Origin: Candidatus Iainarchaeum sp. | GTDB taxonomy: Archaea; Iainarchaeota; Iainarchaeia; Iainarchaeales; JAFCCW01 | DNA: 52,189 bases | Direction: 5' to 3' | Assembly: GCA_017609985.1 (NCBI GenBank) | Contig: JAFCCW010000003.1 | Span: 1 to 52,189 of the forward strand | Part shown: one piece after another, positions 1-52,189 of the stretch | How the letters are laid out: the number at the start of each line of letters is the position of its first letter | Position numbering within the stretch: position 1 is the first letter of the stretch | Translations under genes and position numbers: made by a program | Notes under the pieces: model-generated | Database searches by the model: none | What the model was told of the DNA's origin: nothing | Seen by the model: the letters and a program-made list of their open reading frames with translations, nothing else

Positions 1-2
1 TT

Positions 3-635
3 ATTGCCGGAGCAGGGCTTGCAGCAGCACTGCCTGGAGCGATTGCAGCGTTGACAATAAAGCCGGTTATTGGAATTCCAGTCAAGGGAAACTACAATGG
101 ATTAGATGCTTTTCTTAGCATTGCCCAGATGCCACCGGGCATTCCCGTGCTTGCGACAGGACCGGAGAAAGTGCGAGTAGCAGCAGACTATGCAGAAGCT
201 TTCATTAAAGGTTTTGAAAAAGTCTGCGTTGTCAAGCCAGAGGGAAGCGAGGCAAGGAAGAGACTGGAAAAATGCCTTGGAGTTCTTGAAGGTCTTGGAG
301 CAGACTATGCTGTGGAAAAAGAGGGAAGCAAGTGTGACGAGAAAAGCATTTTCATTGAATTTGTAGAGCTTGACGGAACTAAATTTTCACCGAAGAAAAA
401 CACTATTTATGTGCCTGTGAAAAAGGATGTGCAGGCAGAATATGCTGAAAAAGCAATGAAATTAGCTGAGCAAGGCGGGCTCTGGCTGGGAGTCGGCAGG
501 GCAGAGAATGCAGCAATTGCAGCAGTTCAGGTGCTGAACATTACGAGTAATTTTTCAAGCAAACTTCAGAAAGACAGAATTCAGGGAAGAAAAAAGACGC
601 TTGAAGCAGATGAAAAAGAAAAAAACAAAAATTAG
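3..635 (+). CDS. purE: PurE (AIR carboxylase/N5-CAIR mutase), 5'-truncated by the window, with a second degenerate PurE-like domain at the C-terminus
   Basis: Frame open from base 3: [27 protein letters not shown]...[19 protein letters not shown] matches PurE motifs; the C-terminal half ends in PurE-like [16 protein letters not shown]; adjacent to purC. Confidence 0.9.
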
Positions 636-716
636 AAAAAAAAGGAAAAAAATTGCTGAAAGGCAGTGTGTGAAAGCCTTAAAAAAAGAAAAGACATGGT
701 AATTTGAGGTGGTTTA

Positions 717-1685
717 ATGGGAAGCGTAAAAGACTTGATTGTGAAAAAGCCAGCAACTGAAACAGAAATGGGGTTAGGAATATTCAAGTTTACAGACGAT
801 TACAGTGTTTTTGATTATGGAAAAATGCCGGACAAAATTCCCGGCAAAGGAGAAGCACTTTGCTCAATGGCTTCGTTCAACTTCAAGCAGTTAGCAGAAA
901 TTGGAATAAAAAACCATTTTATTTCACAGCCTGCACTGAATGAAATGGAAGTTTCCCTTGTTCGCGTCCTGTATCCCCAGAAGAACGAGATTGAAGACGA
1001 GAGCAAAAACTATCTTGTTCCCCTTGAAATAATGTTCAGAAATTCTCTTCCAGATGGAAGCAGCGTATTCAAAAGATTGAAATCAGGGCAGATTACTCCA
1101 GCAGACCTTGGGCTTGACGAAATGCCAAAACCAGGAATAAAACTAGAAAAACCAGTTTTTGATGTTTCAACAAAACTGGAAGAATTAACAGACAGGTATC
1201 TTTCCTGGGAAGAAGCAAGAGAGATGTCAAAGATTTCAGAAGAACAGATGGAAGAGCTGAAAGAGAAGGCACTCAAGATTAACTCGTTTCTTTCCAAACG
1301 AGCAGAAGAAATCGGGCTAGAGCACGCTGACGGAAAAGTAGAGTTTGGATTGAATCCTGAAAACGAGCTAGTGCTTGTTGACGTTGCAGGAACGCTTGAC
1401 GAAAACAGGTTTTTGTGGAATAAAGTGCACATAAGCAAGCAGGTAATCCGCGACTACTATAAGACGATTCCCTGGGCAGAAGAAGTCACTAAAGCAAAGA
1501 ACCAGGAGCTGAGCAAAGACACGTGGCCTGTTCCGCCAAAACTTCCAAGCGAACTGGTTGAGATTGTGAGCAACATGTACAAGAGTGTTGCAGAAGCATG
1601 GATTGGAGAGAAGCACTGGGGTGCGCCAAGCATTGAAGAGACAATGAATTCTTACAAGAGCTTTCTTGAGAATTTAGAAAAGTGA
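717..1685 (+). CDS. purC: SAICAR synthetase
   Basis: MGSVKDL N-terminus, FTDDYSVFDYG, PGKG, STKLE, ADGKVEFG, DENRF, SKQVIRDYY; RBS GAGGTGG at ~706-712. Confidence 0.95.
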   Translation: MGSVKDLIVKKPATETEMGLGIFKFTDDYSVFDYGKMPDKIPGKGEALCSMASFNFKQLAEIGIKNHFISQPALNEMEVSLVRVLYPQKNEIEDESKNYLVPLEIMFRNSLPDGSSVFKRLKSGQITPADLGLDEMPKPGIKLEKPVFDVSTKLEELTDRYLSWEEAREMSKISEEQMEELKEKALKINSFLSKRAEEIGLEHADGKVEFGLNPENELVLVDVAGTLDENRFLWNKVHISKQVIRDYYKTIPWAEEVTKAKNQELSKDTWPVPPKLPSELVEIVSNMYKSVAEAWIGEKHWGAPSIEETMNSYKSFLENLEK

Positions 1686-1689
1686 TTTC

Positions 1690-2407
1690 ATGCCGCCAAG
1701 GCGCCCTGCTGAAGTGCATCTCGGAATCAAAAGAAGCGATGTTGATAGAAAAAAAGGACTCAAAGAAAGAGCAAAAAAATTTCCTGACACTGATTTTCAC
1801 GGAATTGGACTTGAGGCAAAACCCCTCAACAAGAGAGACAGAAAAAAAACACCCAAACCTGTTTCTTCACAGAAAAGACGCAATTGAGCATTTGAAAGCA
1901 CTGGGTGATAAAATCGTTGACCACATAAACATACAGTTTCTTTTATGCAATCTAGGGTCAAATTCTGCAAGAGACGAACTAATGCGTGAACTTTCAAGAG
2001 TTCTTTCCGATAATGGAACAATGGAAATAATGAGCTATCAGACTTTTGCTGATTTGACTCAGAAATTGATTGAAAGCCATGGGTTCATAGGTGCTGGTTC
2101 TGTTCCAACTGAAGAGGCTCTAAAGTGAGGAAGAGCAAGCGACTATACCAGACGAGCAAATTTTGTTTCAGGAAAAGGAATGCGTGGAAAAAAACCATTT
2201 CTATTTCTTTGCAGAAAAGGGTATGTTAAACAAAAAGGGAAAAAGCTAGAATTATGGGCTGGCGGAAAATTAAGAGCCGCAATAGATGGAAAAAGTTCAC
2301 CAATTTCTCCTGAAAAAGACCAGAGAAGAATTGACGAAGAACTCAGAGCCGAGATTTTTAAAGTATTGGATGAACTTGGAAGAGATATAGCTAAAAGAAA
2401 CATTTAA
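1690..2407 (+). pseudogene. Disrupted orphan class I SAM-methyltransferase-like gene (frameshift in A8 run 1842-1849 and in-frame TGA at 2126-2128)
   Basis: ORF 1690 (MPPRRPAEVHLG...KFPDTDFHGIGL) joins, on removal of one A, the frame reading HPNLFLHRKDAIEHL...VDHINIQF...ELSRVLSDNG (TrmB-like succession of motifs). That frame continues without another stop past TGA 2126-2128 into ORF 2180-2407. Confidence 0.6.
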
Positions 2408-2427
2408 TAAAAAGAATTTCATTCAAT

Positions 2428-3775
2428 ATGTTCGTGAGCACTGTGAAAAAAGACTACTTTGACTGCATCTCCCCGCTTGACTACAGATATTATGGCAGGG
2501 GAAAAGACTTTGAAAAAATGAAGAAATTTCTTTCAGAAAATGCACGCATTAAATACCAAGCAAGGGTTGAAGCAGCTCTTGTGAAAGCTCTCTCAAAACA
2601 GGGAATTTGTTCAAAGGAAACAGCAAAAGAAATCGGAAAAGCCTCTGGACAGGTTAGTGCAGAAGAAGTTTATGCAGAAGAGGACAGAATAAAGCACGAT
2701 GTCAGGGCGCTTGCAAACTGCATCAGAAAAAATGTTTCAGACAAGGCAAAGCCATTTGTGCACTTTGGAGCAACATCCTATGACATCGTGGATACATCAA
2801 GCGCGCTCAGGTACAAGGAGGCAACAGAGCAGATTGTTCTGCCAGCATTGATTGACTTTGAAAAAACACTTATAAAAATTGCTTTGAGGGAAAAGGCAAC
2901 GCTTCAGATTGGAAGAACCCATGGCCAGCACGCAGAGCCAATAACCTTCGGCTTTGCAATAGCAGGATATGTAAGCAGGCTTGGAAGCAGGATAAAAGAA
3001 ATAGAGCGAGCAAAAAACAATCTCTCAGGAAAGTTTTCAGGAGCAGTCGGAGCATACAACGCAAGCTCCCTGATTGTGAAAGACCCGATTAAACTTGAAA
3101 AAGATATAATGGAAGAACTGGGATTGAAGATTAGCAAGTCTTCAACACAGATTGTGGAACCGGAAACACTGGTTGACCTTGTTCACTCAATGAACTCTGC
3201 TTTCGGTGTTCTAGCAAACTTTGCAGACGACATGAGACAGTTGCAGAGAAGCGAAATAAATGAGATAGCAGAAGCTTTTGAAAGCCAGCAGGTTGGCAGC
3301 AGCACAATGCCGCACAAGAGAAACCCGATAAATTTTGAAAATGTGAAAAGCTTTTACAAACAGTTCCTTCCAAGGTCAATGACTGTTTACCTTGACCAGA
3401 TTTCAGAGCATCAGAGAGACTTGACAAACTCTGCTTCTCAAAGGTTTGTGCCAGAGATTCTCGCAGGTCTTGCTCTATCAGCAAAGAGACTAAACAGGGT
3501 CTGTGGAAATCTTGTTGTTGACAAGGAAGCAATGCAAAAAAACTTTGATTTGAATGCTGGGATGGTTTCAGCAGAAGCAATTGACTCTTAAATCGCAGAA
3601 GATGGGAAAAGAACTGCTGGAGCTTGCACAGGAAGACAAGAAGGTCGGAAAGTTTTTGCAAAAGTTTTCCAAGCAAGAGCTTGACATCGTAAGCAACCCA
3701 GAGCACTACACTGGACTAGCTGAAAAGAAGACAGAAATGCTGTGCAAGGAATGGAAGAAAGAGCTTGGATTGTGA
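2428..3775 (+). pseudogene. purB: Adenylosuccinate lyase, frameshifted near 3575-3590 (ORF 2428-3591 plus C-terminal piece ending at 3775)
   Basis: GATSYDI, GRTHGQHA and GSSTMPHKRNP fumarase/ASL signatures; C-terminal helical domain (QLTLKSQ...NPEHYTGLA) is in another frame; real lesion or assembly error. Confidence 0.85.
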
Positions 3776-3784
3776 ACTTTTTGA

Positions 3785-4255
3785 TTAACTAAAAAGTAGC
3801 AGAGCAGTAAATACAGTATGTGCTAAATATGCAGGAAACAAATTTCTCTCACACTTTAGATATAGTAAGCCATAGAACAGACCGCCAATAAAAACTAGTG
3901 CAGTTAAGCCCAAAATTTCCTATGATGCAAACTTGCAAACACCAGCGATTGAATTATCAAACTGGTCACAATCCATTTCTTTCCTAAAATTATATTTTGA
4001 TTTTTTTCAATTATTTTCGGCAGTTTATTTAACAAAACAAAATCCAACAGCACAAATCTAAAAATAATTTCTTCTAGGAGTGAAAAAACTAAAATCCCAA
4101 TTATAAAAAAAGGAATCAGCGAAGGGATAAACTCAGATTGTTTGAAAAAAAACATCATGAATCCCATAAAGGAAAAATGCTACTGTCAAAGCCAGCCCAA
4201 ACACTCTCAACGAAAAAGAAATATTCAAATTCGAGTCAGATACTTTGAATTTCAT
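3785..4255 (-). pseudogene. CPBP (CAAX protease/Abi) family intramembrane metalloprotease with two frameshifts
   Basis: Three consecutive pieces in different frames: MKFKVSD...YGIHDVFF (ATG 4255, shift in T8 run ~4145-4152); LLEEIIFR...FASLH (EExxxR and FxxxH motifs); then EILGLTALVFIGGLFYGLLYLKCERNLFPAYLAHTVF...* (final His motif; shift near 3920). Confidence 0.75.
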
Positions 4256-4392
4256 TGATTAAACACAATAAGCATACTCAGAATTATCATTAAAAATAGT
4301 TCACTGGAACTGCGGAGTCTCGGCACGTTTTTAAATGACGAGAACGTACTTGTATTGAGCAGGTTAGAAGAGCCAAAGGAGTTGGTTAAGAA

Positions 4393-5283
4393 ATGAATAA
4401 TTTAAATAGTGTTGGAACACAATGTCTTATTACTAACCAGAACAGAAATTATACAGAGGCGATTTTAATCGTTAAAGCAACACCGTTTGTTAAATGGGCT
4501 GGAGGAAAAAGACAATTACTTAGTGAATTAGACTATTCTTTGCCGAAAACATTTAACAACTATTTTGAACCGTTTGTCGGAGGAGGCGCATTGTTTTTTC
4601 ATTTAAAATCAAAAAGAATAGTTAATAAGGCTATTCTGAACGATTATAATCCTGATTTAGTGGGCGTTTACAAAATTGTAAAAAATGACGTGAATGCATT
4701 GATTAAGGAACTTGCTTCTCTAAAATACAAAAACAATGAAGAAACATTTTATCAAATCCGAAAAGAACAACCAAGCCAACCAGTTAAGAAAGCTGCTCAA
4801 TTTTTATATTTGAATAAAACTGCTTTCAATGGATTATATAGAGTTAATTCGAAAGGTAAATTTAATGTTCCTTTTGGAAAATATAAAAATCCAAAGATTT
4901 TAGATGAAAAAAACCTGCTTGCAGTCAGCAAAGCTTTGCAGATTGGTGAAATAACTTGTTTAGATTTTGAACAAGCCATTGAAAAAGCAAAGAAAGAAGA
5001 TTTTGTTTATTTTGACCCCCCTTATCAACCAATTTCCAAGACCTCAAATTTTACAAGTTATACTACAAAAGATTTTACTGAAAAAGACCAAGAACGTTTA
5101 TCACAATGTTTTAAGAAACTCGATAAAAAAGGTTGTTTTGTCATGCTAAGCAATTCTTATGTGCCTTTAATTAAAGAGCTTTATAAAGAATTTAATCAAA
5201 AGATTGTTATGGCTGGCAGAACAATAAATTGTAATGGTAACGGCAGAGGAAAAATTAAAGAATTATTGATAACAAATTATTAG
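4393..5283 (+). CDS. dam: Dam/DpnII-like (D12 class) N6-adenine DNA methyltransferase
   Basis: PFVKWAGGK, EPFVGGGA, LYLNKTAFNGLYRVN, DPPY motifs; true start uncertain (may lie near 4462-4470). Confidence 0.92.
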   Translation: MNNLNSVGTQCLITNQNRNYTEAILIVKATPFVKWAGGKRQLLSELDYSLPKTFNNYFEPFVGGGALFFHLKSKRIVNKAILNDYNPDLVGVYKIVKNDVNALIKELASLKYKNNEETFYQIRKEQPSQPVKKAAQFLYLNKTAFNGLYRVNSKGKFNVPFGKYKNPKILDEKNLLAVSKALQIGEITCLDFEQAIEKAKKEDFVYFDPPYQPISKTSNFTSYTTKDFTEKDQERLSQCFKKLDKKGCFVMLSNSYVPLIKELYKEFNQKIVMAGRTINCNGNGRGKIKELLITNY

Positions 5284-5291
5284 AGATTTAA

Positions 5292-5498
5292 ATGGTAAAT
5301 TATGAAAGTAATCGAACAGTTAATCAAAAGCACACGGTAAAATTTGAAAGAACTAAGCGATTAGAACAGGCTGAGAACTCCGGCTTCCCAAACTGCAAAG
5401 GATTATATCCTGATTGCCCTGAAGTTCCAAGCAAAAACAACCCTATGTGTAGAACTTGCCCCATATTAGAGGAATTAAAAGAATCATCAAAGCCATAA
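5292..5498 (+). CDS. Small hypothetical protein with four Cys (possible metal binding)
   Basis: 68 aa ORF 8 nt after dam; C-x6-C...C-x2-C. Confidence 0.55.
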   Translation: MVNYESNRTVNQKHTVKFERTKRLEQAENSGFPNCKGLYPDCPEVPSKNNPMCRTCPILEELKESSKP

Positions 5499-5500
5499 AA

Positions 5501-6025
5501 TTATCTTCCAATTTGAGTTGCTTTGCTGACAATCACAAAAATCTCTTTTTCTTCAATCATCGCATCCATTAACTCTCTGAAAACTCTTGCTGGCTTTTCA
5601 GGAGGCGTATTTTTTTCCATTTTAATCATAAGCTCTATAAGATGTCCGATAAAATCAACCTTATATTCTCCATATTGATTTAATTTCCCAAAACGCTTTA
5701 GTTTTGTGTCAGTAGTTTCTTTAAGCTCGCAATTTTTTCTGTCATCCTTGCTCTTAAAAGCATCAACCCTCTCATACATATCTCGTAAGTAGTTCATAAA
5801 TTCCAAAGTAAGCACTCGATTATGCTCTTTTTTAATAAGTAAATCAATAACCCAATGAATGTGTTTTGGGGTTCTTAAACGCTTGCCTATCTCTTGATAT
5901 TTTATGAGAATATCATGATCTGGATTTGCCCCCCTATTACCCTCAAAAACTCCAATAACGGTGCCATCCTGCAATTTGATTTCCTTTATTGATTGATGCT
6001 CTTTGCCATCTTTATTAAATTTCAT
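5501..6025 (-). CDS. Hypothetical protein in the low-GC island
   Basis: Uninterrupted ORF (ATG at 6025 or 6049) with no overlapping competitor; no motif recognised. Confidence 0.7.
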   Translation of the reverse strand: MKFNKDGKEHQSIKEIKLQDGTVIGVFEGNRGANPDHDILIKYQEIGKRLRTPKHIHWVIDLLIKKEHNRVLTLEFMNYLRDMYERVDAFKSKDDRKNCELKETTDTKLKRFGKLNQYGEYKVDFIGHLIELMIKMEKNTPPEKPARVFRELMDAMIEEKEIFVIVSKATQIGR

Positions 6026-6201
6026 ACAAAAACTAATGTACAAAAACATTAATTAAGATACAGGATACAATTAATATCCAAAGGTTTTCAATGAACTAGT
6101 GCAAACACACAACAAATCCAATAGCATTATGTTCATATTAAAACAGGCATTCAACAGTCAGTAGCTAACTATTTTAATTAATTCCCCTCTTGATTCATAT
6201 T

Positions 6202-7593
6202 ATGTTAAAAGTCCATAACACTCTGTCACGGTCAAAGGAAGAATTCAAGCCGTTAAAAGGCAAGGCTGTGGGAATGTATATCTGCGGTCCGACTGTTCAG
6301 GGGCCTCCGCACATTGGTCACGCGCGAACATATGTTGCATTCGATTTCATCAGAAGATATCTTGAATGGAAGGGTTTCAAGGTAAAGTATGTCATGAACA
6401 TTACTGATGTTCACGACGACATCATCTCCAAGTCAAACGAATTAGGAATTGACTGGAAAGAATTAGCAGAGAAGAACACAAAGCTTTTCTTCAAAGAGCT
6501 TGATGGACTGCACGTTAAAAAAGCAGACAGCTATCCCTCTGTTTCAGGGCACATTAAAGAGATAATCGAGCTAGTGAAAAAGCTTGAAGAAAAAGGAATT
6601 GCTTACGAGACAGATGACGGAGTCTATTATAACATTAGCAAGTTTCCAGAATATGGAAAACTCTCAGGAATAAAGATTGACAAAAGCAAGACTGGAACAA
6701 GAGTGGAGACAGACAAGTACGACAAAGAAAATGCACAGGACTTTGCTTTATGGAAAAAAGCTAGAGAAGGAGAACCAAGCTGGGACAGCCCATGGGGCAA
6801 GGGAAGACCAGGCTGGCACATTGAATGCAGTGCAATGGGGGGAAAGCATCTTGGTGAACAGTTTGATGTTCACGGCGGAGCAGTAGATTTAGTGTTTCCG
6901 CACCATGAAAACGAGATAGCTCAGAGCGAGGGGGCAAGCGGGAAGAAACCGTTTGTAAAGTACTGGCTGCACTCTGGTTTCCTGAACGTGGAAGGAGAAA
7001 AGATGAGCAAGAGCTTGGGCAACTATATTGAGGTGCCTGAATTGCTGGAAAAATATAATCCAAAGGTTTTCAGATTCTTTGTTGCAGGCCTGCATTACAG
7101 GAGCAGAATTGATTTTTCAGAAAAAGCAATGGAGGAAGCAAAGGCTGGGCTGGAGAGATTCAACAGATTAATTGAAGCATTGCAAGAAGCAAATGGCAAG
7201 GATTCAGGAGAGATGAAGAAGCTTGTGGAAAAGGCAAAGACTGGATTTGAAAAAGCAATGGACAACGACTTTGACCTGCCGAGTGCATGGGCAAAGCTTT
7301 ACGATTTTGTGAGGGATGTGAACAAACTAATTGCAGAAAACAAAGTGGGAAACAAGGATAGTGAAATTGCTTTGAAATTCATGAAAGAGCTTGACAAAAT
7401 TTTTGAAGTTTTTTCCTTTGAACAGAAAAGCGGAACATTGACTGAGGAAGAGGAAAACCTGCTGGAAGAAAGAGAAAAAGCGAGGCAAGAAAAAGACTGG
7501 GCAAAGGCAGATGAGCTACGAGACAAGCTTGCTGAGAAAGGAATAGAGCTGACTGATTCTGCTGAAGGAACCAAGTGGAAGAAGACAGAGTAA
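6202..7593 (+). CDS. cysS: Cysteine--tRNA ligase
   Basis: CGPTV, HIGH, DFALWK, GRPGWHIECSAM, FPHHENE, KMSKS motifs. Confidence 0.98.
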   Translation: MLKVHNTLSRSKEEFKPLKGKAVGMYICGPTVQGPPHIGHARTYVAFDFIRRYLEWKGFKVKYVMNITDVHDDIISKSNELGIDWKELAEKNTKLFFKELDGLHVKKADSYPSVSGHIKEIIELVKKLEEKGIAYETDDGVYYNISKFPEYGKLSGIKIDKSKTGTRVETDKYDKENAQDFALWKKAREGEPSWDSPWGKGRPGWHIECSAMGGKHLGEQFDVHGGAVDLVFPHHENEIAQSEGASGKKPFVKYWLHSGFLNVEGEKMSKSLGNYIEVPELLEKYNPKVFRFFVAGLHYRSRIDFSEKAMEEAKAGLERFNRLIEALQEANGKDSGEMKKLVEKAKTGFEKAMDNDFDLPSAWAKLYDFVRDVNKLIAENKVGNKDSEIALKFMKELDKIFEVFSFEQKSGTLTEEEENLLEEREKARQEKDWAKADELRDKLAEKGIELTDSAEGTKWKKTE

Positions 7594-7627
7594 TGCTTAA
7601 ATACTCAAATACACTAATTATCAGATT

Positions 7628-9403
7628 ATGTCTCTGGAAACAGCGCTTCTGATAGATTTAGCCAAGATTGTTGTAGCAGCAACAGTAATGAACTACATAG
7701 TCAGGATATTCAAACAGCCGTCCCTGCTTGGATACATTCTTGCAGGAATCATCATGGGCCCTATTGTACTAGGTTCAATGGTTTTTCCTTTCGGAGACGG
7801 AGTGATTACCCTTGGAATTCCAAATATTGAAGAAATAATTATTCTCTCAGAACTTGGAATTGCTTTCCTGCTTTTCTCGATTGGAATTGAAACAGATTTT
7901 TCAAGGCTAATCAGCATGGGAAAAACCGTGGTCATCGGAGGAACACTGCAGGTATTAGTTATCATTGCATCAGTCATTGGACTTTCAGAAGTCTTTGGAA
8001 TTCTTTCATTTGAGCAATCTGTTTTCATCGGAGTAATTCTCGCATTCTCATCCACAATGGTTGTAGTCAAGCAGTTGTCAGACTCGTTTCAGATAAACAC
8101 GCTTCACGGAAGGCTAATGGTTGGCTTTTTGATTCTTCAGGATATTCTAGTGGTTTTTGCAATTCCTCTCCTTCAGAATCTTGGAGCAGACGGAAGCTCG
8201 AATTTTTTCGGCATAATTTTGAACAGCGCAATTCTCATAATTTCTGCAGTCTTGCTGAATAAATATATTTTTCCGAGACTTTACAGGTTTTCACTCAAGT
8301 ACAGTGAGCTTTTTTATCTGACAGCTGTTTCAAATTGTTTTGTTTTTATTCAGCTCTCTCTTTTCCTTGGAATTCCAATTGCGATTGGGGCATTTTTCTC
8401 AGGACTTGCACTTTCAACTCTACCTTACAATATTGAAATATTCAGCAAGATAAGGGGGCTGAGAGATTTCTTTGTCACAATATTTTTTGTGACTCTGGGA
8501 ATGCAGTTAACCTTCAATTTTGGAGCATTTCCCATTGGCCTGCTGTTAATGATTGTGGGAATAGTGTTTATCCTAAAACCGCTTGCATTCTATCTTGTTT
8601 CTCTTGGAAGCGGTTTTGGAAGCAGGGTTTCATTCCTTGTTGCTGCCGGGCTTGCGCAGGTTAGTGAATTTTCTTTTATTCTTGCAGGCCAGGGAAGAAA
8701 TGCAGGAATTTTATCAGCAGACCTTTTTTCATTGCTTGTTTTTGTGATAGCTGTTTCAATGGTTATAACTCCGTACATGTTCAATTATTCAAACAGAGCA
8801 TATTCTTTGTTTTCCCGAATTTCAGAAAAAATTCCAAGAAAACTAAAGCACAAAAGATTTTCAAGCAGAATCAAAAAGCTTGAGAAAGTACCTGTTGAAC
8901 TTAAAGACCACGTGATAATCATTGGAGGCGGAACCACCGGGTATGGTATTGCAGCTTCCCTAAAGGGAAATGTACCGCTTGTGATTGTGGACCATGATTC
9001 AGAGGTTATCACATCGTGCATAAACAAGGGATTCAACGCAGTTTACGGAGCAGCAGACTCGGAAGAAATCATGGAAAAAATAAATCTAAAAGATGCAAAA
9101 CTTTTAGTGATTGCAATTCCAGATATCAAGAGTGCGATATTTTTAGCAGACCTTGCAAACAAGACAAATCCCAAGCTTGTTGTATTTGCAAGAGCTCACT
9201 ATTATAGAAATGCTCTCAGACTCTATCAAAACAATGTAGACTTTGTTGTTTTGCCTCACGTCATCGGAGCAAACGTTTTCTTGGAAAAGGTTGCCGAATT
9301 CCTAGAAACAGGAAAACTGTATCATGTTAGCAACTTGAAAAGTGAGTTTATAAAATTCCTTGAAGAAAAGAGTGCAGAAGAGCAGGAACATTTTGGACTT
9401 TAA
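7628..9403 (+). CDS. CPA2-family cation:proton antiporter (Kef-type) with C-terminal TrkA-N/KTN domain
   Basis: About 12-13 hydrophobic segments, LAFSST, ILQD, LAQVSEFSF; C-terminal HVIIIGGGTTG Rossmann motif. Confidence 0.9.
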   Translation: MSLETALLIDLAKIVVAATVMNYIVRIFKQPSLLGYILAGIIMGPIVLGSMVFPFGDGVITLGIPNIEEIIILSELGIAFLLFSIGIETDFSRLISMGKTVVIGGTLQVLVIIASVIGLSEVFGILSFEQSVFIGVILAFSSTMVVVKQLSDSFQINTLHGRLMVGFLILQDILVVFAIPLLQNLGADGSSNFFGIILNSAILIISAVLLNKYIFPRLYRFSLKYSELFYLTAVSNCFVFIQLSLFLGIPIAIGAFFSGLALSTLPYNIEIFSKIRGLRDFFVTIFFVTLGMQLTFNFGAFPIGLLLMIVGIVFILKPLAFYLVSLGSGFGSRVSFLVAAGLAQVSEFSFILAGQGRNAGILSADLFSLLVFVIAVSMVITPYMFNYSNRAYSLFSRISEKIPRKLKHKRFSSRIKKLEKVPVELKDHVIIIGGGTTGYGIAASLKGNVPLVIVDHDSEVITSCINKGFNAVYGAADSEEIMEKINLKDAKLLVIAIPDIKSAIFLADLANKTNPKLVVFARAHYYRNALRLYQNNVDFVVLPHVIGANVFLEKVAEFLETGKLYHVSNLKSEFIKFLEEKSAEEQEHFGL

Positions 9404-9405
9404 GT

Positions 9406-10086
9406 TTAATTAGCCAACCGCTTCTGAACAGCCTCGCTCTTCAATTCCCGCAATGCATCTCCAGCAATCCATTTGGCTGATGGGGTGCCCTGTTTTTTTA
9501 TTCTCTTGGCAGAAGCAATTGCTTTTTTGTTGAGTGCAGGGTTTCTCTTTCCAATCTGTCTCAAAGCCCAGTTGACTGACTTCTTCACCATTAACCGTTC
9601 ATCGCAAGCATGCTGTTCAAGCAATGGAATAAATTCTTCCAGCTTGCTGTTTTTTGCCTGCTTGTCTTTCCAGGCGAGAACAGCCAGCAGAGCAAAGCCA
9701 GCTCGCTTTTCAAACTCTTCTTTTCTTGAAGTCCACTCTCTTGCTTTCTCGTAAGCAAAGGGAAGCTTCCAGAAAAGATTCAGGCAACATTGATCACACA
9801 GTGCCCAGTTATCAAAATTCTTAATCCAAGAATCCGCATCTTTCTCCGTAAATTTTTCAGGATTCGCAATAATTGAGGCAACAAGTCTTGACTCTATTGA
9901 ATCAATAGCCCATAACTGGAGAGCAAGCTCGTGATCTTCTCCGATTTCTTTTGCAAGCTTTCTCAAATCAGGCATGCTTACGCCATAAATTTTGCTCTTA
10001 GAGGTTATTCCAAACCTAGCCATTCCCTCTGCATTTTTTTGGTCAGAAAGAGACTTGATTTTGTCAACTACTTGAGCTAAATTCAT
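9406..10086 (-). CDS. DNA alkylation repair protein (AlkD-like HEAT-repeat family)
   Basis: YGVSMPDLRKLAK, FDNWALCD, DERLMVKKSVNWALRQIGKRN. Confidence 0.9.
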   Translation of the reverse strand: MNLAQVVDKIKSLSDQKNAEGMARFGITSKSKIYGVSMPDLRKLAKEIGEDHELALQLWAIDSIESRLVASIIANPEKFTEKDADSWIKNFDNWALCDQCCLNLFWKLPFAYEKAREWTSRKEEFEKRAGFALLAVLAWKDKQAKNSKLEEFIPLLEQHACDERLMVKKSVNWALRQIGKRNPALNKKAIASAKRIKKQGTPSAKWIAGDALRELKSEAVQKRLAN

Positions 10087-10204
10087 TTTTTTTCACAACC
10101 TTGTTTTTATGATAATTTGCTAAGAAATTTAACACAGCAAAACAAGCACATCAAATAAAAAAGTAAAGCAAACGCTTAAAAACACAAGAATGATTAATTA
10201 TAAT

Positions 10205-10336
10205 ATGACTAAAAGAAGGTGTTGGCAAATCCTGCAAAGGATGCAGTGCCAGCAGGCGCTTGAAGAGTGCCAGCAGGTGCTTGAAGAGTGCCAGCAGGTG
10301 CTTGAAGAGTGCCAGCAGGTGCAAATCCAGGCATAA
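10205..10336 (+). CDS. Putative 43-aa upstream ORF MTKRRCWQILQRMQCQQALEECQQVLEECQQVLEECQQVQIQA
   Basis: ATG 10205 to TAA 10336, about 25 nt after TATA-like CTTAAAAA (~10175-10182); spans the 21-bp repeat in frame. Confidence 0.4.
   Translation: MTKRRCWQILQRMQCQQALEECQQVLEECQQVLEECQQVQIQA
10245..10322 (+). repeat. 21-bp tandem repeat AGTGCCAGCAGGTGCTTGAAG, about 3.7 copies
   Basis: Directly visible; no spacers; one mismatch in the first copy. Confidence 0.95.
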
Positions 10337-10387
10337 GCTGGACTTTGACAGCTTTAAGACTTTTTTAACTAATTTTAGGTGGTGTGC

Positions 10388-11926
10388 TTGAAAAAGCAAA
10401 AAATAGAGCTTGTAGATGTTACTCTAAGGGATGGAGAGCAGACAAAAGGAGTTAGCTTTAACACAAAGGAAAAGCTAAGCATTGCAAAAACTCTGCTTTT
10501 GGAAGTCAAAGTTGACAGAATAGAGATAGCAAGCGCTCTTGTTTCAGAAAAAGAAAAAAAATCTGTTCAAAAAATAATGCAATGGGCTAAAAAGCAGGGC
10601 TTCGAAAACAAGGTAGAGGTTCTTGGATTTACTGATGGGGAAAAAAGCTCTGACTGGATTTATGAAACCGGGTGCAGAAGAATAAACCTGTTGGTAAAAG
10701 GCTCAAAAAAGCACTGCGAAAAACAGCTTGGAAAAAAACCAGAAGAGCATTTCAAGGATGCAGAAAAAACAATCAAGTATGCATTAGGCAAGAAAATGAA
10801 AGTGAATGCTTATCTGGAAGACTGGAGCAATGGAATAAAGGAAAGCAAGGATTATGTTTACAAATTTACTGAAAGACTTTTCAATGCAGGAGTAGAGCGT
10901 GTTCTGCTTCCTGATACCCTGGGATTGCTTTCACCAGAAAAAACAAAGTATTATGTAGAAGAAATTGTTTCTGCGTTTCCAGGAAAACTGTTTGAATTTC
11001 ATGCTCACAATGATTATGGCCTTGCTACTGCCAACAGCCTTGCAGCTGCTAAAGCAGGAGCAAAAGCTCTCCACGTAACAATCAACGGGCTGGGCGAGCG
11101 GGCAGGCAATGCATCTCTTGACGAAGTAGTTGCATCAATAGCTGACCACACCAGTCTTTCAACCAGAGTGAATGAGAAAATGTTGCTCAAGTCAAGCGAA
11201 CTTGTTGAAAAATTTTCCGGAAGAAGGCTGGGAGAGAACAAGCCGATTTCCGGAAGAAGCTTTTTTACCCATGCAGCAGGAATTCATGCAGACGGTTCAA
11301 AAAAAGGAATGCTTTACGAAAACAAGCTTTTGCCGGAGCGATTTGGGCAGACAAGAGAGTATGCTCTTGGCAAACTGAGCGGAAAGGCTTCGCTTGAAAT
11401 GAATCTGAAGAAGATGGATATAAGCCTTGACGCAGAACAGAAAAAAAAGGTGCTTAACAGGATTGTTGAGCTTGGAGAAAAGAAAAAAAAAGTTACTCCT
11501 GAGGACCTGCCATTTATAATTTCAGACATTCTTGAAACTCCTGAAGACAAGAAGCTGGTTATTGAAAGCTTTGACTGTGTTTCAGCAATGGAAAAAGAGC
11601 CAAGGTCAACGATTTTGGTGAGATTCAATGGAAAGAAAGCAGAGGAAAGCGAGACTGGAGACGGAGGATACGACGCATTCATGAACGCGCTAAGGAAAGC
11701 TTCCGCAAAGCTCGGATTCAAAATTCTGAAACTCTTAGACTATGAAGTGCAGATTCCCCCCGGCGGAGAAACAGATGCAATAGTTGAGACAACAATAACC
11801 TGGAAAAAGAATGGTTCACAATTCAAGACAACTGGTGTTGACTCAGACCAGCTTGTAGCAGCAATCAAGGCAACGGAAAAAATGCTTAATATTGCTAATG
11901 CAGATCTTGAAAATAAAGAAATTTGA
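10388..11926 (+). CDS. cimA: Citramalate synthase (Leptospira/Bacteroidetes type, IPMS family)
   Basis: DVTLRDGEQ, YLEDWSNG, HAHNDYGLA, GLGERAGN, C-terminal regulatory domain GDGGYDAF/IPPGGETDA; TTG start after AGGTGG. Confidence 0.85.
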   Translation: MKKQKIELVDVTLRDGEQTKGVSFNTKEKLSIAKTLLLEVKVDRIEIASALVSEKEKKSVQKIMQWAKKQGFENKVEVLGFTDGEKSSDWIYETGCRRINLLVKGSKKHCEKQLGKKPEEHFKDAEKTIKYALGKKMKVNAYLEDWSNGIKESKDYVYKFTERLFNAGVERVLLPDTLGLLSPEKTKYYVEEIVSAFPGKLFEFHAHNDYGLATANSLAAAKAGAKALHVTINGLGERAGNASLDEVVASIADHTSLSTRVNEKMLLKSSELVEKFSGRRLGENKPISGRSFFTHAAGIHADGSKKGMLYENKLLPERFGQTREYALGKLSGKASLEMNLKKMDISLDAEQKKKVLNRIVELGEKKKKVTPEDLPFIISDILETPEDKKLVIESFDCVSAMEKEPRSTILVRFNGKKAEESETGDGGYDAFMNALRKASAKLGFKILKLLDYEVQIPPGGETDAIVETTITWKKNGSQFKTTGVDSDQLVAAIKATEKMLNIANADLENKEI

Positions 11927-11972
11927 CAAAAGCCTTAAAAGGAATTACTTCTTTTGTTATTAACGGGTTTTC

Positions 11973-13061
11973 TTGGACCGGCAAAAAAGAAAAAAAGCAA
12001 AATTGGTTCTGGAAGACGGTACTGTTTTTCAAGGCACATCATTTGGTGCAGAAGTTAATTCTGGTGGAGAAGTAGTCTTTAGCACAGGCATGGTTGGCTA
12101 TGAGTATTCTTTAACTGACCCAAGCTATGATGGACAGGTCTTGTGCATGACCTACCCTCTTGCAGGAAACTATGGCGTGCCAAAGAAGATTCTTGAAAAC
12201 GAAATCCTGAAATATTTTGAAAGCGACAAGATATGGATTAAGGGGCTTGTTGTTGTTGAATACTCTGAAAAACACAATCATTGGAATTCAGAGAAAAGCC
12301 TTGGAGACTGGTTAAAGGAAGAGAATGTTCCTGCAATAACAGGAATTGACGTAAGAGCCTTGACTAAAAAGTTGAGAGAGCACGGCACAATGCTTGGAAG
12401 AATAGAAATTGAAGGAAACGAAGAGGGAAAAGAATTTTACAATCCAGACGAAGAAAATCTCGTGGAAAATGTTTCAACAAGAAGGCTTACAGAGTACGGC
12501 AAGGGAAGTAAAAAGATTGCACTGCTTGACTGCGGAGTAAAAAACAACATAGTCAGATCTCTTGTCACAAGAGGAACAAAAGTAATCAAGGTTCCATGGG
12601 ATTATGATGTTTTTGAAAAAAAGATTGATTTTGACGGAATAGTTATTTCAAACGGCCCAGGAGATCCAAAAAAAGCAGTTGCAACAATTGAGACAGTAGC
12701 AAAAGCAATTGAAAAAGAAGTTCCTGTTTTCGGAGTTTGCCTTGGAAACCAGATTCTTGCACTTGCTGCAAGAGGAGACACTTACAAATTAAAGTACGGG
12801 CACAGGTCAGCAAACCAACCCTGCCGAATTTCAGGAAGCGAGAGATGTTATATTACTTCACAAAACCATGGCTTTGCAGTGAACCTAAAAAGCCTTGACA
12901 AGGAATGGGAGGCCTGGTTTGAAAACGTTAATGACGGAACAAACGAGGGAATAAAACACAAAAACAAGCCATTCATGAGCGTGCAATTTCATCCTGAAGC
13001 AAACCCTGGCCCAACAGACACAGGATTCTTGTTTGACGAATTTATCAAGGAGCTGAAATAG
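11973..13061 (+). CDS. carA: Carbamoyl-phosphate synthase small subunit
   Basis: GEVVFSTGMVGY, SNGPGDP, GVCLGNQ (catalytic Cys), QFHPE. Confidence 0.97.
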   Translation: MDRQKRKKAKLVLEDGTVFQGTSFGAEVNSGGEVVFSTGMVGYEYSLTDPSYDGQVLCMTYPLAGNYGVPKKILENEILKYFESDKIWIKGLVVVEYSEKHNHWNSEKSLGDWLKEENVPAITGIDVRALTKKLREHGTMLGRIEIEGNEEGKEFYNPDEENLVENVSTRRLTEYGKGSKKIALLDCGVKNNIVRSLVTRGTKVIKVPWDYDVFEKKIDFDGIVISNGPGDPKKAVATIETVAKAIEKEVPVFGVCLGNQILALAARGDTYKLKYGHRSANQPCRISGSERCYITSQNHGFAVNLKSLDKEWEAWFENVNDGTNEGIKHKNKPFMSVQFHPEANPGPTDTGFLFDEFIKELK

Positions 13062-16000
13062 TGAAAAAAGAAAAAACAGGCAAGCCAAAAAAGGTTCTTG
13101 TGCTCGGCTCCGGAGCACTTAAGATTGGAGAAGCTGGAGAGTTTGACTACAGTGGAAGTCAGGCGCTCAAAGCACTAAAGGAAGAGGGAATAAAAACTGT
13201 TTTAGTTAACCCAAATATTGCTACTGTTCAGACAAGCCAAGAGTTTGCTGACGCACTCTACCTGCTTCCGGTTAATGCTTATTTTGTTGAAAAAGTCATT
13301 GAAAAAGAAAAACCAGACGGCATTCTTCTTGGATTTGGAGGGCAGACTGCACTGAACTGCGGAATCGAACTTCACCGAAAAGGAATTATTAAAAAGCACA
13401 ACATAAAAGTTTTGGGAACTCAAATAGACGCGATTGAAACAACTGAGGACCGGGAACTCTTTGTAAATGCTCTTGCAGAAATTAATGTTAAGGTTCCAAA
13501 CAGTTTCGCAGTCAGCTCAAAAGAGCAGGCAATGGAGGCCGTGAAAAAAATTGGTTTTCCAACAATTGTCCGAGTTGCATATGCTCTTGGAGGCAGGGGA
13601 AGCGGAATAGCAAACAATAATGAAGAGTTCACTGAAATTGTTGAAAAGGCTTTTTCTCATTCAAAGCAAATTCTTGTAGAAGAATATCTTGAAGGATGGA
13701 AAGAAATTGAATATGAGGTTGTTCGAGACAAAGAAGACAACTGTGTTACTGTCTGCAATATGGAGAACTTTGACCCGATGGGAATTCACACAGGAGAAAG
13801 CATTGTTGTTGCCCCAAGCCAGACTCTTACAAACACAGAATACCACAAACTGAGAGAAATTTCAATAAAGGTTATAAGACATCTTGGGATTGTTGGAGAA
13901 TGCAATATCCAGTTTGCGCTTGACCCGAAAAGCGAGGACTATCGTGTTATTGAAGTAAATGCAAGGCTTAGCCGGAGTTCGGCCCTAGCATCCAAAGCAA
14001 CTGGTTATCCTCTTGCATTTGTTGCAACAAAGCTTGCTTTGAATTATCCGCTTACAAAAGTAGAAAACAAGATTACAAAAAAAACAATGGCTTGTTTTGA
14101 ACCAGCGCTTGACTACCTGGTAATGAAAATGCCAAGATGGGACTTGCAAAAATTTAAGAAAGTCAAGAAAGAAATTGGCACAGAAATGAAAAGTGTCGGA
14201 GAAGTAATGGCTATTGGAAGAAACTTTGAAGAAGTAATACAAAAAGCAATCAGAATGTTAAACATTGGAATGTACGGTCTTGTGTTAAACAAGGTTTCAT
14301 TTAAGGGTCTGGAAAAAGAGCTTTCAAGACCAACAGACAAAAGATTGTTTGCAATAGTTGAAGCAATCAAATCAGGATACAGTATTGACAAAATACACGA
14401 GCTTACAAGAATAGACAAATGGTTTCTTTACAAGATAGAAAATATTGTAAACATAGAGAAAAATATTTCTAAACAATCCCTTGAAGAAATTTCAAAAGAG
14501 CAAATGCTTAAAGCAAAGCAGGCTGGATTTTCAGATAAGCAGATTTCAATGCTTGACGGAAAAAAAGATGAATTATATGTCAGAAAAATAAGAAAAAAAC
14601 TTGGAGTAAATCCTTCGATAAAACAAATTGACACGCTTGCAGCAGAATATCCTGCAGAAAGCAATTATCTTTATGTGACATATCATGGAACAGAAAATGA
14701 CATTCCGCAAGACAAAGAAAATAAGATTATTGTTCTCGGAAGTGGACCATACTCGATTGGAAGCAGTGTTGAATTTGACTGGTGCTGTGTTAGTGCAATA
14801 AACACACTCAAAAAAGAGGGCGTGGGAACAATAATGATTAACTCTAATCCGGAAACTGTTTCAACAGACTATGATGTAAGTGACAAGCTTTACTTTGAAG
14901 AGCTTTCACTTGAAAGAGTTCTGGATGTTTATGAATATGAAAAAGCAAAAGGAATAATTATTTCTACAGGCGGGCAGATTCCGAATAATCTTGCAATAAA
15001 ACTTCACAAGGCAAATGCAAAAATTCTTGGAACAAGACCTGAAGACATTGACAGAGCAGAAAATAGAAACAAGTTTTCTGGATTGTGTGACAAACTGGAA
15101 ATTGACCAGCCAGCCTGGAGAGAACTTTCAACTGAGAAGAGTGCGTTAGAGTTTTCAGAAAAAGTTGGCTATCCTGTGCTTGTAAGACCAAGCTATGTTC
15201 TAAGCGGAGCAGCAATGAATGTAGCTTTCAAGGAAGAAGAACTCCGCTCTTTTTTGAAAACAGCTTCTGATGTTTCAAAAGAACACCCTGTTACAATTAC
15301 AAAGTTTATCACAAACGCCAAAGAAATTGACCTTGACGCAGTAGCAAACAATGGAGAAATAGTTGCCTGGGCAATAAACGAGCATGTGGAAAATGCAGGA
15401 GTTCATTCCGGAGACGCAACAATGGTTTTGCCACCGCAGAAGACTTACATTGAAACAATGAGAAGAATTAGACAGATCGCAAGCCAGCTTGCAAAAGAGT
15501 TATCCATTACTGGCCCATTCAATGTCCAGTTCATTGCAAAAGACAACGAAGTGAAAGTGATTGAATGCAATCTTCGTGCTTCACGTTCTTTCCCGTTTGT
15601 ATCAAAAGTTACTGGAAAAAACTTTATTGAAATTGCAGTAAAGTCAGCTCTTGGAAAAAAAGTAGAGCTTGTTGCAAATCCTTCGCTTGAACTTGATTAT
15701 GTTGGAGTAAAGGCACCGCAGTTTTCTTTCTCCAGACTTAAAGGAGCAGACCCGATTCTAAGTGTTGAAATGGCTTCAACTGGAGAAGTTGCTTGTCTTG
15801 GAAATGACTTAGAAGATGCTTTCCTTAAATCAATTATTTCGACTGGAATGAAAATGCCAAAGAAAAATGTGCTTGTAGCAATAAGTGGAGAAGAAAACAA
15901 ATGGGAACTTCTTGAAGAAATAAAGATGCTTAAAAAAGCAGGCTTTAATCTTTATGCAACACACCACACACACTATTTCCTTAAAGGAAATCTTCTCGAA

Positions 16001-16273
16001 AGTGAAATGCTACACAAGGTTTACGAAAAGAAAAAGCCGAATGTGTTGGAACATCTGACAAAGGGAGACATTGATTTTGTAATAAATATTCCCACATCTC
16101 ACCTGAGAAAAGAATACGAAGATGAATATGTGCTGAGACGAGCTGCAGTGGACTTTGGAATCCCACTTCTTACAAATGTACAGGTTACAAAAATGTTTGT
16201 CAAATCAGTTCTTGAAAAAAAGCTTGAGAATCTTGAAATCAAGAGCTGGCAGGAATATGTTGAAGGCAAATAA
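13061..16273 (+). CDS. carB: Carbamoyl-phosphate synthase large subunit
   Basis: LGSGALKIGEAGEFDYSG, two ATP-grasp domains (IEVNARLSRSS; IECNLRASRS), C-terminal MGS domain. Confidence 0.98.
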   Translation: MKKEKTGKPKKVLVLGSGALKIGEAGEFDYSGSQALKALKEEGIKTVLVNPNIATVQTSQEFADALYLLPVNAYFVEKVIEKEKPDGILLGFGGQTALNCGIELHRKGIIKKHNIKVLGTQIDAIETTEDRELFVNALAEINVKVPNSFAVSSKEQAMEAVKKIGFPTIVRVAYALGGRGSGIANNNEEFTEIVEKAFSHSKQILVEEYLEGWKEIEYEVVRDKEDNCVTVCNMENFDPMGIHTGESIVVAPSQTLTNTEYHKLREISIKVIRHLGIVGECNIQFALDPKSEDYRVIEVNARLSRSSALASKATGYPLAFVATKLALNYPLTKVENKITKKTMACFEPALDYLVMKMPRWDLQKFKKVKKEIGTEMKSVGEVMAIGRNFEEVIQKAIRMLNIGMYGLVLNKVSFKGLEKELSRPTDKRLFAIVEAIKSGYSIDKIHELTRIDKWFLYKIENIVNIEKNISKQSLEEISKEQMLKAKQAGFSDKQISMLDGKKDELYVRKIRKKLGVNPSIKQIDTLAAEYPAESNYLYVTYHGTENDIPQDKENKIIVLGSGPYSIGSSVEFDWCCVSAINTLKKEGVGTIMINSNPETVSTDYDVSDKLYFEELSLERVLDVYEYEKAKGIIISTGGQIPNNLAIKLHKANAKILGTRPEDIDRAENRNKFSGLCDKLEIDQPAWRELSTEKSALEFSEKVGYPVLVRPSYVLSGAAMNVAFKEEELRSFLKTASDVSKEHPVTITKFITNAKEIDLDAVANNGEIVAWAINEHVENAGVHSGDATMVLPPQKTYIETMRRIRQIASQLAKELSITGPFNVQFIAKDNEVKVIECNLRASRSFPFVSKVTGKNFIEIAVKSALGKKVELVANPSLELDYVGVKAPQFSFSRLKGADPILSVEMASTGEVACLGNDLEDAFLKSIISTGMKMPKKNVLVAISGEENKWELLEEIKMLKKAGFNLYATHHTHYFLKGNLLESEMLHKVYEKKKPNVLEHLTKGDIDFVINIPTSHLRKEYEDEYVLRRAAVDFGIPLLTNVQVTKMFVKSVLEKKLENLEIKSWQEYVEGK

Positions 16274-16311
16274 TTAGTCAAGTAAAATACTTGTCCTGTT
16301 TTCTAAAACAC

Positions 16312-17391
16312 TTATTCCATATTCTCTTTTCTAACAGACTGTGCCTGCAATGCATCAGCCAGAACAAGAGCAACCATTGATTCAGCGACTGGGACAATGC
16401 GTGGACAGATGCATGGATCATGTCTTCCCTCTGTTTTTATTTTACTGGGTCTTCCAGACTCATCAACTGTTTTTTGTTCAATAGAAATTGAAGCAGTTGG
16501 CTTAACTGCAATCCTTAGAACAATGTCTTGCCCTGTTGAAATTCCGCCAAGGACCCCGCCTGAGTTGTTTGAAGCAAATTTTGCCTTGCCTGACTTCATT
16601 GAAATAATTTCATCATCCATCTGTTTTCCATTCAATTTCGCAGAAGAAAAACCAGAACCGATTTCAACCCCCTTGACTGCTCCAATCCCCATCAAAGCCT
16701 TTGCGAGCTCAGCATCAAGTTTTCCAAAAACAGGTTCTCCAAGACCAGGGGGAGTTCCAGAAACAACTATTTCCACTATTCCTCCAAGAGAATTTCCCTC
16801 AGACTTTGCTTTAAGAATTGCTTTCTCAATCTTTTTTGCAATGCTACTGTCGGGACAGCGAACAGGATTCTTTTCAATCTCGCTGAAATCTATTTTAGTG
16901 CACTCTGTTCCTGCAACACTCTTGACATAAGCAGTTATTTTTATTTTTTCTTTTTTCAAAATCTTTTTCGCAACTGCTCCTGCTGCAACCCGCCCAATTG
17001 TTTCACGACCTGAAGAACGGCCTCCTCCACGATAGTCTCTTAACCCAAACTTTTTCCAGTAAGTGAAGTCAGCATGGCCTGGTCTAAACAAGTTCTTTAT
17101 TTTTTCATAGTCAGAAGGGTGAGCAGAAGTATTGCGAATCAAAACGCATATTGGAGTTCCAGTTGTTTTCCCTTCAAACACGCCTGAAAGAATTTCTGCA
17201 ACATCTCCTTCTTTTCGGGAAGTGGAAATATTTGACTGCCCTGGTTTTCTCTTATCCAATTCTTTTTGAATATCTTTTTCAGAAATTTTTAATCCAGATT
17301 TCACGCCGTCAATTACCACTCCAATAGCAGAACCATGGCTTTCTCCAAAAGTTGTTATTTTGAACGACTCTCCAAAAATATTTCCACTCAT
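16312..17391 (-). CDS. aroC: Chorismate synthase
   Basis: TFGESHG, RPGHAD, RSSGRET, GRHDPC. Confidence 0.97.
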   Translation of the reverse strand: MSGNIFGESFKITTFGESHGSAIGVVIDGVKSGLKISEKDIQKELDKRKPGQSNISTSRKEGDVAEILSGVFEGKTTGTPICVLIRNTSAHPSDYEKIKNLFRPGHADFTYWKKFGLRDYRGGGRSSGRETIGRVAAGAVAKKILKKEKIKITAYVKSVAGTECTKIDFSEIEKNPVRCPDSSIAKKIEKAILKAKSEGNSLGGIVEIVVSGTPPGLGEPVFGKLDAELAKALMGIGAVKGVEIGSGFSSAKLNGKQMDDEIISMKSGKAKFASNNSGGVLGGISTGQDIVLRIAVKPTASISIEQKTVDESGRPSKIKTEGRHDPCICPRIVPVAESMVALVLADALQAQSVRKENME

Positions 17392-18248
17392 TCAGAAAAC
17401 CTCTCTTTCAGAACAGCCTGTCTCATTTCTTCTTCAGGTGCCTGTAACCCGGTGAAAATTTCAAACATTTCAAAAGCTTGTCCCAAAAACATTTCAACAC
17501 CTGAAACCGTGATGCATGCTTTTTCCTTAGCCTCTGCAAGAAGACGTGTGTGCATTGGAGTATGAACTGCGTCAAAGACCACCTTGCTCCTGCTTAAAGA
17601 CTCTGCAGGAAATGGTGTGTTAGCTGAGTCTTGCCCCATTCCAACAGAGGTTGCGTTCACAAGAATATCATATTCTGTGAAAAGCCTTTCAGCCCAATTA
17701 ACCTGTTTCGCTCCAAGCTCTTTGGCAAAATATTTTGCTTTTTCATTCGTTCTGTTGGAAACAATAATTCTTGCAGACTCCTGCTTTAAGCCAAAAGCAA
17801 TAGCTCTTGCAGCACCGCCTGAACCAAGGAGAAGCGCTTTTTTTCCGGAAACAGGTGTTGCGTTTTTTAGAGCACGCATTGCTCCGCCAACATCAGTATT
17901 GTGACCAGAAAGCAAGCCATCAGAATTAACAATGCAATTGACTGCACCAACCTGTTCAGCAACAGAGTCAAGAGAATCAAGAAAAGGAATTACTTTCTCC
18001 TTGAGAGGCATTGTAACAGAGTAGCCAGAGATGGAAAGAGCCTTCATTGCATTTATTGCTCTGCCAGCTTCCTCTGTTTCAAATGCAAGAAAAACTGAGT
18101 TCAGCTTTTTGGCAGCAAATCCTGCGTTCTGAGCAAGCGGAGAAAGAGAATGCTCTACTGGAGAACCAATTATTGCGTAAAGACTTGTTTTTGCATTAAT
18201 CTTGTTTGTGTTACCCTGATTTTCAGCAATCCTGTTTTCTGCAGTCAT
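17388..18248 (-). CDS. aroE: Shikimate dehydrogenase
   Basis: HSLSP, SVTMPLK, GAVN, NTD, LGSGGAARA. Confidence 0.96.
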   Translation of the reverse strand: MTAENRIAENQGNTNKINAKTSLYAIIGSPVEHSLSPLAQNAGFAAKKLNSVFLAFETEEAGRAINAMKALSISGYSVTMPLKEKVIPFLDSLDSVAEQVGAVNCIVNSDGLLSGHNTDVGGAMRALKNATPVSGKKALLLGSGGAARAIAFGLKQESARIIVSNRTNEKAKYFAKELGAKQVNWAERLFTEYDILVNATSVGMGQDSANTPFPAESLSRSKVVFDAVHTPMHTRLLAEAKEKACITVSGVEMFLGQAFEMFEIFTGLQAPEEEMRQAVLKERFSE

Positions 18249-18937
18249 TTCTTCACCAAACCAAACTTTTTCAAGTCCTCAACAGTAATCTGTCCAGGAG
18301 CAGAATTCTTTTTTTCAGACAAAGAACCAAAAAAAGCAAAGCCCCCGTAAGCAGGCGCTAGAATTCTGCTTGCTTTTCCCAAATCACCCATGCAAAAAGA
18401 AATAAGATTTAATTTTTTTGCAGCCGCCATTTGAGAAAGCATTAGAGTACGGGCATTATCCTCAAAGTCTCTGGCAAAAGTTACAATCTTAAAAGCAAAT
18501 GCTTTCGGCCTTTGCTGTTGCATTCTGTCAAAAAGATTTGACAAATGAGAAAGCAACGGAGTGTCTTCAAAATCATGGTGTGAAAGAATAACTCTTGCCC
18601 CAAGGCCGGCGAGATAGTCACGCAGGTCAGCATGCATTGAAAGTTCCAAATCAACATACTTTGCCCCGGCCTGAATCGCATCCTCAAGCAATGCTGACTT
18701 TTCAATTTCAGTTCCCCTGAACTCCCCTCCCTCTCCCTTAAACCTGCAAGTAGCAATAACCGGCTTTTTTGATTTCTTAACCAATGCCTTGATGTTTCCA
18801 GAAGAAGGATTGTTAAGACAGTCAAGTCTTAGTTCAATCAAATCAGCCAGCTTGTTTGCTTTTGAAATATCTTTCAAAGCAGAAGCAGGAGTTTTTGCAG
18901 TGATGGGAATAATAAGTTTAGATTTTTTCAAAACCAT
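18245..18937 (-). CDS. aroD: Type I 3-dehydroquinate dehydratase
   Basis: ELRLD, ATCRxxxEGG, SHHDF, Schiff-base Lys (FKIV), MG...SR, APGQ. Confidence 0.93.
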   Translation of the reverse strand: MVLKKSKLIIPITAKTPASALKDISKANKLADLIELRLDCLNNPSSGNIKALVKKSKKPVIATCRFKGEGGEFRGTEIEKSALLEDAIQAGAKYVDLELSMHADLRDYLAGLGARVILSHHDFEDTPLLSHLSNLFDRMQQQRPKAFAFKIVTFARDFEDNARTLMLSQMAAAKKLNLISFCMGDLGKASRILAPAYGGFAFFGSLSEKKNSAPGQITVEDLKKFGLVKK

Positions 18938-19466
18938 TCGCCTCCATTATCTTGATTACTTTTCCTGCAACCTCTTCAACTGAAAGAGAATCTGTTTCGA
19001 TTTCGAAATCAGACAATCGTTCATATGATTCTGCACGCGATGAAAGTACGCGCTCAATTTCATTCACAAGACCGTCTCCAGTTAAGCCAGGTCTTTGCTG
19101 TTTGTTCTTCTGCAAATCAAGCAAGAGACGCTGCTTTATTGTTTCAGGAGATGCCTTGAGCAATATAACCAGTCCGCTGTTTTTAATCTTTTCTGCATTG
19201 GATTGAGAAAGAATTGCTCCGCCTCCAAGAGCAACAAGTTTTCCGTTGCCTGAACAGGATTCTGTTACAGCATTTGATTCAATTTTTCTAAAACCCTGCT
19301 CTCCTTGTTCTTTAAAGATTTCAGAAATTGTTTTTTCAGCTTTTTTTTCTACAAGCTCATCAGTGTCAACAAAAATTAGGTTAGTTTGTTCTGCGACAAT
19401 CCTGCCAACAGATGTTTTTCCACACGTTCGATAACCAGTCAAAAAAATATTCCTTTGTCTGTTCAT
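18918..19466 (-). CDS. aroK: Shikimate kinase (bacterial P-loop AroK/AroL type)
   Basis: GYRTCGKTSVG Walker A, DTD, GEQGFR, LGGG, RP motif. Confidence 0.95.
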   Translation of the reverse strand: MNRQRNIFLTGYRTCGKTSVGRIVAEQTNLIFVDTDELVEKKAEKTISEIFKEQGEQGFRKIESNAVTESCSGNGKLVALGGGAILSQSNAEKIKNSGLVILLKASPETIKQRLLLDLQKNKQQRPGLTGDGLVNEIERVLSSRAESYERLSDFEIETDSLSVEEVAGKVIKIMEANGFEKI

Positions 19467-20743
19467 TTCTCTTCACCCCCAAGCTTGTTGAAAGATTCAA
19501 AGAAACCAGGAAAAGACTTTTTAACACAGGAAGGATTAGAAATTCTAGTGCCTGAAACTGCAAGACCCGCAACAGAAAAAGCCATTGCAATGCGATGGTC
19601 ATTGTATGTTTCAATCAAAGCAGGTTTTGGATTTCCACCCCTGACTTTTATGAAATCTTCTCCGAACTCTGCTTGAATTCCCATTTTTCTAAGTTCAAAA
19701 ACAGGAGCTTCAAGTCTGTTGGATTCCTTAAACTTTAAGTGAGAAATATTTCTGAAAACAGATGTTCCGGAAGCAAAAGCCGCAACAACAGCAGCAGTCG
19801 GAACAATATCAGGGCAGGAAGACAGGTCAACCTCAACAGCTGAAAGTTTTTTTCCTGCTTCAATTTTCACAGCATTGTCTTCAAAAACTGTTTTGCAGCC
19901 CATGTCTGAAAGAATTTCAAGAAATATTTTGTCTCCCTGAACAGATTCAGGGTTAAGATTTTTCACAGAAAGTTTTCCCCCAGTGACAGCAGCCGCTGCA
20001 AAGAAATAACCAGCACTTGAATAGTCGCCCTCAATAGAATAGTTTCTTGAAGAATAGTTCTGTCCTGCTTGAACAAAGAAATTTTTATAATCCTGATTTT
20101 CTGCCTTAACTCCAAAAGACTTCATTGAATCAATGGTTAGGTCAATATAGGGCTTTGACAAGAGACTGGCCGAGCACTCAAGCGAAACATCTTTTTCTGC
20201 ATAGGGTGCAGAAAGAAGAATCGATGAAAAAAACTGGCTGCTTTCATCACCTGAAAGAAAAGCATGTCCTCCGGAAAAAGAAGGTCCACAAATTGAATAG
20301 GGTGGAAAGCCCTGATTCGAGCTTGAAACAACTCCTAACTGCTCAAGTGCTGAAAGAAGCTTTCCAATCGGTCTGGAGTACATTCTTTCGTCGCCTGAAA
20401 CACTTGTTTTTCCCTGTGCAAGAGCAGCAAAAGAAGCAAGAAAGCGGGCAGTGACTCCAGAGTTTCCAACAAATATTTCTCCAGACGGAGCAGTCAATTT
20501 TCCAGAACATCCTGAAACTGAAACAAAATTTTGCTCAGGAGATACAGACACAGGAATATCAAATGCTTTTAGAGCATTGATTGCATGAACCTGGTCTTGA
20601 GCAATAAGAGGATTTGCAAGTCTTGATTCATTGTCTGCAAGAGCTGAAATAAACAAGGCACGCAAGGTAAATGCTTTCGATGGCGGAGCTGAAACAACAG
20701 CATCAAGCTCTTTGACTGGATTGATTTCAATGAAATTTGACAT
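19463..20743 (-). CDS. aroA: EPSP synthase
   Basis: PPSK, GNSGVTARF, SSQF, KESNR, DHRIAM. Confidence 0.97.
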   Translation of the reverse strand: MSNFIEINPVKELDAVVSAPPSKAFTLRALFISALADNESRLANPLIAQDQVHAINALKAFDIPVSVSPEQNFVSVSGCSGKLTAPSGEIFVGNSGVTARFLASFAALAQGKTSVSGDERMYSRPIGKLLSALEQLGVVSSSNQGFPPYSICGPSFSGGHAFLSGDESSQFFSSILLSAPYAEKDVSLECSASLLSKPYIDLTIDSMKSFGVKAENQDYKNFFVQAGQNYSSRNYSIEGDYSSAGYFFAAAAVTGGKLSVKNLNPESVQGDKIFLEILSDMGCKTVFEDNAVKIEAGKKLSAVEVDLSSCPDIVPTAAVVAAFASGTSVFRNISHLKFKESNRLEAPVFELRKMGIQAEFGEDFIKVRGGNPKPALIETYNDHRIAMAFSVAGLAVSGTRISNPSCVKKSFPGFFESFNKLGGEEK

Positions 20744-21846
20744 TAAAACACCTGCAAAGCAGACAATATTTCTTTTTCAGAAACAATTGATGAATTGGAA
20801 AGAGATTCAGGAGAGTATTTTCCAATTTTTTCAGGAAAAACAATTTTGATGTTTCCGCCTGTTGATTTCTTGTCTGACTTCATCGATTCCACAAGACTGG
20901 TGCGAGAAATCTTTGGAAGCTTTAATGAGAAATCAAGAGATTTTAGAAGAGAATTCTGCAAATTCAAATCCGCTTCTGAAAAAAAACCTTTTTCAACAGC
21001 AATTCTTCCCTCCACCGCCATCCCAATAGCAACAGCTTCACCATGCGAGACTTTGGAATAACCAGTAAGAGATTCAATTGCGTGACCAACAGTGTGCCCA
21101 TAGTTTAGAAGAACTCTGTTGCTATTTTCAAACTCGTCTTTCTCAACTAATGCTGATTTGATTATGCAGTTTTTTTCAACAAGCTCTGAAAAAATATTCG
21201 CGTCAAAAAGATTGAATTGAGAAGAATTATTTCTAATCATTGAAAAAAGAGAAGAGTCAAACATTACTGCGTGCTTTACTGATTCTGCAAGCCCGTTTTT
21301 GATTTCGCTATAAGGTAATGTTTTTAGATAAGAAACATCTGCAAAAACTGCTTTTGGCTGAAGAAAAGAACCTGCAAGATTTTTTCCCTGCTTGAAATCA
21401 ACTCCTGTCTTTCCTCCAACGCTTGAATCAACCATTGCAAGAAGGCTTGTTGGAACCTGCACAACAGAAATTCCGCGCATGAAAACAGAGGCAGCAAATC
21501 CCGCAAGATCTCCAGTGACCCCTCCTCCAAAAGCCACAACACAGCTTTTTCTATCAAGCTTGTGTGAAAGCATTTGTTCAAGAACAGACTCAAGAGTAGC
21601 AAGTGTTTTACTGGATTCGCCGGCAGGAAAAGAAATCAGGCTCGTGTTGATTTCTTCTTTTTCAAATTCATTTGCCAGGGATTCAGCTGAAGAAACAAGA
21701 TTTGAATCAGTAATTATTGCAAGACTGCTTGGATTAACCTGAGACACAAAAGAAGCTATTTCGCACGAAATACTTTCTCCGATAGATATCGTGTACGAGC
21801 TGTCAAGCTCTTGTTTCAGGGAAACCTGTATTTTTGTGTTTTTCAT
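20743..21846 (-). CDS. aroB: 3-dehydroquinate synthase (bacterial type)
   Basis: GGGVTGDLAGF, PTSLLAMVDSSVGGKTG, LNYGHTVGHAIE, HGEAV. Confidence 0.97.
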   Translation of the reverse strand: MKNTKIQVSLKQELDSSYTISIGESISCEIASFVSQVNPSSLAIITDSNLVSSAESLANEFEKEEINTSLISFPAGESSKTLATLESVLEQMLSHKLDRKSCVVAFGGGVTGDLAGFAASVFMRGISVVQVPTSLLAMVDSSVGGKTGVDFKQGKNLAGSFLQPKAVFADVSYLKTLPYSEIKNGLAESVKHAVMFDSSLFSMIRNNSSQFNLFDANIFSELVEKNCIIKSALVEKDEFENSNRVLLNYGHTVGHAIESLTGYSKVSHGEAVAIGMAVEGRIAVEKGFFSEADLNLQNSLLKSLDFSLKLPKISRTSLVESMKSDKKSTGGNIKIVFPEKIGKYSPESLSNSSIVSEKEILSALQVF

Positions 21847-21852
21847 AAGCGT

Positions 21853-22866
21853 TCAAAGAGTTCTTCCAACTGACTCGGCAACAGCTCGCATTTCCTTCAT
21901 CAGCTTGGAGAATTCTGGGGGCGTAAGCTGCTGAGGCCCGTCGCACAAAGCCTTTTCTGGACAGTTGTGAACCTCTATTAGCAAGCCGTCTGCTCCAGCA
22001 GCAATTGCAGCCTTTGAAATAGGAGCAATAAGACTTTTCTTGCCCATTGAATGGCTTGGGTCAGCAATGACTGGAAGATGAGTCTCTTGTTTGATTAAGG
22101 GAATTATTCCAATGTTAAGAGGAAATCTTATCTCTGGTTCAAAGGTTCTGATTCCCCGATTGCAAAGAATTACCTGAGAATTTCCCTCACTCAGGATATA
22201 CTCTGTAGCCATCAAAAACTCTTTCTTGGTTGAAGAGATTCCGTTTTTCAGAATAATCGGCTTGTTAATTTTTCCAACCTCTTTTAACAAGTTAAAATTC
22301 TGCATATTTCTTGCTCCAATGCGAACAATGTCAACGTATTTGGCAACAGTTTCAACATTGCGAATATCCATAACCTCTGTTTCAACAACAAGACCTGTTT
22401 CCTCTTTTGCTTTCGCAAGCAATTTCAAACCCTCTTCACCCATTCCCTGAAAATCATAGGGAGAAGTGCGGGGCTTGTAAGCAGAGCCTCTTAGAATTTT
22501 GACTCCTGCCTTTTTTACCTCGTGAGCAACAGTCATTAACTGTTCCTCTGATTCAATTGCACAAGGTCCAGCAATAATCTGGATTTCCTTGCCCCCGATT
22601 TTTACTCCATCAACATCGATAACAGTGTCAGCCGGATGAAATTCTCGCGAAGCAAGCTTATAAGGTTTTAGAACAGGCATTACTTTGTCAACAAAGGGAA
22701 GAGCCTTAAGCTGGTCTTGTGAAAGTTTTCTTTCATCACCAATTGCTCCAACAATTGTTACCTCGGTTCCCTCAGACACATGAGCTTTTAGACCACGCTC
22801 TTCAAGATAAGAGGAAAGAGCCTGAAGATCCTGCTTTGTTGAATTCTTTTTTAGAACAATAATCAT
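21853..22866 (-). CDS. aroF: DAHP synthase class I-beta with N-terminal ACT-like regulatory domain
   Basis: AGPCAIES, KPRTSPY, IGARNMQN, DPSH; Thermotoga-type N-terminal extension. Confidence 0.95.
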   Translation of the reverse strand: MIIVLKKNSTKQDLQALSSYLEERGLKAHVSEGTEVTIVGAIGDERKLSQDQLKALPFVDKVMPVLKPYKLASREFHPADTVIDVDGVKIGGKEIQIIAGPCAIESEEQLMTVAHEVKKAGVKILRGSAYKPRTSPYDFQGMGEEGLKLLAKAKEETGLVVETEVMDIRNVETVAKYVDIVRIGARNMQNFNLLKEVGKINKPIILKNGISSTKKEFLMATEYILSEGNSQVILCNRGIRTFEPEIRFPLNIGIIPLIKQETHLPVIADPSHSMGKKSLIAPISKAAIAAGADGLLIEVHNCPEKALCDGPQQLTPPEFSKLMKEMRAVAESVGRTL

Positions 22867-23813
22867 TTTTGCACATCCTTTTCAGCCAAGGCACTCTTTG
22901 CTGCACTGGCAATAGCAGTTGCAGTCAAACCATATTTTTCAAAAAGCTGTTCTGGAGGAGCGCTCTCTCCAAATCTGTCCCTGACTCCAACACGCTTTAC
23001 TGAAGAAGGTTTTTTTTCTGAGAGAAGTTCGCAGACTGCTCCGCCAAGACCTCCTACAATGCTATGATCTTCAGCAGTTACAATAGCTCCTGTTTCAGAA
23101 GCAGCTTTCAAGACAATGTCTTCATCAAGCGGTTTAATTGTAGCCATATTTATTATGCGTGCATTAATTCCCTCTTTTTTCAAAAGAGTGGATGCTTCCA
23201 TAGCTTTTGAAAGCATAATGCCTGTTGCAATAATGGAAACATCTGCCCCGTCTTCAACAACACTTCCTTTTCCAAACTCAAAAGAATACTTGTCGCCAAA
23301 AATAACAGGAGTCTTTAGCCTGCAGAGCCTTATGTAAAGTGGATTTTCAAGTTCAAGTGATTTCAAAACAAGACTTTTTGTTTCTACACCATCAGCCGGG
23401 CAGGCAACAATCATTCCTGGAAGAGTTCGCATCAAAGCAATATCCTCCAAAGCCTGATGGCTTGCTCCGTCTTCCCCTGTTGCAAGTCCTGCATGACTTC
23501 CAGCAAGCTTTACAGGAAGCATTGAATAAGCAATACTGTTTCTTATCTGGTCAAAAGTTCTTCCAACTGCAAAAACAGCAAAAGTGCTTGCAAAAACCTT
23601 CTTCCCAGATGCAGCAAGACCTGCAGCAGTGCCAATCATGTCCTGCTCAGCAATTCCAATATTGAAAAACCTGTCAGGAAATTTTTTCTGAAAACTAACT
23701 GACTTAGTTGACTTGCTCAAATCAGCATCCAGAACAACTACATCATTATCTTTTTCTCCAGCTAAAGCAAGTGCTTCACCATAAGCTTCCCTTGTTGCAA
23801 TCTCTTCAGTCAT
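22863..23813 (-). CDS. Transketolase, C-terminal subunit
   Basis: DADL, GIAEQ, GEDGASHQ, TIKPLD, AEDH. Confidence 0.95.
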   Translation of the reverse strand: MTEEIATREAYGEALALAGEKDNDVVVLDADLSKSTKSVSFQKKFPDRFFNIGIAEQDMIGTAAGLAASGKKVFASTFAVFAVGRTFDQIRNSIAYSMLPVKLAGSHAGLATGEDGASHQALEDIALMRTLPGMIVACPADGVETKSLVLKSLELENPLYIRLCRLKTPVIFGDKYSFEFGKGSVVEDGADVSIIATGIMLSKAMEASTLLKKEGINARIINMATIKPLDEDIVLKAASETGAIVTAEDHSIVGGLGGAVCELLSEKKPSSVKRVGVRDRFGESAPPEQLFEKYGLTATAIASAAKSALAEKDVQK

Positions 23814-23817
23814 GCTC

Positions 23818-24669
23818 TCACCTCTCCTCGCCTGTTTCAATATTACAGACTAAATCAAGCTCTCCAATAGCTTTCTGGAGCTCTTCGCTTGTGAGTGTCT
23901 TTCCATGATAGTCACAGACGTTCTCAATGAATGAAACACCCTTGCATTTTGTTGTTTTTGCAACAATTACTGTTGGCTTGTCAGTGCATTCCTTTGCCTT
24001 TGCAAAAGCGCTGATGATTTCTTCAAAATCGTGACCGTCAATTTCAATCGAATTCCACCCAAAAGCAGAGAACTTGTCTGCAATCGGTTCAACTCCCATT
24101 ACATCTTCCACAAAGCCATCAATTTGAAGCCTGTTAAAGTCAACGATTGCTAAAAGATTATCAAGCTTGTAATGAGCTGAAGTCATTGCGGCTTCCCAAA
24201 CCTGTCCCTCTTGCAGTTCCCCGTCGCCAAGAAGGCAGTAAATCCTTGAATCAGATTTATCAAGCTTTGAAGCAAGAGCCATTCCGTTTGCAACGCTTAA
24301 ACCCTGTCCAAGAGAACCAGTGCTTATTTCTATGCCAGGAGTCTTTGTTGAAGAAGGATGACCTTGAAGCATTGAGTTAAGTGTCCTAAGCTTTCCAAGT
24401 TCCTCTTTTGGAAAATATCCAAGGTCAGCAAGCACTGCGTAAAGAAGCGGACAAGCATGTCCCTTGCTTAACACAAATTTATCCCTGCCGCCCCACAAAG
24501 GATTGTCAGGCTTGTGCTTCATCTCACGATAGTATAGGGCAACAACAATGTCTGTTGCAGATAGGCTCCCTCCAGGATGACCTGAACCAGCGCAGGTGGT
24601 CATCTTCAAAATTTCTTTTCTCATTTCAGCTGACTTTACACTCAGTTGTTCTGCTCCAAGCTTTTCCAT
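23818..24669 (-). CDS. Transketolase, N-terminal subunit
   Basis: GHPGGSLS, SKGH, TGSLGQG, GDGE...N ThDP motif. Confidence 0.95.
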   Translation of the reverse strand: MEKLGAEQLSVKSAEMRKEILKMTTCAGSGHPGGSLSATDIVVALYYREMKHKPDNPLWGGRDKFVLSKGHACPLLYAVLADLGYFPKEELGKLRTLNSMLQGHPSSTKTPGIEISTGSLGQGLSVANGMALASKLDKSDSRIYCLLGDGELQEGQVWEAAMTSAHYKLDNLLAIVDFNRLQIDGFVEDVMGVEPIADKFSAFGWNSIEIDGHDFEEIISAFAKAKECTDKPTVIVAKTTKCKGVSFIENVCDYHGKTLTSEELQKAIGELDLVCNIETGEER

Positions 24670-24670
24670 A

Positions 24671-25738
24671 TCAATCACCGTTCAACTCCCTCGGATAGCT
24701 TCCAAGTATTTTCAGGAAAGCAGTCCTCTTTTTCAGTTCATCCATCGCCTTCTTTACTTCTTCATCTTCAACATGCCCTGTAAAGTCAATGAAGAAAACA
24801 TACTCCCATTGCTTTTGCTTTGTAGGACGTGACTCAATTTTTGTCATGTTAAGATTGTTTTTGTTAATTGGTTCAAGGCTGTCAAACAGAGCGCCTGATT
24901 TGTGCGGCACGCTGTAAACAATTGAAGTTTTGCTGCGCTTTGCTTTTGGTGGAGCTTTCTTTCCAATAACCAAAAAGCGAGTAGTGTTGTGAGGGCTGTC
25001 TTCAATTGCTGGCGCAAGAATATTCAGTTTGAATTTTTCAGCAGCAAGCTCTGAAGCTATTGCAGCAGAGCTATGATAAAGCTGAGCAAGTTCAGCAGCC
25101 TTTGCAGTGCTGCTTGCTTCAATAAGCTCTGCTTTTGGAAGATTCTTGCTAAGCCATTCCCTGCACTGAGCAAGCGCCTGCGGATTGCTGTAAACACGTT
25201 TTATTTCTGAAAGCTTGTATTTTGAAATCAGGTTGTGGTTGATTTCAAGAGAAATCTCTGCCACAATCTGCAAGTCACTGTAGAGAAACATGTCCACAGT
25301 ATGAGTCACTGTTCCCTCAGTACTGTTTTCAATTGGAACAACCCCATAATCTGCCTGGTCTTTCTCCACAGCCTTAAATACATCTGAAATAGAATTCATT
25401 GCAACCAATTCTGACGAAGACCCAAATTTTTTAAGAGCAGCCATGTTAGTAAAGGTTGCCTCAGGACCAAGAAAAGAAATTTTCAGAGGCTGTTCAAGTT
25501 CACGCGAAGCAGACATTATCTCAGTGTAGACAGCCCGCAAGTGCTTTTTTGGAAACTTAACAGATTTTTTTGAAAGCTCTTCGATTATTTCCTGTTCTCT
25601 GACAGGATCATAAACAGGGCTGTTGCTTTTTTTCTTTTGCTCTGCGACCTCAAGGATAAGCTCGCTCCTCTCTTCAAGTGCAGAGAGAAGCTTTTCATCC
25701 ACTTCGTCTATTTTTTTTCTTAAGTCCTTGAGTTCCAT
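24671..25738 (-). CDS. pheA: Chorismate mutase/prephenate dehydratase (P-protein)
   Basis: LRKKIDEVD chorismate mutase domain, LGPEATF, PIENS, NTTRF, ACT domain ESRP, LGSYP; probable ATG at 25738. Confidence 0.96.
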   Translation of the reverse strand: MELKDLRKKIDEVDEKLLSALEERSELILEVAEQKKKSNSPVYDPVREQEIIEELSKKSVKFPKKHLRAVYTEIMSASRELEQPLKISFLGPEATFTNMAALKKFGSSSELVAMNSISDVFKAVEKDQADYGVVPIENSTEGTVTHTVDMFLYSDLQIVAEISLEINHNLISKYKLSEIKRVYSNPQALAQCREWLSKNLPKAELIEASSTAKAAELAQLYHSSAAIASELAAEKFKLNILAPAIEDSPHNTTRFLVIGKKAPPKAKRSKTSIVYSVPHKSGALFDSLEPINKNNLNMTKIESRPTKQKQWEYVFFIDFTGHVEDEEVKKAMDELKKRTAFLKILGSYPRELNGD

Positions 25739-25799
25739 TTCATCACTTCCTTTGCCAACAGCCTTTCTCAGACACGGGCTTGGAGTGAGAAAAAGCAAG

Positions 25800-26444
25800 C
25801 TATTTGCTTACCTTCTCCCAGTCCTTCAAAAATTTTTCAATTCCTTCATCAGTCTTTGGGTGCTTAATTAATTTTTCCAGAATTTCAGGAGGAATTGTTG
25901 CAACATGAGCTCCAAGCAAAGCAGCATCAGTCACATGACGTGGGTGTCGAATGCTTGCAACGATTATTTCTGTGTCAAACTCGTAATTGTCTATTATGTC
26001 AGCCAACTCGCTGATTAATTCCATTCCATCCTGTCCAATGTCATCAAGTCTTCCCACAAACGGGCTAATGTATGATGCGCCAGCTTTTGCGCAAAGCAGT
26101 CCCTGGTTTGCAGAAAAGACAAGAGTTGCATTTGTCTTGATTCCCTTCTTCTTCAAAGCACTGATTACCTTCAATCCCTCTGCATCACAGGGAACCTTTA
26201 TTACAATGTTCTTGTGCATTGCAGAATACTCTTCTGCCTGCTTTATCATTTCCTCTGAATTCGTTGCTGTGACCTCTACACTGATTGGACCATCAACTAT
26301 TTCGCATATTTTCTTGACAGCATCCAGAAACGAAAGAGATTGCTTGCTCATAAGGCTTGGATTGGTTGTGACTCCGTCAACAACTCCCCAGGAAGCATAT
26401 TTTTCTATTTCTTTTACGTCAGCTGTATCTATAAAAAACTTCAT
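25800..26444 (-). CDS. tal: Transaldolase (TalC/Fsa family)
   Basis: [31 protein letters not shown]; Phe at SPF and co-location with transketolase favour transaldolase. Confidence 0.9.
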
Positions 26445-26512
26445 TGAACCTCACCCCAACATACAGTGTATTTAAGTTTTTTTAAAACCATAACTAAAAC
26501 CATCACGTTCCA

Positions 26513-26546
26513 GGCCAGCGCAATCCCAACAAGGAGATGCCTGACC
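26513..26546 (-). promoter_or_regulatory. GC-rich RNA hairpin right after the Phe-rich leader stop (putative attenuator element)
   Basis: mRNA GGUCAG-GCA-UCUC-CUUGUU-GGGA-U-UGC-G-CUGGCC; its 5' arm can instead pair with UGCCUGGUU in the leader. Confidence 0.65.
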
Positions 26547-26547
26547 A

Positions 26548-26640
26548 TCAATAGAAGAAAAAGAAATTAAAAAACCAGGCAGCTGCCTCTGAGAAAAAAG
26601 AATTGAATAACTCTGTTTTAGGCAAACTGTTTGTTTTCAT
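26548..26640 (-). CDS. Aromatic amino-acid operon leader peptide (pheL-like), MKTNSLPKTELFNSFFSEAAAWFFNFFFFY
   Basis: 30 codons with 9 Phe, 1 Trp and 1 Tyr, concentrated just before the stop; 103 nt upstream of the tal-pheA-aro operon on the same strand. Confidence 0.85.
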   Translation of the reverse strand: MKTNSLPKTELFNSFFSEAAAWFFNFFFFY

Positions 26641-26659
26641 AAAAAAAAAACATGCTAAA

Positions 26660-26678
26660 ATGTTTAAAAAGCTTGTTA
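26660..26678 (-). promoter_or_regulatory. Putative BRE/TATA promoter for the aromatic leader and operon
   Basis: Minus strand AACAAGCTTTTTAAAC with the TATA-like core about 23-30 nt upstream of the leader ATG, consistent with a leaderless archaeal transcript. Confidence 0.55.
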
Positions 26679-26680
26679 TT

Positions 26681-27013
26681 TCACTTTAGGCTTGTGCCCC
26701 CAATCTGAGCAACTTTCTTTCCTTCCAAAGTCTCAAACATTTCATTGACTGCGTGATTAAGTGAATGAAAATCGCTCGCATTGTTTAAGAAACAAGATTC
26801 AAGCTTATAATCAGCTGCTCGTTCACTTATTCGTGTTCTCTCAAAAAAAGAAACAACTCCTTTTGGATCAAGATTACTCTCTTTTTCTTTTTTTTGCAAT
26901 TCAGCTACTCGTTCTTTTATTCTTGTTCTCTGAAAAAAAGAGTCAACCTCTCTTGCATCAATACGAGCGCGAATTCCCTTTGGAACAAATAGTTTAGAAA
27001 ACCTTCGAGGCAT
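26681..27013 (-). pseudogene. Probably truncated paralogue of the neighbouring orphan methyltransferase
   Basis: Ends MFETLEGKKVAQIGGTSLK*, stopping within SAM motif I (neighbour: MLETMGSLRAKKIAHIGSAAG); internal repeat VDSFFQRTRIKER/VVSFFERTRISER. Confidence 0.5.
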
Positions 27014-27086
27014 AGAAACAAAACACTATTCAGATATAAAAACAGTTCTACAAACATTAATTTTTTAAAAAGCGTGTGGAAAAAAC

Positions 27087-27743
27087 TTATTCTTTAACAA
27101 GAACAAGAGTAGACTTAAAATACCTCTCAATACGAAAGCCTGCCTCCGCGATTTTACTGATTTCTGACTCCAGAATAGGTTCTACTGAATTTGATATAAA
27201 CAGCCTTCCCCCTCTTTTGAGAACCCTTGCTGCTTCTTTTACAGAATCAAACTCAACCTTAGGATTCAGATATCCTGCAAAAAGAAAATGTTCTGATACA
27301 ACTGCGTCAAGGGAACCTTCTCTCACCGGAAGAGCTGTGGCAGATGCAACAACAGGGTTTTCAAGGTTTAGCTTCTCTTTCTTACCAACCTGAGCCGCTA
27401 TCCTCTGATGCCCTCTGTTAATATCAACCCCGATGGCTGTTGCGCCTTTTGTTTGAAGAAATCTTGCAAACAAGCCAGCAGCAGAACCAATATGTGCTAT
27501 TTTTTTCGCCCTTAAAGAGCCCATTGTTTCAAGCATTGAATGGTAAAGAGAAATATAATGAACTGTTTCCTTACGATCTCTTGTTGTTCCATTGCGTTTA
27601 AGAGCAAGGTTAATCTTTGAAATCAAATCAGTATTTCTAAAAGCATGGTCAAGGTCATCGAATCTTCTTAGAGATAACTCATAGGGAATTTGCTCAGGAA
27701 CTGGAAGAAAAATCCTTCTTTTTGTCCTTGGCATTGGAACCAT
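27087..27743 (-). CDS. Class I SAM-dependent methyltransferase (orphan)
   Basis: IAHIGSAAG, GVDIN, ATALP, SLDAVVS, EAARVLKRGG. Confidence 0.85.
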   Translation of the reverse strand: MVPMPRTKRRIFLPVPEQIPYELSLRRFDDLDHAFRNTDLISKINLALKRNGTTRDRKETVHYISLYHSMLETMGSLRAKKIAHIGSAAGLFARFLQTKGATAIGVDINRGHQRIAAQVGKKEKLNLENPVVASATALPVREGSLDAVVSEHFLFAGYLNPKVEFDSVKEAARVLKRGGRLFISNSVEPILESEISKIAEAGFRIERYFKSTLVLVKE

Positions 27744-27763
27744 AAAAAAAGAACTTCTTCCAG

Positions 27764-29386
27764 CTATAAAAACCTATTCCTATAACTCTTAAGAACTCCA
27801 TTTGGAAGTTCCTTTAGTTCTGGCTTGAAAGAAGAAAGTCTTTTCTTTAGCTCTGCTTCATCAACCACTAAGTCAATTGTTTTCTTGTCCAAGTCAATGC
27901 GGATTCTGTCACCGTTCTCTACTACTCCGATTGCTCCGCCTCTTGCAGCTTCTGGTTCAACATGTCCAATGGAAAGTCCCTTGGTTGCTCCGCTGAACCT
28001 GCCGTCTGTGAGCAGGGCTATTTCCTTGTCCATGCCCAGACCGGAAATTGAAGCAGTCGGATAAAGCATTTCCCTCATTCCAGGCCCCCCGATTTTTCCC
28101 TCGTAGCGGATTATCAAAACCTGCCCTTTTGAGAGTTCCGGACCCTCAATATGTTCGGTTGCCTGTTCCTCTGAATTGAAGACACGCGCTTCGCCCTCAA
28201 AGACTCTTGGAAAATCATCAGAAAGAGCACTTTCCTTGAGAACCGAGCCTTCCATTGCAAGGTTTCCGTAAAGAATTGAAATCCCTCCTGTTTCAGAAAA
28301 GGGATTCTTTGCAGGGCGAATAATCTCTTTGTCTTTAAGCTCTGCTTTTTCCAGCCTTGCAAACATTTCCCCGTCAACAGTTGGCAGGTCGTGAATTAAA
28401 TCCTTCTTCTTAAGCTCCGCCATGACTGCAGGAATGCCGCCTGCATTGTGCAGGTCAATCATAAAATTGCTTGAAGCAGGGTTCAGCTTGACAAGATTTG
28501 GTGTCTCAGAACTCCAGTTGTTGATTTTCTTGAGATCAATGTCAACACCAGCTTCCCCTGCAATGTCTGGAATGTGCAAAACAGTGTTAGTGCTTGCGCC
28601 GATTGCCATGTCAACCCTGAAAGCATTTTCAAAAGACTCTTTTGTCATCAAGTCTCTTGCCTTCAAACCCTGCTTTACTAAGTCAAGAATCTTCTTTCCG
28701 GCGTTGAACGCCTGCTGTTTTTTCTCCTTGTGAACTGCATGGGTTGTAGCGCACATTGCCGTGCTTAACCCAAGAGCCTCTGTAACGCATGCCATAGAGT
28801 TTGCAGTGTACAGGCCGGCGCATGAGCCAGCTCCCGGACATGAACTGCAGACAATTTCTTCATATTCTTCGTTAGAAATCTTTCCCTTTTCATGCTGTGC
28901 CTTTGCCTCAAAAGAGTCCTTTACTCCAAGCTTTCTTCCCTTGTAGTCGCCTGGCATCATCGGCCCGCCTGTGACAAAAATGCTCGGAAGATTCAAGCGC
29001 GCGGCAGCCTTGAGATGACCCGGCAGGTTCTTGTCGCAGGCTGCAATAAAAACAATTCCCTCAAAAACTCCGTGCCCTGCAACCATTTCCTCGATTGAGT
29101 CAGCTATGGTCTCACGGCTGGGAAGAGAATACTTCATTCCCTGATGGCCCATTGCAATGCCGTCACAGATAGCGATTGTGTGAAACTCAAAAGGTGTTCC
29201 CCCTGCTTTTCTGACACCCTTTTTTGCCTCTTCACCGAGTTCGCGCAGGTGGATGTGCCCTGGAGTGATTTCGTTAAAGGAGTTGACTATGGCAATAGCT
29301 GGCTTGTCCAGCTCTTCCCTTTTCAGACCGTCTGCGTAAAGCAGTGAACGGGCTGCAGGCAGCTGCTTTATTTCGCTTGGTTTCAT
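27764..29386 (-). CDS. ilvD: Dihydroxy-acid dehydratase
   Basis: [49 protein letters not shown]. Confidence 0.97.
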
Positions 29387-29471
29387 GCAAGAATTAGCAA
29401 GCGAAATATTTTAAAGAGCTGAGGAGTGAAAGAAGCAAAGATTTAACTTTGAACAAATGCTTTATTTTACA

Positions 29472-30128
29472 ATGGGACTAAGAAAAAGAATCAGGGACAT
29501 CCGACTAAGAAGATGGGTGGATCACACAAGAGACTTGAGAAACGCAGACCATTACGAGCTGGAACACAGAACAGGAATTGTCGGAGGAAAACACTTGTTT
29601 TTTAAGAGTCCATTGAGAGAAATTGATGAACTGTTCAGAGAATCAGGAAAATTCTCAATGAAAGATTTTATTTCAAAAAAACTCAAGCGCAGAAAAGCCT
29701 TTATTGGGGGAAGAGTTAAAATTCCGGTCAGAGTTCTTGACCTTGGGTGCGGAGACGGAACTGCCCTGAAAGGAATCAGAGAAAAGTTTCCAGAAGCTGC
29801 TGAAGCAGGCGGGCTTGAACTGCATGGCATTCTTGCAGAGTCAAGAATTCCTGGAAGCGGACTTGAAGGAATTGAAATTAAGAGAGCCTTGTTTAGGGAC
29901 ACAGCAGAACTATTCCCAGCAAAGCATTTTGACCTTGTTTACTCTCATTATGGACTGCTCCACGAACCACAGAATATAGTGCAAAATATTCAGGGAATAA
30001 AACAGGTTCTCAAAAAAGATGGAATTCTTGTGTTCAACTGTGATGGCAAGCGTGAAATTCCAAAAAAAGCATTTGAAGGATTTGAAGTCATGAATTCAGG
30101 CCAAGTGTATGTGCTGAGAAAAAAATAG
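29472..30128 (+). CDS. Class I SAM-dependent methyltransferase (orphan)
   Basis: VLDLGCGDG, FDLVYS, VLKKDG. Confidence 0.85.
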   Translation: MGLRKRIRDIRLRRWVDHTRDLRNADHYELEHRTGIVGGKHLFFKSPLREIDELFRESGKFSMKDFISKKLKRRKAFIGGRVKIPVRVLDLGCGDGTALKGIREKFPEAAEAGGLELHGILAESRIPGSGLEGIEIKRALFRDTAELFPAKHFDLVYSHYGLLHEPQNIVQNIQGIKQVLKKDGILVFNCDGKREIPKKAFEGFEVMNSGQVYVLRKK

Positions 30129-30196
30129 AAAGAAAAAATAGAAAACTGGAAATTGAAAGCAAACAAGAAAAGAGAAAAAAGGAATCTGGAAAAGAG

Positions 30197-31192
30197 CTAT
30201 TTGCTCTCTTCCTTTTTTTCAAACATCGCCCTTATCTTTGCACCGACAGTTTCAATTGAAGAATTCTTTTCCTCTTCCCTCAAGTTCTTCAGGTTTGGAA
30301 TGCCGTTCTTGAATTCCTCAATCCAGTCCTTTGCAAACTCGCCTGACTCAACATTTTTGAGAGCTTCCTTCATTGCATCCCTAACAGGTTGTCCGACAAT
30401 TTTCGGTCCAACAGTCCTCGAACCCCACTCAGCAGTATTAGAAACCCTCGAATGCATGTTCTGGATACCCCCTTCGTAGAACAAGTCAACAATTAGCTTG
30501 AGCTCGTTCATGCATTCAAAGTAAGCTATTTCTTCAGGATAACCTGCTTCAACAAGAGTGTCAAAGCCTGCCTTAACAAGCTCTGTTACTCCACCACACA
30601 AAACAGCCTGCTCTCCGAACAAGTCACTGTAAGTTTCCTGTTCAAAAGTGCATTCCATAACTCCAGCGCGGGTGAAACCCATTGCCTTAGCCATGCCAAG
30701 AGCAACTTCCTTTGCCTTGCCAGAAGAATCCTGCTTTATTGCAATCAAGCCAGGAACTCCGAAGCCTTCAAGAAAGCGTTTTCTTTCCTCGCTCCCAGGT
30801 GATTTTGGAGCAACCATGATAACATCAACATTCTCTGGAGGAACAATCTGCTTGAAAACAATTGAAAAGCCGTGCGAACAGCAAAGAATGTTTCCCTCGC
30901 TTATCTTGTCCTTGATTTGTTCCTCGTAGACTTTTCCCTGAACCTCATCAGGCAAGAGAATGTGAATGACATCGGCTTTTTCAGCAGCCTCTGCAATTGA
31001 ATAAACTTCAAACCCGTCTTCTTTTGCCTTGTCTGCTGCAGGCTCTGGCCTGCTTCCGACGATTACATTCAAGCCAGAGTCCTTCATGCACAAAGCCTGT
31101 GCTTCACCCTGGTTTCCATAACCAATAACAGCTATAATCTTGTCTTTTACTGCATCAAGTGATGCGTCATTTTCGTGAAAAATTTTTACCAT
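30197..31192 (-). CDS. ilvC: Ketol-acid reductoisomerase
   Basis: IGYGNQG, LLPDE, HGF, APKSPG, DLFGEQAVLCGG, SNTAEWG; ATG 31192 after GGAGG. Confidence 0.97.
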   Translation of the reverse strand: MVKIFHENDASLDAVKDKIIAVIGYGNQGEAQALCMKDSGLNVIVGSRPEPAADKAKEDGFEVYSIAEAAEKADVIHILLPDEVQGKVYEEQIKDKISEGNILCCSHGFSIVFKQIVPPENVDVIMVAPKSPGSEERKRFLEGFGVPGLIAIKQDSSGKAKEVALGMAKAMGFTRAGVMECTFEQETYSDLFGEQAVLCGGVTELVKAGFDTLVEAGYPEEIAYFECMNELKLIVDLFYEGGIQNMHSRVSNTAEWGSRTVGPKIVGQPVRDAMKEALKNVESGEFAKDWIEEFKNGIPNLKNLREEEKNSSIETVGAKIRAMFEKKEESK

Positions 31193-31301
31193 AGAAATTA
31201 CCTCCAAGCAGTTAAAAGAAAAATTCCTGCGCTAAGTTTTAAAACATTGCCCTTCAAATTTTTTACATCTAAAAAACGCATTACCTGAGAAAGGGATTAA
31301 A

Positions 31302-33377
31302 TTGATTGAACTTGTTTTTGTTGCGAGCGTCGTAGCCCTTCTCTTTGCCTTCTGGCTGTCCAGATTTGTGATGAAGCAGAGCGAAGGCTCCAAAGAAATG
31401 ATAGAAGTAGCAGAAGCAATCAGAGAAGGAGCAAATGCTTTCCTTGGAAGACAGTACAAGACAATCGCTATTTACTTTGCAATAGTTCTTGTGATACTGA
31501 TTGCACTTGTTGCACTGGGTCACCTGACAATCTTTGTTCCATTTGCTTTCCTCAGTGGAGGATTTTTCTCCGCACTAAGCGGCTATATAGGAATGAAGAT
31601 AGCAACAAACGCTAATGCAAGAACAACAGAGGGAGCAAAAAAATCTTTGAACCATGGTTTGAAAATTGCTTTTTCTTCAGGAGCAGTAATGGGCTTTATG
31701 GTTATCGGTCTTGCATTGCTTGACTTAAGCATCTGGTATGCAATACTTAACTGGTTTTATTCAGGATTAGAAACTGCAGCAAGAATGCAGCACATTACCT
31801 CTGCAATGCTGACTTTTGGAATGGGTGCCTCTTCAGTTGCATTGTTTGCAAGAGTTGGCGGAGGAATCTTCACAAAAGCAGCTGATGTTGGCGCAGACCT
31901 TGTTGGAAAAGTTGAAGCAGGAATTCCAGAAGATGATGCAAGAAACCCGGCAGTAATTGCAGACAATGTTGGAGACAACGTGGGGGATGTTGCTGGAATG
32001 GGAGCAGACCTCTACGAAAGCTATGTTGGAAGTGTTATTGCAACAATGGCTTTGGGAGTTGCAGCAGGACTGAGTGTGGAAGGAGTTACTCTGCCAATGA
32101 GCATTGCTGCTCTGGGAGTGATTGTATCAATACTTGGAACCTTCCTTGTCAAAACAAAAGAGGACGCAACACAACACGAGCTATTGAATGCGTTGAGAAG
32201 AGGAATGTATGGAGCATCAATCCTTCTTGCAATCGGAGCATACTTTGCAACAACAATGATTCTTGGAGCAGAGCATATTGGAGTTTATTACGCTATTTTG
32301 ATTGGGCTGATTACAGGAATAATTATTGGCTTTTCAACTGAGTACTTTACTTCAGCAAAATACAAGCCAACACAATTTATTGCAGAGTCAAGCCAGACAG
32401 GCCCTGCAACTGTTATAATTGATGGAATGAGCATTGGAATGCTTTCAACAGCTGTGCCAATTCTTGCAATTGGAGTAGCAATTCTTTTGAGCTTTAGCTT
32501 TGCAGGCGGATGGGACAACACTAATGCAGGACTTTACGGAATAGGAATTGCTGCAGTTGGAATGCTTTCCACCCTCGGGTTCACTCTTGCAACAGACGCT
32601 TACGGGCCTGTAGCAGACAACGCGGGCGGAATAGCTGAAATGACACACCAGAAACCGATTGTTAGAAAGAGAACAGATGCTTTTGATTCACTTGGAAACA
32701 CTACTGCTGCAACAGGCAAAGGATTTGCAATCGGTTCCGCGGCACTAACAGCACTTGCACTAATTGCAGCTTATCGAGAAGAAGTATTACTGCTTGGAAT
32801 TAGCATGGATCTTTCAATAATGAATCCAAAAGTAATGGTTGGATTGTTTATTGGAGGAATGCTGCCGTTCCTGTTCAGTTCAATGACTATGAGAGCAGTT
32901 GGCAGAGCAGCAGGAGAAATAGTTGAAGAAGTCAGAAGGCAATTTAAGGAAATTCCAGGAATAATGACTGGCAAAGGAAAGCCAGATTATCGCGCATGCG
33001 TTACAATCAGCACAAAGTCTGCTCAGAGAGAAATGATACTGCCTGCTCTAACAGCAATCGCTACACCAATTGTTTTCGGACTGTTAATTGGAGTAGAAGG
33101 AGTTGTGGGATTGCTCGCAGGAGCACTAGTTAGCGGATTTGTTCTCGCTGTTTTCATGGCAAACACTGGCGGAGCATGGGACAATGCAAAGAAGTTTATT
33201 GAAGACGGAAACTTTGGCGGAAAGGGAAGTGAAGGGCACAAAGCAGCAGTAATCGGAGACACTGTTGGAGACCCATTCAAAGACACATCAGGCCCAAGCC
33301 TAAATATTTTGATAAAATTAATGAGCATGGTTTCGCTCGTGTTCGCTTCAGTTGTAGTAACTTACGCTATTTTCTAG
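31302..33377 (+). CDS. hppA: Membrane-bound ion-translocating pyrophosphatase (K+-dependent, Na+,H+-PPase-like)
   Basis: [36 protein letters not shown]; many TM segments. Confidence 0.96.
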
Positions 33378-33421
33378 TTTAAGTTTAAGCTTAAATACTT
33401 GTTTTGAATAGAATATAATTA

Positions 33422-34306
33422 ATGAAAAAAAATCTTATTTCAGGCTTTGCTCCATTAGTTATTTTTCTAATTCTTTTAAGTGGGTGCATCTTCTTTCCAA
33501 ATCCAGAGGATAACTCCCTAATTGTGAACCCTTTTCCGTTTATTGGATCAGACAACAGCAATGAACCTGGACCAGAACCAGTGGAGCCACAGCCAGAAAC
33601 AGGGCCAGTGCCAATTATTGAACCAGCTTCTAATCCAGACAAACCAGAAAATTCTGGGCCAACAGAACCTGTTAAACAAGAAGAAAAAGAAGAAAATGAA
33701 ACAGGAGACAAAGAAGAGGAAAATCCAGAAGACCCCGAGCCCCTAAAACCAGCACCCTCAAACTATTGCATTGAAATAAACGAACTGGACGGAAACGGAA
33801 TTGGATGCAAAGACCTATTGACAGGAGAAACCCATTACTCAGGCTGTGATGAAAGCACTCCATTTAACTGGAGATGTGAAACGCAAGAAGAAGAAAATGC
33901 AATAAAATGCACTTATTCAGTTAGTCAAGAATGTGAAGAATGCTTTCACTGTGGTTTATTTTATGAACAAGACAAGATCACAGTAACCTGTGTTCCAAAC
34001 AGTTCCACAAGAGTAATCAGCGAGGTTCAGATTAGCACAGATAATCCAATGCCAGAAAACGAGGAGCTTGTTGAACCTCTTACGCTTGAAATTTGTGAAG
34101 ACCTGGAAGAATTTTGCTGGCACAAGCTGACAGAAGAAACTATCAGTATTGTCTGCAAAGAATACTATGAAAACGTTGACTGCGGAAACAGATCCAGCTG
34201 GATCAACTGCGAAGACTGTCCTACAGACTGGATACAGGACTGTACAAGGCAAAGCTATTATTCAGAACATGAATTCCTTTGCAATTATTGTGAAGAAAAC
34301 TGCTAA
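33422..34306 (+). CDS. Putative lipoprotein with Pro/Glu-rich linker and Cys-rich acidic domains
   Basis: MKK + hydrophobic stretch + LSGC lipobox; PEP-rich stalk; about 20 Cys. Confidence 0.8.
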   Translation: MKKNLISGFAPLVIFLILLSGCIFFPNPEDNSLIVNPFPFIGSDNSNEPGPEPVEPQPETGPVPIIEPASNPDKPENSGPTEPVKQEEKEENETGDKEEENPEDPEPLKPAPSNYCIEINELDGNGIGCKDLLTGETHYSGCDESTPFNWRCETQEEENAIKCTYSVSQECEECFHCGLFYEQDKITVTCVPNSSTRVISEVQISTDNPMPENEELVEPLTLEICEDLEEFCWHKLTEETISIVCKEYYENVDCGNRSSWINCEDCPTDWIQDCTRQSYYSEHEFLCNYCEENC

Positions 34307-34767
34307 AGTTTTCCTTCAAAGACAATAGAATAAGCTTGTCTGGCAAAATTTCTTGTCTGAGAATCAGAGTCTGCTTTCAAGCGAGTTAGTCCTGACCTGA
34401 CACTGTTTCTTGTTGCCTCAGACCAGAAAGGAGCAAAACCAAGTTCTGCAAAAAACTTTGATACATTGCGCCTTATTTTTACATCAGGGTCTTCAGCGAA
34501 TCTGAGAAAAGCATTTACTGCCTGCTCGCGCTCTGCAGGGTTAGCAGCCGAGTTTGCAATCTGCTCAAGACCCACAAGAATAGAAATTCGTTCAGTATAA
34601 TCTAACTCAAAAATAGTTCTGCTGGAAATAATTTTGCTGACAGCAACCTGTCGTTCAGAAACTGAGCCCTTAATCAAAACTTCGGCTAATGTTTTTTTCT
34701 CAGGAGGCTTTGGAGATGCAGTGTGAAGTTCTCGCATTCTTTTCAAAAAATCAGATCGCCTAGGCAT
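34303..34767 (-). CDS. Hypothetical protein, HEAT-repeat-like
   Basis: Helical repeats ending DPDVKIRR and DSDSQTR; MPRR start. Confidence 0.65.
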   Translation of the reverse strand: MPRRSDFLKRMRELHTASPKPPEKKTLAEVLIKGSVSERQVAVSKIISSRTIFELDYTERISILVGLEQIANSAANPAEREQAVNAFLRFAEDPDVKIRRNVSKFFAELGFAPFWSEATRNSVRSGLTRLKADSDSQTRNFARQAYSIVFEGKL

Positions 34768-34849
34768 ACAAATCAATAAAATAATGATTCAGAGATATAA
34801 ATTTCTTTGCATGCAAAAGAATTTATTAAATGAAAGAGATTCTATTAAC

Positions 34850-35605
34850 ATGGGCAAAAAACCAGGCTGGTTCAAAAAGCAGGTCAGAAGAGCAAAAGAA
34901 ACAGCAAGAGCAGAGGGAAAACGAGAACTCTTATCCTCTAACTTGCAAAGAACTACTTCTCAGCTGACAGAACTTAAAAAAATGCTCAAAGCAGAAAAAG
35001 ACCCAAGGCTAAGGCAGAGCCTTATCGCCCAGATTGTCTCAGCTCAAAACAGGATTCACACATCAAACTATCATATTGTTCTGGGGCTTGTGCTGGCAAA
35101 GTCAAGACCAAGCGAGATATACAAGAATTCAAGAACAATTGGATTAAATCCACAGGAACTCACAGGAATTCTTGTTGAATATGGCTGGCCAAGGCTTGAT
35201 ATAGTTGAAGAACTTATGCGAGCAGGCTATGAAGAAGAAGAAATAATGGAAACAACAGGACTGGATAATATTTCAAAAAAAGCACTTGAACCAACACCTG
35301 ACGAAAGAGTTGACAAATGGTGGAGAAAAAATTACACACACAGCATGGACCCTGACCAGGCACAAAGGGGAAGGCTGAGAGTAATGTTTCACGACTTCAA
35401 TGACTGGCTTGAAAGAACAGGGGAACAGCCAATAGACAAGAAAGGCGAATTTGATGAAGGAAAATTTGGAATGCTCTACGGGCAGTTTCTGGAAGAGCAT
35501 GGACTTGAACTAAGAGATCCAAAACTAAAAGATTTGAAAGGAAAAGAAAGAAGCAGGGTTGTTTTGAACAAACTGGTCAGACGATTTTGGAAACAGGAAA
35601 AATAA
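34850..35605 (+). CDS. Hypothetical protein
   Basis: Long ORF filling the gap before leuB; probable ATG at 34850 after TTTATTAAA. Confidence 0.75.
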   Translation: MGKKPGWFKKQVRRAKETARAEGKRELLSSNLQRTTSQLTELKKMLKAEKDPRLRQSLIAQIVSAQNRIHTSNYHIVLGLVLAKSRPSEIYKNSRTIGLNPQELTGILVEYGWPRLDIVEELMRAGYEEEEIMETTGLDNISKKALEPTPDERVDKWWRKNYTHSMDPDQAQRGRLRVMFHDFNDWLERTGEQPIDKKGEFDEGKFGMLYGQFLEEHGLELRDPKLKDLKGKERSRVVLNKLVRRFWKQEK

Positions 35606-35608
35606 AAA

Positions 35609-36685
35609 TTATTCAATCTCTTCAGAGACAGCTTTTCCGATTTCCTTTGTGCCGACTTTCTTTGTGCCCGGCTCTTCAGTGAAAATATCTCCAGTCCTGT
35701 AACCCTGTTCAAGCACTTTCACAACAGCTGACTCAATTGCATCAGCCTCTTTCTCCAGACTAAAAGAGTGTCTGAGCATCATTGCGCCTGAAAGAATCTG
35801 AGCAAGCGGGTTTGCAATTCCCTGTCCAGCAATGTCTGGAGCAGAGCCGTGAATTGGCTCATACATTCCGAATTTTTTCTCATTAATGCTTGCACTTGCA
35901 AGCATGCCAATGCTTCCGGAAATGCAGGAAGCCTCGTCACTGAGAATGTCACCAAACATGTTTCCGGTAACGATTACATCAAACTGCTTTGGGTTGGAAA
36001 CCAGCTGCATTGCAGCATTGTCAACGTAAAGATGGTTTAATTCAACTTCTGGAAAATCCTTTGCAACTTCCTCAACAGTTGAACGCCAGAGCCTGCTAAC
36101 GCCGAGAACATTTGCTTTGTCAACAGAAGTGAGTTTCTTGCCTCGCTTCATTGCAGATTCGAAAGCAAGCCTTGCGATTCTCTCAACTTCCTTTTTGGAA
36201 TACCTCATCTCGTCAGCAGAAGAATCTTTTCCCTCTTCTTTTTTTCCGAAATAAATCCCGCTTGTCAACTCTCTTACAAACAAGATATCCATGCTGTCTC
36301 CGACAATCTCCGGCTTAAGCGGAGAAGCAGAAGCAAGAGGCCCGAAAATAACTGCAGGGCGAAGATTAGCAAACAAGTCATAGCGTTTTCTAATGGGAAG
36401 AAGTGCTCCGCGCTCAGGAGTAAGCTCTGGCGGAAGACTAGCCCATTTTTCTCCGCCAACTGCTCCGAAGAAAATTGCATCGGAATTGTCGCAGACTTCT
36501 TTTGTGTCTTCAGGAAAAGGATGCTTTTTTGCATCGTAAGCAGCTCCGCCAATTAATGCTTCAGTAAACTGGAATTCACAGCCGTGCTTTTCAGAAACCC
36601 TGTTAAGAACAGCTGTTCCCTGCTCCATTATCTCAGGGCCAATGCCGTCCCCTGCAAGAACAGCTATTTTGAAGTTTTTTGCCAT
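35609..36685 (-). CDS. leuB: 3-isopropylmalate dehydrogenase
   Basis: [40 protein letters not shown]. Confidence 0.97.
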
Positions 36686-37177
36686 TTACTTTCCCTCCTT
36701 TTTAGCCCAGGCAAGCAGTCCGCCTGCGTCAATTATTCCCTGAATGAATTCAGGCAGTGGCTTTGCCTTGTAAGACTCGTTCTTTGAAATGTTTTTGATT
36801 TCCCCAGTGTCAGGATTGACTTCAACCTCGTCGCCTGATTCAATTGCTTTTGAAGCTTCCCTGGACTCGAAAAGAGGCAAGCCCATGTTGATGCTGTTTC
36901 GGAAGAAAATTCGTGCAAAGCTTGTCGCAATAACACAGGAGACACCAGCATGCTTTATTGCAATAGGAGCATGCTCTCTGCTGGAACCGCATCCAAAATT
37001 TTCCCCGCCCACAATAATGTCTCCCTTAGAAACCTTTTTGATGAATTCAGAATCAGCGTCCTCCATGCAATGAGCAGCAAGCTCAGTATAGTTAGACGTG
37101 TTCAGATATCGTGCAGGAATAATTGCATCAGTGTCAATGTTGTCTCCAAACTTGAAAGCTTTTCCTTTGTAAGTCAT
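36686..37177 (-). CDS. leuD: 3-isopropylmalate dehydratase small subunit
   Basis: [26 protein letters not shown]. Confidence 0.97.
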
Positions 37178-37197
37178 TTTAAACCTCTGATTTGAAT

Positions 37198-38463
37198 TCA
37201 TTCAACCACTTCCTCTGGATGAACAATCTTTCCCGCGATTGCGCTCGCAGCAGCAACAGCTGGATTGCTTAGGTAAACCTCGCTCTTTGGGCTCCCCATC
37301 CTGCCAACAAAGTTTCTGTTGGTTGTAGAGATTGCTTTTTCTCCTTCAGCAAGAACACCCATATGACCACCAAGGCATGGCCCGCATGTTGGAGTTGAAA
37401 AAACAGCTCCAGCTTCTACAAAAATTTGAGCAATTCCTGAATTCATGCATTCTTTGTGAATCTTCTGGGTTCCGGGAAGAATAATGCACCTGACTCCAGA
37501 GGCAACCTGCTTTCCCTTCATTATGGAAGCAGCCTCTTTCAAGTCCTCCATTCTGCCATTAGTGCAAGAACCAATAACTGACTGGTCAATTGGAACATAT
37601 CCAACTTCTGAAACAGGCTTTGTGTTCTCAGGAAGATGAGGAAACGAAACCTGGGGCTCGATTTTGGAAGCATCGTAATCGAATGACTCACAGTATTCTG
37701 CATCAGAATCGCTCTTGAAAATCTTAAATAGCTTGTCTGTTGCCTGCTTGACAAACGCCTCTGTTTTTGAGTCAGGCTCAATCAAGCCGGCTTTTCCACC
37801 AGCCTCAATCGCCATGTTTGACATTGAAAATCGTGAATCCATTGAAAGCTCACTTATTGTAGGCCCAGTGAACTCCATTGCCTTGTAAAGCGAACCGCTT
37901 ACCCCAATTTCCCCGATTGTGTAAAGAATCAAGTCTTTTCCTGAAACATGTTCTTGAAGCTTGCCTTCAAAAGAAAACTTCTGGGATTCAGGAACCTTAA
38001 ACCAGAGCTTGCCAAGAGCCATTGCAGCAGCAAGATCTGTTGAACCAACACCTGTTGCAAAAGCTCCCAAAGCACCGTAAGTACAGGTGTGAGAGTCAGC
38101 TCCAACTACAACCATGCCAGGTCTTACAAGCCCTTGTTCTGGAAGAAGCACGTGCTCTATTCCAACGCGACCAACCTCGAAATAGTTTTCAAGTTTTTGC
38201 TCTTGAGCAAACTCGCGCATAAACTTGCACTGTCCAGCAGACTTAATATCCTTGTTTGGAGTGAAATGGTCGGGAATAACAGTGACTTTTTCCCTGTCAA
38301 AAACCTCTTTGAAACCTGCTTTGCGAAATTCCTCAATTGCAATTGGAGCAGTAATATCGTTTCCAAAAGCAAAATCAACATCTGCAAGAATTATCTCACC
38401 AGGGCTAAGATTATCTTTACCAGAATGCTCTGCAAGAATCTTTTCCGAAATTGTTGCACCCAT
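37198..38463 (-). CDS. leuC: 3-isopropylmalate dehydratase large subunit
   Basis: [27 protein letters not shown]. Confidence 0.97.
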
Positions 38464-38511
38464 ACTGTTCACCAGATTTTATAAACAGGAAATCTTTTAT
38501 TACTTAATTAC

Positions 38512-40047
38512 TTATTTAGGCTTGCCTTCTTTAAATAAAGCCTTGTTATAACCATTAATTATTGCCTCGACAGACGCCATTATTACATCCTCATTGATTG
38601 CTTCAGCTAAAAACTCTTTTCCCCTGCTGTTCTTAACCTTTATTACTACATTCGCAAGAGCATCTGTCCCTCCAGTAATTGCCTTAAGATTGTATTCCTT
38701 GAGAGAAACTTTTTCAGAAATAACTGAAGCAATTGCTTTCGCGCTTGCATCAACTGGTCCGACACCTTTTGCTTTTCCAACAACCTGCTTTCCGTCAATC
38801 TTCAAAGAAACCTCTGCCTCAGGCTGAACCCTGTTTCCAGTAAAAATTTTTACTTCTTCAAGAACAATTCTCTTGTCTTCTTCCCGCATCTGGTCAGTCA
38901 CATCATTTGCTATTGCAACAATATCTTCTCTGAAAACCCGCTTTTGCTTGTCAGCAAGAGCCTTGATGCGAGACGTAATTTCTTCAACCTGATTTTCCTT
39001 CAAACCATAACCCATTTCCTTGAGAACTGATTTAACAGCATGCTTGCCAGAGTGCTTGCCTAAAACAAGCTCTGATTCCTTTCCAATCATTTTCGGATCC
39101 ATTATTTCATAAGCTTCTCGCTTGCAAAGCACGCCATGTTGATGAATTCCGGATTCGTGAGCAAAAGCATTTTCTCCAACAACAGCTTTGTTGCGCTGAA
39201 CCAAAAGACCAGTGAATGAAGAAACCATCTGGCTTACCCGATAGATTTCGCTGAGGTTGAGATTTGTTTCAGCACTATAATAGCTTGAACGAGTTTTGAG
39301 AGCCATGGCAAGCTCTTCAAGAGCAGCATTTCCTGCCCGCTCTCCGATTCCATTGACAGCACACTCCACCTGTCCAGCACCATGCCTCACTGCCTCAAGA
39401 GAATTTGATACAGCAAGTCCAAGATCGTTATGGCAATGCACGCTAATTGTTGCCTGCTCGATGTTTGGAACATTTTCAATTATTCCAGAGATTAAATTTC
39501 CAAATTCAGCTGGCTGGGCATATCCAACAGTATCAGGAATATTGACAGTTGTTGCACCAGCTTCAATTGTTTTCTCCAAAACCTCGTAAAGAAAAGCAGT
39601 TTCTGTCCGTGAAGCATCCTCTGGACTGAATTCAATATTCTTGCAAAACTGACTTGCATACTTGACACCAGCCACACCCATCTGTATTATCTCTTTCGGC
39701 GACTTCTTGAGCTTGAACTCACGATGGATTGGAGAAGTGGCTAAGACAACATGAATTCTTGGCTTTTTTGCAGGTTCTAATGCTTTTGCAAGCCTGTCAA
39801 TGTCTTTTTCAACAACTCTTGCAAGACCAGCAACCTCGCTTTTTTTTATTTCTTTGGAAATGTCCCTAACTGCCTTAAAATCGTCCTCGCTCGCAATCGG
39901 AAAACCAGCCTCAATTATGTCCACATTCATCTTTTCAAGATGCTTTGCAATGATAATCTTTTCCTGATGGGAAAGCGTGGCTCCGGGAGACTGCTCTCCG
40001 TCTCTAAGCGTTGTGTCAAAAATCTTTATTTTTCTTGGTTTTGCCAT
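38512..40047 (-). CDS. leuA: 2-isopropylmalate synthase
   Basis: DTTLRDGEQ, HCHNDLG, GERAGN, HESGIHQ, C-terminal GxGPVDA regulatory domain. Confidence 0.96.
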   Translation of the reverse strand: MAKPRKIKIFDTTLRDGEQSPGATLSHQEKIIIAKHLEKMNVDIIEAGFPIASEDDFKAVRDISKEIKKSEVAGLARVVEKDIDRLAKALEPAKKPRIHVVLATSPIHREFKLKKSPKEIIQMGVAGVKYASQFCKNIEFSPEDASRTETAFLYEVLEKTIEAGATTVNIPDTVGYAQPAEFGNLISGIIENVPNIEQATISVHCHNDLGLAVSNSLEAVRHGAGQVECAVNGIGERAGNAALEELAMALKTRSSYYSAETNLNLSEIYRVSQMVSSFTGLLVQRNKAVVGENAFAHESGIHQHGVLCKREAYEIMDPKMIGKESELVLGKHSGKHAVKSVLKEMGYGLKENQVEEITSRIKALADKQKRVFREDIVAIANDVTDQMREEDKRIVLEEVKIFTGNRVQPEAEVSLKIDGKQVVGKAKGVGPVDASAKAIASVISEKVSLKEYNLKAITGGTDALANVVIKVKNSRGKEFLAEAINEDVIMASVEAIINGYNKALFKEGKPK

Positions 40048-40145
40048 TTATCCACCCTGAATTTTTTAAACAATAATTTTAAACATTAAACTTCAATCAA
40101 AATAAACTTGATTAAACTACTATTAATAGTTTGTTTATGATTCAA

Positions 40146-40175
40146 AGCCGCTGTTCCTCTGTGCAAGGCGCGGCT
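40146..40175 (-). promoter_or_regulatory. GC-rich RNA hairpin overlapping the Leu-rich leader stop (putative attenuator element)
   Basis: mRNA AGCCGC-G-CCU-UGCACAG-AGG-AACA-GCGGCU followed by UUGAA; competes with the GCUAUUG/CGAUAGC stem enclosing the Leu codons. Confidence 0.65.
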
Positions 40176-40263
40176 ATCGAAGTAGAAGCAATAGCTTTTC
40201 AAGAACAGTCTTCGGTTTAGCAAAATCTTTTGAAACAGTTTTGTATGCATATTTTGAAGACAT
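40174..40263 (-). CDS. leu operon leader peptide (leuL-like), MSSKYAYKTVSKDFAKPKTVLEKLLLLLR
   Basis: 29 codons with five consecutive Leu codons (CTA TTG CTT CTA CTT) before R-stop; 126 nt upstream of leuA on the same strand. Confidence 0.85.
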   Translation of the reverse strand: MSSKYAYKTVSKDFAKPKTVLEKLLLLLR

Positions 40264-40310
40264 TTATAATCACATTTATTAATGGATAATTGGGTTTAAA
40301 TAGATAGTGG

Positions 40311-40616
40311 TCAGCCTCTTGCAAGAGACTCAACTGCTGCAATATACTCGCTCCTATTGGTTCCAACAGGCTTTTGGGCAAAAATTTTCACAAGCTCAGC
40401 TTCACGTCTTTTTCGTTTGATAAGGTCCAAAAGCTCTGGATTGGTTAGCTTTATTTCTTCAAGAACATTTCTAACCACGCCATATCTGTGTGCATTTTTT
40501 CGAACATCTGGGTTTGGAGCTCCGCCAATAGCTAAAATAACATTGCCAGTAATTGAATCGATTGTTCTCTTTCTTTGATAATCTCGAAACCAATTTGAAA
40601 ATCTTTTCAAAGGCAT
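40311..40616 (-). CDS. Hypothetical protein
   Basis: ATG 40616 directly after the ilvE stop (MPLKRFSNWFRDYQRKR...). Confidence 0.6.
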   Translation of the reverse strand: MPLKRFSNWFRDYQRKRTIDSITGNVILAIGGAPNPDVRKNAHRYGVVRNVLEEIKLTNPELLDLIKRKRREAELVKIFAQKPVGTNRSEYIAAVESLARG

Positions 40617-40617
40617 G

Positions 40618-41535
40618 CTATTTACCCACAAAGTCCAGCCAGCTCTCGTATTCAAATACCTTGCCATGAATTGCGTCAAAGTATTTTTCCTGAATTAGTT
40701 TGGTTATTGACCCAGGCTTGCCTTCTCCAATCTGCTTTCCATCAATCTCTCTGATTGGAGTTACTTCAGCAGCAGTGCCTGTTAAGAAAACCTCTTCTGC
40801 TTTGAAAATTTCTTCTTGCGGGATATCTCGCTCAACTACTTCTATTCCATTGTCTTTTGCTATACGAATAACGCTGTCACGGGTTATTCCTTCAAGAATG
40901 TGGTCAAGAGGAGGAGTAACAAGCGTTCCGTCAAAAACTGCGAACACGTTTTCGCCTGTTCCCTCTGAAATGTTCTTGTTGTTGTCCAACAGCAATGCTT
41001 CATCAAAACCTTCCTTGATTGCCTCTGCTTTTGCAAGAGCAGAGCTGATATAAAAGCCTGAAATTTTTGCCTGATTAAGTTCCTTCTTCATGTTGAAAAG
41101 AGAATAGGAAGAAATCTTTGTAGTGATGCCGTTCTTGATTCCTTCTTCTCCAAGATAAGGGCCCCATGGCCAGACAGCAACTGCGACATCAACCTTGCAG
41201 TCAATAGGGTTTAAGCCCATCTTGCCGTATCCAAGATAAGCAATCGGACGAATGTAGCATTCCTTAATATTGTTAAGCTTGATTAAGTCAAAACTTGCTT
41301 TTCTCAAATCCTCTTTCTGAAAAGGCAGTTCCATTCCAGCAGTGTCTGCAGACTTGAACAGCCTGTCAAGATGTTCTTTGAATCGAAAAACAGCGGGTCC
41401 TTTTTCAGTGTCATAGCACCTGATTCCCTCAAAAACGCCAGTCCCATAATGGAGAGCGTGAGTCAGCATATGAATGCTTGCCTTGCTCCAGTCAACTATT
41501 TCCCCGTTCAACCAAATTTTTTCAACCTCATCCAT
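40618..41535 (-). CDS. ilvE: Branched-chain amino acid aminotransferase
   Basis: LHYGTGVFEGIR, YIRP, AK (PLP Lys), EGTGEN, LEGITR, GTAAEVTP. Confidence 0.97.
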   Translation of the reverse strand: MDEVEKIWLNGEIVDWSKASIHMLTHALHYGTGVFEGIRCYDTEKGPAVFRFKEHLDRLFKSADTAGMELPFQKEDLRKASFDLIKLNNIKECYIRPIAYLGYGKMGLNPIDCKVDVAVAVWPWGPYLGEEGIKNGITTKISSYSLFNMKKELNQAKISGFYISSALAKAEAIKEGFDEALLLDNNKNISEGTGENVFAVFDGTLVTPPLDHILEGITRDSVIRIAKDNGIEVVERDIPQEEIFKAEEVFLTGTAAEVTPIREIDGKQIGEGKPGSITKLIQEKYFDAIHGKVFEYESWLDFVGK

Positions 41536-41626
41536 CAAAACACCTTTTTCGGATTGAATAATATTGTTTGCTAAAATTTAAATAAATAGGGTTTGTAACT
41601 ATATCATAAATTAAAAAGGTGATTTA

Positions 41627-42283
41627 ATGCCGTTGATTCCGAGAAGAATTGTTAATCGCTTATTCTTTGGAAAAGAAATTGAAGGAGAACATGCTAAAAT
41701 AAGGATTGAAACAAAAGGTAAACTAAAGGGATATGTCCGAAGATTTGGCAAAGTTCAAAAAAGAGAATACAGTTTAAGCATGGCTATGGCACATGTTATG
41801 TTTCCGGAAAATTTTCCAAAACCTATTGCTTCCGGAGACCCAGCACCCAAACAGAAAAGTATAAACCGGCAAGTAACCTATTCTGAGCCAGTTCTTCTTG
41901 ATGACCAAAGTCAGAGAGCAATAGAAGATATTTATGAAGGTATGAAAGAGAACAAAATAGCGAATGAAGTTGCTCCAGAACATATGGCAAAACTTGGCAA
42001 GCATGGAATTTATGAAGGTGGACAGAGACAAGAAAATTCAATACTTCATTCCTTTGAATCTGCAGGAATTAAAACAAATTCATTACCCACTAATGTTGGA
42101 TTTAATGTGCATGGAACTCCAATTTTTTTCGAAGTATTGGAGATTAATGTTTCCCTGCTTGAAAAAGCAATTAAGAAAGTTAAAGATCCCCTTAGAAAAA
42201 AACAAGCAATAAAAGTATTAGAAGGTCTTAAACAAATGATTCCTGAAAAAGACCACAAATATTTTGTTCAAGTTCACAATTAA
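41627..42283 (+). CDS. Hypothetical protein, possibly a degenerate protein-kinase-like fold
   Basis: Intact ORF; FESAGIKTNSLPTNVGF...PIFFE loosely resembles a kinase catalytic loop and DFG region. Confidence 0.7.
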   Translation: MPLIPRRIVNRLFFGKEIEGEHAKIRIETKGKLKGYVRRFGKVQKREYSLSMAMAHVMFPENFPKPIASGDPAPKQKSINRQVTYSEPVLLDDQSQRAIEDIYEGMKENKIANEVAPEHMAKLGKHGIYEGGQRQENSILHSFESAGIKTNSLPTNVGFNVHGTPIFFEVLEINVSLLEKAIKKVKDPLRKKQAIKVLEGLKQMIPEKDHKYFVQVHN

Positions 42284-42290
42284 AAAATAA

Positions 42291-42908
42291 TTACAATCCA
42301 AGAACTTCTTCTAACTCAGGATATTCTCCAAAAAATAATTTTAACTGATTGTTAAAATCAGAGTGTTCCAAAAGTTCTGTGTTTTCAAGAAGCCGAATAA
42401 AAGATGCTCTGGCTATTTGGTTTTTTCTCAAAATATTTGCAAGTTGGGGTTTGTCATAGGCAAGAAGAAATTTTATTCTCGCAGGATTAACTCCACGAAA
42501 ACGTTTTGCAGAATCAACTATTTTTCCAAAACTTTCCAGTGCTTGTTTGTCTCCTTTTTTTGCAGAGGAAAGTAAATTTTTTGCAGCTTCAGCAGCAGTT
42601 TCGGAAGTAATTCTATGAGCAGAATAATTCCTAAGCAAATCAATTGTGAAACCATGCCCTGCAGAAACAAGCTTGGAAACTCCTGCTGAAAATTTGCCCC
42701 AATTGATTACTCCAATATCAGTAGCCAGCGGAGCCCTATAATCCTGCCTGCCGAAGCTTTCCATAATCAATTTAGCAGCACCCTCTCTCAGTTTGTTTGA
42801 TTCGATAAGATGTTGCCTTTTTGGATGTTTTTCAGGAAGAAAAGGAAATGGATTTCTCGGACGCTTTGATTTTCTTTTCCTATGCCTGTTTCTTCGTTCA
42901 GGAGGCAT
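42291..42908 (-). CDS. Hypothetical protein with highly basic N-terminus
   Basis: 205 aa ORF starting MPPERRNRHRKRKSKRPR. Confidence 0.7.
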   Translation of the reverse strand: MPPERRNRHRKRKSKRPRNPFPFLPEKHPKRQHLIESNKLREGAAKLIMESFGRQDYRAPLATDIGVINWGKFSAGVSKLVSAGHGFTIDLLRNYSAHRITSETAAEAAKNLLSSAKKGDKQALESFGKIVDSAKRFRGVNPARIKFLLAYDKPQLANILRKNQIARASFIRLLENTELLEHSDFNNQLKLFFGEYPELEEVLGL

Positions 42909-42944
42909 AAAACATAAACAGAGTTGAATAATTTAATTCTTTCC

Positions 42945-43520
42945 CTATTCATAGATTCTGTTCTCTTTGATGAAGTCAGCAACTTTTGGAGAAACAAGAT
43001 GCGAAACATCTTCTCCGATTGCTATCTGAGAACGAACCATTGTGCTTGAAACATCAACCTTTTTTGCATGATTAAGAACAATCGGGCTTCCCTTCAAAAC
43101 CATCTCGTTTGTTATGGGAACATAATTTGGAAGAGGAACAACAACTAGCTGTATTTCACCCATGATTTTTTCAGGCTCTTGCCAGTTAGGAAACTGATCA
43201 ATCAGGTCAGAACCAATAATCCAGTAAAATTCATGCTCTGGGAACTTTCTCTTAAGGTCGCGAACAGTATCAATTGTGTATGTGAGATTGTGAATATCCT
43301 GCAAATCAGAAACTTTCAGGCGGGGAATTCCTTCAATAGCAAGCTCAATCATTTTGCACCGATCTTCAAAGGAAGCAATCAAGCCAGACTTCATTGGGTT
43401 TCTGGGACAGGGCATGAACCAGACCTCGTCTGTATGTGTTAACCTAAGCACTTCAAGAGCAGCACTTATATGCCCTTTGTGCACTGGATCAAAACTTCCG
43501 CCAAAAATTCCTATTTTCAT
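42945..43520 (-). CDS. nadD: Nicotinate-nucleotide adenylyltransferase (bacterial NadD type)
   Basis: GGSFDPVHKGH, YTIDT, IIGSD, W, SSTMVR. Confidence 0.95.
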   Translation of the reverse strand: MKIGIFGGSFDPVHKGHISAALEVLRLTHTDEVWFMPCPRNPMKSGLIASFEDRCKMIELAIEGIPRLKVSDLQDIHNLTYTIDTVRDLKRKFPEHEFYWIIGSDLIDQFPNWQEPEKIMGEIQLVVVPLPNYVPITNEMVLKGSPIVLNHAKKVDVSSTMVRSQIAIGEDVSHLVSPKVADFIKENRIYE

Positions 43521-43546
43521 TAAACAACACCGCCATAAAATTCCAG

Positions 43547-43610
43547 TTAATCTTTGTTTGATTTAATCTTTGTTTGATTTAATCTTTGTTCATTCAATCT
43601 TTACTTGAAT
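43547..43610. repeat. 16-bp tandem repeat TTAATCTTTGTTTGAT, about 4 degenerating copies, between nadC and nadD
   Basis: AATCTTT cores at 43549, 43565, 43581 and 43596. Confidence 0.85.
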
Positions 43611-43616
43611 TAATTT

Positions 43617-44453
43617 TTATTCAATCACAACCTCTACAAGCAATGAAAAATCAATTCCGTTAACTGAATGAGTTAAAGAACCCATTGAAACAATATCTGC
43701 TTCAACTCCATTGTATTTGGAAATGTTTTTCATTGTAACCCCTCCGGAAATCTCAATTTTTGCATTGCACTCTTTTTTAATGAGCGGGATTGCTTTTTTG
43801 ATTTCAGCCAGGGAAAAATTGTCAAGCATTATTATATCAGGTTTTGCTGTTGCTGCTTCAAGAGCTTCTTCAATGGACGAGACTTCAACCTCGATAAATT
43901 TTTTCTTCCTGCCAAACTTTTTCCTTGCCTTTTCGATTGCTTGTGCAGGAGAATCAAAAAAAAGCAAGTGGTTTTCCTTAAAGAGCACGCCATCACTCAG
44001 ATTTTCTCGATGAGGCCAGACTCCAGCAATAACTGCTGCTTTTTTGTCAAAATAGTTAAGGAGCGGAGCTGTCTTTCTGGTCAAGGCAACTCTTGTTTTC
44101 TTCCCAAGCTTTGACTGAGCCAGAGAAGCAGAGCTTGCGACTCCGGACATTCTCCCAAGAAAGTTCATTGCAGTGCGCTCAAGCTTGAGAATAGAGTGAT
44201 TGTTTCCACTCAATGCAATTATTTTTTCTCCCTTCTTCACTTTTGCCCCGTCTTTCTTCAACAGCCTTGCATCAACCTTGAAGTGATTGAAGAGAAAAAC
44301 TGCTTCCTCTGCCCCAGCAAGCAAACAGTCCTGCTTGGAGTAAACAGAAGCAGTGCATTTTTTTAACGGAGTAACAGAAGAAGTTGAGTCCCCTTTTCCG
44401 ACATCTTCTCTAACCGCTAAGATAAGTTTTTTCTTTTCTCGTGCAGGAATCAT
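43617..44453 (-). CDS. nadC: Quinolinate phosphoribosyltransferase
   Basis: EDVGKGD, ERTAMNFL, TRKT, HR, KENH, EVEV, MLDN, SGG. Confidence 0.95.
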   Translation of the reverse strand: MIPAREKKKLILAVREDVGKGDSTSSVTPLKKCTASVYSKQDCLLAGAEEAVFLFNHFKVDARLLKKDGAKVKKGEKIIALSGNNHSILKLERTAMNFLGRMSGVASSASLAQSKLGKKTRVALTRKTAPLLNYFDKKAAVIAGVWPHRENLSDGVLFKENHLLFFDSPAQAIEKARKKFGRKKKFIEVEVSSIEEALEAATAKPDIIMLDNFSLAEIKKAIPLIKKECNAKIEISGGVTMKNISKYNGVEADIVSMGSLTHSVNGIDFSLLVEVVIE

Positions 44454-45205
44454 TCAACCAACTCAGCAATGGGTGTGGGAGAGCTCTTGTGCATGTTTTT
44501 TCCAACAAGAGCAATTACTTTTTCAACAAGATTAATATCAAACATTGTTTTAAGCTCTGCCTCGCTTTTTCTCTGTTCAATTGCTCGAAGAACCGGGTCA
44601 AGCACTGCATAAGAGTAACCAAGCTCCTGTTCATCAGTCTGGCCTTCAAAAAGTCCTGCAGACGGGGGCTTTGAAATCACTTCTTCCGGAACTCCCGCTA
44701 CTCTGGCAACTTCAAAAACATCTGTCTTGAACAAGTCTCCGATTGGCAGAAAGTCACAGGCTCCGTCACCATGCTTTGTAAAATAGCCAAGCATTAGCTC
44801 GCTTTTGTTTCCTGTACCGATAACAAGAGAATTGTTAGAGTTTGCAAAATTGTAAAGGAGAAGCATCCGGACACGTGCTTTGGAATTTGCTTGTGCAAGA
44901 CTGGGCTGTTTCCAAGGCAGTGAAGAAATTGGTGAAAGAATTTTGTCAATTGGCTGAACAGAATAATTGATTCCCATAGCAGCAGCAATTGAGGACTCAT
45001 CTTCAAGAGTGCAAGAGGCAATGGAAGCGTCTGGCATGAGAATAGCAGTTACCTTCTTCTTTGGAAGAGCTTTTGCAAGAATATAACCGACAAGAGCAGA
45101 GTCAATTCCACAGCTTAATCCAAACACAGCTGTTTCAGCATTGCTTGCGTCAAAATATTCTTTTGTTGCTTTGACTATTTCCTTAAATTTTTCTTCAGGA
45201 GTCAT
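44450..45205 (-). CDS. nadE: NH3-dependent NAD+ synthetase
   Basis: GLSCGIDS (SGGxDS variant), NSKARVRM, GTGNKSE, GYFTKHGDG, KPPSAGL, QTDE. Confidence 0.95.
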   Translation of the reverse strand: MTPEEKFKEIVKATKEYFDASNAETAVFGLSCGIDSALVGYILAKALPKKKVTAILMPDASIASCTLEDESSIAAAMGINYSVQPIDKILSPISSLPWKQPSLAQANSKARVRMLLLYNFANSNNSLVIGTGNKSELMLGYFTKHGDGACDFLPIGDLFKTDVFEVARVAGVPEEVISKPPSAGLFEGQTDEQELGYSYAVLDPVLRAIEQRKSEAELKTMFDINLVEKVIALVGKNMHKSSPTPIAELVE

Positions 45206-45230
45206 TGCATTATTGGGAAAGAAAAAGTTA

Positions 45231-46532
45231 TTAAATGCCTTTCCACTTTTTCAAAGCCTGTGCTAGTTCCTTGTTTGCTTTTGAAAAATCTTCAAGACTA
45301 ACTCCATGCATTGTAGCAGAAACAGCTTGCCTCATTGCCTTTGCTCCAGCAATGCTTCCATTTGGGTGCCCGTGCACACCACCACCTGCCTGAATTATTA
45401 TATCATTTCCCATATATTTCATCATTGCGGGAATTTTGCCGGGGTGAACTCCACCAGAAGCAACAGCAAAAACAGGTTTTAAATCAAGCCAGTCTTCTTT
45501 GAGCACGTGATCTGCAGGAGAAGCTTCGATTAACTGTTTTTCAACTTCCTGGTCAATAAACTGGACTTCTCTCTTGCCGCCCTCCATCTTGCCCACAATT
45601 GCGCCAATGTGAAGCTGGTCAACACCAATTAGCCTGCAAAGCTTTGCAATCAAAAGCATTGAAATACCATGCCTGTGCGAGCGAGTGAAAGCCGCATGCC
45701 CAGCACGATGAGCATGAATAATTAAACCAAGATTTTCATTGCGCAATTCCTGCAAAGCACTCCATCCAACTGTGAGAACATCAACCATCATATAGTCTCC
45801 GCCGTGTTCTCGCACAAACTTTGCCCGCCTGACCATCTCCTTATAAGGCGCAGTGACGTTAGGCATGTAAATCTTGACCTCTCCTGTTTCCTTCTCACAG
45901 GTGTTGCGCATTTTCAGAGTTTGCTTGATTCTTTTTTCAAAATTATTAAACTTCATTGAAGAAAGATTTTCATCATCCTTGACAATATCACAGCCTCCAA
46001 GCCAGGCATTGTAAGCAGCTTTTGCATGTTCTTTCTCGTTAAGACCAAGTTTTGGTTTAATAATAGTGCCAACCAATGGCCTGTCTTCAACTCCAGTGAA
46101 ACTGCGAATACCTGGGATTCCGAAAGCAGGACCCTTAAAGCTTTTTATGTAGAAGTCAGGAAAGTTTATGTCTTCAAGGCGAAGATTGTTAACTATCTTC
46201 ATGCCAAAAACATTCCCTGCAATTGAACTCATCAACTGAGGAATATTGCCTTCTTCAAACAAGTCTCCTGGATAGGCTATTCGAATTGTCTTTGTCTTTG
46301 GATTCGAGTAAACCACTGTTGGAGCAAGAGTCTTGCGAATGCGAGGCACAGAAGTGCAAACATCAGTCCATGTTCCAACAGAACTTTCCCCTGCAATCGC
46401 CTCGGCGGATGTCTTGAATGAGACACCGCGAGCTGGCTCTACGCGAAATTCTGCAACAAAGTCTGTTTCCTTTGGCTTGTATTTTTTATTAGTAAACCCA
46501 GTGTAAGCTTCTTTCTTTTGCATTGAAATCAT
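45231..46532 (-). CDS. rbcL: Form III (archaeal-type) RuBisCO large subunit
   Basis: ESSVGTW, IIKPKLG, KDDE carbamylation motif, HAHRAGH, loop-6 GKMEG, SGG, GGGVHGHP. Confidence 0.95.
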   Translation of the reverse strand: MISMQKKEAYTGFTNKKYKPKETDFVAEFRVEPARGVSFKTSAEAIAGESSVGTWTDVCTSVPRIRKTLAPTVVYSNPKTKTIRIAYPGDLFEEGNIPQLMSSIAGNVFGMKIVNNLRLEDINFPDFYIKSFKGPAFGIPGIRSFTGVEDRPLVGTIIKPKLGLNEKEHAKAAYNAWLGGCDIVKDDENLSSMKFNNFEKRIKQTLKMRNTCEKETGEVKIYMPNVTAPYKEMVRRAKFVREHGGDYMMVDVLTVGWSALQELRNENLGLIIHAHRAGHAAFTRSHRHGISMLLIAKLCRLIGVDQLHIGAIVGKMEGGKREVQFIDQEVEKQLIEASPADHVLKEDWLDLKPVFAVASGGVHPGKIPAMMKYMGNDIIIQAGGGVHGHPNGSIAGAKAMRQAVSATMHGVSLEDFSKANKELAQALKKWKGI

Positions 46533-46579
46533 AGTTATTATGATTTATCTTTTTAATAACTTTTGCTTCTGGTTAGTGT

Positions 46580-47155
46580 ATGATAATCATTGTTTCAGGT
46601 TTTGCGGGGAGCGGAAAAAGCACTCTTGCAAAAAAGCTTGCAAAAAAGCATGGATTAAAGGCAGTTCACGCTTCAGACATCCTGCGCAAGCTTAAGGGGA
46701 AAGAAATTCAGGAAATTGATGCAGGAAATACAAGTGCTAGTTCTGGCTGGTGGGAATCAAAAGAAGCAGAAGAATATCTTAAGAAAAGACTAGAAGACGG
46801 AAGTATGGACCTGGCTCTTGACAAAAAGCTAGAAGAAATCATTGAAAAAGACGCTGTTGTTCTCGACAGCAAGACAATGGGAAATTTGAGCAATAAAGGA
46901 TTTAGAATTTGGCTGGACGCATCAGCTGAGAAAAGAGCAGAGAGAATAGCTGAAAGAGACAAGCTGAATGAAAAAGAAGTGCTTAGAAAGATAACTGAAC
47001 GGGATGAGGCAGACAAGAAAATTTACAAAAAATTATATAAATTCAATCTTGGAGAAGACCTTGAAGGATTTGACTTAGTTATTCACTCAGACAAACTGAC
47101 TGCGGAAGATGTTTTTGAAAAGGCAGTTAAGGCAATTGAGGAAAAAACAAAGTGA
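46580..47155 (+). CDS. cmk: Cytidylate kinase (archaeal type)
   Basis: IIVSGFAGSGKST, LDKK, RAERIAERD, R..AD.K.Y..LY pattern. Confidence 0.85.
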   Translation: MIIIVSGFAGSGKSTLAKKLAKKHGLKAVHASDILRKLKGKEIQEIDAGNTSASSGWWESKEAEEYLKKRLEDGSMDLALDKKLEEIIEKDAVVLDSKTMGNLSNKGFRIWLDASAEKRAERIAERDKLNEKEVLRKITERDEADKKIYKKLYKFNLGEDLEGFDLVIHSDKLTAEDVFEKAVKAIEEKTK

Positions 47156-47161
47156 AAAAGA

Positions 47162-47989
47162 TTATCCTCTTTTTTTAAGCACTCTTTTTGCCAATACTGC
47201 AGCAGCAATCAAAGCAACCAAAACCACTGCAATCATCAGATAATTTTCATCTATTTCACCTGAATCCTGAGCAGGACTCTCTGAAGAAGGCTGTTCTTCA
47301 ACAAACCTTGTTTGAATGCACTCGTTGCTCTGGCATACCATTTCTTCACCGCACTCCGAACCATCAGGCAATTCCGTGAAAACACACTCTCCGCCGGCAC
47401 AGCTGTCAGAAGTGCATGGATTAAAGTCATTGCAGGTCATTCCAACACAGGTTCCCTCTTCAAGCTTTATCAATGCAGATGGTTTTGGCATTTCCTTGAA
47501 ATCTGTTTCCTCTATCCTGCTGTCCTGCTGAGAACTATAGCTTATCTTTACTGTCGCGTTCATTGGAATCTTCTTGAATGAAAACTTTATTATCGGATCT
47601 TCTTCCAGGATTTTGAAATCCTGTTCGCTCCTGATTAATGAAGCACTGCTGATTATGTTCTTTGGAATAGATTCAATCAAGGAAATGTTTTCAAGATCTC
47701 TTCCTGAAACATTTGTAAGATTTATTATCAGCTCGTTGTCGTATCCTGAGATTCCTTCATCGCCAAGCAATAGTTTCACTCTCATTGCTCTGCTAAAAAA
47801 CAAGTCGGCTTTTTCAGCAAGCCTTTTTTCAATTGGAACACCGTCCTGGGTTATCTCCACAATAATCAGGTTTTCTTCAGGAGGAACATAGTCTGAGTCT
47901 TTCAGCAATGAAACAAAACCAGTCATGCTGAGAGCAGAAGCTGTGGCAAAAAGCAGCAGCAAAAACAAAATTACCCTGCTGTTTCTCAT
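47162..47989 (-). CDS. Membrane-anchored secreted protein with Ig-like and Cys-rich modules
   Basis: N-terminal signal peptide, IESIPK...EEDP domain, CNDFNPCTSDSC Cys-rich motif, C-terminal TM helix and basic tail. Confidence 0.85.
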   Translation of the reverse strand: MRNSRVILFLLLLFATASALSMTGFVSLLKDSDYVPPEENLIIVEITQDGVPIEKRLAEKADLFFSRAMRVKLLLGDEGISGYDNELIINLTNVSGRDLENISLIESIPKNIISSASLIRSEQDFKILEEDPIIKFSFKKIPMNATVKISYSSQQDSRIEETDFKEMPKPSALIKLEEGTCVGMTCNDFNPCTSDSCAGGECVFTELPDGSECGEEMVCQSNECIQTRFVEEQPSSESPAQDSGEIDENYLMIAVVLVALIAAAVLAKRVLKKRG

Positions 47990-50900
47990 TTTTTCAACCC
48001 CTTAATCGCTTTTTCCAGCGACCTGGGTTTTCTTCCTTTCAGGGAAAGGAATATTGAGACTATAATCACTAACACCATTAATAATGTTATTATAATCATG
48101 TCTGGAAAACCTCCTGAAACAGTAAAACCCGCTGGCTTGACTGCTTGTTTTTCAGGAAGCAGGCTTTCTTCACTTACGCAGCTTCCCTGAGAGCAAACCA
48201 TCCCAGCACCGCACTTTGCGCCCTCGTTCATTTCGGCATAAACACAATCCCCTTCAACACAATAATCGCGGGTGCAGGGGTCATAATCGTTGCAGTAAAT
48301 CCCCATGCAAACATCCCCCAGCTCCAGCTTGACCAAAGCAGCCGGAGCACTCATTTTTGCGAACATTTCCTCGGTTAACGTGCCCTTTTCTTTTTCCCTG
48401 TTGAAATCATAGCTTACAACAGCTTTTTTCCCGGGCAAAATGTCTCCAAGCAAAAACTTAATCACAGGGTCTTCCTCCACTACTACAAAGTTTACATCGC
48501 TTACAATCATTAACGCACTTTCTGCAAGCTCTTTGGGAATTCCTTCAATCAAATCCAAGTCACGCAAAGTCTCGCTACCGGTGTTTTCCAGAGAAACAGT
48601 TACAGTATTCCTATACTTTGTGATTCCCGTTGCCCCAAACAATGCCTGAACCTTCAGGCTTCTTGAAATCTTTAATTCTTTGCCAGTGACAAGCCTTTTA
48701 ATCCTTAAACCAACATCTTTTTCAGTCTGGTCAAGGACCGGAAGGTTTTCCTCTTCCAGCGGGCTGTACATTGCTTCAACAAACATTTTTTCCTTTACCT
48801 CAACAACCGCAGCTTCTCCACAAACTCCTATACAGCACCTGCTTGTGTCGCTTGCAAAAACCCAGGAACCGGTACAATCTTCATCTTCCTCGCAGATTAT
48901 TCCGCCTCTGTGCAGTTCGCATAGGATTCTTCCGCTTCCACCGGCTTCTGGGCTGCCAGAGGAAGAAGTAATGGCAATGGAAACGCTTGAGTCAGCACTG
49001 TTTGCGTCAGCATTGTTCTCTGCTTTTACATGAAACATATGAGAACCAACTGTTTGGCTTTGGAAGCTGTAGCTTTGGCTCAGGTTGTTGTCAATCCAGG
49101 CACCAGTGTCTGCTTTTACCCAGTATCTCTTAATTCCCGATTCTGCATCGTTTCCTGAATAAACAAGGTTCACATCCACAGCGCTTTGAGAAGAACCATC
49201 CGCAGGCAAAGAAATAGAAACAACCGGGACATTGTTGTCAACAGCAAAGCTTGCATCGCTTGAATCCACTGCATTAGCATCTGAATCATCAGACACATTT
49301 ATGTCAATGAAATAGTTTCCGTCTGCCATGTTAAAGTTCAGGTCATAAAAGCACCTGGTTGTGTTGGAGAAGTCTGCATCGTCACAGTTCGCGTCAACAG
49401 TCTTAACAGAACCCAAATAATTCAAATCCAGGCTGATTATGCTGTTTTCAAAACCGCCTGCTGTAGAAGAATAATACAGGTTAGCAGTTAGCAGATTATC
49501 ATTCGGGTCGGACACATCAAACACAATCATGTTGTTCCCGTCAACAAAAGAATACCATTTTCCCCCATTTGGTTCAACCACACCCACAACAGGGTCAGAA
49601 TTCGCAGCCAACCTGACAGTCAACACCTTGTTCTCATCAACATTCAAAGTCATTCCGTTTGAGTCATAACCTGAAGCAGTAACATTTATGTCGTAAGGAG
49701 AGTAAGATTGCTGCCCGCCAGAATCCTGATTGTAGTCAAACACGTATTGCCGGGAAATCACTCCATTCGCATTCGTTGAGCCAGAAAACTTCTGGTCTCC
49801 ATGCTGGTCGGTTACAGTCACGACCGCACCAGACAAAACAGCAGAAGTGGAATCGTCAACCACGTTCACGTCCAGCCACCAGCCGACGTAAAAAGTGCCT
49901 CTTACATCATTAAAACTAACATTCGTAAAAAGAGAATCAATAAAGAAAAGATTTGTATCAGTATCTGCATTTGCTGAAAGATAGACATCAGTTGAATTTT
50001 TAGAAATATTGCAATCAAAGAACCAGTTAGAATGAGATTTATAACCTGTGCCAGTCAAAGAACGCACTCCATAAGTTGAATTACCTTTTATTGTGTTATT
50101 ATAAAAGTTGTTGTCTCTTGTAGTTCCTCCTCCCGAATATTGAGAACCCAAAACCATAACTCCAGAACCAGAATTATTTATTATTTGGTTATTTGACAAG
50201 TTACAATCATAAGCCCCATCAAATCTCATACCATCGTTAGCATTATTTGAAATATTATTATCAAAAACAACTGCCCCATAAGAATCAAAATCAATAATAA
50301 TTCCAAAAGCCGAATTGGAAACAAGTTGGTTTCCAAAAATATTCACATCATTAATTCTTGAACCAGAAATTCCATCCGCATTCCCAGAAATAATATTGTC
50401 TTTAACTGACCCAACATTGTTAAAGCCCGAATTTCCAAAATTAATTCCATCTGATGAGTTGTTGAGTATCTTGTTGTTAACAATCGTGAAATAATCAGCA
50501 TCTCCCATTGCTGAAACCGAAATTCCATAATTATCATTGTCATTGATATTATTGTCAGATATGTTTTGGTCATCACCATAAACATAAACACCGGCACTGA
50601 TGTTGTTTGAAATGTTATTGTCAAAAACGTTAACAGTATTTGCAACAGTCTGAATTCCATAAGATAAATTGTTTGTTATTGTGTTGCCTAAAATATTCAC
50701 ATCAGACAAACTATTCACATAGATGCCCCCGGAACCGTTTCCTGAAACATTGTTGTTTTCTATTACTGTTCTGTCAGCATCATCTAAATAAATTCCATGG
50801 CTAATGCTTTGAGTCACGTTGTTGTCTGAAATATTAGAATCTGTTCCGCCATTGCTTGAGGCAATTCCAAGATAAAACCCGTTTATATCACAATTCTTTA

Positions 50901-52188
50901 TCGTAATCGTGTTATAACTTCCAAAATCAACACCGTTCTCCCCAGAAACAGCAGCTGTTGCATCAGAGTAGATTCCATACCCATCACAATCCAATGTAAT
51001 CGAGTCTGCTCCGATGATTATCCCGTCGCCTGTGCAGCCGATTAAGTCTGCTGAGAGGGTTGTGTTCTCAGTAATCGTTGAACCGCACTGGAACTCAGGG
51101 TCAGAAGTTGAAATGAAAGTGGACGGAGCATTCTGGTTATTATATTCTGTCAAAATCCAGTTGCCGTCGCGGGCTTTGTTGGAGATGCGAATCTCATCTA
51201 TGTTTCCATCAAAACAGATAAGTCTGCCAGGCCTTAAATCTCCGACCGTGAAGATATTAGCCCAAGTTACCTCCCCGTCATTTGTGAAAGAGAGTTTTTC
51301 CACGCCATTAACATATACTTTAGTTGCTCCACCACTAATGGCTGTAGCTGCAATATGAAACCAGTTTCCAGTAGTTAATCCTGCACCTGTTGTTTCTCTG
51401 TAACCTCCTGAAGCTGCTATCTCAAAAGCATAAAGTCTTATTTCTGTTCCTTTCGCTAGTAACCATAAAGGATAACCTTCTTTAGAAACAGCCGAAGCCA
51501 TTATTGTAAATCCGTAAATGTCATAGTCGCCTCCACCTATAAGAGTGTCTGGTTTTATCCATGCTTCCGCTGTATATTGTGTGATTGAACCAAGATCTCC
51601 ATGTGATATATAATCATTGCTTCCGTCAAAATTCTGCGCATCACCTATTTTGCCGCTTGCCACTACTGCAGGTTCACCAGAACCCTTTTTTGCCCCATCT
51701 TTATCATTGGCGGTGCTATCTTTGGTATTAGATGTATCTGGATCATCTTTCATATGGGTTACAAATTCATAGTTTACATCCCAGACGCCAGCATCGTCTG
51801 TTTCACTCGCACCAGAGTTGCCCCAGTAGATGAAAAAGTTCGTGTCAGTGCCCCAGTTGACGTTCAGGTCAACCCACGCTTCAAACGTCTCGGAAGCAGT
51901 GTTGCAGTCTACTACTTCACGATTCAGCTTGGAAGAGCCGTCTGCAGCAGTGAACACGACATCCGTGCCGGTATCATTCACGTTGTCCCAGAATTTTGTC
52001 GGAAGATTTGCCTCAGTCACAAGCACAGGAAACTTCGTATGATTAGCATCAGTATTATTATCCGCTACAAAACCATGGTTAACAGTCAGCTTCGCCCTGT
52101 AATCCCAGTCAGTGTTGTACCATCCTGCGTGAAAACAGGGAATCAGGAGTAAGAGAAACAGAAATATTAACCATGTGTTTCTAGGTGG
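47986..52188 (-). CDS. Large cell-surface protein (signal peptide, DUF2341-like, LamG, right-handed beta-helix, Ig-like, Cys-rich, C-terminal TM); start codon beyond the window edge
   Basis: Frame open to the window end: PPRNTWLIFLFLLLLIPCFHA|GWYNTDWDYR; LamG motifs WFHIAAT/YVNG/FDGNIDEIRIS; Asn-ladder GIxx repeats; TM + KGRK tail. Confidence 0.9.
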   Translation of the reverse strand, partial: PPRNTWLIFLFLLLLIPCFHAGWYNTDWDYRAKLTVNHGFVADNNTDANHTKFPVLVTEANLPTKFWDNVNDTGTDVVFTAADGSSKLNREVVDCNTASETFEAWVDLNVNWGTDTNFFIYWGNSGASETDDAGVWDVNYEFVTHMKDDPDTSNTKDSTANDKDGAKKGSGEPAVVASGKIGDAQNFDGSNDYISHGDLGSITQYTAEAWIKPDTLIGGGDYDIYGFTIMASAVSKEGYPLWLLAKGTEIRLYAFEIAASGGYRETTGAGLTTGNWFHIAATAISGGATKVYVNGVEKLSFTNDGEVTWANIFTVGDLRPGRLICFDGNIDEIRISNKARDGNWILTEYNNQNAPSTFISTSDPEFQCGSTITENTTLSADLIGCTGDGIIIGADSITLDCDGYGIYSDATAAVSGENGVDFGSYNTITIKNCDINGFYLGIASSNGGTDSNISDNNVTQSISHGIYLDDADRTVIENNNVSGNGSGGIYVNSLSDVNILGNTITNNLSYGIQTVANTVNVFDNNISNNISAGVYVYGDDQNISDNNINDNDNYGISVSAMGDADYFTIVNNKILNNSSDGINFGNSGFNNVGSVKDNIISGNADGISGSRINDVNIFGNQLVSNSAFGIIIDFDSYGAVVFDNNISNNANDGMRFDGAYDCNLSNNQIINNSGSGVMVLGSQYSGGGTTRDNNFYNNTIKGNSTYGVRSLTGTGYKSHSNWFFDCNISKNSTDVYLSANADTDTNLFFIDSLFTNVSFNDVRGTFYVGWWLDVNVVDDSTSAVLSGAVVTVTDQHGDQKFSGSTNANGVISRQYVFDYNQDSGGQQSYSPYDINVTASGYDSNGMTLNVDENKVLTVRLAANSDPVVGVVEPNGGKWYSFVDGNNMIVFDVSDPNDNLLTANLYYSSTAGGFENSIISLDLNYLGSVKTVDANCDDADFSNTTRCFYDLNFNMADGNYFIDINVSDDSDANAVDSSDASFAVDNNVPVVSISLPADGSSQSAVDVNLVYSGNDAESGIKRYWVKADTGAWIDNNLSQSYSFQSQTVGSHMFHVKAENNADANSADSSVSIAITSSSGSPEAGGSGRILCELHRGGIICEEDEDCTGSWVFASDTSRCCIGVCGEAAVVEVKEKMFVEAMYSPLEEENLPVLDQTEKDVGLRIKRLVTGKELKISRSLKVQALFGATGITKYRNTVTVSLENTGSETLRDLDLIEGIPKELAESALMIVSDVNFVVVEEDPVIKFLLGDILPGKKAVVSYDFNREKEKGTLTEEMFAKMSAPAALVKLELGDVCMGIYCNDYDPCTRDYCVEGDCVYAEMNEGAKCGAGMVCSQGSCVSEESLLPEKQAVKPAGFTVSGGFPDMIIITLLMVLVIIVSIFLSLKGRKPRSLEKAIKGLKK

Positions 52189-52189
52189 A

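Follow-up and report, generated by a model that had tools for sequence, protein, structure and literature searches.

The closest described counterparts of the leaders reported here are the enterobacterial attenuators leuL, pheL, trpL and hisL, in which a leader ORF with a run of cognate codons is coupled to alternative pairings that start from the stop codon. At E. coli pyrBI and pyrE, a ribosome at the end of an upstream ORF prevents formation of a hairpin just past the stop codon; at tnaC, which acts together with Rho, the ribosome stalls when the peptide's own amino acid is abundant; and ermC-type attenuation provides a further parallel, with a translational output. In archaea, FttA (aCPSF1) terminates transcription at U-tracts. 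The accessible part of Canestrari et al. (10.1101/834739) describes leaderless poly-Cys short ORFs of mycobacteria, on which a stalled ribosome blocks an RBS-sequestering structure. A 2021 paper on archaeal transcription (PMC8448881) states, in its accessible part, that no archaeal example of attenuation or antitermination is known, and our full-text literature search found no archaeal amino-acid leader peptide. The leucine (leu) and aromatic (aro) leaders described below look like the first archaeal case of ribosome-based attenuation.

The window analysed here is a stretch of 52,189 nt from Candidatus Iainarchaeum sp., and all features described in it lie on the minus strand. The leuA-leuC-leuD-leuB operon (35609..40047; Pfam assignments) is preceded by an ORF of 29 codons plus TAG (40174..40263; MSSKYAYKTVSKDFAKPKTVLEKLLLLLR in the ORF listing of the window) with the C-terminal end LLLLLR: five Leu control codons (CTA TTG CTT CTA CTT; 40180..40194) precede a single Arg codon and the stop. 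A TATA-like box (CTATTTAAAC; 40294..40303) places the start of TTTAAA 37 nt upstream of the leader ATG. The leader hairpin H1 (40141..40181; core stem 40146-40175) takes its 5' arm from the last two sense codons, the stop codon and CCGC. The spacer that follows (40058..40140) is AT-rich and includes short U-tracts as well as an AU hairpin; it may hold termination signals and may also contain a second promoter, and it leads to a Shine-Dalgarno-like GGGTGGA (40051..40057) upstream of the leuA ATG (40045-40047).

The second locus is built in the same way. Its operon comprises eleven genes from tal to chorismate synthase (16312..26444; Pfam assignments), encoding Tal, PheA (CM-PDT-ACT), a split transketolase, DAHP synthase, DHQ synthase, EPSP synthase, shikimate kinase, DHQ dehydratase, shikimate dehydrogenase and chorismate synthase. 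The leader ORF (26548..26640; MKTNSLPKTELFNSFFSEAAAWFFNFFFFY, 30 aa, in the same ORF listing) has 30 codons plus TGA and an F/W/Y-rich end, in which the control codons W F F N F F F F Y run up to the stop (26551..26577). TTTAAA of its TATA-like box (CTTTTTAAAC; 26662..26671) starts 28 nt upstream of the ATG, the distance predicted for a leaderless transcript, and a T10 tract that adjoins the ATG on its 5' side (26641..26650) probably terminates the gene upstream, 26681-27013. H1 (26513..26546) starts 1 nt past the stop codon; the spacer (26458..26512) contains two GGTTTT tracts (T4 at 26496-26499 and 26484-26487) and an A7 run, and the Shine-Dalgarno-like GGGGTGAGG (26449..26457) precedes the tal ATG (26442-26444). 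Both ORFs and their cognate ends are thus as the original prediction had described them, and the distances from leader stop to first gene, foreseen at 103-126 nt, measure 126 nt (leu) and 103 nt (aro). The repeated GUUU(U)A motifs that it had pointed out are visible in the sequence, but they do not recur in relatives.

The GC-rich hairpin that had been proposed at the stop codon was borne out by folding at both loci: H1 reaches −16.1 kcal/mol for leu (z −2.62; 2 of 200 shuffles equally good) and −17.8 kcal/mol for aro (z −2.63; 3 of 200). The pairing proposed to loop out the control codons is also present but weak, with −10.4 for aro (z −1.77; 13 of 200 shuffles equally good) and −5.7 for leu, which is no better than chance (z −0.32; 69 of 200). 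Across leaders of the order, 63 of 69 (51 of 55 and 12 of 14) have a GC-rich H1 whose start lies no more than a few bases from the stop codon, compared with 29 of 235 control ORFs. In a plain MAFFT alignment of 28 leaders, seven of the eight H1 pairs show changes on both sides; the number of such cells (24) exceeds that in shuffled data (9.5 ± 3.7; none of 500 as high), and 80.9% of cells are paired, compared with 38–71% when the partner columns are slid. The geometry is tight: in all 55 leaders measured, 0–2 codons separate the last cognate codon (sense codon −1, −2 or −3) from the stop, and H1 begins 3–13 nt (mode 9) past that codon.

Comparison with relatives decides whether such ORFs arise by chance in AT-rich intergenic DNA, the aro one being a T-rich terminator read as Phe codons. 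Elsewhere in the genome, T-rich DNA does give rise to ORFs rich in Phe, one of them in front of a kinase gene on contig C27, and the T10 tract adjoins the aro leader; in the 529 upstream regions of the genome, 8 of 1184 ORFs of 8–70 codons have at least six identical residues among their last ten, and five of these eight start with ATG, two of the five being the leu and aro leaders. However, an ORF ending in L/V/I residues lies upstream of leuA at 46 of 48 orthologous loci of the order (10 of the 12 closest loci and all 36 further ones; leuA orthologues are present in 49 of 196 genomes), and an ORF ending in F/Y/W residues, with 6–9 of them among the last 12, lies upstream of pheA or tal at 23 of 32 loci (9 of 13 and 14 of 19); related genomes are not independent, so the P values overstate the evidence. 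The aromatic tails include Tyr and Trp codons, and because one aro leader sits in a region of 62% GC, T-richness does not explain the ORF. Controls were clean: no His-rich ORF was found at any of 23 hisG loci, and of 64 bacterial leuA loci, 56 fell short of the archaeal score range, the eight that reach it having mostly gammaproteobacterial- or planctomycete-like leu leaders. Conservation and clean controls together exclude chance ORFs, and we reject that reading as refuted by the comparative data. A suggested scan for further leaders found no His or Trp leaders, so that the system is not genome-wide.

With the ORFs, their cognate C-terminal runs and the stop hairpin recurring across many families of the order, as the original prediction had proposed should be checked, these data support its central claim of ribosome-mediated cognate leaders with a shared architecture. 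Judged from such sequence features, the short ORFs are very probably functional cognate sensors and can be read as ribosome-mediated leader-peptide attenuators. The full explanation that we favour, at a probability of roughly three in four, is that the leader peptides report tRNA charging to the operon via H1 and termination.

The SSU and LSU rRNAs of the genome score highest against archaeal models. The nearest LeuA relatives outside the order, among 75 confirmed loci, are bacterial (42–58% identity); the operon encodes an SKI-type shikimate kinase and a PheA in which CM, PDT and ACT are fused, and leaders with Leu runs are present at some related leuA loci of bacteria. The leaders might be relics inherited with the operons and devoid of regulation in the archaeal cell. 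We consider this improbable. The nucleotides of ORF and H1 vary widely by family, but the families retain the codon run, its frame, the stop-adjacent placement of the hairpin and a TATA box of archaeal type, and such drift of sequence under a kept architecture reflects purifying selection on function rather than inertia. Nor do the leaders match any bacterial leader family in Rfam: Leu_leader, the Phe, Trp, His and Thr leaders and T-box gave no match at the gathering threshold over the whole window, and permissive scans of both leader regions returned only unrelated families with E > 3.

A TATA-like hexamer starts at −33 to −24 in 45 of 69 leaders compared with 32 of 338 control ORFs, at the distance predicted for leaderless or short-leader mRNAs. 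An SD-like AGTGA is present in leaders of family f20. At one pheA locus (L293), the leader stop lies ~61 nt from the pheA ATG and a U6 tract ends 11 nt before it; a gap of ~61 nt leaves no room for a separate operon promoter, which points to co-transcription. Elsewhere, the AT-rich spacers could hide a second promoter. We infer from sequence that leader and operon are co-transcribed, that short terminated transcripts are made and that the leaders are translated. Promoter spacing also bears on whether the ORFs are independent, non-regulatory genes for small hydrophobic peptides that end in a terminator of their own (H1 plus U-run). The L/V- or F/Y-rich tails are hydrophobic, and a hairpin with an oligo-U tract lies 3' of many leaders. 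Compact loci, however, have no room for a separate operon promoter; the hydrophobic stretch spans just 8–12 residues; the peptides diverge freely save for their cognate residues; and in two unrelated leader families the composition fits the product of the downstream operon. We therefore give very little credence to independent peptide genes.

On the attenuation reading, the ribosome would, by translating the leader, signal to the leu operon how far tRNA-Leu (in relatives also tRNA-Val and tRNA-Ile) is charged, and to the aromatic operon how far tRNA-Phe, tRNA-Tyr and tRNA-Trp are. A ribosome slowed at the last cognate codons, or on the stop codon, would cover the 5' arm of H1, and its position would therefore decide between H1 and a competing pairing. 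The competitor appears to differ by lineage: in f20 leaders, the last codons would pair with the 5' arm of H1, and this 1:2 pairing shows one compensatory variant as judged by eye; in f23 leaders, it would be a second hairpin, H2, that overlaps the 3' arm of H1 and is paired in 81.8% of cells, yet with covariation not beyond that of shuffles. Depending on the fold chosen, RNA polymerase would then either halt at U-tracts within H1 or shortly past it, or continue into the operon. We lean slightly towards H1 being the "off" fold, whose formation a stalled ribosome would block, because the H1 arm of the leu leader in the window overlaps the last codons; a ribosome waiting at the stop codon would mask H1 just as a stalled one does, so that kinetic assumptions are needed whichever polarity holds.

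Leaders differ in their output element. A U-run of at least 4 lies inside H1 or up to 14 nt past it in 37 of 51 leaders, and within 14 nt past H1 in 22 of 51. Leaders of f20 have a GC hairpin followed directly by U4-5, and in several related lineages a U-run likewise lies directly 3' of a GC hairpin; the f23 leu leaders have no U-run of at least 4 past H1, while other leaders have U5-9. The window's own leaders contain only U3-U4 tracts, with U3 past the leu H1 and none past the aro H1, and a consensus scan of 39950-40400 found no bacterial-type hairpin-plus-U-run terminator. The original prediction, that no classical terminator is visible, thus holds for this window but not for several relatives, whose GC hairpins with U-runs limit the statement to the window. 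Our preferred reading of the output, held tentatively and at somewhat less than even odds, is premature termination of transcription at U-tracts near H1.

The same sensing could instead act on translation or on mRNA stability rather than on transcription, which we regard as rather unlikely. The f23 leu leaders without oligo-U past H1 would suit it, as would the leaderless appearance of the leaders, a feature also of the mycobacterial ORFs in the accessible part of the account of them (10.1101/834739). Masking the control codons in the model makes the Shine-Dalgarno region slightly more accessible (the mean goes from 0.46 to 0.55 in leu leaders and from 0.38 to 0.59 in aro leaders), the centroid fold of the window's leu leader pairs CUACU with the Shine-Dalgarno region, and individual loci show 6–7 bp of anti-SD-like complementarity. 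Pairing tests across loci gave a different picture, however: control codons against the SD region yield a mean z of 0.14, with permutations among loci as good in 18 of 200 cases for leu and 131 of 200 for aro; the segment past H1 against the SD yields −0.30 (92 of 200, and 60 of 200 in the f23-type subset); and control codons against the segment past H1 yield 0.15. Moreover, the spacers from H1 to the start codon are as long as 260 nt.

The leaders share with the enterobacterial attenuators a short ORF before a biosynthetic operon, a cognate run near its end and predicted alternative pairings beginning at the stop codon; in the f20 family the likeness extends to the terminator (GC hairpin, then directly U4-5). 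Unlike those attenuators, the window has no uniform 3:4 terminator and no Rfam leader match, and in each case the hairpin abuts the stop codon; unlike enterobacteria, the host transcribes with an archaeal RNA polymerase from TATA-box promoters, most of its leader mRNAs are predicted to be leaderless, and no Rho was found in the genome (86.6% complete). As at pyrBI and pyrE, a ribosome at the ORF end would physically prevent a hairpin just past the stop, but those two attenuators respond to UTP, through its effect on polymerase speed, rather than to tRNA charging, and they lack cognate codon runs. With tnaC and FttA the leaders could share the principle that a ribosome held at the leader end denies a termination factor the nascent RNA, and the genome encodes a 630-aa beta-CASP protein; the logic of tnaC, stalling on amino-acid abundance, is the opposite. 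The mycobacterial poly-Cys ORFs, so far as the accessible part of their description goes, likewise place a leaderless sensory ORF with a cognate codon tract as first cistron, but they sequester an RBS and belong to another domain of life, whereas in the archaeal leaders the pairing tests were negative and U-tracts in many lineages suggest termination.

From these comparisons we put forward, as a conjecture that falls clearly short of probable, that archaea do use transcription attenuation: in this DPANN order a ribosome on leaderless cognate leaders, together with a hairpin abutting the stop, would control polymerase stopping at short U-tracts, possibly with FttA/aCPSF1, and the device would probably have come from bacteria along with the operons and then been adapted to the promoters and termination of archaea, with an output unlike the bacterial hairpin-plus-U-run terminator. 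If the elements work as they appear to, archaea would here be seen for the first time to regulate genes through transcription-translation coupling, or at the least through a ribosome that stalls on a sensory ORF, and genome-reduced DPANN archaea with few transcription factors would still regulate biosynthesis. The approximately 70 natural leader variants offer material on how archaeal polymerase responds to a nascent hairpin, how ribosomes shield RNA from FttA and how a bacterial regulatory device survives transfer to an archaeal cell. Leu codon use in these leaders also differs between their tails and leuA, CTA standing at 0.12 in the tails vs. 0.04 in the gene.

Our ORF listing recovered, on the minus strand, exactly the two leader ORFs of the original prediction: a 30-aa ORF at 26548-26640 with the C-terminal sequence WFFNFFFFY, behind which lies an aromatic operon of eleven genes (tal and pheA through chorismate synthase); and a 29-aa ORF at 40174-40263 ending in LLLLLR, behind which lies leuA-leuC-leuD-leuB. 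The GC-rich hairpin expected at each stop codon (H1) was likewise borne out (leu, -16.1 kcal/mol, z -2.62; aro, -17.8 kcal/mol, z -2.63), as was the lack of a classical terminator, in that a consensus scan of 39950-40400 returned no terminator-like site; the U-tracts of these two leaders are U3-U4 only and lie within AT-rich spacers. The proposed pairing that loops out the control codons, i.e. the run of cognate codons at the end of each ORF, was less well borne out: it is weak in both leaders, and in the leu leader it is no better than in shuffled sequence. The source genome (1.16 Mb in 37 contigs, 86.6% complete, 38.7% GC, with the window as contig C32) has SSU and LSU rRNAs whose best scores are to archaeal Rfam models.

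At least six identical residues in the last ten occur in eight of 1184 short ORFs from 529 upstream regions of this genome; five of the eight start with ATG, and the leu and aro leaders are two of those five. As Phe-rich ORFs also arise from T-rich DNA elsewhere in the genome, the decisive evidence must be comparative. Orthologues of leuA (51-67% identity) are present in 49 of 196 genomes of the order and in none of 19 other genomes of the phylum (215 searched in all), and the leu leader proved to be conserved with them: a short ATG ORF with 7-11 Leu, Val or Ile residues in the last 12 is found at 10 of the 12 closest loci (of the other two, one is doubtful and one has no leader ORF), and all 36 further leuA upstream regions contain an ORF with such an end, one of which starts with TTG. 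The leu leader peptides diverge freely outside the Leu/Val-rich end, which typically closes with two Leu codons followed by Ala, Gly, Lys or Glu. The mixed Leu/Val/Ile tails are consistent with the position of ilvC, which several relatives carry 3′ of leuA and on its strand. Orthologues of pheA are present in 36 of the 196 genomes, and the aro leader is conserved at 9 of 13 and 14 of 19 loci as a 28-41 codon ATG ORF with 6-9 Phe, Tyr or Trp residues in the last 12, the nine pheA loci without a leader including two with little upstream sequence (322 nt in one case). This ORF lies 5′ of tal, or directly 5′ of pheA where tal is absent; one such ORF sits in DNA of 62% GC and uses Tyr and Trp codons, and so cannot be explained by a T-run alone. 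The whole evidence base is comparative and drawn from metagenome-assembled genomes, and counts from such related genomes overstate independence.

The leaders share promoter spacing and geometry as well as composition. In 45/69 leaders vs. 32/338 control ORFs, the start of a TATA-like hexamer falls 24-33 nt before the ATG; for the interval -52 to -18, the counts are 65/69 vs. 72/338. The positions peak at -28 to -30, the spacing that would be expected if transcription started at the ATG itself, giving a leaderless mRNA. In family f20 the TATA-like box is located ~20 nt further upstream, and an AGTGA word is found ~10 nt before the ATG. Of the 55 leaders scored, 14 have their final cognate codon in the last sense position, 39 in the second-last and 2 in the third-last, and H1 opens 3-13 nt (mode 9) after the first base of that codon. 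The rare Leu codon CTA has a frequency of 0.12 in leader tails vs. 0.04 in leuA (29 loci). Two further features were observed around the promoters: in family f11 (genus g38; loci L080-L085 and L090), a conserved palindrome-like TGTA..N..TTGTTACA element lies ~45-60 nt before the leu leader ATG, just 5′ of the TATA box, and suggests an additional DNA-binding regulator in the genus; and in the window, a T10 tract (26641-26650) lies after the stop of the gene at 26681-27013 and before the aro leader ATG; it is probably that gene's terminator, in which case terminator and aro leader promoter overlap.

H1, defined as a hairpin of -7 kcal/mol or lower whose opening lies from -3 to +6 relative to the stop end, is present in 51 of the 55 leaders and, among additional aro leaders, in 12 of 14, vs. 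29 of 235 control ORFs of the source genome. Its stem sequence differs from family to family, and the covariation sought for it was found: in a MAFFT alignment of 28 leu leaders, seven of eight pairs change on both sides; cells changed on both sides number 24 vs. 9.5 ± 3.7 in shuffles (0/500 as high); and pairing is 80.9% vs. 38-71% with the partner columns slid, figures that are somewhat favoured by a model taken from the sequences' own folds and that come from related, non-independent sequences. What follows H1 varies. Of 51 leaders, 37 have a U-run of at least four within H1 or in the 14 nt that follow it. In f20, U4-5 begins 1-2 nt after H1, and the last codons (GCUAGGA) have the 3′ portion of the 5′ arm of H1 as an alternative pairing partner, with a compensatory variant, identified by eye, at one locus; in the f11 leu and f23 aro leaders, H1 is followed by A5-9 and then U5-9; and in the leu leaders of f23, f26 and f6, the U-run is replaced by a second hairpin (H2), the 5′ arm of which shares bases with the 3′ arm of H1. 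Pairing in H2 is 81.8% vs. 31-53% when slid; the hairpin is almost invariant in sequence and thus offers no covariation evidence, and it emerged only in part when RNAalifold was run on the plain alignment. Two other candidate elements were rejected: the conserved CAGAAGTCNTTANA motif shows no genome-wide enrichment (196 genomes gave 32 matches, about ten of them leu leaders; the reversed pattern gave at least as many), and extension of the stem through pairing of the A-run after H1 with the control codons received no general support (mean z 0.15; 8/69 below -1.5).

These features suggest a mechanism in which ribosomes would translate a promoter-proximal ORF across a run of cognate codons that ends at the foot of a hairpin. 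If ~12-14 nt are protected on its 3′ side, a ribosome with the last cognate codon or the stop codon in its A site would mask the start of the 5′ arm of H1. We favour conditional transcription termination as the putative output: U-tracts, which are an archaeal termination signal, cluster in and after H1; one locus is so compact as to leave no room for another promoter, with the pheA ATG (approximate, as are all structural gene starts in our simple longest-ORF calls) 11 nt past a U6; and a β-CASP protein of 630 aa, the size of the termination factor FttA/aCPSF1, is encoded, while Rho was not found in the 86.6% complete genome. A translational output, or one acting through mRNA stability, is a live rival: the modelled accessibility of the ribosome-binding site rises a little when the control codons are masked, but none of three duplex tests reached significance when compared with shuffles and with permutations among loci, whether of the control codons or of the post-H1 segment against the Shine-Dalgarno region, or of the control codons against the post-H1 segment. 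Two opposite polarities of the switch can be read from the leaders. In the leu leader of the window, the last two sense codons form part of the H1 arm, so that H1 could not form while a ribosome was stalled in the Leu run, and H1 would be the "off" fold; in f23 the H1/H2 pair, resembling the 2:3 and 3:4 hairpins of classical attenuators, would make H1 the "on" fold. Both versions rest on assumptions about kinetics, since H1 would likewise be masked by a ribosome that waits at the stop codon.

With the same detector, the best ORF tail contains 0-4 Leu at 56 of 64 bacterial leuA loci vs. scores of 5-8 at all nine archaeal loci in the same search; the eight bacterial loci that reach 5-7 Leu are mostly gammaproteobacterial and planctomycete and resemble ordinary bacterial leu leaders. 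The his and trp operons, named in the original prediction as places to look for further leaders, yielded none: a His-rich ORF precedes 0 of 23 hisG loci, and at 21 trpE loci only two ORFs have at least two Trp, neither convincing. The bacterial leuA, hisG and trpE controls indicate that the device is specific to the leu and aro operons, and that leaders are not a general property of the order's intergenic DNA. A "WW" ORF on contig C27 of the source genome that passed the structure filter proved to be a tRNA gene (L093:5465-5540), which lies 5′ of a 200-aa gene and mimics a Trp-rich leader ORF, a caution for automated leader-peptide scans. Before trpE at locus L107 (contig C8), an 18-nt direct repeat (569-586 and 641-658) within the 185 nt preceding the gene adjoins an 11-codon ORF with a TATA-like box; the repeat is a possible target of a trp regulator, as opposed to a leader-peptide system. 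On contig C34, a 21-codon, Ser/Cys-rich ATG ORF (L094; 66788-66921) with seven Ser in its last ten residues sits 5′ of a HAD-type phosphoserine-phosphatase-like gene; its stop is spanned by a 6-bp hairpin followed by A5U5 and a Shine-Dalgarno-like GGTGGTG. This ORF is a possible third cognate leader (for Ser); a search of 60 relatives at E 1e-20 returned no orthologue. A 22-codon ORF on the same contig (67570-67656), with six Cys plus His residues, lies directly 5′ of a ZIP-like metal transporter gene and may encode a small protein with a metal-related role or act as a leader.

The nearest LeuA loci outside the order, among 75 confirmed loci, are bacterial (42-58% identity), and the aromatic operon has a shikimate kinase type and a fused PheA type that we take to be typically bacterial. 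It is possible that the operons, and perhaps the leaders too, came from bacteria; the leaders now have archaeal promoters with TATA-like boxes. Neither leader matches an Rfam bacterial leader family. Among the matches listed in full-text searches of openly accessible literature, there was no archaeal amino-acid leader peptide. A 2021 article on archaeal transcription reports that archaea had no known case of either transcription attenuation or antitermination (PMC8448881), and another source states in general terms, after reviews, that uORFs act in archaea too (PMC10219788). The closest mechanistic analogue among the sources consulted is the mycobacterial leaderless poly-Cys ORF system (10.1101/834739). 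In three gammaproteobacterial leu leaders (L126, L129 and L133), the Leu run ends one codon before the stop and pairs with a GGCGAGGAG segment further 3′; the leuA start lies under a hairpin of its own. The arrangement resembles a translational design that lacks a U-run terminator.

For a DPANN archaeon, the genome has a rich biosynthetic repertoire. Other genes in the window encode a RuBisCO large-subunit homologue (45231-46532), a membrane H+-pyrophosphatase (31302-33377) and a D12-class N6-adenine DNA methyltransferase (4393-5283). A second LeuA/CimA-like gene (10379-11926), 32% identical to LeuA, is separated from a divergent gene by a 292-nt gap that contains a tandem repeat (10245-10322) of 3.7 copies of a 21-bp unit with 98% matches.

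Follow-up and report, generated by a model that had tools for sequence, protein, structure and literature searches.

The window, by which we mean the whole stretch of 52,189 nucleotides that was analysed, carries on its minus strand an operon of 11 genes (16312-26444, (-)), defined by ORFs and by Pfam matches that all lie above the curated cut-offs. The operon opens with transaldolase (tal) and pheA, continues with the N half and the C half of transketolase, DAHP synthase and DHQ synthase, and ends with EPSP synthase, shikimate kinase, DHQ dehydratase, shikimate dehydrogenase and chorismate synthase; from DAHP synthase onwards the shikimate pathway is complete. The product of pheA is a chorismate mutase-prephenate dehydratase-ACT protein. 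Neighbouring genes either overlap or are separated by gaps of 0-30 nt, which suggests that all 11 are carried on one transcript, and a Shine-Dalgarno-like GGGGTGAGG lies at 26449-26457 (-), 4 nt ahead of the tal start codon (26444). A search for PDH_N (tyrA) gave no match in the host genome, which at a completeness of 86.6% does not imply that the gene is absent.

The host genome comprises 1.16 Mb in 37 contigs. Given that two TBP domains are present and that no Sigma70_r2 was found in this 86.6%-complete genome, we take the host to be an archaeon. The phylum of the window is represented in the genome library by 215 species, 196 of which belong to the order of the window, and their small genomes suggest a DPANN-like lineage. 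The relatives possess archaeal-type aroA' and aroB' genes, which were named from their N-terminal sequences.

Upstream of tal, and separated from it by 103 nt, is a short ORF on the same strand (26548-26640, (-)) that runs from ATG 26640 to TGA 26548 and has 30 sense codons followed by the stop codon. It is the ORF, with the same translation, that the earlier note had reported. Eight of its nine final residues are aromatic (WFFNFFFFY, codons 22-30, 26551-26577, (-)), and this tail, the presumed site of ribosome stalling, includes Phe, Tyr and Trp; a codon count agrees with the earlier note that both TTT and TTC are used in it. The corresponding RNA contains U6 and U5 tracts. In its position ahead of the first gene and in its cluster of end-product codons the ORF corresponds to a pheL-type sensor ORF. 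No Shine-Dalgarno sequence is found upstream of it, in contrast to tal, and its product matches no Pfam family.

Tails of this kind are rare in the same genome, AT-rich as it is. Segments with eight aromatic residues in nine occur in 37 of 60,873 stop-to-stop frames, and segments with seven in nine occur in 191. When intergenic ATG ORFs of 12-60 codons were considered, only 2 of 980 had at least seven aromatic residues among their last 12, and a correctly spaced TATA-like box is found only at the leader of the window; the second such ORF consists of the T-rich tracts after a thermosome gene (contig C27, 26146-26199) and is a plain terminator. A search of the genome for other leader-type ORFs with a bias towards a single residue gave nothing convincing. 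By eye, contig C23 has a Cys-rich small ORF ahead of an apparent 5S rRNA gene, not ahead of a cys operon.

The ORF is preceded by a TATA-like box, TTTTTAAA (26663-26670, (-)), with hexamers that begin 29 and 28 nt upstream of the ATG. In the host genome as a whole, TATA-like hexamers form a sharp peak at -26 to -33 relative to the first ATG in 522 long ORFs, a peak that we read as the signature of leaderless mRNAs. With TBP, no detected Sigma70_r2 and this TATA geometry, both the host and the promoter are of archaeal type, and from the geometry of the promoter transcription should start at, or within a few nucleotides of, ATG 26640, giving a leaderless mRNA. Among the RNA runs searched, none contained the region. 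A run of ten T residues, noted by eye between the TATA-like box and the ATG (26641-26650, (-)), probably terminates transcripts of the upstream 110-codon ORF (26681-27013). This T10 run is particular to the host genome, and the other leaders described below do not have it.

Leader ORFs in related genomes

Leaders were identified in relatives by a fixed rule that was applied to every locus and that called for an ATG ORF of 12-70 codons with at least six aromatic residues among the last 10, lying on the same strand and ending no more than 300 nt from the anchor gene. A leader is present at 8 of 10 loci in which tal is followed by pheA and at none of the 37 in which tal has no pheA after it. Full-length pheA without an adjacent tal has a leader at 13 of 20 loci, and PDT-only pheA at 0 of 9. 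Among the seven misses at full-length pheA, four loci have aroA'-aroB' upstream, at one the position falls off the contig, and two (G042 and G141) are without a leader. When sequence was fetched further upstream, a leader was found ahead of aroA' at all four loci where aroA'-aroB' precede pheA. One extra leader lies before pheA in G135, where the rule is satisfied, and another is present in G024, where it is satisfied only if lowered to 5 of 10 aromatic residues. Together, leaders stand at 27 of 32 aromatic-operon starts in the same order, in nine families and in 26 genomes besides that of the window; four starts lack one (G015, G016, G042 and G141), and one further start, at a contig end, is not judgeable. 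These 27 leaders form about 10 sequence groups in the nine families and are not 27 independent cases, and all of the genomes are metagenome bins.

The same rule matches 36 times in 1.65 Mb, counting both strands and including the leaders themselves. As a negative control we used a metagenome scan with PheA, which gave 54 loci, mostly from other lineages. Fourteen of these had a match to the chorismate-mutase domain only and were left out (L191-L197, L199-L201 and L203-L206), and among the 40 scanned a single pheA locus had a leader, identical to one from the order of the window. A contig search with Tal returned mostly bacterial matches, Tal being too conserved. Given the counts for the different classes of locus, the leader tracks the start of the aromatic operon, whichever of tal, pheA or aroA' is the first gene, and not transaldolase itself. 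This supports the earlier note in its association of an aromatic-rich leader with a common-pathway operon. The promoter arrangement is shared as well, with a TATA-like hexamer 24-36 nt 5' of the ATG in 26 of 27 leaders compared with 38 of 517 (7.4%) other ATGs at the same loci; the TATA box was not a criterion of the selection rule, and the single leader without it is at a contig end.

At the level of codons, the 27 tails of 12 codons each (324 codons) contain 119 for Phe, 63 for Tyr and 24 for Trp, and with proteome frequencies of 5.0, 2.9 and 0.9%, respectively, each of the three is about sevenfold enriched. Exactly one TGG is found in 24 of the 27 tails, a property that was not used for selection, and TGG is never part of a T-run. 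Within the groups that can be aligned, variant codons at aromatic columns kept an aromatic residue 25 times and lost it 7 times, where by our own count from the code table a random single-base change keeps an aromatic codon in about 2 of 9 cases; the changes that were kept include two-base exchanges among TGG, TTT and TAT. Extra selection for TTT over TTC, or for U-tracts, was not seen, with TTT making up 71% in the tails and 72% in the genome.

The closest comparison comes from a metagenome contig with ∼95% identity, which matches 25814-26601 of the window with 41 differences and one gap. In the part of the ORF that it covers, the tail shows one synonymous change (TTC to TTT) and one replacement, AAT to GAT (Asn to Asp), at the only non-aromatic codon, and in the hairpin described below there are four changes, located in the bulge, in the loop and at one loop-closing U.G pair, so that the main stem is unchanged. 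An alignment of orthologous leaders had been proposed in the earlier note as a check; in the relatives, this contig included, the aromatic codons are kept in frame, which answers the refuting condition set in that note.

The post-stop hairpin and the spacer

A 34-nt hairpin (26513-26546, (-)) with a predicted energy of -16.6 kcal/mol begins 1 nt after the stop codon of the leader ORF, where the earlier note had placed it. In the window its energy is equalled by 3 of 100 dinucleotide shuffles, and the whole 206-nt leader folds no better than shuffles do (z -0.35). Neither the hairpin nor its spacing was a criterion of the selection rule, and a hairpin beginning 0-4 nt after the stop codon is found in all 27 leaders, with energies of -6.3 to -21.4 kcal/mol. 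Compared with dinucleotide shuffles, z is negative in 27 of 27 (mean -1.30), and in 11 of 27 the energy is reached by no more than 5% of shuffles. The 5' arms prefer their own 3' arms to those of other groups (z -2.57), and in one six-member group compensatory changes occur at 6 of 10 pairs. An ordinary terminator was considered as the identity of the hairpin and rejected, since the gene ends of the host rarely carry one (a comparable hairpin at 9% of 150 ordinary gene ends). In the f20 group, inspection by eye showed a possible pseudoknot between the hairpin loop and a downstream purine stretch.

Counted from the first nucleotide of the final aromatic codon, pairing in the hairpin begins 6-11 nt further on, at 9 nt in 15 of 27 leaders and at 7 nt in the window. 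The gap after the stop codon is larger in leaders that end on an aromatic codon than in those with one extra codon, and hence the conserved quantity is the distance to the last sensor codon. On a bacterial ribosome with that codon in the A site, a stem at a distance of 9 nt sits at the mRNA channel entrance. By analogy, a ribosome stalled there would abut the hairpin without opening it, and one that reached the stop codon would have to open a few base pairs.

The spacer between the leader ORF and the first gene is untranslated and ranges from 42 to 227 nt across the leaders. In the window the hairpin is followed by 13 nt without a U-run and then by two U4 tracts (26499-26496 and 26487-26484) and an A7 run (26483-26477), which together (26477-26499, (-)) form a candidate archaeal termination signal. 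A tract of four or more U residues within the hairpin or in the 45 nt after it is missing in 8 of 27 leaders, and such tracts are about equally common at ordinary gene ends. An intrinsic terminator, in the sense of a hairpin with a direct U-run, was not found between the leader ORF and the first gene. All of the leaders share three things: a tail rich in U, the abutting hairpin and a long untranslated spacer rich in purines and in A.

The earlier note had proposed that the Ala-Trp-Phe codons pair over 9 bp with the sequence just after the stop codon, excluding the hairpin, by analogy with pheL of E. coli. In the window this complementarity to the 5' arm of the hairpin does exist; it contains three G.U pairs, and its RNAduplex energy of -15.3 kcal/mol is reached by 2 of 200 shuffles. 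Across the 27 leaders it is not conserved, cognate combinations pairing no better than non-cognate ones (mean z -0.06), and we therefore rejected a pheL-like alternative pairing as the general mechanism. Cognate pairs were likewise no better than non-cognate pairs for the 3' arm with the spacer and for the 3' arm with the ribosome-binding region, and among tail, arms, spacer and ribosome-binding region of the 27 leaders we found no cognate-specific pairing except the hairpin itself. Mutually exclusive antiterminator and terminator pairings were thus not found across these leaders. A further candidate, the masking and unmasking of U-tracts through partner switching by A-runs, was rejected on the basis of 36 downstream tracts with a predicted exposure of 0.40 in the free RNA, 0.36 with a stalled ribosome and 0.34 with a ribosome at the stop codon. 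Against Rfam, neither the window nor any of 20 related loci gave a match that reached the gathering score, and what remained with E up to 10 was at chance level.

Proposed mechanism and alternatives

We consider it quite likely, from the sequence comparisons above, that the element acts as a ribosome-mediated attenuator on an aromatic amino-acid operon of an archaeon. Its sensor half, a leaderless ORF on which ribosomes would be slowed at Phe, Tyr and Trp codons by a shortage of the charged tRNAs, is well supported. We infer that the ORF is translated, that ribosomes stall on its tail and that stalling raises expression, in the following manner. The archaeal promoter (TATA 26670-26663) would start a leaderless mRNA at the ATG of the 30-codon ORF, and ribosomes would load at the 5' end and translate towards the tail of Phe, Tyr and Trp codons. 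If charged aromatic tRNAs were scarce, the ribosome would stall on the tail and, with the last aromatic codon in the A site, would sit flush against the post-stop hairpin, a state that would lead to higher expression of the 11 downstream genes. If the tRNAs were charged, the ribosome would reach the stop codon, invade the base of the hairpin and be released, and expression would be low.

For the output we favour, tentatively, a model that acts on termination. Termination in the 103-nt spacer would depend on U-tracts and be assisted by aCPSF1/FttA, and the stalled ribosome together with the hairpin would shield the nascent RNA and the U-rich tail from it, such that the polymerase could reach tal; a released ribosome would leave the U-rich nascent RNA bare. 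One study describes binding of aCPSF1 to U4 tracts as archaeal terminator elements (PMC8716108), and another puts forward the monitoring of transcription-translation coupling by FttA as a hypothesis (PMC11616081). In the host genome there are genes for two Beta-CASP nucleases, whose open frames of 630 and 427 codons have the sizes expected.

A less probable alternative keeps the same sensor and places the output in translation: the free U-rich tail would pair with the purine- and A-rich spacer around the hairpin and lower ribosome loading on the first gene, and a stalled ribosome would free the region. As proposals, both this output and the one acting on termination give the right sign of response. 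In seven leaders (L003, L004, L005, L147, L148, L150 and L151) the minimum-energy folds do pair the tail with the purine-rich flanks of the hairpin, and the mean energy of the tail-spacer duplex is -14.1 kcal/mol. In 17 of 27 leaders the first 16 nt beyond the hairpin contain the start of a run of four or more A residues, compared with 22% of 1,289 background windows, although no A-run adjoins the hairpin in the leader of the window itself. Unmasking of the ribosome-binding site upon stalling is predicted for a few leaders, with the unpaired probability rising from 0.27 to 0.58-0.72 in L005, from 0.21 to about 0.5 in L012, from 0.31 to 0.6 in L147 and from 0.38 to 0.53 in the window. Over 21 leaders, however, the mean unpaired probability of the tal or pheA site is 0.43 in the free RNA and 0.49 with a stalled ribosome, so that no systematic unmasking is predicted; this counts against site unmasking as the output, although equilibrium folding of such A/U-rich RNA is a weak test. 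Pairing of the tail with the ribosome-binding region is also not cognate-specific (z +0.31) and, with spacers of up to 227 nt, the partner of the tail is often distant from the start codon. A bacterial precedent for a translational output is nevertheless provided by the leaderless polycysteine short ORFs of mycobacteria (bioRxiv 10.1101/834739).

It is also conceivable, but very improbable, that the product of the ORF is itself functional, as a small peptide rich in aromatic residues that might, for example, be associated with the membrane or arrest its own ribosome in response to free amino acids, and that the ORF does not act through codon-dependent stalling alone. The ORF is kept in frame in 27 genomes, and its N-terminal parts are similar within groups. 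Between groups, however, only the composition of the tail and its position before the operon are kept, Phe, Tyr and Trp interchange freely, a Pfam match is absent, and the fixed spacing to an RNA hairpin points to a role in cis. Least credible of all is that the ORF arose by chance within U-rich promoter or terminator sequence, its T-runs ending the upstream transcript and nothing being sensed. In favour of this reading, a T-rich terminator of this genome can resemble a poly-Phe ORF (as after the thermosome gene), segments with seven aromatic residues in nine recur in the genome, and a T10 run lies just 5' of the ATG. Against it, the TATA box 5' of the ORF places the ORF inside the operon transcript and not where the upstream transcript ends, codons such as TGG and TAY that form no T-runs are kept in frame, and the element follows the start of the aromatic operon and is absent from the tal loci without pheA.

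Relation to known systems and biological meaning

The attenuator that we propose shares several features with the bacterial attenuators of pheL-pheA and of the trp, his, leu and thr leaders, namely a short ORF before a biosynthetic operon, a cluster of codons for the end product and a stable hairpin near the stop codon, and the logic by which the position of the ribosome reports tRNA charging is likely to be the same. It differs from the pheL type in its archaeal host and in an ORF that is apparently leaderless and not led by a Shine-Dalgarno sequence. Furthermore, the tail mixes the codons for the three aromatic residues (Trp having a single codon in 24 of 27 leaders), and a single hairpin is conserved, with no conserved alternative pairings, no terminator made of a hairpin plus U-run and no Rfam match. 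These differences, and above all the lack of a conserved alternative pairing, leave a pheL-style switch unsupported, and the analogy to E. coli pheL drawn in the earlier note does not hold as a mechanism. In its working the element would resemble a leader-peptide attenuator, yet it falls outside the bacterial pheL family.

The nearest described design appears to be the mycobacterial leaderless polycysteine short-ORF attenuator. There (bioRxiv 10.1101/834739), the ORF is a leaderless first cistron with a run of Cys codons as the sensor, a stalled ribosome alters the structure of the mRNA, several loci respond via the same tRNA, and the mechanism is the relief of ribosome-binding-site sequestration. 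By its promoter geometry, with the TATA box 28-29 nt before the ATG, the leader of the window may share the leaderless-first-cistron layout of this type. The mycobacterial ORFs, however, are bacterial, whereas here site unmasking is not consistently predicted, the spacers span 42-227 nt, and the conserved element is a hairpin about 9 nt past the last sensor codon.

A second likeness is to the Rho-dependent attenuation of tnaC in E. coli, in which free tryptophan is sensed at the stop codon by the nascent TnaC peptide. In our favoured model a parked ribosome could similarly deny a termination factor the nascent RNA of a long untranslated spacer, with aCPSF1/FttA in the place of Rho. In contrast to tnaC, codon-dependent stalling is the likelier signal here, and the factor-dependent step is only proposed.

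Leader-peptide attenuation is the textbook case of coupled transcription and translation and, to our knowledge, is established for bacteria only. A full-text literature search, which included passages of PMC2965389, PMC8116511, PMC6393860 and PMC10219788 among others, found no description of an archaeal amino-acid-sensing leader peptide; most subscription journals lay outside its reach, and a precedent may exist there. One of these sources makes the general statement that uORFs are active in archaea as well (PMC10219788). On balance we are inclined to see in these leaders the first archaeal family of attenuators that sense amino acids by way of the ribosome, built from a leaderless sensor ORF and one hairpin ∼9 nt past the last sensor codon, with no terminator/antiterminator pair, that may shield nascent RNA from a CPSF73-like factor.

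Elsewhere in the same order, a leaderless mini-ORF with Trp codons is followed by a tRNA-Trp gene, ahead of trpE, and given this layout translation-coupled sensing may be a general strategy of these small-genome archaea. If the proposed reading is true, Archaea, as represented by 27 members from nine families of one order, use ribosome position as a metabolic sensor, such a sensor can rest on a leaderless mRNA with a single hairpin, and elements inside a transcript can regulate archaeal termination or polarity. At about 200 nt the element would then be a compact natural test-bed for the interplay of ribosome, RNA polymerase and FttA/aCPSF1 in archaea, and it would yield an annotation rule for operon regulation in uncultivated archaea with small genomes.

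Leader-like elements and the trp genes

The trp operon is also preceded by a second leader-like element, which in the genome that holds the window (G000) lies at C8:5780-5964, upstream of trpE at 5965, and which we followed through loci L225-L244. It consists of a TATA box ∼25-33 nt before an ATG and the mini-ORF that this ATG opens, which runs for 9-17 codons, contains a single Trp codon and has the nearly invariant core GAT TYA CTT TGG. A rule-based search finds the mini-ORF in 13 of 19 related loci, and the G000 example was recognized by eye. In 12 of the 19 loci the mini-ORF is separated from trpE by a tRNA-Trp(CCA) gene in the same orientation, and in two further trp loci the tRNA-Trp, judged by eye, seems to bear an intron. 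Within the G000 trp leader region, an 18-nt stretch has a second copy 60 nt downstream.

In genomes of family f23, trpE follows pheA at a distance of 4-8 kb, both genes being on one contig and in the same orientation (G129 C5, G130 C66, G134 C111, G135 C52 and G136 C17 are examples). Because of this arrangement, the aromatic leader in these genomes may stand at the head of a super-operon that includes the trp genes, which the single Trp codon in the leader tails fits.

Gene order and sequence around the aromatic leader

At four loci (L207-L210, in G101, G056, G113 and G114) the operon opens with the archaeal-type DHQ genes aroA' and aroB', named here from the N termini of their products, in place of the genes for transaldolase and DAHP synthase, and the aromatic leader is retained. 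The spacers at these loci are 108-227 nt long and very A-rich, with repeated modules of an A-run, a U-run and GGAGG, and the hairpin loops of the leaders contain runs of T5-T9. In family f27, transaldolase (tal) loci that have no pheA (L008, L017, L033, L036, L037 and L040-L042) show a TATA box and, after it, a 5' UTR of ∼55 nt that is rich in T, is similar by eye across several genera and has no ORF within it.

Directly upstream of the promoter of the aromatic leader, the window carries a 110-codon ORF (26681-27013, minus strand), in which a repeat of ∼40 residues can be made out by eye. Pfam returned nothing significant for it, with DUF5630, at an E-value of 0.0098, falling below the cut-off. 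Window positions 25814-26601 are ∼95% identical to a 900-nt contig from run X1, labelled as a hydrothermal vent metagenome, and a close relative is therefore present in another data set; the differences in tal fall mostly at every third base.

Small ORFs and TATA-like boxes elsewhere in the genome

The sole other intergenic small ORF in G000 with an aromatic-rich tail (C27:26146-26199, minus strand) is made up of successive T-runs that follow a thermosome gene, and has neither a TATA box nor aromatic genes downstream. As this case shows, archaeal terminators rich in T can resemble ORFs for poly-Phe. A Cys-rich small ORF (C23:47705-47764, minus strand), with four cysteines within six residues and a TATA-like box, is flanked by the TBP gene and an apparent 5S rRNA gene, the latter identified by eye; it has no link to cysteine metabolism.

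Upstream of the first ATG of long ORFs in G000, TATA-like hexamers peak at -26 to -33, with 111 hits in these 8 positions; closer to the ATG, any 4 positions have 4-12. This peak suggests that a large share of the mRNAs in this archaeon is leaderless.

What the first reader, a model, noticed from the sequence alone, without database searches (positions are those of the whole stretch)
40048..40310. Penta-leucine leader peptide ahead of leuACDB
Seen: ATG 40263 to TAG 40174 encodes MSSKYAYKTVSKDFAKPKTVLEKLLLLLR; all six Leu are in the last nine residues, using three different codons including two CTA, so the run exists at the amino-acid level and is not a DNA repeat. GCUAUUG pairs with CGAUAGC around the Leu codons and competes with the AGCCGC/GCGGCU hairpin at 40146-40175. 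The spacer has five GUUUA motifs (plus-strand TAAAC at about 40067, 40080, 40087, 40103, 40113) and two weak AU hairpins. Established analogy: enterobacterial leuL uses tandem Leu codons including rare CUA.
Basis: partly seen in the sequence, partly recalled or inferred. Interest (0 to 1): 0.92.

Follow-up and report, generated by a model that had tools for sequence, protein, structure and literature searches.

The report
Leucine leader peptide in an archaeon
A tiny gene ending in five leucines sits in front of the leucine-synthesis genes of a small DPANN archaeon and of nearly all its relatives, which is the signature of a ribosome-based amino-acid sensor so far described only in bacteria.

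Summary
The 29-codon ORF (40263 to 40174, minus strand, ending KLLLLLR) is exactly as described, 126 nt upstream of leuACDB. It is not chance. Of 49 genomes of the same archaeal order that hold this LeuA, 47 carry a 20-40-codon ORF just upstream that ends in a Leu/Val/Ile run next to its stop. A strict detector finds it in 40/49, against 0/49 on the opposite strand and 5/1090 genes genome-wide. The genome is archaeal (16S rRNA, TBP). The leaders lie behind archaeal-type TATA boxes, many at leaderless distance. A GC hairpin starts -3 to +9 nt from the leader stop in 45/47 loci (window: -15.2 kcal/mol, z -2.7), with covariation in one subfamily. The same window holds a second, Phe-rich leader (26640-26548) before the tal-pheA-aro operon, and 22/30 relatives have aromatic-rich ones. 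Amino-acid-specific leader peptides therefore appear to operate in this archaeal lineage. The mechanism is open. The window has no U-tract terminator. Its Leu codons pair with the leuA Shine-Dalgarno/AUG (-15 kcal/mol), as in the actinobacterial LEU element, which favours translational unmasking. Relatives with hairpin plus U4-9 may terminate transcription. My searches found no paper on leader-peptide attenuation in archaea.

The parts
40295..40300 (-). TTTAAA, candidate archaeal TATA box 37 nt before the leader ATG. It predicts a 5' UTR of roughly 8-12 nt.
   Evidence: Read. TTTAWA lies -62 to -15 from the leader ATG in 37 of 47 related loci, and at -30 to -26 (leaderless geometry) in 17. The TATA-to-start distance rule is recalled textbook knowledge, not tested here.
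40269..40273 (-). GTGAT, Shine-Dalgarno-like, 5 nt before the leader ATG
   Evidence: It matches GGAGGTGATCC, the complement of the genome's own 16S 3' end. GTGA(T)-like motifs recur before leader ATGs of relatives with longer 5' UTRs.
40174..40263 (-). Leader ORF, 29 codons plus TAG (P0001)
   Evidence: Analogous ORFs occur in 47/49 related leuA loci. Strict detector: 40/49 against 0/49 reverse complement.
40180..40194 (-). Five consecutive Leu codons CTA TTG CTT CTA CTT, the presumed sensing codons. They are complementary to the leuA ribosome-binding site.
   Evidence: The minimum-energy fold pairs 40193-40190 with 40045-40048 and 40186-40181 with 40051-40056. The duplex is -15.0 kcal/mol, z -2.3, and 16/1000 random genomic 30-mers do as well.
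40143..40179 (-). GC-rich hairpin T that overlaps the leader stop codon (core AGCCGC 40175-40170 / GCGGCU 40151-40146)
   Evidence: -15.2 kcal/mol, z -2.74. A hairpin starts -3 to +9 nt from the leader stop in 45/47 loci. Covariation in subfamily f11b: 8/11 pairs changed on both sides, 0/500 shuffles reach this.
40058..40142 (-). AU-rich spacer with five GUUUA (40067-40117). It has no run of five or more U.
   Evidence: No function is assigned.
40045..40057 (-). leuA ribosome-binding site: GGGTGGA (40057-40051) and ATG (40047-40045)
   Evidence: Its unpaired probability is 0.29 when free and 0.51 with a ribosome footprint on the Leu run.
35609..40047 (-). leuA (38512-40047), leuC (37198-38472), leuD (36686-37201), leuB (35609-36685)
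   Evidence: NCBIfam equivalogs, each above its cut-off.
26548..26640 (-). Second leader ORF of the same design. It has 30 codons and ends WFFNFFFFY, 104 nt before tal-pheA-tkt-aro. TTTAAA lies at -28 (26668-26663) and a hairpin at 26546-26513 directly follows its TGA.
   Evidence: Hairpin -17.8 kcal/mol, z -2.55. Operon genes. Aromatic-tail sORFs occur in 22/30 related pheA loci against 0/30 reverse complement.

Best explanation
The ORF is a genuine cis-regulatory leader peptide that senses charged tRNA-Leu in an archaeon. Transcription starts at an archaeal TATA promoter a few bases before the leader ATG. A ribosome translates the 29 codons. When Leu-tRNA is scarce, the ribosome dwells on the five Leu codons that end the ORF. 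That occupancy changes the fold of the leader RNA and raises leuACDB expression. When Leu is plentiful, the ribosome runs to the TAG and leaves, and the RNA takes its closed form. For this window I favour a translational version. In the closed form the Leu codons (40193-40181) pair with the leuA Shine-Dalgarno box and AUG (40056-40045). Hairpin T and the AU-rich spacer form the enclosed domain. A ribosome stalled on the Leu run cannot be paired, so the leuA start site opens. What is shown: the ORF, its conservation, its amino-acid specificity, the hairpin, the promoter geometry and the complementarity. What is inferred: translation of the ORF, stalling, the direction of regulation, and whether control acts on translation or on transcription.
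For: (1) Conservation. 49 of 196 genomes of the order have this LeuA. 47 of those 49 have a short upstream ORF ending in an L/V/I run 0-2 codons from its stop. The 9 of 9 archaeal loci fetched separately show the same; these probably overlap the 49 and are not added.
(2) Specificity. The strict detector gives 40/49, against 0/49 on the reverse complement, 0/46 further upstream, 0/30 upstream of pheA, and 5/1090 genes genome-wide.
(3) Amino-acid switch. The same window has a Phe-rich leader before tal-pheA-aro. Aromatic-tail sORFs occur in 22/30 related pheA loci, against 0/30 reverse complement and 1/49 leuA upstreams.
(4) Archaeal context. A full-length archaeal SSU rRNA and two TBP repeats are in the genome. 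TTTAWA lies upstream of the leader ATG in 37/47 loci, 17 of them at -30 to -26. No sigma-70-like promoter or bacterial-type terminator is on this strand.
(5) Hairpin abutting the stop in 45/47 loci. In the window z is -2.74. Covariation is seen in f11b.
(6) Codon choice. Leader runs use CTT 22% against 43% in leuA of the same loci, and CTA 12% against 7%. CTA is the rarest Leu codon in this genome.
(7) Translational model in the window. The minimum-energy fold pairs the Leu codons with the SD/AUG. The duplex is -15.0 kcal/mol, z -2.3, and 1.6% of random 30-mers do as well. The unpaired probability of the site is 0.29 free, 0.51 with a footprint on the Leu run, 0.30 with a ribosome at the stop, and 0.32 with an N-terminal control mask.
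(8) Precedent. The actinobacterial LEU element has a Leu-run leader ORF whose Leu codons pair with the leuA SD as a base stem (PMC1262725; abstract, passages and Conclusion read).
Against: No expression, ribosome or 3'-end data exist for this organism. The Leu-run:RBS pairing is not a family feature. The mean z is -0.25 to -0.31, and only 5/47 (8/47 with refined starts) reach z below -1.64. Masking the run raises site accessibility in 14 loci and lowers it in 8 of 47, the same as an N-terminal control mask. Pyrimidine-rich Leu codons pair with purine-rich SD boxes partly by composition alone. The pairing is long-range (about 135 nt), and local hairpins may win during transcription. In 20/47 relatives a U4+ tract follows hairpin T (background 0.20), which points to transcription termination there. 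The spacer's TTTAAA-like GUUUA elements could be an internal promoter. For the actinobacterial LEU element, the authors report that Leu-codon mutations did not change regulation and preferred a protein-binding model.
Confidence: 0.68

Rival explanations
1. This is transcription attenuation. Hairpin T, alone or with downstream U-rich sequence or an archaeal termination factor, stops RNA polymerase before leuA. A ribosome stalled on the last Leu codons covers T's 5' arm (-3 to +6 from the stop) and lets polymerase through. An alternative form is that T protects the transcript and forms only when the ribosome lags.
For: The geometry is very tight in all families. The run ends 0-2 codons before the stop, and T starts -3 to +9 nt from the stop in 45/47 loci. 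A U4+ tract lies within 12 nt after T in 20/47 loci against a background of 0.20: 8/10 in family f20 and 10/18 in f11. In this genome T5+ runs cluster in the first 30 nt after gene ends (128 of 194 first runs), consistent with oligo-U termination. In f20 the last leader codons (GCUAGGA) pair with UCCUAGC inside T's 5' arm, an antiterminator-like alternative.
Against: In the window only UUU follows T, and the 126-nt spacer holds no run of five or more U. The terminator scan finds nothing on this strand. 0/7 loci of families f1, f26, f6, f28, f16 and f24, and 2/12 of f23, have the U tract. A starved ribosome should stall first at the earliest Leu codons, too far upstream to cover T. A terminating ribosome covers T as well, so the logic needs extra assumptions about timing. 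That archaeal termination is generally hairpin-independent is recalled, not tested.
Confidence: 0.2
2. The conserved unit is an RNA element bound by a protein or small ligand, and the ORF is a by-product or only a helper. This is what was proposed for the actinobacterial LEU element.
For: Families f23, f26 and f6 share a conserved sequence CAGAAGUCGUUAGA that is complementary to the T loop, which gives a pseudoknot topology: 81.8% of cells paired against 35-49% when slid. The LEU-element authors favoured a protein-binding model. The window's five GUUUA could be binding sites.
Against: The ORFs keep start, frame, stop and amino-acid content while the nucleotide sequence and codons vary across families. 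The residue type switches to F/Y/W before the aromatic operon, which an RNA-only element does not explain. That helix shows no covariation (1 pair, 317/500 shuffles). The motif is absent from the window (best 8/14 match). There is no Rfam match.
Confidence: 0.07
3. The ORFs encode small hydrophobic peptides with a function of their own, such as a membrane micro-protein, that merely ride with the operon.
For: The C-terminal L/V/I or F/Y/W runs are hydrophobic, and the N-termini are polar.
Against: The hydrophobic stretch in the window is five residues, too short to span a membrane. The composition tracks the operon's product. The run always abuts the stop, and a hairpin abuts the stop. Peptide sequences are not conserved between families apart from composition.
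Confidence: 0.04
4. This is a chance ORF in AT-rich intergenic DNA.
For: Five of 1090 genes in this genome have such an ORF upstream under the strict detector. Several other intergenic Leu-rich sORFs exist.
Against: 40/49 against 0/49, 0/46 and 0/30 in controls.
Confidence: 0.01

Closest known systems
Enterobacterial leu operon leader (leuL; Rfam Leu_leader RF00512) and the other classical leader-peptide attenuators
   Same: Both have a short ORF upstream of leuA with tandem Leu codons, including the rare CUA, and a GC hairpin between leader and leuA. The presumed signal in both is ribosome stalling when charged tRNA-Leu is low.
   Different: The host is an archaeon with a TATA-type promoter. 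The Leu run is the C-terminus of the peptide. The hairpin overlaps the stop codon. There is no U-tract terminator in the window, no convincing antiterminator, and no Rfam match. Details of leuL are recalled, not fetched.
Actinobacterial LEU element upstream of leuA (Seliverstov et al. 2005, PMC1262725)
   Same: Both have a leader ORF with a Leu run, and both have a base stem formed by the Leu codons and the leuA Shine-Dalgarno box that closes a compact structured domain. Related archaeal families show crossing helices, a pseudoknot topology. Neither has an obvious terminator.
   Different: Homology is not shown. The base stem is not conserved across the archaeal family. The window lacks the second helix. 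I read the abstract, passages and Conclusion; the figures are not held.
pheL / Phe leader of enterobacteria (recalled)
   Same: The window's second leader (26640-26548) is Phe-rich and precedes pheA.
   Different: It precedes a tal-pheA-tkt-aro operon. Relatives mix F, Y and W. The promoter is archaeal with leaderless geometry.
Polycysteine leaderless short ORFs of mycobacteria (bioRxiv 10.1101/834739; only title and start of abstract seen in the listings)
   Same: These are leaderless short ORFs rich in the cognate amino acid that act as attenuators of a downstream operon.
   Different: They are bacterial and cysteine-specific. I did not read their mechanism.

Membership tests
Classical leader-peptide transcription attenuator (leuL type) | Short upstream ORF on the same strand with clustered cognate codons | tested here: met
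   Five consecutive Leu codons, six in the last nine.
Classical leader-peptide transcription attenuator (leuL type) | Leader ORF conserved upstream of the orthologous operon in relatives | tested here: met
   47/49 by reading. Strict detector 40/49 against 0/49, 0/46 and 0/30.
Classical leader-peptide transcription attenuator (leuL type) | Intrinsic terminator (GC hairpin followed by a U tract) between leader and first gene | tested here: not met
   The hairpin is present but only UUU follows it. The terminator scan is negative on this strand. The feature is met in 20/47 relatives.
Classical leader-peptide transcription attenuator (leuL type) | Mutually exclusive antiterminator whose formation depends on ribosome position | tested here: inconclusive
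   GCUAUUG/CGAUAGC overlaps T but is only -4.7 against -15.2 kcal/mol. Family f20 has a clearer analogue.
Classical leader-peptide transcription attenuator (leuL type) | Match to the Rfam Leu_leader covariance model | tested here: not met
   No hit at gathering score over the whole window. No relevant hit at E up to 10 over 39950-40400.
Classical leader-peptide transcription attenuator (leuL type) | Leu-dependent read-through in vivo | not testable with these tools
   No RNA data could be obtained.
Actinobacterial LEU element | Base stem between the Leu-codon run and the leuA Shine-Dalgarno box | tested here: met
   Met in the window: (-15.0 kcal/mol, z -2.3). Not general in relatives: 5/47, or 8/47 with refined starts.
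Actinobacterial LEU element | Conserved pseudoknot inside the base stem | tested here: not met
   The window lacks the second helix and its motif. Relatives of f23/f26/f6 have crossing helices without covariation.
Actinobacterial LEU element | Sequence homology to actinobacterial elements | not tested
   No actinobacterial LEU sequences were fetched.
Archaeal transcription unit | Genome is archaeal and the promoter is TATA-type at the proper distance | tested here: met
   SSU rRNA 1398 bits. TBP rings only in archaeal controls. TTTAWA positions. The distance rule is recalled.

The most novel reading that the evidence does not exclude
Ribosome-mediated attenuation by amino-acid-specific leader peptides, regarded as a bacterial invention, is in regular use in a DPANN archaeal order (relatives are titled Candidatus Iainarchaeum). 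It governs at least the leucine operon and the aromatic amino-acid operon. Its architecture is its own: leaderless or near-leaderless leader mRNAs from TATA promoters, the sensing run placed at the very C-terminus, and a hairpin overlapping the stop codon. It works without a bacterial-type intrinsic terminator, by unmasking the ribosome-binding site, by an archaeal termination route, or both.
Probability: 0.6. Interest if true: 0.9.

Novelty: new variant of a known kind. Interest (0 to 1): 0.85.

Why it matters
Leader-peptide attenuation is the textbook example of regulation through coupled transcription and translation, and it is taught as a bacterial mechanism. My four full-text searches aimed at archaeal attenuation, plus a search on transcription-translation coupling in archaea, found no report of it in archaea. 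A conserved family of Leu/Val/Ile leaders in 47 genomes, plus a family of aromatic leaders, would show that archaea sense tRNA charging with translating ribosomes. It would give a natural test bed for how coupling, termination and translation initiation interact in archaea. It would also help explain how genome-reduced DPANN cells regulate biosynthetic operons whose LeuA is of the bacterial type. Finally, it supplies compact amino-acid-responsive parts for archaeal genetics.

Tried and rejected
(1) General unmasking of the leuA ribosome-binding site by a stalled ribosome. Partition-function folding of 47 leaders with footprint masks gave 14 loci up and 8 down, the same as an N-terminal control mask. 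I kept this model for the window only.

(2) Leu-run:RBS complementarity as a family feature. The mean z was -0.25 and -0.31 with refined starts, so it is not general. The best RBS partner fell in T's 5' half in 12/47 loci against 5.6 expected, a weak lead that I left open.

(3) A second short ORF between T and leuA, translationally coupled to leuA. Some relatives have one. It is not consistent, and the window has none.

(4) The CAGAAGUCGUUAGA / T-loop helix of relatives. It is not in the window: the best match is 8/14, and the b:d duplex of -7.3 kcal/mol is reached by 7.4% of shuffles.

(5) Leaders before other operons of this genome. I found none upstream of ilvD or ilvC. HisG was not found in this 86.6%-complete genome. 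Upstream of trpE there is only an 11-codon ORF with one Trp plus an 18-nt direct repeat.

(6) The overlapping 54-codon ORF 40086-40250. My first automatic pick chose it wrongly. It has no Leu tail and I dropped it.

(7) ORF 40311-40667 (118 aa) as a regulator. It has no Pfam or NCBIfam family and no homolog in the other 48 loci.

(8) RNA evidence. No RNA holder was listed by the look-up of sequencing runs.

(9) Whether locus L030, titled Woesearchaeota, lies in an archaeal genome. No TBP match in its 0.6-Mb genome, and no kinship was told. This stays unresolved.

(10) Phylum-level search. It added no LeuA outside the order: 49 of 215 genomes, the same 49.

(11) Supplements of papers were closed and not consulted. 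Figures of PMC1262725 are not held, so its LEU-element structures were compared from text only.

Full report
OBSERVATION. On the minus strand an ATG at 40263 opens a 29-codon frame that ends with TAG at 40176-40174. It translates to MSSKYAYKTVSKDFAKPKTVLEKLLLLLR. The last nine residues hold six Leu. They are encoded by CTT, then CTA TTG CTT CTA CTT (40194-40180), followed by CGA and TAG. The genes 126 nt downstream are leuA, leuC, leuD and leuB, each above the NCBIfam equivalog cut-off. ilvE lies upstream. CTA is the rarest Leu codon of the genome (7.0%) and CGA a rare Arg codon (6.1%). A tRNA-Leu(UAG) gene is present.

The hairpin AGCCGC/GCGGCU overlaps the stop codon and folds at -15.2 kcal/mol, z -2.74. 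The five GUUUA are real but occur only in this genome's spacer; the 46 relatives have 0-1 each. The two AU hairpins are not above chance.

THE ORGANISM. The window is contig C32 of a 1.16-Mb, 37-contig genome that is 86.6% complete. The genome has a full-length archaeal SSU rRNA (1398 bits). It also has a TBP gene with two repeats, a family that rang only in the four archaeal control genomes. The nearest LeuA relatives in named records are MAGs titled Candidatus Iainarchaeum or 'archaeon' (58-67% identity). Bacterial LeuA follow at about 42-58%. LeuA itself scores as the bacterial type (TIGR00973). The 16S 3' end gives the Shine-Dalgarno consensus GGAGGTGATCC. The leuA start is preceded by GGGTGGA and the leader ATG by GTGAT.

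IS THE LEADER MORE THAN CHANCE? In the same taxonomic order, 49 of 196 genomes have this LeuA at E of 1e-100 or better. The phylum-level search added none (49 of 215). I fetched all 49 loci. In 47 of them an ORF of about 20-40 codons lies 40-260 nt upstream of leuA on the same strand and ends in a run of Leu, Val and Ile within 0-2 codons of its stop. The two exceptions, L007 and L009, belong to one family. L121 is atypical.

Tails differ by family..LLVLLLVLLG..LVLVLLA..LLLLLA(L), and ..LLR in the window and in L006. A strict automatic detector gave these counts. It requires an ATG ORF of 15-45 codons, at least 7 L/I/V and at least 4 L in the last ten residues, within 350 nt:
- 40/49 leuA upstream regions
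- 0/49 for the reverse complement of the same regions
- 0/46 for the stretch -750 to -400
- 0/30 upstream of pheA
- 5/1090 genes genome-wide

Leader runs avoid the common CTT (22% against 43% in leuA of the same loci) and over-use CTA (12% against 7%). 25/47 loci have CTA among the last four sense codons. The related genomes are kin, so these counts are not independent events. The leaders nevertheless span nine families with LeuA identities of 50-67%.

A SECOND LEADER WITH A DIFFERENT AMINO ACID. A genome-wide scan for intergenic short ORFs rich in one residue found 26640-26548 (minus strand), which ends WFFNFFFFY. It lies 104 nt upstream of a transaldolase gene (PF00923). That gene heads an operon with pheA (chorismate mutase-prephenate dehydratase), the two transketolase halves, and aroG, aroB, aroA, aroK, aroD, aroE and aroC. 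TTTAAA lies 28 nt before its ATG. A hairpin (-17.8 kcal/mol, z -2.55) starts four bases after the first base of its TGA. Among 30 related pheA loci, 22 have a short ORF with an F/Y/W-rich tail, either directly before pheA or before tal. The counts are 0/30 on the reverse complement and 1/49 upstream of leuA. The composition of the leader therefore follows the product of the operon, which is the hallmark of attenuation by leader peptides.

PROMOTER. TTTAWA occurs -62 to -15 from the leader ATG in 37/47 loci. In 17 it starts at -30 to -26, the distance expected (recalled rule: TATA centred about 26 nt before the start site) if transcription begins at the ATG itself, which would make the mRNA leaderless. 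In the window it starts at -37 (40300-40295), which predicts a short 5' UTR that begins near the GTGAT. No sigma-70-like promoter lies on this strand.

THE HAIRPIN. In 45/47 loci a hairpin of 8-21 pairs (-6.2 to -17.5 kcal/mol) begins -3 to +9 nt from the first base of the leader stop. In one search, 43 of 47 regions fold at or below the mean of their shuffles. Stem sequences differ between families while staying complementary. In the 12 sequences of subfamily f11b, 93.9% of cells pair and 8 of 11 pairs show changes on both sides. No shuffle of 500 reaches this, and slid controls pair in 35-74% of cells.

A U4+ tract follows within 12 nt in 20/47 loci against 0.20 for other spacer windows. It is concentrated in f20 (8/10) and f11 (10/18). 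It is absent from the window and from six other small families (0/7), and rare in f23 (2/12). Families f23, f26 and f6 carry a further conserved motif, CAGAAGUCGUUAGA, complementary to the T loop. That gives a pseudoknot topology, but there is no covariation, and the motif is not in the window.

MECHANISM. Three models fit parts of the data.

(a) Translational unmasking.
- In the window's minimum-energy fold the Leu codons pair with the leuA SD and AUG: 40193-40190 with 40045-40048, and 40186-40181 with 40051-40056. This closes a domain that contains T.
- The duplex is -15.0 kcal/mol, z -2.3. 16/1000 random genomic 30-mers and 2/46 foreign RBSs do as well.
- A footprint on the Leu run raises the unpaired probability of the start site from 0.29 to 0.51. 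A ribosome at the stop (0.30) or an N-terminal control mask (0.32) does not.
- This gives the right logic without any timing assumptions.
- It matches the published description of the actinobacterial LEU element, where a Leu-codon run pairs with the leuA SD as a base stem.
- It is not a conserved family feature.

(b) Transcription attenuation with T as terminator, blocked by a ribosome on the last Leu codons.
- It explains the tight run-stop-hairpin geometry and the U tracts of f20 and f11.
- The window lacks a U tract.
- A starved ribosome should stall first too far upstream to cover T.

(c) T as a protective structure that forms only when the ribosome lags. This gives the right logic but has no direct support.

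I therefore commit to the following. It is a Leu-sensing leader peptide (about 0.9 that the ORF is a functional cis-regulatory leader). In this window it acts most likely by opening the leuA ribosome-binding site, with transcription-level control as the main rival. Different families may use different read-outs.

COMPARISON AND NOVELTY. In function it resembles bacterial leader-peptide attenuators. It fails the membership features of the leuL type: no intrinsic terminator in the window and no Rfam match. In architecture it comes closest to the actinobacterial LEU element. Bacterial leuA loci fetched alongside also show Leu-run sORFs under a loose criterion (20/64, for example in planctomycete and proteobacterial records). 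The archaeal leaders could therefore have come with a bacterial-type operon or have arisen independently; this is untested. Four full-text searches aimed at archaeal attenuation and one on transcription-translation coupling in archaea found no description of leader-peptide attenuation in archaea. Passages were read. One review (PMC6710462) is not held. I rate it a new variant of a known kind, of high interest.

LIMITS. There are no expression data for this organism. Gene starts in relatives are predicted. Folding of AU-rich 250-nt RNAs is uncertain.

Noticed in passing
window 26548-26640 (-), hairpin 26513-26546, TATA 26663-26668: A Phe-rich leader ORF ending WFFNFFFFY lies before the tal-pheA-tkt-aroGBAKDEC operon. 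It has the same design as the Leu leader. Aromatic-rich leaders occur in 22/30 related pheA loci.
   Followed up: partly
window 10245-10322 (+): A 21-nt unit AGTGCCAGCAGGTGCTTGAAG is repeated 3.7 times (98% matches), about 65 nt upstream of a second LeuA-like gene (HMGL-like plus LeuA_dimer; 32% identical to LeuA). That gene is possibly a citramalate synthase. The repeat could be a regulatory array.
   Followed up: no
L172 (G000 contig C8), contig positions 5823-5965: Upstream of trpE lie an 11-codon ORF with one Trp and an 18-nt direct repeat (AGAAGGGATTTACTTTGG at 5829 and 5896) behind a TTTAAATA box. This may be an operator or an RNA element rather than a leader peptide.
   Followed up: no
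L128-L135, about 45-60 nt upstream of the leader ATG: A TGTACA-N4-GTTACA-like inverted motif sits just upstream of the leader TATA box in one subfamily. It suggests an additional transcription-factor site.
   Followed up: no
L106, L111-L119, L123, L136, L141, L006, L003 (alignment A1 columns 36-46 and 68-78): A conserved CAGAAGUCGUUAGA lies downstream of hairpin T and is complementary to CGACUUCUG in the T loop, which gives a possible pseudoknot. 81.8% of cells are paired, but there is no covariation.
   Followed up: partly
window 40311-40667 (-): A 118-codon ORF between ilvE and the leader overlaps the end of ilvE. It has no family match and no homolog in the other 48 leuA loci. It may not be a gene.
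   Followed up: partly
window 40067-40117 (-): Five GUUUA lie in the leader-leuA spacer and are unique to this genome (0-1 in each of 46 relatives). They read as TTTAAT/TTTATT/TTTAAA, so they resemble TATA boxes and could mark an internal promoter or protein-binding sites.
   Followed up: partly
L030 (record titled Candidatus Woesearchaeota archaeon): This locus has a leader ending SLLLLLR with CGA TAG, like the window, and a hairpin after the stop. Its genome was not among the 215 phylum genomes with hits. Its placement could not be checked.
   Followed up: partly
L040, L043, L067, L090, L034, L037, L041 (bacterial leuA loci): Planctomycete and proteobacterial records carry Leu-run short ORFs upstream of leuA, with tails such as ..SLLLLLP. 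They would be useful for asking whether operon and leader travelled together.
   Followed up: no
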